Part shown: positions 1-64,000 of the stretch, in pieces | Position numbering within the stretch: position 1 is the first letter of the stretch | Layout of the letters: each line of letters begins with the position of its first letter | DNA from: Patellaria atrata CBS 101060 | Taxonomy: Eukaryota | Assembly (NCBI GenBank): GCA_010093705.1 | Contig: MU006100.1 | Span: 718,745-782,744, forward strand | Direction: 5' to 3' | DNA: 64,000 nucleotides | Position numbers and translations under genes: made by a program | Notes under the pieces: generated by a model | What the model was told of the DNA's origin: nothing | Databases searched by the model: none | Seen by the model: the letters and a program-made list of their open reading frames with translations, nothing else

Positions 1-2055
1 CTTGCTGCTCCACCACCATGAGCAAGATCATTCAGGATATTCTCCTCGAGCCATTTACGTGTCAGTCGAATACTTCCTGGTAGTCCGGAAGACATGGCCG
101 CACGCACACAACCAGCGACCCATTCACTGACAACCATAATGCCTCTGATATCGCCTTCGCCCGTCCCGCTTCCGGTACCACCATCTTTGCGGTTACTCAC
201 TCCCCATGTAGCTTCACACAAACGTCGTACACCATCTACGTCGCATGGCATCCCTTCCTTCTCGAAAATTGAATGCATACGGGAAATGACCATGCTCAAT
301 GGAGGCTTTCGAATATGAATAATCTCTGCAATCGAGCTCTGCCGGAGTGGCCGTAGAGAAGGATGGTAGACATCGTTGCAAATCAGAATGAGGGGCCGAA
401 GCAGACGGAATCTATCACCCTTCTTCTTTCTCTTGGAACCTGTCGTGGAATCTTGTGCAGATAGTCCTTGAGAATTCTTTTGGTCCAAGTTGATCAGGTC
501 GATCAATGCTTTGATAAACCCGCCCTCGCCGCTGCCACCGCTACCACTAACGACACCATCAACTTCGTCGACAACCACGCAGACTGGTCGTCCAGCTTTC
601 CTCACTTTTCCGTCTGCATTCTTAATGTTCACTCCCCTAACGTTCTCTGTACCAAGCATATCCTTGATTCTACCTTTGACGATGGCGCTGCTGCGTTCGT
701 CACTAGCATTGATTTCTTGAACCTCATAACCGGCTTGTTTCGCACAAACATGAGCTAGGGTAGTCTTTCCAAGTCCAGGCGGACCAGTCAACATGAGGAT
801 TTTCCGATGAACCCGTTCTTCTTGGGGTAGCCCATCACTTTTTCTGGACTTGGGTCTTGACCTTTCAGAGCCGGGAAATATAACCTGGTCCCAGCCTTTC
901 AGCCACCTCAGTACAGATCTATGTGTGCGCTCATCTCCAATGAGATCTGTGAACTTTCGTGCACGATACTTCTCTGTCCACATCAATGTTCGGTTAGGTT
1001 TCATTTCAGAAGAGACCTTGGCCGGTTGTTCGATTGAAGGGACTATCTGAGCATGCATTTCGCATGAAATCCTCAATGCCTCTTCGGTCTCCTTTGCAGC
1101 CTCATCCATAAGCTTGTGGATATCAATCCCATAGTAGCTCTTCCTTGCACCGCTTGCTTCTGTCTTTGAGCGAGCTGCAATAAGCTGTTCATAAGTCATA
1201 TTCTGTCTGGTGCGCTTTTCCGCAACATAAATACTTTTTCCTGTGCATGTCCTTATGATTAATGGTGCGTTAAAAGATTTGGAAAGCTGTGGGGGCTGAG
1301 AGAATGCGGACGCGTCTTCTTCGGTGTCAATAATAGTAGGTTCATCCTCCAGGTGCGATGGCTCTTCCTGGACGTTATATGCGTTTGAGACCATGTCATC
1401 TGCGGTTAAAATTGTTTTTTGTGAACTGCGCTGAAGTGCGTCTATCTCTGTTGCAATGTTCCTCTTCAATTGCGCTGCCTTTAAGGCTGCTATATCATCC
1501 TCATCATCCGACTCCTCCATTAGGAATACTGTTCGCGGCCTCGGTCCATTGTTGGCATCCATATCCTTTAATGGGCTCCTTAAACTCTCAATCTTACGCT
1601 TTTTTCGCGGGGATTCCGGTGCTGGGGACGAAGTAGCCGAGTACATAACTGGTGAGGATAAGAGTGGCATGGTGAGTTCCGGTGGAGAGGACGGTAAGAT
1701 AATCGGATCGCTGCTTGGGAAACAAGGCAAAGAAGAGAGATCTTCGTGAGATAGTCGCTGGAGTGGGCTGTCTGGGAAACATTAGCATACATCTAATAAT
1801 ATAGACGAGGCGTGCACCAATCGAATTGTCTTCTTCACTGCGAAAGACCTCGAAATTATTCCAGATTCTATGCTGTATAACTATCCCTTCCTTATTCTTC
1901 TGAGCTTTGCTTTCCTCTATTTGATGTTCAATGGCTTCAAGTTCGTCGTTGTAGGAGGGGTCCAAGACCAAGTTAGGGATATCGAAGTTCTCAGAATGCA
2001 GGTGTATAGCGGGATCGAATGAAGAGAAAATGTCAGAAGAGAATGTGCAGTCCAT
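1..2055 (-). CDS. CTF18: Chromosome transmission fidelity protein 18 (RFC-like clamp loader large subunit); 3' end runs off the window
   Basis: Minus-strand translation gives LMWTEKYRARKFTDLIGDERTHRSVLRWLKGWD, Walker A RKILMLTGPPGLGKTTLAHVCAKQAGYEVQEINASDERS and RPLILICNDVYHPSLRPLR, all typical of Ctf18. ATG at 2055, one intron near 1770-1815. Confidence 0.93.
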
Positions 2056-2148
2056 AAACTTCAGTGAGATATCATTATAAGTTCATCATGGCCTGTGGTA
2101 ATTGGCATAATTATACAGAGTTAGGGTTAGGTTAAGGATCTATCAGCG

Positions 2149-2169
2149 ACGCGATACGCGTAGACGCGT
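2149..2169. promoter_or_regulatory. Clustered MCB (MluI cell-cycle box) elements upstream of CTF18
   Basis: ACGCGT at 2156-2161 and 2164-2169 plus ACGCGA at 2149-2154, about 100 bp upstream of the CTF18 ATG. MCBs drive G1/S expression of replication genes in fungi. Confidence 0.7.
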
Positions 2170-2555
2170 CGTTAAGGGACCCTACGGTCTGCCGTAGTCC
2201 GTAGGTGTAAATAACGGGAAAATAATGATGACAAAGAGGATGGTTTGGTTTCGAGTGGCTGAAGTGGCTAGTGCCTGCCAACTTTCTCGTCTTCCCCGCA
2301 TTCGTTTTCGAAACGGTAGAATACCGTACGTCAACCACCTCAGCTCCACTCCAACTCCTTTCCAACTCATCTCTCGTCTGATGTATGAATGATTTGACCC
2401 AACTGCGTCGCAATGCCCCTGGCTTTCTCAACATCTACAATAGATGTATTCCTAACCTTCCAGCTTCCTTTCGCATGGGCTATTGGCAAGACAGACTAAC
2501 CGTTGTGTTCATTCGAGATTTTGCCTATCCTCATCCTCCATACAAGCGTATCCGC

Positions 2556-3972
2556 ATGGCAAACGGAAACATCTACGACACTTCTGCCCAAGTGTTTGCA
2601 GAGTATGTAGTCCCAATTTCATCTCCCTTAGAACTTAAACCCGAGTGTGCTGCGCATAGCGCGAGCGTGCAACAACGACCGCGCCTTTATCATCGCATCA
2701 ATTCCCATCGTCTTCATGTTCGCGCAAGCGCTAAGTCGCTCCGTGATAGACTCCTCTCGGGCCCTCTCGTCGATGTCTACGTAGGTGAAGGAAAACGCCA
2801 CTGGTCCTTACACCAAAACCTACTCTGCCATCACTCCGCGCACCTTGCCTCCGAGCTCTTATCGTCCGATGCAAATAGAAAGAAGACAGAGTCGAAGCAA
2901 TTGGATCTTCCGGATGATGATCCAGCAGGATTTGAACTATTTGTCAAATGGTTATACCAAGGAAAAATTGACGACGTGTCACAGATACCGGAGGAGAGGA
3001 AATACGATTACGCTGTCGCATGCCACAAACTCTACCTGCTGTGCGATCGATTTGAGCTCCCGCAATTGAAGAACGTAGCAATGGATCAGTATCGCAAAGG
3101 ACTCAGTGAAGCGCGGCTAGTACCTGATGCTGAAGAAATTAACGACATCTACAACAAATCCCCAAGCGGATCACCCTTTCGTAAACTGATGACTAAGATC
3201 GCGGCTCGCCAAATTATGGATCCGGACACTGAAAGAGATGCCGAGTATTATAGGCCGTGTTTTGAAAGTAGTCCAAGTTTTGCAGTTGACTTGGTCAACG
3301 CGATCAAAGCAGGCACTGGAGGTCTTCTTTTCAATGACCCTACCGATGGGGATTTCTGCGAATATCATGAACATGAGAATGGACCCGATTGTCACGGCAG
3401 GCCTAGTGAAAAAGTAAGAGGCAAAACAAGGAGAAGGCGGTCAGGTGAAGGTAAATAACCCTTATCCACCCCACTTGTACTTGAGAAACCACCGGAAGTT
3501 TTACCGCTTCCTTCGCGTTGCTTTACCTTTACTTTGTATACTGGTTACCAGCGCAAAGCCTTTAACCATCATAGTAACATTCAGGCGTCAAGGAACCGAA
3601 AGCTCTCTCTCCGCTTCCGCCAACAGCTCCCGCTCTTCAACAAAGTCACCCCCAACCGGTACCCACACCTCCCATTACTCCACCCCTCCAACAACCGCTC
3701 GCCGTCCTGCCCCTCCGCGCACTCCTCCAAAAACACCCGATGAGCACTCGCCTAGCCGAAGATCACAGGACACCGCGAAACACTACTCCACGCCGCGGCC
3801 TGATGGCTTTTCTGAAACCCCTAGAAAGCCCACGTCCACCGGACTCACTGAGACTGAAGGGAGAACTGGTCCAGGCAGAGGTTCTTCTGATGCCGGAGGA
3901 GGAACGCCGAAAAGACCGCCGCCTAAGCTCCGAAGAAGGGGATCGAGAGGTTCCACTGCTTCAGGACAGTGA
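2556..3972 (+). CDS. BTB/POZ domain protein with S/T/P-rich C-terminal tail
   Basis: LLSGPLVDVYVGEGKRHWSLHQNLLCHHS...LDLPDDDPAGFELFVKWLYQG is a typical fungal BTB domain. Predicted introns at 2603-2749 and about 3451-3584. Confidence 0.85.
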
Positions 3973-4953
3973 GTTTAGTGTTCGGAGGTGGGATTGGGAG
4001 AGGTCGTCTATTGGAGTGATGTAGAGTAAACCTCCTAAGTCACGTGGATTTTGTAACCGGATGCATGAGTTTGAAAGAACATCCGATATAATGTGATGAC
4101 GGCCAAAAGTGTTCGTGGAGTAGGGAATTACGGGTAAAAGGAAGCCTTAATACCTTCTATGTTAGATACTGGTAAGTTGAGTGAGCGTGGTGATTTTACT
4201 GGATATTTCTTTATTTTCTTCTGGGCAGTTTCGGAACAGATATACCCTAGTCAGTCTATATGCGGAGTTTCGGACGGTATTATCACTTGTAACAATCTTT
4301 CGCCGTTGTCATTGTATTTTAAACTCTACATTTGTATGAAGGAGCGAAGATATTTCAAAACCCTTCTCGGTCACGAGTATCTTGTAATTCTCAGTATATT
4401 ATATTCCTAATTCAAGTCAGAAGCCAGATGATATCTTCACTCATTTGACCATTCACATATTTCGTATTCTTCTTTCACATCGGTAGTATTACCGATCAAG
4501 GTCTTCAAACAGGTTTTCTCGCGCACAAGTAATACCTCCTTATCTAATTCGATGTCCAAACTACTGTACTCTCGCGCATCTATGCATTTGTTGTACGGCC
4601 TGGAGTACTTTACGCATTTGTCCGTTTGGCGCAGCTCATATTCTATTTATCCAATTCGTACGGCCAACCTGACCGAAAACTGAGATTCGATAAGCTTATA
4701 CTGTACGGTACAAATACGCTTACTTACGTATCGAGACTTCTGAATCGTGTGTACGGTAAAGTGGAAGGTGTTCTCATATGTCAGCGTACAGAGAGTAGAA
4801 AGTGCCCTGATAAAGGCGTGAGTATACAGCTTCACTGGGAATAGTCCAGTCATCTCCCGCTCAAAGATGTTTACGGTATTTCCTCTTACTACGATCTAGT
4901 AGGATAAAATGGCTCACCCTTTTTCAGTATCGTTATGTTTATTGGTATGAGTT

Positions 4954-6630
4954 CTACAGCTTCACCCTCCTGTCTTTCCGTTCCAACGAACACAGCCCGG
5001 TTCTCCGTCCTTTCAATTCCCCCCTCAGTATTTTCCCTGTGGTGTTCTTTGGCAACTGCAGCACCTCCCATACACCACCCCTTAACTTCTTATATCCGCT
5101 TACCATACCATCGATCTCGCTCTGTATCTCCTTGAGAGCCTTTATCCTCTCGTCCTTCGTCCCAAGGCTTGACTTCAGCACTACATAAGCTGTCGGCAGT
5201 TCCGTCACCAGATGCTCGTCCCAAATGGGGCCAACTCCGGCCTCCACGACGTGTCGGTGAGAGTTCACCAGTGTCTCCAGCTCTGCCGGCGCGACTTGAA
5301 AGCCTGAACTCTTGATCAGCTCCTTCGTCCTACCAACTACTTTGAGAATGCCGTTGGTCTCGATTGTGCACACGTCGCCAGTATTATACCAACCGTGTGC
5401 CGGAAACGCGGTGCGGTTCGCCTCCGCATTAAACACGTAACCACGCGTAATATTCGGCCCCCTTAACCACAACTCCCCTGGTCCCCCTTCTGGCGCATCA
5501 TCGATCGAGTTCTCCTTTACCAACCGCGCCTCGAGCCCAGGAAGCAGCCTCATACTCCCCTCCGTACTCGTATCACTAAGACGCTGGTACGCCACGTATC
5601 CCGCAGCCTCCGTCATCCCATAAACTTGCACGAACCGCCACGGCGCCAATTTCTTAAATCGTTCCTGCATCTCCTTCCGCAGCGGCATCCCGCCCACATT
5701 CATGATTCGCGCGGATGAGAAATCGTACCGCTTGGTCACATCCCCGCCCGCGAGCGCAAGGACCACACCAGGAACTCCCTGAAAGTTACTTGCTCGGTTG
5801 CTTTGCACGAGCTGCGCAAAGGTCTCGAGGTTGTATGCTGGCATCGCATGGTGTAGCATCCCAGCCCAAGGGCCCATGAAGATCTGCACAGTGGTCCCGC
5901 CGATATGGGCGAAGGGAGTGTAGGCCACTTGCCGCATGTCGGAGCCGAACTGCGCGGGATCATACGCGTGCAGCTGAAGGCAGTTTGCGACGAAGTTGTA
6001 GTGGGTCAGTTCGACGCCTTTGGGGGTCCCGGTGGTGCCGCTGGAGAGGTGTATCGAGGCGACGCGTTGACGGGTGTCGGGATAATGGGGTATGGGAAGG
6101 CGTATGGGTGCTAGAAAGTCGTCAGGGACGTGCATGTAGCTGCTGTGTTTACTGATCACGGTGATTATTTCGGGATGCGCCCAGGATATGCTTTCGGTGT
6201 GGAGTTCTCTGCTTGCGAGTTCAATTGCCTCAACGATCTTTGGTATGGAGGGCCCATAGGTGAAGATATAGGATGGTCTCGTTACCACGAGTGCGTGACC
6301 TATTTCCGCAGCTTTTAGGGCATAGTTGATTGTACAACCTACGCCGCCTGCCCAGAGTAGCGCGTGGAAGAGTTCGATGTATTCGACACAGTTGGGGAGC
6401 AGAATTGCCCAGTGATCGCCATCTTTCGGTCTATAGTAGTCTACGAGTCCTTTTGCTAATCTACCTGCTCGATCTCTAAGTTCGCCGATTGTGAGACTCC
6501 GGTTTGTGAGATTGTCTTTCGCAATCAGGTGGGATTCCGGAAGGGGAGCGGGACCGGCGGATTGGTGTAACAGTTCGGTGAGGGAAAGATCTTGGGGAAT
6601 TGATATTGGAGCACCTTTGTAGATGTGCAT
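4954..6630 (-). CDS. Acyl-CoA ligase (4-coumarate/phenylacetate-CoA ligase-like), intronless, PTS1-like C-terminus (RRVKL)
   Basis: AMP-binding SSGTTGTPKGV, YGMTE, WYNTGD, GRTKELIKSSGFQVAPAELE and LPKNTTGKILR motifs; 558 aa ORF. Confidence 0.93.
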   Translation of the reverse strand: MHIYKGAPISIPQDLSLTELLHQSAGPAPLPESHLIAKDNLTNRSLTIGELRDRAGRLAKGLVDYYRPKDGDHWAILLPNCVEYIELFHALLWAGGVGCTINYALKAAEIGHALVVTRPSYIFTYGPSIPKIVEAIELASRELHTESISWAHPEIITVISKHSSYMHVPDDFLAPIRLPIPHYPDTRQRVASIHLSSGTTGTPKGVELTHYNFVANCLQLHAYDPAQFGSDMRQVAYTPFAHIGGTTVQIFMGPWAGMLHHAMPAYNLETFAQLVQSNRASNFQGVPGVVLALAGGDVTKRYDFSSARIMNVGGMPLRKEMQERFKKLAPWRFVQVYGMTEAAGYVAYQRLSDTSTEGSMRLLPGLEARLVKENSIDDAPEGGPGELWLRGPNITRGYVFNAEANRTAFPAHGWYNTGDVCTIETNGILKVVGRTKELIKSSGFQVAPAELETLVNSHRHVVEAGVGPIWDEHLVTELPTAYVVLKSSLGTKDERIKALKEIQSEIDGMVSGYKKLRGGVWEVLQLPKNTTGKILRGELKGRRTGLCSLERKDRRVKL

Positions 6631-7054
6631 CTTTGATCATGTCCTGTCTCGGTTTTCCAGAGTCTTTAGCGATGCTAGAAGTATTGAACAAACAACGGAC
6701 CTCCCAAGGGGAGCAGCAAACGACATACTATCATATTGGAACACAACAATGCTCCCCATGGGTAACCCATAGCAGTTTCCGACTCTTCATCCCGCTCAAC
6801 CTTTCTCAACGCGTTCAGTACTAGTACCGGCCCTTATCGGATATGCGGGATATGCACTGTCGTGATAGCTTGGACGCACCTCAGAGATCTGGATCGTCTT
6901 TTCCAGCCTCATCCTTTCGACCGTTTGGAACACACGGCATATGTTTCATGGGGTAATAGCACGTTGAATTGCTACATGAATCGTTCTAGCACCTCGTTAA
7001 TCGCCTTTGGCTCCGTTCCCTATGAACATCTCCCATCTCCTCACTCTTTTGGAA

Positions 7055-7067
7055 ATGATTCATTAGT
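7055..7067. promoter_or_regulatory. Cluster-shared motif ATGATTCATTAGT, copy 1, in the divergent ligase/crotonase promoter
   Basis: Exact 13-mer also present at 17341-17353 and 21442-21454; TGAnTCA core resembles bZIP AP-1/GCN4-type sites. Confidence 0.65.
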
Positions 7068-7343
7068 GCTAAAGCTTCTATAGGGTCGTTGTACTAGTAA
7101 GTAAAAGTACCTTAGTGCATATGTCATGTAGCTTGAAATGCCGAGCATTGGGGGAGTCTATAGGATTTCTCTCTTTCGTGACGGCCCCTAATGAATTGTA
7201 TCTTTATTCTCTTGGAATATAGGAATATTCTCCAAAGAAGAAAAGTACTTTATTTAGGACAGACAAAGTGCAGCACTCCAAAGGCCATCAACGCACTCAG
7301 CAAGATACAATATCTCAAAGATACTCAGAATTTCATCAAGAAT

Positions 7344-8306
7344 ATGGCGAGCCCGCGAACGAGAAATTCAGTTCCTAGCTGGATAGAAAATCCATACCCA
7401 CACGTCGAGCATAGCATTATCTCATTCCCCGCAAAGCATATCCTACTCGTAACGATTAACAGACCAGAATTCAGAAATTGCTTACCAGTAGAAGCAACCA
7501 TAGAACTGGGTGCATTGTGGAAGTGGTACGATGCGGAACCCGAATTGAGATGTGCAGTTTTTACAGGAGTAAGCATATCGATACGTAAACGGATAAAGAG
7601 CAAGAAGTTTAACCGTCATACAGGCAGGTGATAAAGCTTTCTGCGCGGGAATGGACCTAAAACAACGTCTCGACATCATCGATACGAACGACGTTGCATG
7701 GGAATATCCTCAGGGTGGCTTTGGTGGGATGACGAACAGAACGGGCAAGAAGCCGATAATATGCGCTGTCAATGGGCATGCGCATGGTGGTGGGTTTGAA
7801 ATAGTGCTCAACGGTAGGTTGAATTGCGGGATTGAAGCAAAATGGAACGAGACTGATGGATACGAACAGCGGACGTCACCTTCGCCTCTCCCAACGCGAC
7901 CTTTGCTCTTCCCGAAGTCTTACGAGGTGTCGCAGCGCTTGCAGGAGCCTTGCCCCGTGCTATGCACCTCTTTGGGAACCATAGGTGTATGGATCTCATT
8001 CTTACCGGCCGCCGGCTCTCGATCGAAGAAGCTGTACAATGGGGTCTTGTCAAGGAAGTTGTATCGCAGGATAAGCTGGTTGCGAGAGCAGTTGAGTACG
8101 CAATAGAGATAGCAAGCAATGCACCGGACAGCGTGATAATATCCAGGTTAGCGGCTAGAGAGGCATGGGAGACGGGGGTAAGCAGAGCGACGATGAGAGG
8201 ACAGGAGCTGTGGGCGGAGGCCATGCTGAAGAGTAAAAACGCGTCGGAAGGTTTGACAGCGTACAGAGAAAAAAGGGATCCGAATTGGTTTCCGAGCCAC
8301 TTGTAG
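7344..8306 (+). CDS. Enoyl-CoA hydratase/crotonase (SidH/CaiD-like), PTS1 -SHL
   Basis: LLVTINRPEFRNC, AFCAGMDLK, KKPIICAVNGHAHGGGFE and FALPEVLRGVAALAGALPR motifs; two GT-AG introns (~7569-7624, ~7814-7870); ends FPSHL*. Confidence 0.92.
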
Positions 8307-8881
8307 AATTATGTCATCAATATCAAATTGAACTTTTTGATACAAGATGCTACACGTCGTAATTCTACTTCTTCCCGATCGTCGGGATAAAGTACAATCC
8401 CCACAACACTTACAGTCCAGCTAAAGAAGCATGATGCCCTTAAATAGATGTCAAATGGAGAGTCTAATGGTAGAGGGATGATCAAGAACTGAGTGAACAT
8501 ACCGTACGCTTGTATTTTGTGGAAGAATGAAATGAAGCGCGAAATGAACATGAGATTTCAGGATTTTCCTATTTCAACTTATAAACTGTCAATACCATCA
8601 CCCTCATAAATCTTTTTCATCCATCATGTGTTCACAATAATAATCAATACAACTATAATTTAGTTGCATATTTAGGTTTCATACAATTCACCGCGGCAGG
8701 GAGAAACACTCGGCCTACATCCGGTAAACTCATGCCGGACAGGTATAGTACCCTCAGCTGTTTAAGTATAGGACCTCGTAGCTGTGCTCCTTTTTTGACT
8801 TCGTATTTCACAAAGCGCAATTTAATTTTGTTGGAAGATTGTACTGCAAAGATTCTGCCAGATTCCATTTCAACGTTTGGA

Positions 8882-10077
8882 ATGGCGTCTTCAGACATTC
8901 CTGTCAAGAATTCTTCGGGAAGATACGATAACGTTGACTATAAAAAGGCCGTTGGATTCAAGTATCCGCCAATCAAATGTAGCTATCTCCGTAGAGATGT
9001 TTTATTGTTCGTAGGTTGGGATTCGTAGTTTATATTTGTTCGGCTTCAGACTGATCATACATGTTCTCAGGCAAATGCAATCGGGGTAACAAAAGATGAA
9101 CCACATCTACTTTACGAAATGCACCCTAAGTTCGCCGCTTTTCCCACATTCCCCATCAATCTATCCTTTAAACAAACAGACCAAGATGTATTCGATTTCA
9201 TCGCACGAACAGTCACCAGTTCAGTCCCTGGCGTACCCCCTTTCGACCCTCAAAGATCCGTAGACGGCGAACGCGGTATCGAAATCATCAAGCAAATCCC
9301 CGTAGACTCGAAAGGCCTCGATCTTGAAATTCAAAGCAAAGTCATCGGTGTTTACGACAAAGGTACCCGCACCTGGCATCCCATTCTCTAACTCCCGAAC
9401 TCCCGAAACCCGAAATACAAGTTACGCAATCTCCCCTAACAGTAATACTAACCCCTTCCTTCAGGTGGTAATCAAATCCTTGAAGCCGAACACGTCCTCA
9501 TAGATACTCTCACGAACACAATCTACACCAAACTGACCTCCACCGCCTTCGGCATCGGACAAGGCGGCTACGGTGGTCCACGCGGTCCCGCCAAAGTTAC
9601 CGTCAATCCGCCCTCTCGCGCCCCAGATGCCATCCACACATTTAAAACCTCACCGGAGCAAGCATTCCTCTACCGTCTATGCGGTGACTATAACCCTCTG
9701 CATGCTGACGACGAGTGGGGCCGCCGCGCCGGATTTAAAGGTATGATACTGCAGGGGCTAGGCACGTGGAATATCGCAGCCCATGGGATTTTGAAGGTGT
9801 TGGGTGATGGCGACGTGCATAAATTTAAGAGCTTTAATGCGAGATTCAAGAGTGTAGTGTATCCCGGTGATATACTGGAGACGAGAATGTGGAAGGTGGC
9901 CGTCAAGGATGGGTTTGATGAAATTTTTTTTGAGACGGTGGTTAAAGAGGATGGCAGGGTTGCTTTGTAAGTATTTTTCTTTTTGTGTATTAGTTTGATT
10001 GTGAACGCTGATCATGGAGTAGGTCCAATGGTACCTGTACGCTGAAATCGAAGGGCGGATCCAAGAGCAGCTTATAA
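8882..10077 (+). CDS. MaoC/hot-dog fold peroxisomal (R)-specific enoyl-CoA hydratase 2-like protein, C-terminal -SSL
   Basis: Spliced reading gives RDVLLF/ANAIG, RSVDGERGIEI and the hydratase-2 motif YRLCGDYNPLHAD, then ILQGLGTW and FKSVVYPGD; three introns; ends GSKSSL*. Confidence 0.9.
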
Positions 10078-10562
10078 GCCGGAGTACGTCGTCCAAAATG
10101 ATTGTATGGGGATTTAGAGTTCAGAGTCGAAAATCCCCTCATTCCTGTGGAAACTATCATATTGAATTTCTTCGTCATGTCGGGATCTACTTACGTTGAA
10201 CAACTCGTGGAATGCTCCTCCGTGTTGCCCTGCACTGCTAGAGTTTATATCCACTCCCGGCATATAGACGGCCATACCTGTAGACGTCGTTTATTCAAAA
10301 ATCTCGAAATAATGTACAACAAAATGAATTAGACCATTACAAAATGATTTGTATTGCTCGGCCTTTGGTACAGTTGGACGATATCGTTCGGGCGATGTTA
10401 CTGCACGGCTATCACCTGTACTGTACAGTCGACCCATTTGTACAAGTATTATCTACCTATGATACCCATCCATTTTCACAACAAGACTGAAGTTTCGGAG
10501 AAAGCGAAAATTGGTGTAGAATAAAATGATTTTACGGTTGGGACGTAGGAAAATACTCCTGT

Positions 10563-12490
10563 TTATAATCTAGCCATTTGAGCGGATGCAATAGCCTTCT
10601 CTCTCCTCTCTTGCTCCACCCTTACAAACCTCTCGGGCATCTGAACCTCCCTCGCCCTAATAAACTCACCAAAGCTCTTCGCAAACCCATCTAGAATACT
10701 ACTACTACTAACGCCATGCTGCAGTATCCCCTTGACCACAAAGTGAACCGCCCAGAGATTGGGAAACTCACATCGCTCGACCGTGTATCTATCGTCCCAG
10801 TCGTCGCCTAGAATTTCAATGAGCTTTTGTGATGTCAGAAAAGTCTGCAGCCACGGCCACGCAGCGGCATCCCGCACCCAGAGCCCAACATTTGCGTTAC
10901 CTCCTTTGTCGCCGGAGCGGGCAAAGACGAGGTCGCCGAGGGGTCGAGTCACAGTTCTGCCGTACTGTTGCCGTTGGTCTATGGAGACTTGGGGTTCGTA
11001 AGACTCCTGCTTTGGGACCGTGGATGAGCATTCCGTATCCTTCTTTCCCGGTACGGGGATTGTCTTTTCAGCTTCGCCGGTTCCGGAGAGTAGATTGGCG
11101 GAGGTTGAAACCTTCGACTGCTTTAGAAGCCCTGGGAAGTAGCTCACGAACATCTTGGGCTCGACGGTGCGCCAGTCCATGCCGAGATGCAAGCCACAGT
11201 ATCCTTGCATGCCGTTATAAAAGATTGCACGTTTGAAGGCGGCGATAGCTTCTTTCTTAGGAGTTTGAACGAACAGCCGGATCTGCATGGTCGACTCCTT
11301 TTGGGAATTGGGGTTCGGTTTAGGGAATCCGTACGCTTCAATGCTGATGGTGGAGAAGTCCTTTGGGTCAAGCTCGCGAAGAACTTGGGACTTCATCATT
11401 TCAAATTTCTCATAGCATTGGAGACCAGCGACGTAGGCAGAGAGCTCCGCGTGCCAACCGCCTAATAGGCAGACCGCGAGCTTCATAGTGGGAGGTGGTG
11501 TGAGGCCTTTTATGCCGGATAGACGGACGCGGTCTTTGCCTAGTTGTTCTAGCTGCGCTCCGTCTATTTTTGCAACAACGTCGGGGTTGAGATATATTGG
11601 CCCTTGGATCTCGTATAACAATTGAGCTTTTGTGGTGTCTACAGTTACCGCTCCGTTGCTACCCTCCGGTTTTGTGATGAAAGTAACACCGTCTGAGGCA
11701 ATTTCCGCTATAGGCCACCCGGACCGATATGGCTTTTCAATCTCAAGGAAGCCGCAATAGTTACCCCCTGTCACGTACGCACCGCATTCGATTAAATGGC
11801 CGGCCATGAGAGAGCCTGCCATGGCGTCTAAATCCAAAGGGCCCCATTTGTGCCACCACGTAGCAAGTCCGGTGACAGGAGACGCATCACAGCATCTACC
11901 ACATATAACAATCTCTAAAGAGTTGTAAGCAGATATTTAAAGGGGCGCATCTAGGGGCAACAATACATACGTGCTCCAGCTTTCAAAGCCGTCACAATGC
12001 CAGCATGTCCCGTATACACATTTGCAGCAAGGATTTCGTCTCCTCTAACCTCCAAGGCAGTTCCTTTTCGGTCTAAATGTTCGATCTCACCGAAACCTCC
12101 TTCTCTAACGACCCTGGTAACGTCGTCGCCGCCTACCCACGCCACTTTCACGTCTCTTATCCCTAGACTATGAAAATAATCGTTCACTTTCCTTGCTAGG
12201 CCTCGGGGGTTTAGTGCTCCACCATCATGAACAACCTTGATACCCTTCTTCGCAACAAGTCTGGCCGCATCCCCATTATGCCAGGCCAGCTGCTCCAGGA
12301 AGTTTGGTTCATAACCGAGATCGGGGTTGGTGGTAAGTTCGATGGCCTTCCAGGCGATGTTGAACTCGGCGAGATAATCCGCGGTGATAGCATCGACGTT
12401 GCCATCCCGAGCGAGGCGGTAGACTTGATCAATGCCATCATTTATGGCACCTGAGCTGTTTCCAATGCGGATAGGTCTTCGGGGAGACAT
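10563..12490 (-). CDS. AtuA / DUF1446 family protein (acyclic terpene utilisation-like), copy 1, PTS1 -ARL
   Basis: RPIRIGNSSG, ADYLAE, GALNPRGLA, GRCCDAS, GHLIECGAYVTGGNY, QLLYEIQGPIYLNPDV, ARSGDKGGNANVG and LDGFAKSFGEF motifs; one intron (~11914-11970). Confidence 0.92.
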
Positions 12491-13493
12491 TTTCAATATT
12501 CTTCTGTTGCACATGTACGGTACAAGCTCTGGTTTTTCGCATCACGATGCTCTCCAGTTTACAGATCGAACAACTAACAGTATTACATGTGAGGTCATAG
12601 GACTTTCCAGACGATCCAACCCCGCACTATCGCTCCCGAACGATAGGACCCTGCGAATCGATATGCTTCATCATCTGGAGAAGTTATCCAGAGAGTCTGA
12701 GTCTGGTTCACAGATTTGCTCCAGGAGCCTGGTGAGTAGTGGTGACACTTATCGGGGCGAGTTCGAGAACTCACAACACCGCCATCATGCACACGACATG
12801 ACTCAGGATCTGGGACTCGGTGACTGTTGAGCGATTCCATTATTGTATGCACTATGCAGTGTCGTGTTAGAGCTGCGATGTCGTGTTAGGGGTTGAAAGT
12901 AGGAAAAGATGGTGGGTGGAAGTGCAATGTCGTGTTAGAGTTCTCTTGGCTTTTCAGCCACCAGATGTTACGCACGTGACCCAGATCATCCCCGACAGTT
13001 CCCTGCTATCGATGATTCATCATTCTACTTTAGGTATGGTTAGCCTCATTAGGGTAAAGTGCAAGCAACAGCCACCCGCACTGCCACAAGTAAATTCTTA
13101 CTTTCACCTCGTTATTTGATACATTATTTCCACGTATCCCAAGCTAAGTAGGACTGCAGGACTACTGTAAACAGAACGGGAACTATGCTTCCACCTACCG
13201 GTATTACTAGTTGTATGTTTCCTGATCCGAGGTTCGTACTGTGTGTTTTCCCTTTTCCCATTTGATAGTTCCAGTTTCTGAGCGAGGTCAAACTTCTTTT
13301 CCAACCTTTCATTCTTTTGACTCCTATAGTCTGAATATCATATTGAGTTCTATACTTATGTACATCTACTATCATCACCTGAAATACATTCATGGAACAT
13401 TGGTACACAACAGCATCACCAGAATACTCCCATCGTAATTCCACCAAAGCCACCTCTACATCTCCCTCATCTCGTCCTTTCATCTCTTCCAAC

Positions 13494-14330
13494 ATGTCAT
13501 ACCCAACGACCACCCCACCCCCGCCAACTCCAACCTTCCTCAAACTCTCCTACCCGGCCCCTCGCGTGCTCCTCGCAACCATGTCTCGCGAAAAAGACCT
13601 CAACTGCATGAATACGGCGGCGCAATGGGAAATGGACAGCGTCTGGAAGTGGCTCGACGTGGAGCCCAACCTCTCCGTCGCCGTCATCACTGGGGCCGGA
13701 AAGAAAGCTTTCTCCGCAGGCGCCGACTTAAAAGAGTGGAACAACTCCATGGCCGACGACGCAGATCCAAAAAACCGGCTAGGTAATGCACCGGCGTTTA
13801 AGCCGCTGAGCAGACGCCTTGGGAAGAAGCCAGTGATCGCGGCTGTCAATGGCCTAGCGATGGGTGGCGGGACCGAGTTTGCGGTCAATTGCGATTTGGT
13901 GATTGCGTCTGAGACGGCCTATTTCGGGTTGCCCGAAGTTAAGAGGGGGGTTGCTCCCATTGGCGGCGCTTTACCAAGGCTCATCCGCACGATTGGGCTG
14001 CAGCGTGCGTCTGAGTTTGCACTGACAGGGCGGAACGTTACTGCACAAGAAGCGCTGGAGTGGGGATTTGTGAATAAAGTTGTACCGCAGGACAAGGTGG
14101 TAGGGGAAGCTGTCAAGTATGCCACTATGATTGCCGTAAATAGTCCTGATGCGATCATTTGTACCCGAGCAGGGTTGAGGCAAGGTTGGGAAACAGCGGC
14201 AGTCGAGAGGGCGGTAGAGGTCACGCTTGAGAGGGAGTTTGCAGAGTTGCAGAGGGGCGAGAATATAGTGGAGGGCTTGAAAGCTTTTACGGAGAAGAGA
14301 GAGCCAAAATGGAAAGCATCAAGATTATAA
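13494..14330 (+). CDS. Enoyl-CoA hydratase/crotonase (SidH/CaiD-like), intronless, PTS1 -SRL
   Basis: AFSAGADLKEW, KKPVIAAVNGLAMGGGTE and FGLPEVKRGVAPIGGALPRL motifs; ends KASRL*. Confidence 0.94.
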   Translation: MSYPTTTPPPPTPTFLKLSYPAPRVLLATMSREKDLNCMNTAAQWEMDSVWKWLDVEPNLSVAVITGAGKKAFSAGADLKEWNNSMADDADPKNRLGNAPAFKPLSRRLGKKPVIAAVNGLAMGGGTEFAVNCDLVIASETAYFGLPEVKRGVAPIGGALPRLIRTIGLQRASEFALTGRNVTAQEALEWGFVNKVVPQDKVVGEAVKYATMIAVNSPDAIICTRAGLRQGWETAAVERAVEVTLEREFAELQRGENIVEGLKAFTEKREPKWKASRL

Positions 14331-14438
14331 GCTTGTTGCGGGTTATTAGTATGGATTTATTATAGCCTTATATCTATCATACTTAATCACTTCACAATAT
14401 TAAGCAATCCAGATTTGATCTTTCATTTTACATAACTT

Positions 14439-16649
14439 TTACAACTTACCCTTCCTCGCCTTCGCCAACCTTGCTGGTAACATCCTCTTTAGCACCTTCC
14501 CCGAGCCAGTTTTCGGAAGACTTCCAATTACAACCGCACCGCCCCTCAATCTCTTATAGGGGGCAACCTTAGAATCCACCATATCCCTCAGTTTACCCTC
14601 CACATCCTCACCCCTACCTTTCCTCATCATCCCCTCTTCTGTTAACACCACATAGGCAATTGGGACCTCAGAAACCTCGTCCTCATCCCAAAGCGCACAC
14701 ACCGCTGCCTCATCAACAAGCCCACTCGCCGCAAGGATCGCCTCTAACTCCGCCGGTGCCACTTGGAAACCCTTATACTTTATCAGCTCCTTCTTGCGCT
14801 CCGTTAGATACCAGAATCCCTGATCGTCACACCTCACGACATCCCCTGTGCGCATCCAGCCTTGATGAAAAGTCTCCTCAGTCGATTTAGGGTCGTTCAT
14901 ATACCTCCGAAAAACAGTGGGGCCGCGAATGAGCATCTCTCCCTGCTCACCATGCGCAACGTCATTCATATCGTCATCGACAATACGTGCTTCCACATTC
15001 GCGAAGAGCCGACCGACGCTGCCGACGCGCTGCCACTGGTCCGGACGAAGAGTCGCGACATTAGTCTCCGTCATGCCGTAGCCCTGAAAGATTGGAGCAT
15101 TGGAGAGCATTTTCTGAAGGGACTCTATTATTTCAGGGGGTAAGACGGCGCCGGAGCAAATGATGTATTTAATATCGCACAGAGTGGTTAGGTCTAAGGT
15201 TTGAGCTTTAGTGAGCGCAACGGCGATGCTGGGAAGGATCCGGAGAGTGTTGGCACGTATTTGGGCGGAGAGGGAAACAAGTGCGGCGAGGCTGTAGCGT
15301 TTCATCACCATGGTGTAGTAGCCTAAGTAGGCGCCCATGAGGACGACGCTGTTGAGCCCTGTGGGAGATTAGTCGAAATGAATACTTAATAACAAGGGAT
15401 AGAGTTTCTGGTTACCGTATATGTGGCATAGAGGTGCGAAAAAGACGCTGCGGCATGAAGAGTTGTAGAATATAGGATCAGTGGACCTAATACCAGCGAG
15501 GGACGCGATAAGGTTATGATGACTTAATTCCACCCCTTTAGGTTTACCACTCGTGCCGGAGCTGAAACATACCGCTGCTGTGCAGTCTCTGTTATCTCGA
15601 GAGGAGAGATCGAAGGGTGACAGGTAACCATTATGGTGAAAGAGATCGTCAAACTTTCTTGTCTGCGTCGAAACTGATGTGAGCTATTTCTTTTCTAATT
15701 TGCATTCACCAAAGTTCATTCTCTTGAAAATATACATAAGTTGGACACGCGTAGTGAGATACAGTGCCAAATCATAGCTTTTTAAGGCACGGAAATACAT
15801 CTACTATCACACATGTTTGGATGATTGGAAAAGTTCGTGGAGCAATAACTCAAATAATAAAGAGTACATATAATGCTCACCTTGGTGCCTCTGGAATCTC
15901 CGACAGTGACCAACTTGATCGAACCCAAGGTTGAAGAGGATCCAAAGGAACAAATGGCGGACTCAACGCTCTTGAGGCTGGTATCATCTACAAAAGTTAA
16001 CTTGGGATGAGATATCTCCAAATAATGTTCGATTTCTTCAGAAGTGCTTAGAGGGTTGAAAAGGCTGTCCTGTATTAGTTACTCTGCATGCTGAGAGACC
16101 CTGCACTTGCGGACGTACGCAGCTGTTGCCCCAGCCCAGATGGCTACATTAATAAGAAGCACTACATTAACCTTCATATGGATATCTGTTAGCAAGCTGT
16201 TAAGGTTTCATCTGCTTCTTGAACCACTTTCAGGATTACGTTGTGCTATATGACGTTATGGAGGTGGAGAAAGCTGAACTCAAAGAAACCCTAAATAGCC
16301 CCCGGAAAGCAAATAACATATGGCTACGCATTATTCTTGATAGCATATTCAGTGAAGGAGGATGCCCCTATCGCAGAGGGACAAGCGTATCAGGAAGACC
16401 TACTGAGTTGAAAGCGCAAATGCCGACAACATCGCCCTCCTGAATTCCAAACAGATATTTCAAACCCCACGCCCCTTTTGCGGCCTCCTTCCGGAGACTA
16501 CCGTACGTGAGCTTTCGACCGGTCCAGTCATCTTCGAAAATAATCTTGTCATTCGCCACAAAATCTGGATTGTATATCTCTAAATACTGTGAGATTGATA
16601 CATCCGTTGGCACATGCGGAGGAGGGTAATATGATCGATAGACTCTCAT
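14439..16649 (-). CDS. Acyl-CoA ligase (4CL-like), copy 2, multi-exon, PTS1-like C-terminus (RKGKL)
   Basis: Exons encode LTYGSLRKEA, FSSGTSGKPKGVELSHHNL, QGYGMTE, GWMRTGD, KELIKYKGFQVAPAELE and PKTGSGKVLKR; about four introns. Confidence 0.9.
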
Positions 16650-17337
16650 GATGATCTAGCCGAGACCGTGTTTCAAGAATAACGTAGGATCCAGCCCTAG
16701 AGTTTGCTTTTCAACGACGGGCGAAGAGGGTGTGGGGAAACTCCTTAAAGAAACGAGGTTCAGCTTCGGAATGCTCTGACCACGTCGCTGGGAGATCTGC
16801 ATAGGGCCCTAAAACGTGGTCGACAACCGTTCAACATCCTTTGAAGCGGTATTTGAGCCCCACTTTTACTTCTGGCCCCGGAAATAATAGGAGTACCCGG
16901 AGCTCTTACAACCTGCTCGATTCATTAAATCTTGTCCGTTTATATTGAGAAGTCTGAGGCTCGGATTATTCGATACTGGGACTCTGTATTCGCATAGAAG
17001 AGAAAGAACCGATAGTAGCTAAATCTGGTAATCCGGGGTGAACTGTCGCAGTATACGCGAAACGATAGTTTGGAGAGAGAGAGAGAGCCCGTGGAGGCTT
17101 ACGATTGAGCCTGACCGCATGATACCGAAGGACAGTAAGATAATACTGTATTAAATTAGCTGCAGGAAATTAAGGTTCACTAGGATCTCAACTACTTAGC
17201 TGTTAATTCCTATTTTCACTCTCATCCATACCTACGGTTCACCTTGGGACCGACATAGCGGAGCGGAATATCTAAGAAGATATTTAGTCAGGGTTCCGCT
17301 CTGCAAAGTCATGGTCAGTATCATTTGTAGTTAGCGG

Positions 17338-17353
17338 CTGATGATTCATTAGT
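17338..17353. promoter_or_regulatory. Cluster-shared motif (CTG)ATGATTCATTAGT, copy 2, in the divergent ligase/MFS promoter
   Basis: Exact 13-mer at 17341-17353; CTGATGATTCATTAG is one mismatch from the perfect palindrome. Confidence 0.65.
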
Positions 17354-17829
17354 TTTCATAGTTGAACAGATTGAATATGGAGGGTCAAGAGCAGCAGAAA
17401 GTTTTCCGAGAGACGACGGGATCACCTTAGATCATTCCATTCAGGTTGCCCCCGCACTTGTCCCCTTGAAACGCCAGAAACCCCAGATGGCCTCCACAAA
17501 ACGCTAAACATCCCTTCCACATATCCATTGCCTTAGTCTATTTCCCCAAGGATTGTCACAATCTTGGAACCGTCTCGCTTCCCGTTGAGGACGCCGATCA
17601 TCCAGTCTATCTCGCGTAAGGCCTAAAGCAGTATTTTGAGATCAGAGATAAAATGGTCGTCCATATCCATATCCAGAGGGACTGATTTCTCAACTCCTTC
17701 TTCCCCCTTGAACTGGAAACTTGCTCATCTGTAAGGGTCCTCCGAAAGAGACCCTCTGTTCACTTGACGGGAAGTTCGGATCACCAGTTGTTATAGACTT
17801 GATACGCCCCATCTTTTCTCTAGTCAACG

Positions 17830-19700
17830 ATGACTTCTCTCGAACACGAAAACAAGCCCGGAGACCGTATCGAGATGGTTGAAGACATTAAATCTGCCGA
17901 TTCCGATCGAATGTCAGTTCGAGATGAAGCTTTAGGAGACGACCTACCCCCAGGTTATTTCCGCAGCTTACAGTTCATTGGAACTATTGCCGGGTTTTCT
18001 CTTGCTCAAATTAGCGCCTATATTTTCCTTCTTTTACCCACCAATCTTTTCCCCATCATTAACGCAGATATTGGTAAGTTGGGAGGTCCGTACATGGAGT
18101 GCGACTGTGACTGACACTGCATAGGACCAAGTCCATACATCAGCTGGGTCAATATTGCCAGAACGCTTGCTCTTGCCTTTACATACACTGTCTTAGGTCG
18201 TCTCTCTGATCTCTTGTAAGTACCCTCACATCTTGAACTGAGACGCACGGGGAACCATTAGGCTAACCGGAATGAAGCGGACGACGATGGTTCTTTATCG
18301 GTGGCAACGTCATCGCCTTAATCGGGATCATAGTCGGAGCTACTGCCGAAAATGTGAATACGCTTATCGTGTCTGCTGCAATCTACGGTTTAGGAGAAAC
18401 TGTACAGTTGTCGTTTAACGTCGCTGTTGGAGAGCTGGTTCCAAACAAGTATCGACCGACGATCCTCTCTTTCATCTTCTTGACCAGCGCCCCGATTGCA
18501 ACTTTTGGCCCCATTATTGCTAGGAAGATGGCCGCGAACCCTAACGTAGGCTGGCGCTGGACCTACTGGATCAATGTCATTGTAGTTGGCGTTGCTATCA
18601 TCCTCTTGTTCATTTTCTACCACCCGCCAACCTTCGATATGCTTCACGAGAGAAAGTCTAAGAGGCAACAGCTCAAAGAGCTCGATTATATCGGCTTGTT
18701 CCTCTGGACCGCAGGACTTACTATTTTCCTCGTTGGAATCAGCGTTGGTGGCGGTATTCACCCCTGGAAATCAGCAACGACTCTCTGTACTATTGTCGTG
18801 GGCGCCATCATCTTGATTGTTCTGTTCTTTTATGAGGGGTTTGCAAAACCCAAATACCCCGCGATTCCGGTCCAGTTCTTCTTGAACAGAGGATTTGTTG
18901 CTCTTGTTTGTTGTGCTACTGTGGCATCTATGTTCTACTATAGTGCAGTCCTTTTGTGGCCTCAACAAGTCACTGCTCTATACACCAAGGATCCCGACTA
19001 CGCCGGATGGCTCTCAACAACTGTTTCGGCCAGTACCGCCCTCGGACAAGTCTGTGCTGCGGGTATTGTCAAATGGGGTGGAAATGTCAAATTTTGGATC
19101 ATCGGTAGTGCCGTTTTGATGGTGGCGTTCGTGACATCCTGTGCATCTCTTACCCCTGACACCAAAAACATGGGCATCGCTTTTACCATTATTGGTCCGT
19201 TCTTCGTTGGTTTCATCGAACTTGTTTCTTTGGCTCTTGCTCCGCTTTTCTGCAAGCCCGAAGATATTGGTCTCGCATCGGGTCTTCTTGCTTCAATCCG
19301 GTCTGCTGGTGGCTCAATCGCTGTTGCTGTCTACACGACGATTTTGCGAAATCGTCTTGCTACCACCATTCCCAACACGATCGGTCCAGCTCTCGTTCAG
19401 GCAGGCGTCAATGCAACTGAGCTTCCTGCAGTATTGACTGCAGTCCGAACAGGCACGCTTGCGAAATATCCTGGTCTTACTGATGGCATTTCAGCAGCAG
19501 TTGCATCATCTTCTCCCAGCGCATACGCGCAAGCATTCAAGACCGTATATCTTGCTAGTGCAGGTTTTGGTGCCATTGCGATTATTGGAAGTTTGTTTGC
19601 AAAGGATGCTCAGAAACACCTGACAAGCAAGGTTGAACGAAGAATGCATGGTAAGGGAATTGGCGGAAACATCAAGGGAGACGTGAAAGAAACAGTGTAA
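17830..19700 (+). CDS. MFS transporter (TRI12/fungal trichothecene efflux pump-like)
   Basis: ALGDDLPPGYFRS, LGRLSDL/GRRWFFIGGN, GELVPNKYR, WRWTYWI and YHPPTFDMLH motifs; many hydrophobic segments; two 5' introns. Confidence 0.9.
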
Positions 19701-20183
19701 AGGAGAGGGTGGGATAAACGGGAATTGGTCAAGCATACCGAAGTACTGTTGCTGGGAGATAGCTCTGCATGATATGAATCTAAGTTTGTCGTATGATCGA
19801 ACTGCGTAGAGATAAAAATCTCGAAAGAGTAATTGCGCGTCTATTTTGCATTCTTAGTTTTAGCGTGATAGGTATTATACGCATCCCTTCTATCACCATT
19901 CATTCCTTAAGTGGCTGATCAGTAGTTGGATATAATGGTTAGGGGGAAGGGCGTACAATTGTGTGTAGGCAACTTTCCTCCAATCGGCTTGATAAAGTTT
20001 GTTTTGGTTCTGCCTTTGCTTATCCTTTCACGCCAGGAACTAAGGACTGATGGCCCACTTTATGATAACCGGTCAGGCATGACGGTGCAGATGCGGGATC
20101 AAAATTCTCTTATAATCTCTAGATTCTCGCAAAAGCTGTTGAGTCGATTGCTTCTCCCACTTCATCACCTAATCTGTTTCGAA

Positions 20184-20945
20184 ATGGCGCCCATCCTCGT
20201 CATAGGACATCTTACCACAAGCACTGCGGAAGCCCGGGAAAAGGTAAACTATGGAATAATCATATTAGGTATCTTGACTTACCAAGTAATAAAGATTATA
20301 AATGCTCTGAGCCAGATTATGGAATATGCGAAAGCGAAGGAGCCAGGTGTGACCAAGTACTGTATCACCGTTCCCCAAGACACAGAAGACGCTACATCCG
20401 TATTCGTTATTGAAGAGTAAAAGCTGAGCGACTCTGAGGTCTTCTCCGTTCTGACTGTAGTCTGCAGATACGCGGATCAAGCAGCCTTCGACTCTCACAT
20501 GGCCCCGACAGTGCTCGCTCCTATTCTAGATATCTTTCAATCTGAACCAGGCCTACTCAAAAGTCCTCCTGCAGTTCAAACTCTAGAACCAGTCCATGGT
20601 TTCACAAGAGCCGAAATAAAGGATGTCGACCCCTTCATCATTATCGGAAATCTCACATATAAAAATGGGACAATCCCCCAAGCACTTGAAGGCTGGAAGA
20701 GTGTCGCGACAGCAACGGAAAATAACGAAACTGGGACATTCGTCTATTCAGTTGCAAAGGATAAGGTCGACCCAGCAGTATTGGTAACTGTTGAGGTTTA
20801 CCAAGACGAGAGATACTTATGGGATGTGCACGCGCCGAGCGACGCTGTCCAATCTAATAAAGAGAAGCACGGTGGAATCAGAACGGGTCTGCAGCACACA
20901 AAGCTGAGAAGGGTGGCGGGTTATCTGCATAAGGTGTTATCTTGA
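20184..20945 (+). CDS. Tandem ABM (antibiotic biosynthesis monooxygenase / dimeric alpha-beta barrel) domain protein
   Basis: Two repeats of the pattern EPG/ETG-x2-Y...V-x-E-x-Y-x-D...H (AKEPGVTKYC..FVIEE/YADQAAFDSHM and NETGTFVYS..VEVYQDERYLWDVH); two introns. Confidence 0.8.
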
Positions 20946-21438
20946 AGAGAGTCTTGTATAACTCCTTCTGTTAAAGCTGTTCTGGTTCACTGTAAATCGA
21001 GCTGTCCGTTTGAGCTGTAAAGACGGGTGCACGAGTTTAATCAATTTCGTGATTAGAATGGATTCCTCGTAGAACTATGCGGTGTGTGCATAGTATCTGA
21101 GTTTGACGCGTAAACAAGTGGCATATATACCCAGAAAGATTTATATTGATCATTCCCAAATGATCGATATGTATTGTGAGTTTGAGCAGTTATCTGAGTG
21201 AGAAGAGAAACATATGAAACCTTAGGGGAGTTTGCAGGGAGGTTCCTAAAAGGTCAGGACAGTGCGGAACACTTTGCCCTCTACCTCAAGTTTCCACTGT
21301 AGATTTGCGGATATGATACAAACACCGATCAGACGCAGTTTTATGCCCATCTAGATTTTAGAAGGCAGTCGACTATACGCTATCAGCCTTGCTACTGAGG
21401 ACGGATTGTCTAGAGAATCCGCGACGGCTGTAGTATGC

Positions 21439-21454
21439 CTAATGATTCATTAGT
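21439..21454. promoter_or_regulatory. Perfect palindrome CTAATGA-T-TCATTAG (shared motif copy 3) upstream of the second AtuA gene
   Basis: CTAATGA and TCATTAG are reverse complements around a 1-bp spacer; contains the shared 13-mer at 21442-21454. Confidence 0.7.
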
Positions 21455-21791
21455 CTGGACCAATATGGAGATTTGTGATGTTGCCCCTCCATACCCCACA
21501 ATCTGTAGCGTCCCTGTGGCATGCAATGGTGTATTTGACTATATATGGGATATCAACAACCGGTGTTGACACATTATCTCAATGAAATTGCCTGTTACTT
21601 GGAATCATTAACTGGCTAGAAGGCCTAGATATGCCGCTTCCCGACAAGAAATATTGTTCGGTCCAGGGAAGAAACCTTCAGGGAAAATATAAGTATCCTT
21701 ATGTTGCTGCACATCACTTGGCTTGATTTCATATCCCCTTTAATCAGTTTCTCTCGCCTATATTTGACCTTGAAGACCCTTCTTGACCATA

Positions 21792-23807
21792 ATGGCGCCC
21801 ATGAGCCTTCACAGCAGCACAAACAGTGCAACCATCAATGGTGCTAATGGAACGCCGAAGAGGCCTATCAAGATTGCGGGATGTTCAGGTGGTAGGTGCT
21901 GACAAGTCAACTTTTCGATGAACAAATTCCGAATGAGAGTCCCTAGGTGTGTACGATCGAAAGCGAGCCATGCACGACATGGCAAAGAACGAAGAGGTCG
22001 ACGTAATCACGGGTGACTGGATGAGCGAATGCAACATGACCCTCCGTGGGTCAGACAAACTAGACAAGTTAAACAAGCGTCAAACGTCATTAGTCGGCGC
22101 CGCCTACGAACCATACTTTTTGGAAGAAATTGACCCTGCTATTCCATGGTTAGCAAAGAAAGGAGTCAAGGTCTGCGTGAACGCAGGTGCTAGCGACGTT
22201 GAGGGTCTCGCGGAGGAAGTAATCAAGCTGATCAAGAAACATAACGTTGACCTGAAGGTTGGATACGTCACTGGCGATGACGTAACGGATGCAATGTTTG
22301 CATTGTACAACAAAGGTTCGCGCCAGTCTATCTTTGTGGTTTGTTCACATACTGACAAGGAGAAGGGGAGAAGTTCCCTAATCTGCCACAGGACAAGAAC
22401 ATCCAGGATTGGGGCTTCGATCCAATCTGCGCTCAGTGTTATCTCGGCGGTACCGGTATCGCTGAGTGCTTTGCGGGTGGAGCAGACATCGTGGTCTGCG
22501 GTCGAGTAGCTGATGCTGCCTGCGTGATGGGTCCAGCCATGTGGTGGCACGGTTGGACTCGAGAAAACATCCAGGAGCTGGGTTCAACCCTCATGATCGG
22601 TCACATCATCGAGTGCAGCACATATGCAACCGGGGGTTACTATAGTGGATTCAAAGATCTTGGTGTAAACGATACCGATATGGGTTATCCGATTGCAGCC
22701 ATAGATCATAAAGGTGAGGCCGTCATAACCATGGAGAAGGGCAAGCATGGGCTTGTGAGCCCAGCTACAGTCGCATCCCAGCTGCTTTATGAGATCCAAG
22801 GTCCCCTGTATTACAACTCAGACGTTACCGCTTCAATCGAGGATGTGAAATTGGTTCAAGTTGGCGAGAATGCTGTCCATGTTTCGGGGATCAAAGGTCT
22901 TCCACCACCCACCACAACAAAGGTCGGTATCACTGCCAAGGGTGGCTACCAGGCGGAATTCCATTTCTACTTGACTGGTCTAGACATCGAAGAAAAAGCG
23001 AAAATGGTTGAGCGCCAAACCCGGGCAGCTATGGGCAAATACGTCGATGAGTTTACGTGCCTCAAGTTTCAGGTCGCAGGTACGGTTTCACAGGATCCAC
23101 AATCGCAGGACGAAGCTACTGTGGACATGAGAATTTTTGCCCAAACCAAAAACGCAGACCTTCTCTCGGCAAATGCCATAATGGATAGTGACCGTGGCTC
23201 CTTCGCACGCTTTTGCATTGAAAATCTGTTGCAAGGTTACCCAGGTTCCACTATGGCACCAGATATGCGAACCGCGATGGGACGGCCATTTTTTGAATAC
23301 TGGGTCACCTTGATGCCCCAGTCTTTCGTAAAAGAACAGGCCCATCTACCAGATAGATCTGTTGTAGATATCCCTACACCTACCGTAATGCGCGAGTACG
23401 AACGCCAACAGCCGACTGGCGATACTGTTGATCCCGTGGATCTCTCGGAATTTGGCCCAACAACCCGCGCTCCTCTGGGCTACGTTGTCATGGGACGTTC
23501 TGGAGATAAGTCATCGAACTGCAACCTTGGCCTATTCGTTCGACATGCGGATGAGTGGGATTGGTTTCGAACGCTCATGAGCGTCAACAAAGTCCGACAA
23601 TTACTAGGTAAAGATGACAAGGGAAAGAAAATCGACCGGTTTGAGCTTCCAAACATCTACGGAGTTCATTTCCTGTTGCGTGACCACCTCGACCGCGGTT
23701 TCAACGCTACAAGCGGTTTCGACAGCTTGGGAAAGAATTGCTGCGAATTTATTAGGTCAAGATGGGTCGATATCCCGAACAAGTTCTTAGAGCGTGGGAG
23801 AGTCTGA
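21792..23807 (+). CDS. AtuA / DUF1446 family protein, copy 2, no PTS1 (ends RGRV)
   Basis: RPIKIAGCSG, ITGDWMSE, CGRVADA, GHIIECSTYATGGYY, QLLYEIQGPLYYNSDV, GRSGDKSSNCNLG and DSLGKNCCEF motifs; two introns. Confidence 0.92.
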
Positions 23808-24387
23808 ATAATTTATCCCCCTTTGGTGCTTCTCACTACTATTTCGGAGAAAGGGGTAAGGGTGCATTGTCTAATTGCTTCAATATTTGTTTCGTTGAGC
23901 AGTCCCGAGTACTATACATTGTCTACACAGCTAAGTCGGATGTCCTTTCGGTATTGAGACTATAGTTGGCTAGGAGACCTATCAGAGAAGTAACATGGAA
24001 TGAGATACCACACTTACTATATACCTGAGATGAGACGCGTGTTACTCTATTTGATCGCGTACTTCTCCTCGAAACTGTAGCCTGTAGAACACATGAGTAA
24101 ATAATAATTGCCTTCAGAGTCTCATCCGATGCGTATCTTGATGATCCCATTGATTCGACAGCTATAGAAGCGGAGAGTTGGTGGAGAAGTAGTTCTAGTT
24201 CGGTTTCCTCTTTTCATGAACTCGCCAAGACCTCGGCTAGAACTAAACCTAACTTGGCCATACGCCTCCACCTCCCCTTTACCATCTCATCCCATCACCT
24301 CCCGTCCGGCTTTGCATCCAGAAATATTTGCAATCCCGCTCTCTCTTAGATATCCCTGTGCAATGAGTAATTAGCCCCTATCATATC

Positions 24388-25574
24388 ATGTCCTCCACAG
24401 GATCCACTCCGACCCCCGAACAGCAACAAAACCACAGCGATGATACGTCAAAGGAAGCAGCTGCGCGCACCAACCTGGAGAAGAAGCGAGCTCGGGACAG
24501 GAAGTCGCAGCGTGCAATGCGTGATAGGACTCGCTGGCAAATTCATACGCTGACTGAGCAGGTGACTGAGCTCACGCATGCCTTAAATCTCCAGGCCAGT
24601 GAGAAGGCTGAACTCATGACGCAGTTGTTGACGGTGAGTGAGGAAAATGATCACTTGAGGATTCAAAAAGCGGCGTTGCAGTTAAGATTATTGGCCGCAG
24701 GGGAGGGTGATAGTGAAGTAGCGGAGAATGGGGAGAGGATACCTAAAACATACGAGCAGGTTCCCTGGAATACGGGTGCCTGTTGCATGTCCGATCAAAT
24801 CTTGCAGAGAATTGTAGACGCGAGGCATGAGTATCTGAAAGGGACGCCTCCAGGAGAATCTGAGCCTTTTCCTGAGAGACTAGACTTCAGTAGCTTGTTT
24901 GACACCAATCTGAATCCGCATAGGAGTATGTACGAACCTGGACATGTCATAGGAGATATTGTAAGATCATATAAAGAGATCGAGACTCTCCCAAAGCAGG
25001 TAGCCGTATATTACTGCATGTACATGTTGTTGAAGGTACGTACCTTATAATCTGACCGGCGGAAGCTGTTATGCATTAAAAACCAATACATTTGACTCCT
25101 TTCTACAACCGTGCAGACGGATACTGACGTTACATTATGCAGTGGCTTGTCTTGCGTTCAGAACTCTCATACAAACGTCTTCCTGTTTGGCTACGACCAG
25201 AACCCGCGCAGTTGGAGGTAGGACATTCCGCATGGATAGACCGCCTTCCATGGTGAGTTCTGAATATAGGGAGCAGAATTGGTGATCTTTAACGACTCTT
25301 TAGGCCTAAAATTAGGACATACGTTATTGAAAATAACATCCCCTTCGATGACTTCGCAGCGGCCTATTCCTCCTCTTTCAATGTAAAATGGGACTATGAC
25401 CCCTCACATGTCCTCATATCGGTTCCAGGGCCAACACTAGGAACACCACAAATGATTATTAACCCTATCTATGAGGAGCATGTTAGACAGCTCTCGAACT
25501 GGACGGTTGGTCCTAACTTTCGACGTCGCTTTCCTGAGATGGCCAGAATCGTCGACGAATACACTCGCGACTAG
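24388..25574 (+). CDS. bZIP transcription factor with C-terminal DUF3425-type domain
   Basis: Basic region EKKRARDRKSQRAMRDRT followed by leucine heptads. Later exons give LPVWLRPEPAQLEVGHSAWIDRLPW/PKIR and INPIYEEHVRQLSNWTVG, typical of DUF3425. Two introns. Confidence 0.88.
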
Positions 25575-26954
25575 CACTTATTGTCAGATGCGAACTGGAA
25601 TGAATGGGAACACCCAACTTCCGCCTTTCTCAATCAATCATACACCATGCTTCTGGTCTGCATCTTAGGAGCGGTCTCGACTCTATTATTTATATTACTC
25701 AGGTTGTACAGTACAAGTTGACCCATCGATATGAATGCGTAGACTTTCGAAAACCCCCAGGTTATCCGGAACAAGCAGCTGGTATAGGATAAGCAGAGGT
25801 AGGGTGTAAAAGGGGACGGATTATGCAAAACTATGTTCTGAACGGGTTGACTCGCAGATGTACATCAGCTTCGATTTTACAACAGAAGGAGCTCTTGGGT
25901 ATGTCGAACTCTATGAGCAGACACTGAATATTTAACAAGCGTTCGGGGGCCCAGAGAATGTCAACCGCGAAAAAGGTGATAGTCTATAAGGTGGATGTTT
26001 CATGAGCTGGATCCTCACTTGCTGGTAGTATTAAATGGTCTAACATGGGGTCGGAAGAACGAATAGATTTGTACGTCGTATTCAACGTCGCAGAGTCCGG
26101 AATTTTCCAGGAGCCTTTCATGTACGTCGACTTTAACCAACGATCCCGTACAAACGCGAGATCGGATTTCCATACAAATGTACCTATTAGAATTGGGTAC
26201 AGCTATACCAAGTGGGATGGCTGCAACAATAGATACGTATAGGGTGACAAGCCCGGCACATAACTCGGCTTATCCATATCATTCGACCGCTCCATACATG
26301 TACGAAAACGCTTCTACAGTACCCGATTACAACACAGGAGTTCCCCTTGGGTATGGCTGCGCTGAGTTCACAGTGCCGGACATATTTGATCCTGTATGTA
26401 ATGAATAGGTTTTAAGGTAGGAGGAGCTTGTGATACCGCACTACGATAGAGACGTTTGGATGCATACGAGATGGCTTACAAACCTTAACAAATTCCGGGT
26501 TGTTGTTTGCAAATCAGTTAAACAGTGAAGATCATTCCTGGGACTTATATTCATCGCAACCGGATTTGGCTTTGAATCATGATCATCATAAAACAGTAAA
26601 AAATGACTAATTCAGGGTTCATCTTGGTTGGATAATTTAACTCTCTTTCACATGATCTAGATAATGTTTGACGATCTTTCGCAGTTATCTTCACAGCCTT
26701 CGGCGCGCGGAGTATGCGTGACCAACCTTTTCGTCACAGTACTCAAACCTCATGTGCACTCATTTAATCAAGATGTCTCTCTTGTTCTTCACTAAGATTT
26801 ACTTTCTATGACTAGGTATTTAGCTCCGCAAGGCAGCTTTCGCTATAATTTCTCTGCACAAAACTTCTCCTCACTTTCTTTAACAAGCCCTCCACAACCT
26901 CAGAAATTCTAGCGGTCGCTTAAGCTTAAGCAAACACACGCCCATATTCTCTGA

Positions 26955-29341
26955 ATGCCACGCAGGAAATCAGGTCAAGAGGTCATTATTATCAGCAGTG
27001 ATGAAGAGGATGAGATCACGATTACACGCCCGACACAAGGTGATAGACAAGATTCAGGAGAGACTATTGAAGCCTCTGCTGGTGTTCAGCCAACGCAGAA
27101 GGTTACTAAGCGGAGGAAGCAAAACCCATCGACTACCACAATGCACACTATGATGAACGATAGGCTGCCTCACGCCATGGGAGGAACAGCTACATACGGT
27201 GCGCCTACTTCTCGTCACCCTCATGGTCAACGTGTACAACTGCAAGCAATCAATTCAACTTCGTTCTTGGCGGACGGAACTTTTGTTCCTTTGGCGCCAT
27301 ATCGCCTTGGAAATGTTTCCAATCAACCAGGCGTTGCACGTCGCCAGGAAGCTGTGTGGGTCGCTCTCCCGTCCATCCCTGAGTTTGAATCTTCGAAGGA
27401 AGCTGAGGAGCCATCGACTGTCGAAGCGAAATCTCAAGATGCTAATATGCCACGTGAGTAAGTAACCTACAGGCTCATCGCATTTCTAACATGTTGCAGA
27501 CTTCGAATGGGTTCTGATGAAGCTTTCAAGCAACGCGAAGGCTCATCTCGACACACTATGTAAAGATCTACACGCTAAGGTCCTTATAGTGGACAACAAA
27601 GTGATCAAACAGCCACCCGTCATTCCACAAACCAACACGAATTTTCACGCCATGCATTGTTATAACAACAAACAAGTTCCGAGTGGGGCTGGTCGATCAG
27701 GAAGGCCATTAAAACTCCCCTATCGTACATCAGACCGTATTGATTGGACAATCATTGATAGAGGCACCTATGGTATCCAATTTTCGCACTGTAGCTGGAA
27801 GTACTACAAGAAACAGCCCAGTGAGGGGAATACACCTTGCTATTGGTGTAGGGAGCGCGGATATCTGTGCATAACTATACGAGTGTACTTCGATCCCCCG
27901 GAGGAAATGATCAAAAACCCATGCACCAACCTCAATGAAGCGTTGATCGTCACATGGGCCGTATATTGGGCATTTCGGTACGATGCTGATAAAGCAGGAT
28001 TCATTCTCAATTCGGAATCGGAAAGTGAGGATGACGAGCTGGAAGTTTCTGTTCAAGGAAAACCGCCACCAACGATGTCAGCGAGTGGAAGGGTGCGACC
28101 TCGTAGATACAAGCTTATCGAGCGACTGAAAACTGCTCCTCCTCCACATACCTATCTACCTGCGTGTGATATGAGTGCTTGGGAAGTTTTAGCCGTAGGT
28201 TTCAGCGCAAGTCCCATGAGGTTACCTCAATTACTGATCCCGAAGACAGTTCTTTCCCCATGCTATCCGAATCCCTCAATGCGCCCTCCGTCTAATCAAC
28301 AACGGTTGGAGCAGAGCTGATATTACTTGGTTCCAGGTCAGTACCCCAATCGAGATTTATCCCAAATGCTGACTCAGGCTATAGCTCTGGGCGCGAAATG
28401 AGTGTGAAGGGTTTTCTGTAATGGATGCTGATGCGATGATCAGTGCACATGCAAGCGCCGTAGGTCATAATATAAACAGCGCATTAGCTAAAGCAGCAGG
28501 AGTGGATAAACTCACAACCAGGGCGCATCGCAGGGTTCCCGATAACAACCTCAATGTCGAATCCTGGAACAGATACACTGACACCGTAAGACGTGGTCAG
28601 ACTATGATGCTTCTTAGGGATCTGCGTAAGGGGGTAGTAAATCGACCGAGTAGCATCTATGTGAGGGAACTTTCAATATGTTGTATGTTCGCGGAAGACT
28701 GGCCAGATCTTTACCTCACGACTGAGCATGTTCCAGAACTCTTCGCTAGTCTCCGTGTCAACCTGGTGCCAGTTCCCAATGGCAAGAATCTGGACGCAGA
28801 ATGCCTACACTTATGGCGCAAAGATGGACTAGTATCTGATGTTCTTAATAGTCCCGATACTCCTCAACCGAGAGTAATGTCAAACCCATCGGATGGCGCC
28901 ATTGTACCTGTGGAATTCCCGCTGAAAAACAGTTCAGGAGAGGAATTGGAACTAGACGATATACCTCCTGACTGGTTCCTGGTATGGTGGCCGCTCCACA
29001 CTGCTATTCGACTTCATGGTCTTGCAAGATATTTTCATACGATATTCCTAGACAGCTTAGAAGAGAAAGACATGCTCGAGTATAAAGAGACAGGGGTAGG
29101 GGAAGCAAAGTTGGACTTACGCATGCACGGAGAAAATGGCGAGGCTGGTCGACTCTCGGGTAGACTTTCCCCGTCACATCTCAACGACCAAGACTGCGAT
29201 GTGGCAGGTCCTAGTAATGATCTCGTTGCGCAACAAGTACCAGAAGAACATACGGTCCACTCTGGAGGACGACCTGGAAAGACTGAGACAGATTTGGACG
29301 TCAATCGGGTAGATGGATGTTCAAAAGGAGCGAACAAATGA
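26955..29341 (+). CDS. Hypothetical multi-exon protein of unknown function
   Basis: Three long same-strand ORFs joinable through GT-AG introns with branch points (~27457-27499, ~28195-28250, ~28337-28384); no family recognised. Confidence 0.6.
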
Positions 29342-30128
29342 TGGGGGATGACCGTCATATATATCGCAGCAGCTCGAGAATAGGTCTAATTCCTTCACAT
29401 CTTATCGCAGACCTAAGCCAGATATGACTGGACCACGTAAAATATTCCCTATCGTCCAGAAACTGCTTTGAGATGACAACCCTAACATCATTACCCCCTC
29501 CTTATTTCAGCGGGATTCTGGCTAGGCTATGTATATTTGATATAGGTCCTGAAACCCTTCACTCGTCCAGTAAGCTTCAGTTCATTTCACAATCACCTTT
29601 CCATCTTCTCATATCTCCGCCGACTTTGGCAGGGCGTACTGGTTCCTTGAACTTTCGTACTAGAAATCGCTACACAACTGATATCTAGGGGAATGTTTTG
29701 GGAGTCTAGGCGAGGAAAGCTCATGGTAGTTAATCTTCAATAGTTAATGTAATGGTAGCATGAAATCAGTAGCTGCATATAACGGGAGTCTTTCCCCTGA
29801 ACGTCTTCTCCTCAGTGAAATTATATCGTTACGGATGAGGCGAGGTTGAGATACCGCTTGCACGGTTGGGCCCGATGATAAGATAAGATCAACGTAAACT
29901 CCAATCAAGGCAAGTGGAAATGCATCCACGAGTACACCTATGTTAAACTCTTTCTAGGATTTCACCGAACGAAAATATCTTATTACTAAAAAGTAGGGGG
30001 AGAACTCAAAAGTACTCGAATTATACTTGTCGTTTTGTACTACTGTAGTTCTACTTTCTATATGCCAGGTGATTACCCGCAAAAACTCAGCTCATCATTA
30101 GACATGCATCAATGTTAACCATTTTATT

Positions 30129-31811
30129 TCAGTCATTGTTCAAAGCTTCATTCCGCAACTCCTCCGGTCGATACTGTGGCCTTACAAACTCTTTACCGAT
30201 CTCTCCAACATCCGCATGCGCCTCCAAAGCTTCATTGAGCCCCTGTCTCTGCACGCACTGATCAAACCGGAAACTCTTTGCACATTCTTCCAATTCTTCG
30301 AACGACATATCTCGGAAGAGTTCCGCAAACTCGGCTTGTACACAAGTGCTGACCCATATTTGGTTTATAATGCGTGTTATCTGTCGTTCGGTTGCCCATG
30401 GAGTTGGATACTGCAGTTTGGATGTCGGAGCTACACTATCGATCCAATCGACTAGGGGATTGATAACATCTTCCACTTGTTTAGATGGATATCGGCCCCA
30501 AGCATCTAGCTGGAGCTCTCGTTTGCGCTTCAGGAAAGGTTGAATTGTCTTCATCCACTTGCTGTTGGGATCGACATGAATCATTCCCTGGACTCCGATG
30601 TCCTGAATTTTGGTTAATCTCGTGGTATGCTGATAACAAGAAACAGCCCTGCTTACCTTGTACAGCCAGATACTCCAGTGTATCTTATATTTGTCGTAAG
30701 TGGTCAATTGCTGTTCTAGTAACTTGTATCTCGCCGCGTTCACCTCCTCGTGATCCGAATCCAGCTCTGGGTTCGCGTACACGGGCCCAAATTCACCGTT
30801 CCAGATAGGAGTTTTGGTCTTATACATAAATTCTGCTTTTCGAAGGAACTGTCTCTCGATCTTTTTCTTTTGCTCGTCTGTTCCTTCATACCTTTCACCT
30901 TTCGGGAAACCCATCATCTGCATATCAGTCAGTCATGAACCTCCATTACTTTAGGTCACCAGACCAACCGAGTAGTCGTGCAATGCGTAAACGCAATTTG
31001 GCAAAGCTTTGTCAAAGAATTTCCACTCCATTGCGAAAGTGTTGCCATCTAACCACAGAATATGATTAGAATCAATCTTTCGGATGGCAGTTTCTATCCT
31101 CTCATAAAATGCAGGTAAGCGCCAGTGCTCCGGATCGCAAGGCTCATTGAGCGGATTATATCCCGCAATCCACGGATTGTGCTTGTATCGTCGAGCAATC
31201 TGTTCCCAGAGCCACACCGTTCTGTCCTGGTGATCCTTGAAGTCCCAGAACGCCGCGTAGTTGGTGGTGTTGTCGGAATGCCAGTCAGGGTTTTGACCCC
31301 CTGGCGCGGTGTGCATATCCAAGATGGTATATATACCTTCTTTCGCGCACTCCATGGCCTTAGCATCTCATAACAATGAAAGTCCGGAAGCACATACAAG
31401 ATCAATTACTCTGTCTAAATGTTTGAATCCTTGCTCTTTCAGGACCCTAGGGTTCATATCGTCTTCCAAATGGCGATAGTTAAAAGGTATCCTCAAGCAG
31501 TTGAGTCCCTTGCTCTTGTAGAATTTGGCGTCTTCTTCCATGAAAAAGTACTCTAACCACTTATCAAAAAAGAATTCATACTTTTCCTCTCCCAGGACCT
31601 TCTTCATTGCCCTGCGATGTTGAGACTCGTGGCCAGGATAACCGGTAATGAAATTTTCCATACTGTATCAATAGGTTTAGTACACTGTTATCTTTACGGA
31701 AGGGGGTCGGTACTTCATCCAACCTCCCAACCCAGCTCCTCGCAGAATGATAGGTTTACCATCATTTCCCACCACGTTTTCCCCTTCTACTCGTAGTATA
31801 CCGGTTGACAT
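30129..31811 (-). CDS. Glycoside hydrolase family 5, intracellular (no signal peptide; GH5_22-like)
   Basis: LRGAGLGGWM/NMENFITGYPGHE, RIPFNYRH, LDMHTAPGGQN, acid/base YNPLNEP, HDYS and nucleophile WNGEFG; four introns. Confidence 0.92.
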
Positions 31812-32817
31812 ATCGAATGGGCTATTTGTAAATGTGAATTTGAAGCAGATTTGAAAATTAAATTGGATTTATATCGTTTGGGAAAGATTTATAGATGACT
31901 TCATAATTCTTTAATGGAGAACTTCATAGAGGGGTTCTCGTGTAATAATTCCTCTGCTCCCCTGACCATTTGCCGAGTCACCGTACAATGCAGCGTCACA
32001 TTTAGGCTAAATCAAAGGAAGAGCTAGTGACTGGCTGATACGGGCTAATCCAAGTCCCATCTATCATTCGTTTCTATATCTCATGCGCAACTAAAAGAAA
32101 ACAACAGTTCAAAAGATCAGAATATGTAAAATTAGAGTTTACTGCGGAATTTAATGTCGGGGACACTGAAAGAACAACATTACGAATACGGTTGGTTCAT
32201 TGCTGGGCGAATATAGAACTAGCGATATGACATGTAATCTAGAGCTCCTATGTAGTAAGTTGTGCTGCGTATGAAGCTTCGTTATAGATATTGGTGTCAC
32301 CTCAGAAGAATAAGATAACATTATACGATACCATCAGACCTGCCAGGCGCCGACCGTTCCAAACAACCCCAAAACAACGATCCCCTACGACATATCGAAC
32401 ATCTTCAAAGCGATATTTCCCTCATCATGCTCAGATATGGACCACATCGACGTTAAATACTTCCACTCCAGACCAAAATCATCATAATTAATTCTTCCAT
32501 TCACCCTGACCTCCAATATATATTGTGTTAACAAACTCAAAATCACTTCTCTATTACTTTTTCGTTTTCTTGTCTTTAGTAGCCAATTGATACTTAATTG
32601 TGGTTGCTCATGGTACTGAATTGGTTTCCTCTCGAGCTGGAGGTCTGGAATAAACGAGGCTTTATTCACCCAGTCCTTCCACCTCGTAGTCGACATTAGA
32701 AGTGAGTTTATACCAGTTGTTCTCACATTTTTTGCAATGAATTATAATCAAATAGTATTACTTCCCTACCTACGATCAGTATATTCTATGAATATGTGTA
32801 TATAAACACGAGATTGC

Positions 32818-35800
32818 TCAAAGGCCCCACTCTAGCTTGATTGTCTTCAGATATTCCTCAAGGCTGACGATATTATCGTCGACGAGCACCTCACCTCTAT
32901 TTATCTTCTTCTTAATCCGTGGGATATACAACATATCATGAGCTCTGTTGCAAACGTTATACGGTATTGAGCTAGATCTTAGTAGGTCAAGACAGTTAGG
33001 GCAGAAACTAGTATCGTAGCAGACTCGGCAGACATAGGAGTCGTCAGCAACGAGAAACTGCCGGCGGCAGGGTCCGTCACAGGTATAGGCGGCATAGCTA
33101 TCATCATCATCTTTCGCGACACCTGCTTCGTCTTCTAGAAACTCCTGTGTCCTGTCATCTTTCCTCTCGTCGGAAGGGGACTTTCGCTCCTCAGACTCTA
33201 TGGTGAGAGGATGCTCAATCTCAGTGTCTTCTTCTTCATCGCTATTAAGTGCATCCCAGAGGAACGGTCGTTGACAGTGAAATGCTGCAATTGCTTTCGT
33301 ATCGTCACCCGCCGCCATAAGCACTTGGGATAGTTGGTAGAAGCCTGAGTCGTCGTTATTCAGATCATCATCTGACAGGATTTGGATTGATTCCTTGATA
33401 TGCGGCTTGAAGCATTCCATAGCTTCAGGAATCCGATTCGCCCTGAAATACCACAAACCTAACACGACAGACGGGCCTGAGACGCTTATGAGGGATGGAA
33501 AAGTATCTATCGCCTTAGCCTTGTACTTTGCCAGTTGTTCCAGTTTTTCTACGTTCTCTTGACATTCCGATGAACCAAGTTTTGATTCGCAGGCCTTGGT
33601 ATAATAAAGAAGAGCCAGCTGTAATGCAGCTTGTGATCGTAGCCAAGCCATCTCGGTTTCCGCGTTTGTAGTCAAAGGTACGGTGTTATAGACTTTTCTC
33701 CATATACGCACTGCCTTAGCTTCTTCGAAGGCATACATATGGAATAATTGAGCAGCACAAAGTTCCAAGGCTACCTCGGTTGTTGACAACAAGTTCTTTC
33801 TTGCGGCTGCAACAGCAATAAAGTAAGCGTGAATCAAGTATGCCACGCTCGCTGTTCGTCCAGCAGCATCGCCGACCACAGGTGCAAAATCAGAGTTATG
33901 AAACTTTCTAAACCATAAAAGCCCCGTCAGACGGCTATAGTCTTCACCTGGGATCTGATATTCCAAACTTTTCAAAAAGTCCATTATTTCTTCATACTTC
34001 TTCGCCTTGAAAAGAGTTCGCACTGCAAGGTCTGCCATATCGTATATGTCTCCGTCATTTCCGAATGAAACTTTCGCATAGTGAAGACAGTTTTCCTCAT
34101 CACCTATTTGCTTGTACTGTTCAGCAAGGGCTTGCTGTACAGTTGCAAGACGCTTAACGGTTTGAGAAGTATCATTGCCAATCGCTTTCTGATCTTGGAT
34201 GACTTGTTCGAGAATAGCCTCACTCTTGAGCTGTGCTTGGAGAGCTTTATCATAAGAACCTTGAGCTGCGTACATGCTGCCGATACCAGAGAGAATGAGT
34301 GAATCTGAAGGGTCCAATTTGAGGGCCTGTTCGAAGTGTTCTTTAGCAGAATCATAGAATTTGTAATCGCTGAGAACGATCGCTAGCCGTCTATTCCAAG
34401 TAGCATCTTCCTCAAAATTGAATGATTTTGCGGTGTTTACGACGACTTCTACTGATATTTGTTGCGCCACAGATTTCGACCCGAGGGAATTGATTTTATG
34501 AATGATCTGGAAGCAAATTTCTGGTACCCAGTTCTTTTTCTTAAGCCATTGCATTGCTAAAACGCCCGCTGCATAAGAAAATATTGACGTAGGGTTATTA
34601 TGGCAACTATTTACCCAGTCCAGATCCTCGGCAGTGAGAGAGCTCAATACGTCACCATCCTTCAGCCAGCTTAATATAAGGTCAATAGTGCTCTGTTGAT
34701 AGAAAGAAGTACTTCGTGAGGCAATGAACCGCTCCGCGTCTGCGCCAGAAGTCAGTATCCTGACGAGGTAAGTGCCTATCAATGCCTTGTCTTCCATCCC
34801 AACATTCTCCGGTTTCATATATTCCAGTATAGATATCAGGTGGTCTTCTGCAAAGTCCTTTAGAGAGGAGTATTTTGCGCTATCATTACAGAATACGTCA
34901 AAGCAGATCTTTAGTGCATCTACGCGAGCTTCATGTATGTTAACTCCGATCTCTGGACAGTTAGCACCATCTGCTGATATCTTCCCTTGATCTGGATCTC
35001 TGAAAAACTCGCCAATAGAAGCATGACAAAATGTCACCTCCGTTGTAGATTTGTTCGAGTCAAAATCGGTCTCCGTATCTAGATCGTCCATTCCTCCATC
35101 ATGTTCATCGTGGTCGGTCTCATTTCCGTCATCATGGTCCCTTGAGGCTTGATTCTGAAGGTCCCCGGTGGAGAGACCATCTTCTCGCGTCACCGTAAAG
35201 AAAGACGCATACTGCTTCCTTAAGTTTCCTTCTAGGTATATCATTCCATCTCCAGTTTGAGAGCGAACTTTCAAGATAGCGTCAAGTTCGATTAATTTGA
35301 GAGGTCGTGAAGCGCAAGCCACGTAGGCCAGAAGCGTATTGAGGTCATCAGGCTCCTCGTCATTCAGCGATTCAGAAAATCCTTTAAGAACATGCCTAAG
35401 CATATTTGTTAGGTCCCTCGGAGCTCGGTTGAGCTTTTCACGTATTGTAGATTCTCTTGTGGCCCGGTTTAGTTCCCTCAACATCAAGTCCACCCATAAG
35501 AACATGCCATTGGCTCCATCGGTGAGTTTTGAGACAATTTCTTCCTGTAGAGTTTTGGACGTTCGTCTGAGTACCCTCGACTTGCGTATACTGATTTGGA
35601 TATATGAGACTATATCTTCCGAGTTTTTGGCAGATGTGATCTCTATAGTCGGCACACTTTGTTCCAGGCCGTCCTCAATGTCACCAAGGACTTGTGGGCG
35701 TCCTACCATTGCTAATTTAATTCTGGACGCATTTTGTTCTACCATAGGTCAGGAGTAAGCAGACAAGAGTTAGAGGCTATGGATACCAGTTTTTACCTCC

Positions 35801-37321
35801 CCAAGAAGATCTAGAAAGGTATGTCTTTCATCGTTGTACGCTTCGTCCATCCCATCTAAGAGGATAAAGGCGCTACTATCGTTCTCTTTCGATTTGGTAA
35901 AATAATCGACGAAGAGTTTTCTCCATGCGCTGCGTATGGTTTGAATATCGGAAGCAGTTGTAATCTGTTTCCCTACGTATTTGGCGTATAGCGGATCGTT
36001 TTGACTGGATCAATATTATGTTAGCTCTGCTAGCACCGCGCCTACTTCCAGATTTTGCTCGCGCTCCAAAGGAAGTATGAGTGATGCACTGAAGAAGTAC
36101 TCCTATGAGTTATAGTTCACGGCGAAGTGGCGGATACATCTTATTCAAAGAGGACAGGAATTACACACACCAAATCTGAAAGCTAATATCCCGCAGTGCT
36201 TGATGGACGGATCTTGTCTCAGGACTACTATCTTTGAAAAAGAAGTAAGCAATGGACACGTGGGAGGAATCGTTGACTCTTTGGGGATGTTGCTCCCGTA
36301 AATATGATATAATACTTGACGATAAGAATGATTTTCCACTTCCAGGGATACCGCTCACGTAAATGATGGGACTTTGCTTTTCAGACCAGGCTTGAAAACT
36401 CGGTTCGCGCTGCACCCAATTACCCGTCCCCAGAACACGATTCTTGCTGATATCATCGTAGAAATCCTGAGGGTGAACAGAAGGCTGCAGGATAGCTTTA
36501 ATCGAGCCTAAGAAGTCATCCGCCCCAACTCCGGTTCCAGATCCGCCAGTCACCGAGGTCAATCTGCTCAGCTCTTGTCGTACTCCTGTCACGTCAAGGC
36601 TCATCTCTCTGATCATGAACGCAGTCTCATTGACCGCTGATGCAGTAGCACTCGTTGTGTACGTTAGCTTCTCTACGTCCCGACCCGTTCTCTTCAGATT
36701 GATAAAGCTTTCTGCCGCAACTAAGCTTTCTTCGGTCTCAGTTATTCTTGCGAGCTTTTTCATTGCCCCTCCTATGGCTTCATCATAGCCAGTAAACAAA
36801 TTTTTGACAAATTTCTTGACCCTACCTTGTTGCATCAATTTAGTGGAAAGAGCAAAGACTTCGAGTAGAGTAGCGAGAACCTCGGCAAGCTTGACCATCA
36901 TATCTTGAGATAATTCTTCTTGGTTGTAGATCTTTAAGCGCACAGTGAAGTGCCTCAAGGTCTCGAACAGTTCCTGGATAGCGTCATACGCTGCAGTCAC
37001 ACCCCGTGCGGCATATATCATTACTGATACAGCCCCAAAGAGAACACATGTCTGGGGAAGCACCTGAACAGCACCGCCCTCGGAAACCTTGCTGAGCACT
37101 TCAAGGGGATGGAGGGCTGCGTCAAGCGCGCTGAACACGTTGCCATGGTGTTCCCTGAAGCTAACAAAAGAATTATTTTGCCTTCTTATCAAGTCCATGA
37201 GGTCCTCCGTGGCGGTTGGCTTCGGAAAAGAGCTGTCCGATACCCGTTGACCCGTCGTATCGGCATACCGGGCTAAAGCTGCGTTCCAAATGACAGCAAA
37301 CTGATCTTCAAGACCACCCAT
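32818..37321 (-). CDS. Fungal NLR-like STAND protein: Goodbye-like N-terminus, NACHT NTPase, TPR, C-terminal ZZ-like zinc finger
   Basis: N-terminal FAVIWNAALARY...F-x-x-FR; Walker A GIPGSGKS; IAYFFF; Walker B FILLDGMDEA; ANGMFLWVDL; TPR-like AKEHFEQALKLDP; C-terminal CDGPC..CRVCYDTSFCPNC..CNRAH; two introns. Confidence 0.88.
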
Positions 37322-37868
37322 TAGCTCTACGTAATAGTTCAGAAGCTAATGCAAGTATCAGAGGACGTATGGTATGGACTGAAAGAGGGAAGGGAACATG
37401 AGTTGACGATGTGAACGGATGTGAAATAAGGAGGTGAAAGATATTATCTATACTCATGGTGATAGGACTAAAAGAAGATCTGCGGTTTACTTTATACTTG
37501 CTGAGACAGCAGCGCTAGAGTAGGAATCCTTGCCGACATGCTGTGGGGGCGAAAAGTCTTTGGCCTACCCTACTAACACTATTTGATACTTTCCATTCTC
37601 GATCACCTCTAACTTGCTCCGTATGTGTTGGGTTAGAAGTCCAAGATATATTACCCAGACGGGATGGGGTTCGTCGGCTGACGTAATTTAGTTCTATACG
37701 CTCCCATCACTACCTTGAGATCACCGGCTGGATGGTCCTGTCCAAGAACATCTCATAGTTCTACCTTTTGCACAGGGCACACTCGTCCTTAATTAGATCT
37801 CCAACTGGTCAACTCTCTGGACAAGGGCGGTACTTTTCTTCTTCTCCCTATCATCTGTAGCTATCCGA

Positions 37869-38663
37869 ATGTCGGAATCTGTAGCTCCATATCAACCACC
37901 ACGAGCCTCATTGCTTGGTCTTCCACCGGAACTTCGCAATCAGATATATAACTACGCACTTTTCCAAGATATTTGGACCTACGATCCCAATGATTTCCGG
38001 TTAGAAGCACCATTGAGACGTGCATCTCTCGACCTTCGGATCCTGCTTACCTGTAGACAAATATACCAAGAGCTTCGCCTCCTCGCTTTCACGCTCGTAA
38101 GATTCAACACAAGAAAACTACCCTTGACCGAGCTTCAGCCCGCTCTTTCGAACCTATCCCAAGATCAGATCGCCTCCATCCGCTCGCTATGGCTGGATGT
38201 GGGATTCAGATACTTCATGTTTTACGATGGTGCTGGTCGCGGTATTCAGCTCGAATCGCTCGGGCTCAGCATCTCTCACCTCCTCATCGACCTCTCGGAT
38301 GAGACATTCCTGGCAGTATACCAGTTGAAGGCTTTTCAGAGGGTTCGAAACAAGTTCGTACACATACTTTGGGAGACAGTGAGACATAATAGAAGTCTGA
38401 AGGAGATTAGCATAGTACAACATGGGAGGTTGGATGAGCTTATCGACTCTGAGGTCACCAAGCAACTGTTTCAAACACTGGAGATCCTGATGACCCAACG
38501 GTCCTCTGGGTCATCAGGTTACACTTCGCTTGTTCACTTACCTCAATTCTTTCGTTTGAGAGAGTGCGAGGCAGGCGGAGAAGAGCGAATAGTAGACATT
38601 AACTTCGTCAGATTCCAGCAGCCAATCTCAAACCCGTATAAAGATTTCCCATATCGAAGATGA
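37869..38663 (+). CDS. F-box-like domain protein
   Basis: SLLGLPPELRNQIYNYAL and ILLTCRQIYQE, a common fungal F-box-like signature; 264 aa ORF. Confidence 0.75.
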   Translation: MSESVAPYQPPRASLLGLPPELRNQIYNYALFQDIWTYDPNDFRLEAPLRRASLDLRILLTCRQIYQELRLLAFTLVRFNTRKLPLTELQPALSNLSQDQIASIRSLWLDVGFRYFMFYDGAGRGIQLESLGLSISHLLIDLSDETFLAVYQLKAFQRVRNKFVHILWETVRHNRSLKEISIVQHGRLDELIDSEVTKQLFQTLEILMTQRSSGSSGYTSLVHLPQFFRLRECEAGGEERIVDINFVRFQQPISNPYKDFPYRR

Positions 38664-39071
38664 CGTAATTTCTGCGGCGAGACGATCATATGATGGTAGG
38701 GTTATTCATACGACCTGGTTCATCTCACTTTGCGAGATGACAGCCGAGTGACACTGCTCTTTTAAACGTATTTTTAGTGAGTTGATATGGTCGAGTTCGC
38801 AAGACTGTTTCGACTAATATGATCAGTTATAAACTTTGGACGAAAGGCAACAAATATGGTCATTACTTGATAAACGGGCCGTAAAGCTGCAATTGTAGTT
38901 CTGTCGGCTGGTGAACAATAATGCATTTGGTTGTACTATACAATCTTTTTTTGATCCAGAATTATGTAATTTCCGTGCCCCTTTGATCTCAACCGCGATG
39001 TAATACTGCACAGTTCAACCAATATTTTTCCCTACCTCTTTCGTTGTTCGAGAGCGCGCGTTTGTGAAGTG

Positions 39072-39611
39072 TTAGATCAACTCCTTCTCCTCATTCACAA
39101 CAACCTTCAGTCTCGCTCTCATCCCACCCGTAGCTACATGGCCCAGCGTGCCAACTACACTCCCCAATCCCGCAGCACTCCACAGCAACCCTCCTCGCCC
39201 CACTCTTGCGGGTACCATTATGACTCCTCTCCTCGCCGCGGCAACGGCGCCCATAGCCCCCAGCACACTCCCCCCAAGGACCCACCAATCCGCCCTGCTC
39301 TGGCTCCTACTCTCTTGCAATCTCCAACTGCGATCCTGCCACTCGATCTTTTCGCGTCCCCACATCCTTCCTACAACCATGACGGCGGAGACGGAGAGGC
39401 CGGCGATGGCGCCATAGCGCGAGTGGATCAGAAGGCGTGAGAAGTATGTCGGGAGGCTGCGAGGTGGCCGAATGAGTGTGATGGCGGATGCGCTGGCGAG
39501 GGAGATGAAGGAGCCCATGGCCAGACCGGAACGCAGAACATGGAGGGTTAGAATTGTGCGGGCGTAGGGTTGGTCTTCGGCATGGCTGGTGTGGGGAAAG
39601 AGGTCGTTCAT
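39072..39611 (-). CDS. Small fungal membrane protein of unknown function
   Basis: 179 aa ORF with 3-4 hydrophobic Gly/Ala-rich segments and the motifs FPHTSHAEDQPYARTIL and RMWGREKIEWQDRSWRL. Confidence 0.7.
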   Translation of the reverse strand: MNDLFPHTSHAEDQPYARTILTLHVLRSGLAMGSFISLASASAITLIRPPRSLPTYFSRLLIHSRYGAIAGLSVSAVMVVGRMWGREKIEWQDRSWRLQESRSQSRADWWVLGGSVLGAMGAVAAARRGVIMVPARVGRGGLLWSAAGLGSVVGTLGHVATGGMRARLKVVVNEEKELI

Positions 39612-40119
39612 TTTGATACAAACGATGAATTATTATATGGTGATGTTGAGGGGTGCGATATAGCTGAGAGGATATGGGACGGCTGTTCTGTTTCTTGGTA
39701 GGTTTCCGAGATATATGAGGTTGTCAGTAAATCATCTGGGGCATATGGACCATTTAAGTAAGCATTCGTAGAGTTTTAGCAGCGATATACTGAATACTCG
39801 TCACCGTATAGAGCATAGGGTTTGTATGGCCGTTAGTTCCAGCGTTTAATCTTTTCTACATCTTCGAGCGGCTTAAAAATCTATTAGAAACCTGCAAGGT
39901 CATGGCGAATGTCAATGATTGGAAGAAGATTCCAGGAGCCGCGTAGTCAGTTCTTAGTTCTCACAGTTCTCACGAGTTCTATTCCTCGTCTGTAAGCTGA
40001 TGCTCGGGCGGGAATGATGAGACCGACAATTGCTGATTAATGTTCGATTATGACTGGCTAGAATTACATATGAACATCCTCCTTCGCGCGTTTCTCCCTT
40101 TTTGGTTTAACGTTTCCCT

Positions 40120-40197
40120 CCCTTTTCGGTTTAGTGCATTTCCTACAGTACATTCAGCTTAAGGTAGTGCATTAACCCCTTTTCGGTTTAGTGCATT
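40120..40197. repeat. 21-bp exact direct repeat CCCTTTTCGGTTTAGTGCATT, two copies, with a degenerate copy just upstream
   Basis: Copies at 40120-40140 and 40177-40197; related CCCTTTTTGGTTTA at about 40096-40109. Confidence 0.8.
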
Positions 40198-40760
40198 ATT
40201 TCCTCTTGAGATATCATCTCTTTCTCCAGCACTGGAATTGTAACCATACATCTTCGTTTCCTCTGTTTCACTTTTGTTTTCAGGATACTGAGGACACACG
40301 ATTATGATAACATTTCTGATTTGGGAGTCCTCGCATCCTGTATAGTTACGGACCCCTACTTCAAACCCTCTCTGTACTCTGTTGTACAGAAAAGAGAACT
40401 CCTCAGCTAATTGAGCTTGGCTAATATTGCGAGGTATCAATGTTCCAGGAGTTGTTGGATAAGTGTACTGGTTTGAGGAATACTGACTATAACGAAAGTT
40501 ACCTCCACTACTGTACAGGACGATAAAGAGCCGTGCTGCTAAGCCCTCGCTCAAGCTCTGATATTCACTGAGTACCCCGAATACCTCTTATTGAGTAATT
40601 TGATCTCTGTATAAGTATACATTTGTTCGCTGTTCCTATTCCATCACCATTTCTCCTCTTACAGGGGTGTGATTAGTTCATCCCATATTACACTTGACAT
40701 ATTCCGTTCCGCTTGCCTTTTGCTCAGGCGCACCACAGACGGAAGACCTCCAACAGTCCC

Positions 40761-42776
40761 CTATACTTCATGCGGATGACGAGCTTTGATTATATCCGCA
40801 GCCTGTACTTCAGTGTCAGTCTCGAGGTTTTCATATAATAACTCCATAAGGTCTCTCGATCACTGGGATTACATACCTTCTCAGCAACAGCATATACGGT
40901 AGTGCAAGTATGCGTCCCGGGTATCAACGGCATCATACTCCCATCCACAACACTAAGTTTTTGCACTCCATACACCAACAAGTCTTCACCGACTACGCCT
41001 CCCAATTCCCTGGGCAGCATCGCCGCTGTACCTACCGGATGATACAATGTAGGACTATACGACGCAATCACTGCCTCCTCAAACTCCTCGTCAGTTTGGA
41101 CTCTCGTACCCGGGGCCACCTCCACAGGGCCCAGCTGTTTTATCATCTCCGTATTGAAATACCTCCTCGTGAGTTTCAACATCTCAGCGACGATCACCAC
41201 ATCCAGTGGGTTTGTCAGGGCTCGATAATCGACAATCGGTTTGCCGTACGGGTCGCTGGGGTCAATATTAACGGTACCGCGACTGAATGGCTTGAGATTG
41301 ACGAGTGAACCGTTCGGGCTACCGTTGCAAAGCATTTCGAAGACCGCAGAGACATTCGAACGCATTTGCCCAGCTAGCGCGTTGAGCTGGGCCTTGTAGC
41401 CTGCGACCACAGTCGGATGCGTGCCCTCTGGAAGGTATGCCGCCGCGTCTTGCGCTTCGAGCTCTGCAGCGATAGATTCGTATCTATCGGGAGACATCAC
41501 AGGTAGGCCCAAGAAAGCACCACAGACAGTCACGCCGAGGGAGTAAGGGCCAGTTTTGTCCTTCTCCCACGCTGCTTCTGCTTCTGCGATGAAGGTCGCG
41601 TTCACCGTTAGATCTGTCGGGTTCGGCGATACATTATCGTCGAACCGCCATGTGTAGCCCATACCACCGTGATCTTGGAAGTTTTGGCCTACGCCGGGAA
41701 GATCTACAAGGACGGGTATGTCTGCTGATTCCAGGAGAGATTTTGGACCAACTCCACTGAGTTGGAGGACCTGAGGGGTATGAATTGCTCCGGCGGCAAT
41801 AATGATTTCCTTCCTAGCCTTCACTGTTGATTTCACTATTCCATCAGCATCTCTTTCCGCTATGTCCACGCTTCCAGCAACGCTGCCTTCAAAGTTAACC
41901 CTGACGGCCTTATGTGCGGAGAGTAAGTCGTAATTCTCCCGTCGCAAGTTTTCGTAGTGACCATAACGAGCGTATGATCTAGTCACCGTAACGGGATCCA
42001 CGGAAGAAGGGAACCACATGACGCCCACCTCCCCAGCGGCACCCTCTTTCGGGAAGGTAACCCCTGGTATCTCTGCCCAAGCATCCCTCATGATCTTGAT
42101 TCCCGGCCACAAGAAAGTTGGATGAGAGACGTAAACAGGCGTGGTTCCACCATACGCAGCTTCAATATCCCACGTCATATTGAACTCTGTCGCGATTTCC
42201 GGCTCGGGTGGCACAAAAGTAACGCTCTTCTTGAAGTACGGTAGCAGGCCCTTCCAGTCCCACGTCGAGTCTGGGGAGTTGAGTACCCTCCATTGATCAT
42301 AGTCCTCCGCGGAGCCTCGATCAAAAATCATACCGTTGAGCGCAGAGCTACCACCGACGACAGCACCAACTGTTACTGACGTCGTCCTGTTTCGTAGATT
42401 TACCTGCGGGACAGAGGTGATGTTCCATTGGCGCATCCGAGCCGTAGGGCCTCTGATAGAGTTTGCGCCTCCTCTTACCAAGAGCACGTCAGGAGAGTCG
42501 TCGAAGTACCCATACTCGATCACCAGGACAGTTGTACCTGCAGAAGTTGAGCAATCAGTGGGCAGTACGTGTTTGGGTGTTTGGTCTTTGCTACGCACTG
42601 GGATCCTCAGTCAAACGGTCCGCAACGGTCAAACCTGCAGTCCCACCTCCGATAACCACATAATCATATTCCTCCTTCACCTGCGCCGCTCTCTCGAGCA
42701 AAGTTGCAGTCTCAATCGGGCGTGCAACAACTGAAGAAACAAAAAGCGTGGCTAGAGCCGTGCTGAAAGGACGCAT
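40761..42776 (-). CDS. Secreted GMC oxidoreductase (AA3 family)
   Basis: Signal peptide MRPFSTALATLFVSSVVA, FAD motif YDYVVIGGGTAGLTVADRLTE, GGSSALNGM, PGVGQNFQDH, YHPVGTAAM and TVYAVAEK/AADIIK; two introns. Confidence 0.93.
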
Positions 42777-43983
42777 CTTGATCGATTGTTAAAAGAGAGT
42801 CCCAGACCGACCCTGATTCCCGGTTCGCACATGTTTCAACTAGGCCTGGGGACTGATCGAATATAAGATCTGTCGTACCTCTATCAGATAAAGTGGTCAC
42901 ATCCCTTCAGCCCTGTAGCCCGAAATGGAAAAACACGTGAGTAATCAATTGGAAGCACATAGTCCGTAAAAGATGGTACAATCCTCTCTTTTCGTGCATC
43001 TGCCGCATGTCTAGATTCACGGCGTGGAAAAGCGGAGATGCAAGGGGTACATATTTCTACGTCTTGTCACCGGTATGACCGATTGACTGTTGTGGCTATT
43101 ATAGTCAATTATCCCTACCATCGCTGTAGCGATTGCGGGGAAGCGAATGAGGATCTTCGACCAGGGCTGTGAAGAATTGTCGAATGCTTGAAAGTGCGTG
43201 CCAAGGGGTGGTAGGTAGCTTGGAGAGCATTATAGCCGGCTTGTCTGGGAGAATCCGTTATAGCGGATATGGAAGAAAGTGTTTCAGGATAAAACATTAC
43301 TATAATTCAATTTGTATTGAAAAATTACTCGACTTCGTATCATCAAGACGATTTAAAAGGGGGGTTTGGAAAAGACCTGAGGATTCTCAAGAAGTTGAAT
43401 AAAAAAGGAGCGGATGCATTCAAGCTCTAGGTAGGCACGTATGTAAGTAACCTCTCAAAGTATCAAATATCGCCTGTTCATCTCATTTTGCCTGTCCGTA
43501 ATTTAAATATTTTCTTCCCCTGTCATGGTTTAGTACTCCCGTTTGTTATGCAGTTGCCATATCTCAGCCAAAACTCTTCTAGAGTTACTCTAAGACATAT
43601 AAGGTGTACTCATCCGTAAAGTACGCCTGGAATCCTTCGTACAGTCTGATCGCCCAACTATAATGCAGTCAGGCTATTGGAAGGCCCACTGTACTGTACA
43701 GTAGCTTTGGTGTGAAATGACACATTAGGGAACCACAGAAGACGAAAATTTCCATTGCGGTACATGATGCTGCACAAGAGACCCAAGCACAGGTTTTCTC
43801 CCGTAGAGATAATTTCTGCCCATTCCCGTCAACGAATTAAAACTAGTTAATCAACTGGACTATGGATCGTCCCAGAGAAAGGGAAGTTCTGAATCCCTCA
43901 ATCTGCTTGTCAGAACGTAGAACTGAAATTCAATGTTTCGCCGCTCTAGCATTATAGCGACCTTGCGGAGCGTAGTCCGAAGT

Positions 43984-44578
43984 TCACGTACGCATATTAC
44001 AACCATGTCCCACATGGTAGTTATATTCTATCCTCCTAGGTCGTGTTGTCTCCGTCATCAGAACCATACTCTTTTCGAGGGATTTCCATGATGGGTCTAG
44101 ATATGTCTCCCAGGACGTTACTCGAAGTGTATCAAGCTGTGGTGCAGCATCTCCCTCAATCGATAGAAAATCAGCCCGCGGTGAGGATATGCTTACTTCC
44201 AACTTTCGAAGTTTCTTGAACTCTTTAAAGCCCTTGCAGTACTCGCGAATAAAGTAGCCAGTTGGTCCTTTAAAATTCTCACAGATATGCGGCAGGTATT
44301 GTAGCGAATCGCAATGTTGATATAGAGCCTCCATGAATGGGGATACGAGGTCTGATAAGAGTAAATTGTTGTAGGTCACTGCTTCCTGGATGATCAGGCG
44401 TTCTAATGCTCTCGGAGCAGATAAGATAATACCTAGAGCATTCGCATACGTGGAGCATTCGATCAGAATGATCTCTTTCAAGGGCAAAAAGCGGGGATAG
44501 AAAGTGAGAAACTGGAGAGCTCAATGTATGATCGCACATGATATGGTCAGAGAGGTCAACATTGGTTGAACAAGACAA
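43984..44578 (-). pseudogene. Possible degenerate F-box/LRR-type gene remnant
   Basis: LRR-like text (LKEIILIEC..ILSAPRALERLII..LYQHCDSLQYL..FKKLRKLEV) split across two frames with no clear start. Confidence 0.35.
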
Positions 44579-45421
44579 ATTGAAAAGTCGTTAAAATTGT
44601 AGAAGGGTGGTATACCACTATTCACGTGAAGCGTAACTATGCAATATCAGTGACACAGTTCTTTTTGTCCCTTCCCAATTGATAGCATTCAGCGTCTACC
44701 GTCCTGTCTCACCCGAAGTAATTTTTCGCTCTTACTGCCTAGGAACGTCAAGAATGTACGAGATTTTACCGGTAATACGTAGGAATTGGCCGTATGAACA
44801 ATGCAGATCTCCAACTAATTTGTCTTTTTTTTTTTTTAAAAAAAAAAAACACTGCTAGCAGTTGTTTGGTAAGCTTATAGAGGTCAAGGGAACTGACGAT
44901 GGTAGGAAAAATGGAAATCCTTCCATTCATTGACTGCGTTGAGTACTCCCAGGCTGCTATAGGTTCCTTTGTACAGTATGCAAAGTTGCATAGTGCCAGA
45001 CACTTCTGTCTCGCGAGGTCCTGTGGGCTTATAAAACATACGTAGGCAGGCGTTCTCTTGGAAGGTACAGTAAGGGAGGGGCATTGACAGCAGGGAAACA
45101 GGTAATAAAGGAAAGGTAGATATACTTACTGCTTTTCAACGCTTGTAGAGGGCTTTTCCTTTGTACATCCACCTCATGCCGAGACGGTAGGATAGTAATA
45201 ACTCGTCGGATGGATCTAAGAGATCAGGCATATCTTAGTTCTACTGAAAGAATAGAAGGATACTGCATGAAGGTTTTATGCTGCCGTGAGGTTAAAAGGT
45301 AGAAGTAAGGTACTCCATACGAGTAAGGTAACCTAGGTAAGGTAAGGGCGGGTAAAGTAACTTAAGGTACTTCGTATCTTATTTATTACTTTCCAGATGC
45401 TTATATAAGCGTAGGTTTGTG

Positions 45422-45514
45422 CCTCGGCTTAAGTTGTTTCTTCCATGTATGCGGCTTGGAAGTTTGGGATATCCCTCCACTATACTCTTTAACATCGTTT
45501 CCCGAGCACCGAGG
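45422..45514. promoter_or_regulatory. Two CCTCGG/CCGAGG FarA/FarB (CTF1)-type fatty-acid response sites
   Basis: CCTCGG at 45422-45427 and CCGAGG at 45509-45514, 130-220 bp upstream of the carnitine acetyltransferase ATG. Confidence 0.55.
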
Positions 45515-45645
45515 TCTTTCTAAGGTAGCTTACAGTACGAATAGTAGTTCTACTACAAACTAGAACTACTTAACTATTTACTGCAGCTCTGCTAGCTATA
45601 ACTATATCCCCCCCCCGAACCATCATCTCTTTCACGAGCTCCGGC

Positions 45646-47786
45646 ATGTTCAATGCAGTAGCTCGGTCTCGTGTACCTTCATCGCTCTTTCGACAGAGTT
45701 CAGCTCGACCTACAGGAACTAAAGTAAACCTCTCTGATCCAAAGCAGAATTTACCTCTTTTACTAACAAGATAGCTTCAGTTATTCGCAATGGCTCCAAG
45801 ACAGGCGCGAAAGAGCTCTGGTCTCCCAGAAGGTACGTCCGCTCGACCGAATAGCTACTACATTCATTCCCTAAAGCACGAATATCCCAAAATCTGACAC
45901 TTCGAAATGACAGGGTATAGAGAGGACATGAGTAAAGGCAAAATGTTGCGGTTCGAGGACAGCCTACCTAGATTACCGGTGCCGACCCTGGAAGAAACCA
46001 CTAAACGTTACCTCAAATCTGTCCACGCTGTTGCCAGTCCCTCAGAATACGAAAATACGAAAAATGCGGTTCAGGAATTCGTGGCTCCTGGGGGCCCTGG
46101 CGAACTACTTCAGAAACGATTGGTAGCACGACGTGAGGATCCAAAACACAGAAACTGGATTATTGACTGGTGGAACGACGCGGCATATCTTGCTTATCGA
46201 GACCCAGTTATTCCATATGTTAGTTACTTCTATTCCCATAGAGATGATAGGAAGAGACGGAATCCGGCCAAACGCGCGGCTGCCATAACCACCGCCGTAT
46301 TGGACTTCAAAAACCAGGTTGACGAGAAATCCCTTGAACCGGAATACATGAAGAAGCTACCGATTTCCATGTCCAGTTATGAGTACATGTTCAATTGCTG
46401 TCGATTGCCTGCAAAACCTTCAGATTACCCGAAAAAATATGACTACAAGGAGCATCCTTATATCATCGCAATACGCAACAATCAATTCTTCAAGGTCTTT
46501 CACGAGGTAGATGGAAAGCAGTTGAACACATCAGAGCTGGAACAACAATTCAAGCGCATCTATGAGAAAGCTGAAAGGAGTCCACCGATTGGAATCCTGA
46601 CTTCGCAAAATAGGGACGCATGGACAGAGGCCCGCGATCGTCTCATCGCAAGTAATACAGCGAATAAAGCATCACTTGAAGCCATCGAAGCTTCCTCGTT
46701 CGTCGTCTGTCTGGACGACGCATCACCCGTAACCTTAGAGGAACGCGCACGACAGTACTGGCACGGTGACGGTAGCAACCGCTGGTTTGACAAACCGCTT
46801 CAATTCATTATCAACAACAACGGCACTTCCGGCTTCATGGGGGAGCACAGCATGATGGATGGCACGCCTACACACCGCCTCAATGACTACGCCAACCAAC
46901 TCATTTTCACCAACGCCCTTGACTTTGATAACCCCTCGGTACGCTCTCACCTCCCAGAACCGCAGGCCCTACGTTTCATCCTCAACGAGGAGAACAAGCA
47001 GGACCTTAAAACTGCACAGGAGCACTTTGACGGGCAAATCGGCTCACACGACCTTAGAGTCCAAGCTTACCAGGGTTACGGCAAGGGCCTTATCAAAAAG
47101 TTCAAGTGCTCTCCGGATGCTTATGTTCAGATGATCATCCAACTCGCATATCACAAGTTTTACGGCAAGAACCGCCCCACCTATGAATCCGCCGCTACTC
47201 GCCGCTTTCAGCAAGGTAGAACCGAGACCTGCCGCTCCGTCAGCGACGAGAGTGTCGCCTTTTGCAACGCCATGGCTGATCCATCAATACCAGCCGACAA
47301 ATGCGCACAGCTGTTCAGAGAAGCGCTGAAGGCGCATGTGCAGTATATCACCGATGCTTCGGACGGCAGGGGCGTAGATAGACATCTGTTCGGTCTCAAG
47401 AAGTTGATTAAGGAAGGCGAAGATGTCCCGGGTCTGTTCAAGGATCCGGCATACAGTTACAGCTCGACTTGGTATATTTCTAGTAGTCAGTTGAGCTCGG
47501 AGTATTTTAATGGATATGGTTGGAGCCAGGTCGTGGATGACGGGTGGGGGTGAGTAAACTTCGTTCCTTCAAATCTGAGAGACTGGATTTCGTTTGTTGC
47601 AAAGAGACTTTTTGCTAACAATTACATGATAGGATCGCGTATATGATCAATGAGAATAGCATCCAGTTCAATATCGTCTCGAAACATTTAGGAAACGATA
47701 GGATGAGTCATTATCTTAATGAGGCCGCGGGCGATATCAGAGAGATCATGTTGCCGTCGCTGGAAGCACCGAAGGCGAAACTATAG
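45646..47786 (+). CDS. CAT2: Carnitine O-acetyltransferase, mitochondrial/peroxisomal (CAT2/AcuJ type)
   Basis: SLPRLPVPTLEET, NRWFDKPLQF, catalytic GEHSMMDG, PTYESAATRRFQQGRTET and GRGVDRHLFGL; Arg/Ser-rich N-terminal presequence; C-terminal PKAKL*; three introns. Confidence 0.95.
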
Positions 47787-48246
47787 GAGGCCAGCGCTGG
47801 TTAATTACGGACTGGAAAAGGGAAGTCGGTTCAGGATGCGATGTTCGGGGTTCTTTTGGATGGGAGGTATTCAAGATTCGTTATTCTCCCTATGAAAGCG
47901 GATAGCCTGCATTGAGTGCTGTTCCCGCGTCTTGATGAATTAGATGAGTTGACAAACTGTACAAAATAGTAGGCAGTTGAAAGCGTACATTCAGCAATGA
48001 ACTGATGCAAACCAGATAACCGACCGTAAACTTGGAGGTGACATTCTTTTAACCACTTTTGGAAACTGGTAGTGGTGGTTAGGTTCACTTACACATTTAT
48101 TTCAATTGCCATCAGTAACATGAGGAAACTGGGTATATTGCGTATCTTTAATGAATCAAATGAGCGCTATCCTCCAGACTTTACAGACCCTTATGTTAGG
48201 CTCGTGTATATGCTGTACACGGCTTTTCCTTTTTGGCCAAAGGTAC

Positions 48247-49638
48247 TCAAAAGCTGTCATCGAGCTCATGGTTCCGTCGAACAACACTTGGACTATCCTC
48301 TTCAATTTCATCTGTGATATCCGCTCCAGCCGTCAATAGCAGGTCTTCCACAATTCTTTTCGACGCTTCTCTTGCTACTTCATGTTTAGCCGCACCCTAC
48401 AAGAAGTCACATAAAATGGAGGTTCCACTTACCAGGCGTCTGTAACAACCGGCTCTGGGGCACGTGAAACTGCATCGTCTTCGGTGGACTGACCTCGAAT
48501 TCGTCCAGGTCATCCTCGTCACTATCCCAAACTCCGCCCACAGAGATTCTTCCGCCCAAGCCTATTCCCGTGCCCGGAGCCTGACGACCCGTCCCACCAG
48601 TCCTCAATACACTACCCAGCACCTTCGCGCCACTTTTTCGCCGCGGTGTCAGAACGCTGACTCCTGGTGTCCGCGGTGCCTTGAGCGGGCTCGAAAAGAT
48701 ATCCGCCCTTAGCTGTGGCGCAGCGATCTCTGGACTCGATAATGGACTTAGGTCCGCATTGAACCTCAGCGTCCTCCTCGAAGCCGTACCGGGTGTTTCC
48801 GTCTTGTTCTTGAACAAAGCCTGTTTCCGCTGGTGCGTATGTGGGGTCGCGGCAATGCGATAGTTCTTATCGAGGACGCGGTGGAAAAGGGGGTCTTGAG
48901 GTTTGTTTGCGGAGGGAAAATTTGAGGGCGCGAAGGGCGAGGACTGCGGGGTCATCGACATGTCGGGGAGTGCAGTAGATTTACCTGGTGTGCGCGGATC
49001 CGCTGCCACAGACGGGGAGGAGCCTTCGACTTCGGCTTTTAGGCTTTCGTAGGGAGAAGTGTAGTGTGTGAACTCCGCTTGTCGTTTCACCGCCGTAGAA
49101 GGATGACGGGGTGTGCTGTGTGCATGATCCAAAGATGGAGACTCTAAGATAGAAGTATCCTCCCCTTCGTCCCCGGGATCGAACCGCGAGGAGGATTTGT
49201 TCGGCGTGGCTGTAACCGTTTCTTCTCCATTCACTGTCTCCGCGGTCAAAGTCTCGTACTCGGATTCAGCAGCTGTAGTGTCTTCTTGCACCCCCGAGTC
49301 TTCGAGTACAGCTTCCTCGTAACCTGACAAAGAGACATTGGCGGAGGCTTCAAAGAACTGTTTCCAGAACTTGGAGCCCTCCCAGACAGCTTCGGAATGC
49401 TTTGCGTATTGTTCGACGATGGGAAGGATGCTGCTGGTAACTATACGATGCGCGCGACTGAAGTTATGGTCGATCTCTTGAGAGAAGAAGCGCGTCAGAA
49501 TCGGTTTAGTAGTACGGAAGAGTTGCATGGACTAAAGGGAGTGGTACCTTGGAGTGTGAGGGTGATTGATTGCTCTAGTTTCTCCAATTCTTCGGTTAGG
49601 GTCAGGTTTCGAGGGGGTGCCATGCTCGCACGAGACAT
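48247..49638 (-). CDS. ASK1: DASH/Dam1 complex subunit Ask1
   Basis: RNLTLTEELEKLEQSITLTLQ/EIDHNFSRAHRIVTSSILP..SKFWKQFFEASANVSLSGYEE; C-terminal SPPKTMQFHVPQSRLLQTP/AREASKRIVEDLLLTAG; two introns. Confidence 0.93.
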
Positions 49639-50415
49639 ACTTGCGATTGGGATGCGAAAATTGAAATCAATTGGGATTGTCTAAGTTGTTGTATGTGTGA
49701 AATATCTTGTATTGTCTCTCCTTGCGATTTTGTGTTTGCACTGTTTGGCAACTAAGTGCCAAGTGCCCTTTATTTTATACAGGGAACGCAGATAGGTAGA
49801 ACTACCTCAGGTAACTTAACGCTTGGAAATTCCTGGAAGTTCTGCACGAAAGATTTCTCAAACATCGAGTGATGTAAAAGTCCAATGCGGCAGTTTTCCA
49901 AGTAGGACTTGATGGCAATCTCCTATCATGCTTGGAACTATAAGTAACATTCTAGGTCCTCTTCTTAACAAGACTACTGAAAAAGTATCCAGTGATCAGA
50001 TCTGAGGACGGACTAATTATGGGTTCAAGAACACATTTATTAGATATCAGACGGCGAAATATAAAGTAAAAGTATTCCGTATAGGTTGGGACAGCTAGTA
50101 GGTAATAATGCATATACCCCACGGTTTCCGTCTCCCCTTGATTCAAAACAGACCTTTACCAGCTTCACTTTAAGAGCCACGACGTAAACCAAGCTCATCG
50201 GGAAGTCCTACCCTTGAATCATTATATCTATGATCTTTCTTCCACTTTCCCTCCTCTCCTTACTTCACCTGTAGTTCTCTTTCGTGGCTCTGCGATCTGC
50301 GAGCAGAAAAAGCTTGAAGAGTTCAGCCTCGTCCCCAAGCCATTGATTTCTGACCAGCTAACCATCAAAAGCTTTCTTTCTTTCTTAGTTTTACACCTAA
50401 GTGTCTCTAGTAATC

Positions 50416-52621
50416 ATGTACTATCTTCAGGTATCTTTCACAGAAACGCTCATCAACCCAGCATCGTTTCTGGGGCGTAAGAGACAAACGGTCCTTCTGA
50501 ACACCCTTCCCTTCCAACTGAGGGTATTGAAAGAGATAGGCCGATACGATGCCTTTAGACTCAAATGGCATCCTACTTACGATGAATCGCGTAATATTTG
50601 GCCTGGACCCATGCATGCGTTTTGGGACTCAGATGTTGCTAAATGGATAGAAGGAGCATGCTATTTTCTCCATGACAACAGCGATGATGAAATTGAGCAC
50701 GCTGTAGATGAGCTTGTCGATATGATACGTGCGGCTCAGCATCCAGACGGCTATTTGAATATCTACTTTACCGTAGTCAAACCGAAAGAACGGTTCTCTA
50801 ACTTACGGGATATGCATGGACTGTACGTCAGTCCTCAAGTGAATTGCAAGCGATATTAACGTCGCTCAGATATAACGCCGGCCATCTTATTGAAGCGGCT
50901 TTAGCTCATGAACATCTATATCATAACAAGAAGCTTCTCTCCCCAATTCTGTCCTATGTCAAATTCCTGTCTAAAGTTTTTGGGCCTGGTGAAGAACAAA
51001 GGCACGGATATCCTGGCCATCTAGAAATTGAGCTAGCATTGCTAAGACTTTACCAATTGAGCCAAGATTCAGACCATCTTGCTCTGGCACGTTATTTCCT
51101 GACCGAGCGTGGTAATGGGAAAGGTATGGAAGGCAGCACTATTACGACTGGGAAGCTTCGAAACGAGACGAAGGGCCGTATCTACGGCCAGATCACTATC
51201 CTAATCAGCGCGCATACTGGTATCAGCAGGCGCACTTATCCATTATTGAGCAGAATACTATTCAGGGCCATTCCGTAAGAGCAATGTAACTTTTCACAGC
51301 TGTAACAGATCTGTGTTTAACTGACCCGAGTGTCGATGGCTTGGGTCTCAAAGATTCAGCTCTCAGAATATGGAATAATATGGTAGATAAGAAGATGTAC
51401 GTGACTGGTGGGATAGGAGCGGTGAAGCAGTGGAAGGATTTGGTATTGACTACTTCTTACCTCCGGGGATCGATGAAGGAGGTTGTTCTGCCGAAACCTG
51501 TGCAAGTATTGGAGTGATGCTGCTAGCAGAGAGGCTGTTGCAGGTAAGTTCTCAGAGAGGATAGGAATATTTCAGAAATCTAACAAAGCAACTAGTTGAA
51601 CCTTAATGCAAGATACGCAGATATCCTTGAGCTTTATCTCTACAATACTGTATTTGCAGGTATGGCGAGCGATTGGCCATCATTCACGTATGCCAACCAG
51701 TTGGCTTCAAGTGATACTAACCCGTCCAAGCGGCATGAGTGGTTCTCGTGCGCGTGTTGTCCACCTAATATAACCAGACTTCTTCGATATATAACAGGCT
51801 ATCTGTGGACAACGAAAACCAATCTAGAAGGCCGATCGGCTACTCTTAATTGCCATTTGTATGGGTCCACAAAGCTTCGGCTCCCCTTCGGTGAACATTC
51901 TATCACAGTTAGTCAAAACAGTGCTTGGCCTTGGGAAGGTTTGGTAAATTTTAAGATAGAGACCCCTGATAATGTGTCACTGACTATGAGACTACGGATT
52001 CCGCGGTGGGCTCGTTCATGGAAGGTCTGTCGTAACGGTCTCCATCTTGAATGCATTAGGTACTAACACGTGTAGATAACGCCTGAGCCACATGCGTCTC
52101 CGCAGAGTGGCTATATCACTTTGTCTTCTGAGTATCTTCGTCAGAACCCCAACTTTGAACTTGACATACCACTGGAGGTAAGACAAATATCACCACACCC
52201 TCTTTCAAATCAACACGCAGTTGCGCTAGCGCGAGGACCCATTGTGTACTGCTTAGAGGATGTCGACAATTCATGGATCAATAATCACTTTAAGGTGCGT
52301 ACTGTGCTTTCTTCGAAAGTACAAAATTGGAAACTTCGACAAAAAATTGATAACTGATAGGGCCTTGTATTTGATACCAATGCAACTACGTCTGAGCATA
52401 CAGTTACCGATGCCAAGACTAAAAGTAAATACGTTATCGTGAAGGCCAACGGCAAGCATGGTCTACTTAGTCTTGAAGGCGCTGGAACCCCAGGCACTAT
52501 GACGAGTAATACGGAGCTAATAGGAACACAGGTTATTCTAGAATTTGTTTTTATTCCCTACTATTTCAGAGGAAACAGAGGGGGGAGTGGCCAGATGAGA
52601 GTTTTGTTGAGGCGGAAGTAG
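50416..52621 (+). pseudogene. GH127 beta-L-arabinofuranosidase (DUF1680) pseudogene
   Basis: GH127 motifs FWDSDVAKWIEG, YNAGHLIEAALAH, GHSVRAM, AETCASIG and WFSCACCPPN are present. The gene carries a frameshift near 51135, an in-frame TAA at 51287-51289 and a second frameshift near 51433. Confidence 0.85.
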
Positions 52622-52894
52622 ATGCCATAGTAAGGCCTACATCTTCCTCCCGCTGTCGGACTCGCCTACTCTATGCCCTTCCTCATGCTATCTCCGACTG
52701 TAATGTACAGGATCAACAAGAAATACAAAGAAGTTTCAGAGGTACAAACAACAAATCGATAGTGGTACACGTGCTATCCACCACATCTCCTATTTAGTCT
52801 TTGGCTCTATCTCTGGCTCTATTTTACAGGATATTTGAGAACGTACAAAGAGCTCCCAGCCGTACTTGGGCTGAACAGCCCGCTCATAGTAGAT

Positions 52895-53992
52895 TTAAGA
52901 AGCGTACAGAGACCGAGAATTATCATTGGTGACAGAGGAAGCGATATGGCAGCTAACAGTTCGTCTGAGTCCCTCCTCCATACTAATCCTAGGACGGTAG
53001 CCTAATCTTTCCTTCGCTTTCGTGATATCAAAAGTGCGGACCTGAACGGTGTACCTCAGCATTCGATATGTGACTCTTGGTTGCCCTCCCATTGTAACCA
53101 CCCAGTAGACCCATTCAAAGATGCTGAGAAAGAAGTAAACAAGCACCAATGGAATACGCCATATCTCTTTATCAGCGATTGGTCGACCGATCTCCCGGGC
53201 AACGGAGCGTGAGAAGTCCCAAAAAGGCCAGGGATCACCATTGGTCATGAAAAAGGCCTCTCCGTCCACTTTATTCTTCCTTTTAGCCCCCTGCGATAAA
53301 GAAGCATCTACGAGTTTGCCTGCCGCTAAAACATGCCCTTCTGCTGCATTTCCCGCGTATATGAAATCATACAGGTTCTTTCCGGTGCCGATATGGTACC
53401 TAGCTCTTCCAGACCGAGCGAGTTCGACTATATGCGGCATGAGTATACGATCCCCTTCTCCAAAAATCGTGCAAAGCCGTATCGCCACAGTCAGTAACCC
53501 ATTCGTACCGTTGGCTTTAAGTACTAGGTTCTCTCCGACCTGTTTGGTCTTTGCATACACACTTCCATCAACTGGTGATTCCGGTAGTGGAGATGATTCT
53601 TTGATCCAGATCATGTCGTCGTATGAATTCTGCACAACCTCCGAGCTGGAAGTATGTACGAGAACTTTGATTCCGTATTCCATGGCGCAGTCAAGAACAT
53701 TTTGGGTGCCCACAATATTAACATTTTCCAACATCCTCTTACTGGCGGTCAAGGGATCAGGGGAGGCAGTGTTGAAGATGGTTTCCGCTTTCGATTCCTT
53801 CAGAGCTGATGATATGTCTTCAATAGAAGCGATGCTGCCATTAATGTAATGAACCCCAGGATATCGGTTGAACTTGGTAGAAATATCGAACACAGTGATA
53901 CTCGTGGCTTCACCGGATTCCAGGAGGTACTTGACAATATGGTGTCCCAACAGGCCACAACCCCCAATGACCAAAACAGATCCCAAGCTCAT
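52895..53992 (-). CDS. 3-beta-hydroxysteroid dehydrogenase / sterol-4-alpha-carboxylate 3-dehydrogenase (ERG26-like), intronless
   Basis: VLVIGGCGLLGHHIV NAD motif, VNIVGTQNV, VHTSS, catalytic YAKTK, YDFIYAGNAAEGH, GEAFFMTN and FDITKAKERLGYRP. Confidence 0.88.
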   Translation of the reverse strand: MSLGSVLVIGGCGLLGHHIVKYLLESGEATSITVFDISTKFNRYPGVHYINGSIASIEDISSALKESKAETIFNTASPDPLTASKRMLENVNIVGTQNVLDCAMEYGIKVLVHTSSSEVVQNSYDDMIWIKESSPLPESPVDGSVYAKTKQVGENLVLKANGTNGLLTVAIRLCTIFGEGDRILMPHIVELARSGRARYHIGTGKNLYDFIYAGNAAEGHVLAAGKLVDASLSQGAKRKNKVDGEAFFMTNGDPWPFWDFSRSVAREIGRPIADKEIWRIPLVLVYFFLSIFEWVYWVVTMGGQPRVTYRMLRYTVQVRTFDITKAKERLGYRPRISMEEGLRRTVSCHIASSVTNDNSRSLYAS

Positions 53993-54559
53993 AATGATGG
54001 TACTTTGTATAAATGGAAATACCACAGAGGAGGTATTTGGGGAAAGTGAAGTTTTTGTAATGTAGAGAGATAATTACTAGGATGGTTATACAGCCCAACA
54101 AGTAGGATTCAGGCGCCCAGCGCTAGCGTACTGATTTTGACACTTCAAAAGCTAATTTTAGTAATATCATTGTAAAATCTAACCTAGTATCAACATATAT
54201 CTTTTACGTTTACTCGCTAACTAGCTAACCGTGAAGTTAGAGCCCCTACCTAGAGAAGTCAGCCTCGTGTCTATTTTTCATACATTTTGTTGTTAAGTAA
54301 GATACCAGTTTGAATTCAAGGTCGCTCATCTGTTTTCAACGTTAAGTTCGGAATTGAAATAGAAGGCCATTAGGGACTAAACTTAAGAATAAAGTATACC
54401 GTTTCCCAAGTATTTAAATACTCGGCCGCGATACGCCGAGCTCAAAGCAGTATCCGGTTCTACTCTGCTGCAGAGGTTGCTATATAAACCCGACACGACT
54501 ACAGTACAGCTCCTTACTAGAGAATACAAATTTCCCTAGAAATTTACTTAGCGCAGATG

Positions 54560-56338
54560 CTATTCTCGTACTTTGATACGACATGGAAAACCGTCCGCCG
54601 GATGCGCTCCGCCATTCCCGATCTGATACGCCCGCTCTCCGTCAAAAGTCTGATACCGTTTTTGGGGGTATTTGAGATCCCATTCCTCGTACGCATCCGT
54701 CACATCAAAGAGTCTAACCGTCATTGCCAGGGTAATTCTGAGGTCGAGCATGGATAATGTTTGACCCAGACAGTCCCGCTTTCCAAATTCAAAGGGTCTC
54801 CAGGCGCCTTTAACAGGATATAACTCATCGTCAGGGCCAACTAAGAACCTCTCGGGGAGGAATGATTTTGGCTCCTTCCAATATTTCGGATTGCGGTGAA
54901 GGGTCCCGTGTAAGACCCATACCATCGTTCCCTCGGTCGGATACCTGTTTCCTTCGTCATCCTCAAGATACACACCAGGTGCTCCGGAACGCATCCCTCC
55001 TGCTGGTGGGAACAGTCGCAATGTCTCCTTTAAAACGGCGTTGGTATAAGGAAGTTGGTTGAGAAGTTGGGGTTGTTCTCTTAGCAGCCGTGGAGTGTCT
55101 GAACGGTCTTTGCCAAAGACTCGATCGTGCTCGTCACGAAGTTTCTTAAGCGCAGATGGATTTTTCGAAAGTAGATAGAAGCAGTAGCAAATTGTTGGGG
55201 AAGTTGAATCATGTCCGACAAAGAAGAAGAGTCTCAGTTGAGTGATTGCCCACTTCTTGAAGTTAGGGTCAAGTTTGTTCTCGAAAGTTGTTCGCCCACT
55301 CATATAGTCAGCCAATGCCAAATCTATGGCAGCCCGGTTCGCTTGAGAAGCGCTCTTGTCACGTTTGCGCTCCTCGTAGCGCTTATCAAGCACTGCAGAA
55401 ACGTACTGATCCATCTGGTATCCGTTATACCAAGAAATTAAACGAATCAGTGGACTCCATCGAACAAGCGGACTCTTCAGCTCGCCTAGAAAATGCCATC
55501 CCAGAGTGTGCTTTAAGGCGGAGGCTAAGGGGTTCTTCTTCCCTTGTTGGCAATGCATTCTCGTGTTTCTAATGTAGTTTAATCAGAGATTTTCTAAAAA
55601 GTTGTGACGGTGAAAGCATACAATGTCATCGCACCACTGATATCCCTAGTATAGTTAAGTGTGACTTCATCCAATTGAAACATTACGCGTTTTTCTGCAT
55701 ATCCACGAAGCACATCCACATAGACCTCTGCTTCTTGCACGATGTGTGCTGTTTGGTTTAAGATATAGCTAGAGTTGAATCCGGATGAGAAAAGTGATCT
55801 GCTATGTTTTGAGTCCTCACCATTCATAGTGAAAATGCTGTTTCCTCCAGCTATTGGATGAAGGAATGGTACGAGATCTTCCGGTTTACCAAGATCGTAT
55901 TGCTGACAAGCTTGGATTGCGTATTTTGGCGAGGATACAATAAGCAGTGGTTTTATGAATGGCCATAAATCCACGTAGAAGAGGGAGTTAGATTTCTGAA
56001 AATTGGGGGAAAGCGACCGGAATATGTCTGGACGTTGAATGTCCGGTGGAAGTTTGTTTGTGCTGTACGTGTCGTTTACGAAGAGTAGATGGCCAAAGAT
56101 GGGATTCCACTTTGGCATTGGCTTATAGGAAGGTAATTAGTATAATTGAGAAAAAAAGAGAGCGCACAGTTTCACGTTAGACTGTATAATTACGCACCAT
56201 GCCTTGCTTTACTTTCTTGTAGAAGTCAGAACGTGCTGCGTAGACCTTCGCAATTACGCTGATGAGAGCAACGCCGCAAATGGCGGCCAAGGCGAAGAGA
56301 ACGCTATGTGCTGTAACCATGACTTTGTGAACTGCCAT
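54560..56338 (-). CDS. Cytochrome P450
   Basis: N-terminal membrane anchor, I-helix FFVGHDST, ETLR, FLPERF and heme motif PFEFGKRDCLG; two introns. Confidence 0.93.
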
Positions 56339-57039
56339 ATTGATGATTATGAGGGGACAAATTAATTTCTTAGACAAGGCAAAAGAGAAAAAAAAAGTGT
56401 CAAGACGGTGAAGTAGCTCTCGACAAAGTACTACGGATTCAGGTTACACAGGTAGTGGGGAGGAGGTTTGGGGGCGGAACAATCATCAAGCAACCCGAGA
56501 CAATCAAGAAATTATCGTATGCAGCAGAATACACTTGGAAATACATTTCGAATATACTGAATATAAGGTGAAAATGTTGATGGAATGTTAAGTAGTATAT
56601 CGAACTTGGGGCCTTAGAATTAGAACTAAGCTAGTCCTGATAAGGTATGTCGCTGTACACCTCAGTACCTTAATAATCTACATCCATGTTTCCTTCAGGT
56701 TATTTGATACCTCATCCCCCCCAGTAAATTCCAACAATGCAGGTAATCTATTAAGCGCCGTCGGGTCCCGTAACATCATCCATGAATTCATCCATGATAC
56801 CATCCATCTGGATGATACCACCACACCTTAAACTACACCCCATGTCTTATTAGAACTATATGTTGCCTTATCAACAGTCCTTCCCTATTAGCTTAGAATC
56901 TACACTTTAGTCTCCGAGGACTCGTTTCCCTCATCTGCCCTCCAATTATTTTCTATTTATTCACAAGTGTAAAAAACAGTTCAGTGAGTAAGTAATCATA
57001 CCCATCCCCTTTACGCACCAGGAGTGACACTTAGTTCCA

Positions 57040-58438
57040 TTAGAGCGATGACTTTCTTGTCGACGGCCTGGACAGGTCATTTGGCCTTGTGATAAAGCTG
57101 TCTTTCGTAGTGAAGCTGTCTTTAGCGGTGGATATAAAGCTGTCCTTGGTGGTAGAGCTCTCCTTCGTCATATAGCTGTCCTTCGTGATACAACTATCAG
57201 GCTCGCTGATCTGGGTCTTCGTCTCCGAAACTAACCCTTGTGCAGCCAAACTACCCTCATAATTGGTCCGATTGTTCCGACGTATGAAGGTCCAAACACC
57301 CGTCATTGTAGCTCGTGGGATCTCGGGTAAATTCATCTCCGTGTCTTCGTCTTGCCTTCGGCGTCTGAAGTAGTTGAAGCTGTACGACGGTCTTTTCACC
57401 CGTTCCTCATATCTTTGTCGCTCTCTGTATAGGACGAAAAACGTCCTGTATGCTGTGAGAGAGGCCATCAATATGGCGACAGCTGATTCAAGGTACTGCC
57501 AAAACATTTCGTACGGAATATCAATCGCTTTGTGGCCGTGCATCTTGCTTACTCGGGCGATGGCTAGAACTACCATGACAAGCGAAAGACTGAGAAAGAC
57601 CCCCACGGCCGCCTTTTGCGCCGTTCGTATCTGAGATCGATGTAGCACAATTATAGGAATGCTCACGACTGGTTTTATTAGCATTGAATCAGCCTATGAG
57701 AGAAATTGGGGCCTTTACGAAGCAAATCCGTTACGATATCCAAACCTGTTACCAATCCAGTCAAAGAATAGTAGAGCTTGCTATCAAAATTTTGGGCGCA
57801 TTCCACTGTTTTTCGTCAGTCCAATCTTTTTGACACCATTTAAGGGTAAATTCACTGGATTTTAGACCAACATGCGGGCAAAGAATATGTGGTTCTCCAA
57901 TCACAAACACCCAAGAGATAATAGTAAGGCCGACAACAAACCAGTAGTACTGATGGATGCGATTGACTGATTGAATGAGCCGCCTGAAAAATGCGAGAAA
58001 TGAAAGTTTCACGGAGAAAGTTGCAGTCCACAATAAGCTAAGGGCAATCTTGTTGTAAGTGTTGAACTCTTTTAATGCTGTGAACATTCTCTCTGCGCCA
58101 GCGGAAAACGCTAGTTCAGGACGGATCCAGATCCCCTGGGTCAAGTACATGTTGTCGAAGTTCCTGTATATGAGTCCAGTGGCGGCGATAAGACATGCAC
58201 ACCCGAAGAACACCAGATAATCGTCTAGAGCGACGGCGGGACGAGACTTGAACCGGATTATAGCTCTACCGGTGACGGAGATGACAGAAAGACCGAAGAA
58301 TACGCCAGCAACGACCTGAATAAGTATCAGCAGGGATTCTCATTTGACAATGTGCATCTCCATTACCTCGAAAGTCTTCATCTTAATGCTTGCCAACTTA
58401 TCCATCTCCCCCATTATATCTGTAGACTGAGAGGACAT
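57040..58438 (-). CDS. PTH11-like integral membrane protein (fungal rhodopsin/GPCR-like domain)
   Basis: GRAIIRF..LDDYLVFFG, VKLSFLAFFRRL, DIVTDL/VVSIPIIVL and LESAVAILMASL motifs; about seven TM segments; three introns. Confidence 0.85.
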
Positions 58439-60807
58439 GATCGACACGATTTCCCGTGATTAACAGTACAAAAACAAAAATTCAAAGACACGCAAAAAGG
58501 TAGTAGAGGTAGTTCATCAACTCATAACGAGCTATGGCGAGGAGGGGATGAAGTTGATAAAATAGTGGGTGAAATTCTGATTTTAAGTCAGCTTAAAGTA
58601 GTGAGGAACATTAACTAGGTTCTGGGCTCTTTAGGTCACTTGAGGTTACATTGAAGGTACGATAAACCGAACAGCCCCGGTTCGTGGTATCAATGCCCTA
58701 TTTTTATACATCAAATACATTCCGGACTATGTAAGAGCTAGTGCAATCAACTTGATAGTGATCAAGATCTCGACCAATTCTCCCCCCTTGTCAATCTTGT
58801 TCAATGAGCCGAGGGATGCTAAACCATGGGGAAGACAGAAGTCGAAACTTCGGCAAGATATCGCATGAAATATCAAATAGATGCTCAAAGTTGCTCCCGG
58901 ATGGGTTGCTCAGCTGCGGTAATCTTCAATTGTTAACTAAAAACTTATCCAGTTACTATTCTCCAGACAGAGATTGACCTTTTTTACTTTGTTTCGCTAT
59001 ATAGTGAAGAAACCGGAAATACTCTGGACTGACAAATAGTGTTCTTGGTCTCACGTTCCGTTATCCCTTTGGAATTTTCGGCTGAAAGTCTGCGGCATGG
59101 CTTTCAGTCGTGTAACGATAAGCTTTGACTAGGGTTCGAAGGGTCAACGTGGATCGGTGGTGGTCAAGTGTTGGATTTGAAGATCTCCACTATGGGGTAG
59201 TTAGCGAGGTTCAAGTATGAACTCCATTATACACCGGATCCGGCCAATCGTATGACTTTTAGTCAGAGTAAAAGATGTTGGTATTCCTCATGGTTCTATA
59301 TTCTGGAGCAACTTAATACTGAAGCGGATATATCAATACCAATTAGTTCAGGACCAAACGGTTGAGTCTTGTAAAGGGCCGTTCCATACAGGATATTGAA
59401 TGAGAAAGATTCAGTCTATAGGGATCTTGTCCCTAACAAAGACGGCGTGAATAATCTTCATCATCTCGACTCTCAATTTTAGACAAACGATTCAAGTCCG
59501 GCAGTTACATGGAAGTATTGAAGCCTGCAGGATCGGAAGTGCGCACAGTTTCTGGAAACTCTCAATCAGCTTTGGTTGTCAAAACTTTCCGCCCCAGGTA
59601 TGCGACGAAAATTCAATAATTCCCGGAAAATACCTCCATGCAGGTCTTTCCAACAGGCTCGATTCTGGTGTTTACCTGGCCTAAGAATACCCCGCCATCC
59701 GAATCCAGTAGAGTTGCTTAACCACCTACTCTAAATGAAGGTGTAGCTGATAGTTATCAGGCTGAGCTACCAATGGAAGGGAGGACGGAAGCTTTGTGTC
59801 AGGATGTCACTCGAACCAACAGAGCACTTTAAGTTGCACGCATATGATATGATATGATATGGCTGGGAGTTGCACCTGTCGTGTCACCCGATAAGGAAGA
59901 AAAGATGGTGTATTAGAAACAGTTGGCAGTGGATTAGGGCTAACATTTAAGTATCCGATGAAGTGGAAAGTAAGGTAGGGTAGCAGTAAGGTGGAGAAGT
60001 TGTGCTGGCGCTAAACCTGGTTGCTGGACGCTAAAGCAAACCTGGCACTTGGGCTGAGGTGTAAATTGGGACGAGATGACGATCGCGCTAATCCGTTCTC
60101 AGTCATAGTTATACGCTCGGCAGCGGCCCGCTAACGTTGCCGCCCGCTCGGCAGCTACCGGTACACCTTGTACCGCAGAAGAACTACTACGAAAGTTAGA
60201 ACTACAGCCTCACACCAACATCATATCATTATCATTTGAGACTGCTTTTCCCTAATAACACGATAATGTTACCCTGGAACCCGGGTTAGGCCTAATCGCC
60301 AAAGACACTATCCTTGCCTCATTTGTTGTGATGAAACTTAGTCAACAGCCAGAATTAGCCAATCTCTGTCACTTCTTGTCTTCATCTTCTGAAATCCAAC
60401 GGGCTGTGGTTCCTGCTGTAGCATCGATACAGAAGTCTACATGGTACTTAATGCGAATCACTCATATGATGTTGGCCGGCGGTATCTCCTTTTGAGGAAG
60501 ATGATACGAGAGACAAGATTGTGCCTTGTTGAGCAATCATGAACCCCGACATTGTAAGTCTAATATTGGAGTCTACAATTGTCTCCTTTGCGAAGACCAT
60601 GAGTGCGCCACTGTCAGCATTTCATAATATACGAAAATATGGCGGATAGTCGAGGTGATGTCGGGCAAAGGAACGGACTTGGGCTACTGGCTTAGAAAGG
60701 AGGCCAGTATATATAGCCATCAGTCCGTGTCAATCTATCAGCAACAGTCAATTGGTTTCTTCTAAGTGTTATTACTGAACCCCAACCCTCATATTCACCG
60801 TCACACA

Positions 60808-62770
60808 ATGGATTTCCCAAGTTCCATTGATGTGAATCTTCCCCTGGGGCGATTCCCATCATTGTGGTCCACATGGTTGGACTTGAACGACAATGTTCGA
60901 GCAATCTTGGGGATTGGGTGCTTGATTCTCATTCCAATTATAATGAACTATGCTATTGCCTGGGCCATGTACCATTGGCAACACTGGAACGTCGATGAGC
61001 AGCAGATCCCTCCAGAATACCCTTCATTCATACCGTACATCGGCAACATCATTCCTTTCATTTTTGATGGGAAAAACTTCGTTCAAAGAGTGACGTAAGT
61101 AGGAAGGCGTGCTTGCTTTAGAAACATGTTTAACGTCGATGCTAAAACTTGTCCAGATCATACGCAGGCAGAGTCACCTCTACCAGGTTAAACGTGTTAG
61201 GGCAGGAGATCTACATATTCCAAGAGCCGGAAACACTTGCAGCATTGTGGAAGTCGCCAGTATTGTCCAGTCCCATCCAATCGTATGTGTTTGCGCTCAA
61301 ATACATTTGTGGAATGCAAGAGAAAGCACTCTCGCCTTACCGTGCAGACGATTCAGGGTCGTACCCAAAACCGTTTCCTGGGACTCAAGTCGAACCGCAT
61401 AATCGGGTGGACTACATCATTCATCAAGGGGTTCAAAGAGGCTTGGTAGGGCCTGGGTTGGTCCCGACAACCAGGCGTCTCACCAAAGCAGTTACCCGGA
61501 AAATTGAACATCTCCAAGTCTCCAAGGAGTGGACTGTGATACCAGATCTGTCCAGGTTCATGTATGACATTGTTGGAGTATCCATCATCGAATCTATATG
61601 CGGCCCCTCATTGATGAGTATCAACCCCGCATTTGCCGACGACTTTTGGACTTATGATAAGAATGTTCCATGGCTTTCGAGGGGCATACCCTCTTTCGTT
61701 ATCCCGAATGCATATCGAGTACGAGACCGTTTGATCGATCAGCTCAAAAATTGGCATTCATTTGCCAAATCGCATTTCACCGAGTCTGATATTGAAGACG
61801 ATGGTGACAGCGACCGTTTTTGGGGCTCTGAGATGATGAGATCGCGGCAAAAGACCCTTCGCCGAGTAGATGACCAGGATAATGATTCTATTGCTTCGAG
61901 TGATTTGGGCCTAATATGGGCGTAAGTCTTTCTACCTTCCGCCTCGTCATGTGCCACCTGAATCCGCTACTCGATCCAAACCCCACCCTGCGTCTAACTG
62001 TACCAACTGACATTTCTTTTCAGATCAGTTTCAAATATCCTTGGAGCATCAACGCTGGCTACAGCACACGTATTCAAGGATCGAAACCTCCTTAGCCGTG
62101 TCCGTGAAATTGCTCGGAATCATTCAGAAGATCAAGGCGAACATACTGAACTGGAATTGAAGCAGCTCCAAAAAGATCCATTACTCTCCTCTGTCTACGC
62201 CGAGGTGCTTCGTCTTTACAGCAAAGCTTTCATGATAGCGAAATCGCCACACGTGGACGTCTCACTTGGAAGATGGTGGTTTCCCAAAGACACGATGGGC
62301 CTTGCAAATTCTCATGTCTCGCATATGAATGATAATTTCTGGAATACCAAATGCGGGCTCTACCCCATTGATACATTCTGGGCTGATCGATTCGTGCAAG
62401 ACCCAAGGGACCCTTCGAGCGGTCCGATGAGACCAGAGTTCCAAGGAAAGGAAAGGAAAGCACATAACGAACCATTCTTCTCGCTTAAGGGGCTTGAGGG
62501 AGCATGGATACCTTATGGAGGCGAGTAGTCCTTTTCATTCCATATGCAAAAGACTGTGCTTAACTGATCTGTTATACAGGTGGTCATAAACAATGTCCAG
62601 GCCGGTTTCTGGCCAAAGCGGTGGTTATCTCAACATGCATCCTACTGTCGCAAAGGTTTGATATTGAGATGCTTACAGAGTCTATGGAAATGAGTCCATG
62701 GAAGTTTGGATTAGGGGTTCTCCGACCAAAGACAGAATTGCCGTTCAGAATCAGACGGAGAATGTCATGA
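60808..62770 (+). CDS. Cytochrome P450, CYP7/CYP8-like (cholesterol 7-alpha-hydroxylase/prostacyclin synthase-like)
   Basis: I-helix LIWA/SVSNIL, EVLRL, FWADRF and heme motif PYGG/GHKQCPGR across a GC-AG intron (62521-62579). Confidence 0.88.
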
Positions 62771-63458
62771 GGGGGGGGGGGATTAGAACTGGTGGTTCGC
62801 TTCAAACAAATAAGTAGTAGCTGTACTGTAAAACAACAACTACAAGATTTTCCAAATTTAGCTTCGTATACTGTATTTCGATGATCAGGTTGATTTCTAA
62901 AAGCCGTGAGATGGTGAAAACGTGGGAAGTCTCGTGGGGGCGAAAAGGGGGTCGTAAAGTTCTACCTTGGACCTTCGAGCTGCCCCCACATACAGACGAG
63001 AACGAGTTTCCTCCCATTTCTCCCGTTGAACCAACAGACAAACAACAAGATGCTGCTACAAGGGCTAGCGCGAGGCGCAACATTAGCATTATTGGATCTT
63101 CATCTTTTCTACAAATTTGGAACCTTGTGCTGACTGCTGATGATACCCCTCGTACATGTACAACAACCACCAACACGCTGGGGAAAGACCCCACAGTTCA
63201 AGTCTCCGAGCGCTCCAAGACCTTGATTTACCCACGCGCGGTCGCATTCATTTCCCAAAACGCGACGATGAATTCCATGTAGAATGTCTAGGGGGCACAG
63301 CTCATCTGGTTCTATGTTCATCGAGCCTCGATGCCTTCTCGTGTCACCCGAGAGAGTTGTTTGGGTCTGAGGCCTGGAAGTCTCAAGACTGACGAGCCTT
63401 ATTACATGTCCTGTCGATGATCTAAAAGACATCAAACCTCCAAACTCGTTTCAAAGCA

Positions 63459-64000
63459 ATGGTTCAGCGCAATTCAAGCCCAGATACCGATAACAAAGAA
63501 CGTTGGACAGAGCATTCTTCGCCTTCAAATGGAGAACTGCTGGAAAAGCGCTGGGACGAGCAAACACCCGCCCTTGGGCTTTCATTCCGGAATCTCCATG
63601 TTCATGGCTTCAATACCGCTGATCAATACCAGCAAACAGTCGCGTCCTATCTTCTGAAACTCCCGAGACTTGTAGTATCGCTTCTACGAAAAGGGCCCAA
63701 GGAAAGTGTACAAATACTCCAGGATTTCAATGGCATCTTGCGCAATGGCGAGATGTTGCTCGTACTTGGTAGACCTGGAAGTGGATGTACAACATTTCTG
63801 AAGACTTTAGCAGGAAACACTCATGGAATCAACATCCATCCCTCTTCTCAAATCAATTACCAAGGTAAGACTTTCAGATCTCAAAACCCATTTTCGCTTA
63901 TAGAGTCGAACTAAAGCTTAGTGATAGGAGTTTCGTATCAACAAATGCACCAAGATTTCAAGGGACAAAGCATCTATCTCGCAGAACTCGACGTCCACTT
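63459..64000 (+). CDS. PDR/ABCG-type ABC transporter, 5' part only
   Basis: GLSFRNLHVHG, ILQDFNGILRNGEMLLVLGRPGSGCTTFLK (PDR NBD1 Walker A with Cys) and YLAELDVH after an intron. Confidence 0.9.

Follow-up and report, generated by a model that had tools for sequence, protein, structure and literature searches.

A palindromic promoter motif of an AtuA gene cluster in Patellaria atrata is a candidate operator for the bZIP-DUF3425 factor encoded in the cluster

Introduction

AflR, TOXE and XanC are fungal regulators dedicated to one gene cluster each, acting through a promoter motif private to that cluster. Among bZIP factors, the Gcn4/CpcA/AP-1 element is TGA(C/G)TCA, Pap1 and Yap1 combine an NxxAQxxFR signature with TTAC half-sites, and HapX requires a CCAAT box, according to the accessible text of PMC7144946. 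The bZIP proteins that carry a DUF3425 domain are common in filamentous fungi and are listed as uncharacterised in the available part of PMC9223689. The literature that we searched held only one measured site for a protein of this kind, ACGGCTGAC, which is bound in EMSA and ChIP by A7370, a transcriptional activator of Curvularia lunata (PMC13113314, accessible portion).

The locus described here encodes AtuA proteins together with a bZIP-DUF3425 factor. We know of no reaction for the fungal AtuA/DUF1446 proteins. For one of them, VdAtuA3 of Verticillium dahliae, the accessible passages of PMC13399572 give no citronellol phenotype, a mitochondrial location and atu homologues that are called unclustered. 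These passages mention neither a neighbouring bZIP nor a motif, and one supplementary file gave no match; figure S1 of that paper concerns neighbouring genes and could be relevant to the link with VdAtuA3. Our literature searches, with most subscription papers out of reach, returned no description of the AtuA cluster or of the promoter motif presented below (motif A).

Results

Cluster genes and the bZIP-DUF3425 protein

The window, by which we mean the whole stretch of DNA analysed, comprises 64,000 nt of P. atrata CBS 101060 (GCA_010093705.1, contig MU006100.1, 718,745-782,744, forward strand; genome 28.7 Mb). Two sequencing runs match positions 6000-25900 letter for letter; they derive from one sample, probably of DNA, from which the assembly itself may have been made, and are not independent. 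The cluster contains the following genes:

4954..6630, minus strand, acyl-CoA ligase 1 (AMP-binding), C-terminus -VKL
7344..8306, plus strand, crotonase 1 (ECH_1), three exons, C-terminus -SHL
8882..10078, plus strand, MaoC-type dehydratase
10563..12490, minus strand, AtuA1 (PF07287 + PF23544), C-terminus -ARL
13494..14330, plus strand, crotonase 2 (ECH_1), C-terminus -SRL, tentative start codon
14439..16649, minus strand, acyl-CoA ligase 2, C-terminus -GKL
17830..19700, plus strand, TRI12-family MFS transporter, border of second intron uncertain
20184..20945, plus strand, ABM-domain protein (Pfam E 5.9e-6)
21792..23807, plus strand, AtuA2 (PF07287 + PF23544), three exons
24388..25574, plus strand, bZIP-DUF3425 transcription factor, exons 24388-25035, 25143-25252 and 25304-25574, basic region KRARDRKSQRAMRDR

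A backbone synthase is absent, and this AtuA / acyl-CoA ligase / crotonase / transporter cluster looks catabolic rather than biosynthetic.

The assignment of the gene at 24388 as a bZIP-DUF3425 factor, made previously from the sequence, holds: the C-terminal DUF3425 domain (PF11905) scores 30.7 and 34.7 bits in exons 2 and 3 against a Pfam cut-off of 27.1, and the basic region is Pap1-like. Profile matches of the basic region to solved structures were to Pap1 (1gd2, E 5e-5) and to 7aw7 (E 3.5e-4), which we take to be HapX; Pfam bZIP_1 by itself falls under its cut-off (E 0.013). In a predicted model (mean pLDDT 86.7) the basic region runs into the zipper as one continuous helix, residues 20-105. 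The Asn of the invariant bZIP N-x7-R is Asp in all 37 aligned orthologues, with the Arg retained. Of 110 homologues examined, the search pattern matched 89, and 88 of these have RARDR[KR][SA]QxAMRxR. In other fungi AtuA2 and AtuA3 are inherited together with the bZIP gene.

Motif A in the cluster promoters

The preliminary description of this locus had singled out an exact 13-mer, ATGATTCATTAGT, and all three of its copies were recovered (7055-7067, 17341-17353 and 21442-21454), as was a shorter palindrome, GATGATTCATC. The perfect palindrome it reported at 21439-21453 proved to be a 15-bp dyad, CTAATGATTCATTAG, with one central base unpaired. The four sites, which we call motif A, are as follows; no strand is assigned to them:

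7052..7067, motif A site 1, centre 7059, 429 bp to the ligase 1 ATG and 285 bp to the crotonase 1 ATG
13011..13021, motif A site 2, GATGATTCATC, weaker (core without the CTAA flank), AtuA1/crotonase 2 divergent promoter
17338..17353, motif A site 3, centre 17345, ~696 bp to the ligase 2 ATG and 485 bp to the MFS ATG
21439..21454, motif A site 4, full 15-bp dyad, centre 346 bp 5' of the AtuA2 ATG

All four are intergenic under our gene models, in keeping with the non-coding location claimed for them, and distances to start codons in the cluster promoters span 285-696 bp. The window promoters of the MaoC, ABM and bZIP genes were searched as well and lack motif A. No relationship is evident among the sequences that flank the four sites (9-20 of 51 positions identical), so that the motif represents neither a duplicated block nor a dispersed repeat, and the repeat family spans 16 nt only.

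Motif A was refined to RCTAATGA-W-TCAY, its best form being a 15-17 bp dyad. All 20 half-sites contain TGA, 19 of them have A at -4 and 14 have A at -5, and the central base, earlier written as N, is A or T in 10 of 10 strong sites. Iron (SreA-type), FarA-type and Gcn4-type elements showed no enrichment in the four promoters examined.

Recognition of the sites by a TAAT homeodomain dimer, or by a global bZIP such as CpcA/Gcn4, Yap1/NapA or HapX acting with the CCAAT-binding complex, is very unlikely. The outer half CTAATGA resembles a homeodomain site, but it is TGA that is invariant among the half-sites, whereas the TAAT-forming positions vary. The core is also like TGACTCA, and HapX uses TGAT half-sites (PMC7144946, accessible text); however, the HapX:CBC and Gcn4-type readings both fail. 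A CSAAT box 11-23 bp upstream was found at 0 of 12 sites, the two CSAAT that were found lying downstream of the centre, and the C/G-centred version of the motif has three genomic matches, none of them in the cluster, against an A/T centre in every strong site. Many more genomic sites than the seven found (see below) would also be expected of a global factor.

Rarity of motif A in the genome

The 13-mer had not been noticed outside the cluster, and exactly three copies were found in the 28.7 Mb genome, all of them here (counts may be lower bounds). Markov models predict 0.8-1.6 copies for a genome and 0.002-0.004 for a window. The broader pattern RCTAATGAWTCAY has seven sites genome-wide, five in promoters of cluster, satellite or transporter genes and two within coding genes; by both searches the motif is rare. 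Because the word was picked post hoc, the shuffle test asked for any 13-mer present three times. None occurred in 5000 shuffles of the 5980 intergenic cluster bases, which bears out the earlier judgement that chance was an unlikely source, and ATGATTCATTAGT is the sole 13-mer present three times in the real window.

A reading of the sites as chance matches, or as functionless remnants of promoter duplication, can draw on the whole-window shuffles, in which some 13-mer occurred three times in 10 of 300, and on the looser motif A patterns, which occur at background level genome-wide (10 rows against 10-12 expected). Against it stand the intergenic shuffles, the unrelated flanks and the conservation of the motif in two lineages despite saturated divergence (see below). 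We regard this reading as extremely improbable and already largely refuted. One loose-pattern list, possibly incomplete, had 7 of its 12 distinct sites on one contig; a reversed-pattern control was not composition-matched and is excluded.

We ascribed to chance the sites near a Zn2Cys6 gene (C23) and a sterol-isomerase-like gene (C1), as well as those that fall within coding sequence.

Conservation in orthologous clusters

Seven metagenome loci were available for comparison. L037 has the sequence of L036 and was counted once, so the footprint comes from two independent lineages only; L040 and L041 (1.1-1.2 kb) contain no cluster promoter and were set aside. Using a position matrix trained on the four window sites only, we found motif A kept in the AtuA2 promoters of both independent intact orthologues, L036 (23.3 bits, 0 of 5000 shuffles) and L039 (18.2 bits, 2 of 5000), and in the ABM/bZIP promoter of L039 (18.4 bits, 0 of 5000). 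It is the top blastn-short match in three of three AtuA2 promoter pairs, which are otherwise unalignable, and fourfold-degenerate sites are saturated (37/111, 30/105 and 38/113 identical, 29-34%). Its distance to the AtuA2 ATG is 346, 437 and 333 bp across the window and the orthologues.

Motif A is missing from 7 of the 10 orthologous promoters tested: those of ligase 2, ABM and bZIP in L036, AtuA3 in L039 and L038, bZIP in L038, and the upstream region in L035. L038, in which the bZIP is present, has no strong site; its best match, a half-site variant centred on C, falls short of significance over the whole locus (115 of 300 shuffles, compared with 31 of 2000 for the promoter alone). L035, the only locus with a decayed cluster, retains an AtuA2 remnant only and likewise has no strong site.

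Two further sites in L036, at 61 and 118, lie beyond the 3' end of ligase 2, and the 10 kb covered there does not tie them to a gene.

Unlinked sites and a displaced satellite

Motif A also occurs at two unlinked promoters, those of a displaced satellite and of one TRI12-type transporter, with sites at C1:2073772 and C7:1105049 respectively. The satellite consists of AtuA3, an SDR, a CMD-like gene and an MFS transporter, and orthologues of these genes adjoin the bZIP gene in other fungi. Among four unlinked AtuA paralogues, only the C1 copy has motif A (18 of 5000 shuffles). Orthologues of the C1 AtuA show 72-76% identity to the bZIP-adjacent AtuA of L038 and L039, and in three species their locus tags are next to the bZIP. 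The site at the C7 transporter was found by motif search, which makes its shuffle value (0 of 5000) circular; we counted as evidence only the TRI12-type gene family and an extra RCG flank, as in four of four strong orthologous sites.

The A/T centre, the two unlinked sites and the second motif described next go beyond the preliminary description.

Motif B and the identity of the factor

A second motif, GCRNTGTCGTGWTAG (motif B), has five exact copies genome-wide, four in the cluster and one in the satellite. The cluster copies are:

6854..6868, plus strand, motif B, GCRNTGTCGTGWTAG
12856-12870, 12875-12889 and 12924-12938, plus strand, three copies of motif B, GCRNTGTCGTGWTAG

Motif B may mark a second factor or binding mode acting on motif A promoters. 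In the orthologous loci, no copy with its flanks turned up close to the cluster genes, although the promoters that are richest in motif B here fell outside those loci.

Motif A might instead be functional and bound by another factor, such as a paralogue of the cluster bZIP-DUF3425, the cluster bZIP paired with a different partner, or a regulator encoded at an unlinked locus, with the cluster bZIP acting on motif B or elsewhere. DUF3425 matches occur at seven places in the genome (9 rows), and the basic region of at least one paralogue is similar, with Asp at the Asn position; motif B is equally regulon-confined (5 of 5 exact copies), and the published bZIP-DUF3425 regulates from outside its target cluster (accessible part of PMC13113314). 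We nevertheless consider this unlikely, based on the conservation of motif A in orthologous clusters that contain the cluster bZIP, its absence from the promoters of three of the four unlinked AtuA genes and from 3 kb loci surrounding six other DUF3425 genes (best score 10.1 bits), and the record of motif B in the orthologous loci given above. In addition, a dyad with a TGA-N-TCA core suits a bZIP homodimer.

Discussion

A candidate operator and its regulon

On the sequence evidence we take motif A to be a genuine regulon site, of a type already familiar, and it is probably, as the preliminary description proposed, the operator by which the cluster bZIP-DUF3425 controls a small regulon. This regulon would consist of the divergent cluster promoters, the displaced satellite and the one further TRI12-type transporter. 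A bZIP homodimer would bind motif A, its two basic helices each recognising one TGA half-site together with the outer CTAA flank. Less firmly, we suggest that the bZIP could be an activator and that its folded C-terminal domain (residues ~120-341) might sense the substrate or its CoA ester. The regulon would import an organic acid, activate it with CoA and process it through partly peroxisomal, beta-oxidation-like steps.

A more comprehensive proposal, which we put forward tentatively and hold to be somewhat less probable than not, is that a fungal bZIP subfamily with Asp in place of the nearly universal base-reading Asn recognises extended, A/T-centred dyads of 15-17 bp as a one-component ligand sensor, whose C-terminal domain has no solved relative. 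Together with motif B, possibly a heterodimer site, it might run a conserved, partly scattered AtuA regulon over Dothideomycetes and Sordariomycetes that catabolises a wood- or plant-derived acid. If this were so, the motif could serve directly as a reporter for finding the compound and, with it, a first biochemical function for the AtuA proteins of fungi.

Motif A provides a specific, footprint-supported candidate site for one bZIP-DUF3425 subfamily with an unusual basic region. A regulon is now defined around fungal AtuA/DUF1446 proteins; for VdAtuA3, which is one of them, a phenotype has been published but no pathway. The motif is also a handle on the role of the cluster, as a dyad reporter could reveal the inducer among wood extractives and organic acids.

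Comparison with known systems

The closest solved relatives of the basic region of the cluster bZIP belong to the Pap1/Yap1 and HapX subfamily, and it keeps the Gln and Arg of their signature. It reads DRKSQxAMR, with Asn replaced by Asp and Phe by Met, and so departs from the Pap1/Yap1 signature. Motif A differs from the elements of these factors in its TGA rather than TTA half-sites, its A/T centre, its conserved outer flanks and the lack of a CCAAT partner. Like the Gcn4/AP-1 element, it has overlapping TGA half-sites about a single central base and an A at -4; unlike that element, it is centred on A/T, extends over 15-17 bp and is found in a handful of promoters only. A7370 and the cluster bZIP are alike in domain architecture, whereas the A7370 site is an asymmetric 9-mer and its gene lies outside the target cluster; motif A is a dyad and its bZIP gene lies within the cluster.

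The Pseudomonas atu cluster and V. dahliae VdAtuA3 (VDAG_02121) share the AtuA family with the present locus. VDAG_02121 is nine locus tags from the AtuA2 orthologue VDAG_02112, and since AtuA3 and AtuA2 are ten tags apart in V. albo-atrum, VDAG_02121 is probably the AtuA3 orthologue.

The clusters of AflR, TOXE and XanC are biosynthetic, whereas the AtuA cluster is without a backbone synthase. As in those systems, a regulator gene (here the bZIP) stands at the cluster edge and a motif is common to the cluster promoters, and a cluster regulator with a private palindrome would follow a familiar regulatory logic.

Occurrence and form of the promoter palindrome

The cluster encodes, by Pfam, two acyl-CoA ligases, two crotonases, a MaoC dehydratase, two AtuA proteins, a TRI12-family transporter and an ABM-domain protein, and DUF3425 was found in its last gene, as expected for the bZIP-DUF3425 factor described at 24388. 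Database proteins identical to AtuA2 and to the bZIP are labeled Patellaria atrata, and the window is accordingly fungal. Three exact 13-mers and one shorter palindrome, which we refer to as sites of motif A (RCTAATGA-W-TCAY), were reproduced in the window:

Motif A sites of the cluster
7052-7067, site 1, containing the 13-mer
13011-13021, site 2, the shorter palindrome
17338-17353, site 3, containing the 13-mer
21439-21454, site 4, containing the 13-mer

The three divergent promoters and that of AtuA2 contain one site apiece, 285-696 bp from the start codons; the window's MaoC, ABM and bZIP promoters contain none. Sites 3 and 4 are each preceded by CGGCTG (17334-17342 and 21424-21432), which bears a resemblance, possibly fortuitous, to the A7370 motif ACGGCTGAC from the literature.

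The preliminary description noticed no copy of the 13-mer outside the cluster and judged three copies confined to non-coding DNA very unlikely by chance, and both statements stand. A search of the 28.7 Mb genome gave exactly three copies, all inside 14.4 kb, versus an expectation of 0.8-1.6 copies anywhere in the genome. To avoid bias from a word chosen after the fact, triple occurrence of any 13-mer at all was counted; it was seen in none of 5000 shuffles of the 5980 intergenic cluster bases and in 10 of 300 whole-window shuffles. The flanks of the sites are unrelated to one another, and the 13-mer is therefore neither a dispersed repeat nor part of a duplicated promoter.

Among the 20 half-sites of the ten strong motif A sites, TGA is invariant (20/20), followed by A at -4 (19/20), T at -6 (16/20) and C at -7 (14/20), and the central base is A or T in all ten. 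A centred TGA-N-TCA dyad is the geometry of a bZIP homodimer. The genome search with RCTAATGAWTCAY returned seven sites:

Genome-wide sites of RCTAATGAWTCAY
Cluster, three sites
Within coding genes, two sites
Contig C7, one site
Contig C1, one site

Elsewhere in the window, a Gcn4-type ATGAGTCAT (47703-47711), unrelated to the cluster, lies just 3' of a long ORF (45898-47553) that by eye is carnitine acetyltransferase-like. Translations of 52895-64000 read as sterol dehydrogenase-, P450 (two)-, membrane protein- and ABC transporter-like genes, possibly another metabolic cluster.

Conservation in orthologous loci

When metagenomes were scanned with aligned sequences of the first bZIP exon, seven loci were obtained, of which two were too short and one was a duplicate, leaving four. 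Promoters were scored with a matrix trained solely on the four window sites. In locus L036 (bZIP about 50% and AtuA2 80% identical to the window's), the 17-bp dyad GCTAATGATTCATTAGC lies 437 bp upstream of AtuA2, and one further strong site and one weaker site lie beyond the end of ligase 2. L039 (bZIP 38% identical) has one site 333 bp upstream of AtuA2 and another between the divergent ABM and bZIP genes. The scores beat 5000/5000 (L036 AtuA2), 4998/5000 (L039 AtuA2) and 5000/5000 (L039 ABM/bZIP) shuffles. Fourfold-degenerate sites of AtuA2 match at only 37/111, 30/105 and 38/113, which indicates that neutral sequence is saturated; despite this, no local match between the paired promoters ranks above motif A in any of the three comparisons.

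The anticipated conservation in orthologous promoters held for three of the ten tested, and the remaining seven, including that of L036 ligase 2, have no site. This footprint across L036 and L039 indicates that motif A is conserved, though not in every promoter of every cluster version. No strong site was found in L038, where the AtuA3 promoter has the outer half-site with C at the centre, a no more than suggestive variant, or in L035, which keeps the bZIP. There, a frameshifted AtuA2 remnant (L035:9365-9594) adjoins the intact bZIP, and an NTPase/repeat-type gene (labeled from its translation) lies where the cluster would be; the cluster was apparently lost. In L036, an unrelated ORF without a Pfam match (3169-4887) lies between ligase 2 and ABM in place of the window's MFS gene. 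A site-like sequence (13.7 bits) lies in a bZIP intron of L039 (10824-10840), ~700 bp 5' of AtuA3.

Unlinked sites and a second motif

The genome has six AtuA-family genes. The C1 site was discovered through testing the promoters of the four unlinked paralogues, of which AtuA3 alone has motif A, in a divergent AtuA/TRI12 promoter. Motif B, GCRNTGTCGTGWTAG, was defined from four window copies and has five exact copies genome-wide, all in promoters of the motif A regulon:

Features of the satellite and of motif B
C1:2069400-2076100 (L057, L058), satellite cluster of a CMD-like gene, an SDR, AtuA3 and a TRI12-type MFS gene, carrying both motifs
Window 6854-6868 and 12856-12938, the four window copies of motif B
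C1:2073931-2073945, motif B in the satellite promoter

The CMD-like gene has no Pfam match, its name being our own label. AtuA3 (72-76%), the SDR (55%) and the CMD-like protein (64%) are identical at these levels to products of genes flanking the bZIP in L038/L039. In Cosmosporella, Neonectria ditissima and Fusarium zealandicum, the locus tag of the AtuA3 orthologue is next to that of the bZIP, and in two Verticillium albo-atrum assemblies the two are no more than 3-4 tags apart. The satellite is thus a site-bearing piece of the wider cluster at another place in this genome. Its motif A site suggests a factor that acts in trans and is associated with the cluster, although the AtuA3 promoter of L039 has no site. 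The satellite's neighbors (isochorismatase, amidase and NCS1 permease genes) are probably a separate unit. On C7, a strong site (1105049; L014:5049-5065) precedes an unlinked gene for a TRI12-type transporter by 463 bp; a gene for a putative Zn-cluster factor, labeled by reading, lies downstream.

Motif B with its flanks was not found near the cluster genes of the orthologous loci, which exclude the promoters bearing most copies here. As it terminates in a TAG flank common to motif A, motif B may, speculatively, be a heterodimer site or a second binding mode.

Candidate binding factor

In Paraconiothyrium, Massarina, Paraphaeosphaeria sporulosa and Kalmusia, the accessions or tags of AtuA2 and the bZIP follow one another directly. 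The two lie on equal-sized contigs in 8 of the 11 species common to both homologue lists, and are 353 accessions apart in Rhizodiscina. The basic region is nearly invariant among homologues, as expected if all members of the group recognise a single site. Among solved structures Pap1 is closest to it, but the basic region has Asp for the conserved Asn and Met for Phe, so the specificity of the Yap factors is not transferable to it. The structure model has a single extended helix over residues 20-105 and a C-terminal domain that is folded with high confidence and has no clear structural match.

The cluster bZIP, as the preliminary description proposed, is the probable binder of motif A, presumably as a homodimer. 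A paralogous DUF3425 factor may bind it instead, DUF3425 matches being present at seven places in the genome. The only measured bZIP-DUF3425 site we found, ACGGCTGAC (PMC13113314), is unlike motif A. A global bZIP is an unlikely reader of motif A: none of 12 sites has a CCAAT box at HapX spacing (as defined in PMC7144946), and the strong sites lack a C/G center and are too few. An imperfect site-like CAATGAGTAATTAGC (24359-24375), ~20 bp 5' of the bZIP start codon, scores 12.2 bits with a wider matrix and is not significant with the window-only matrix; it may reflect autoregulation.

Proposed mechanism and comparison with known systems

Motif A is a rare, conserved promoter dyad, and the bZIP is co-inherited with AtuA genes. 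We propose that the bZIP homodimer would bind motif A and, more tentatively, that substrate sensed via the C-terminal domain would trigger activation and that the induced genes would serve to import an acid, activate it with CoA and degrade it, partly in peroxisomes. Peroxisomal targeting is signaled by a consensus C-terminal tripeptide, and the predicted C-termini of the cluster enzymes (SHL, ARL and SRL in three; VKL and GKL in two) would fit it. Use of terpenes by the cluster is unsupported: for the V. dahliae AtuA protein, probably the AtuA3 orthologue judging from tag spacing, PMC13399572 reports a mitochondrial location and no citronellol phenotype. Our literature searches did not find motif A, the specificity of this subfamily or this regulon. 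Motif A is real, and systems in which a cluster's regulator has its own private palindrome are already known.
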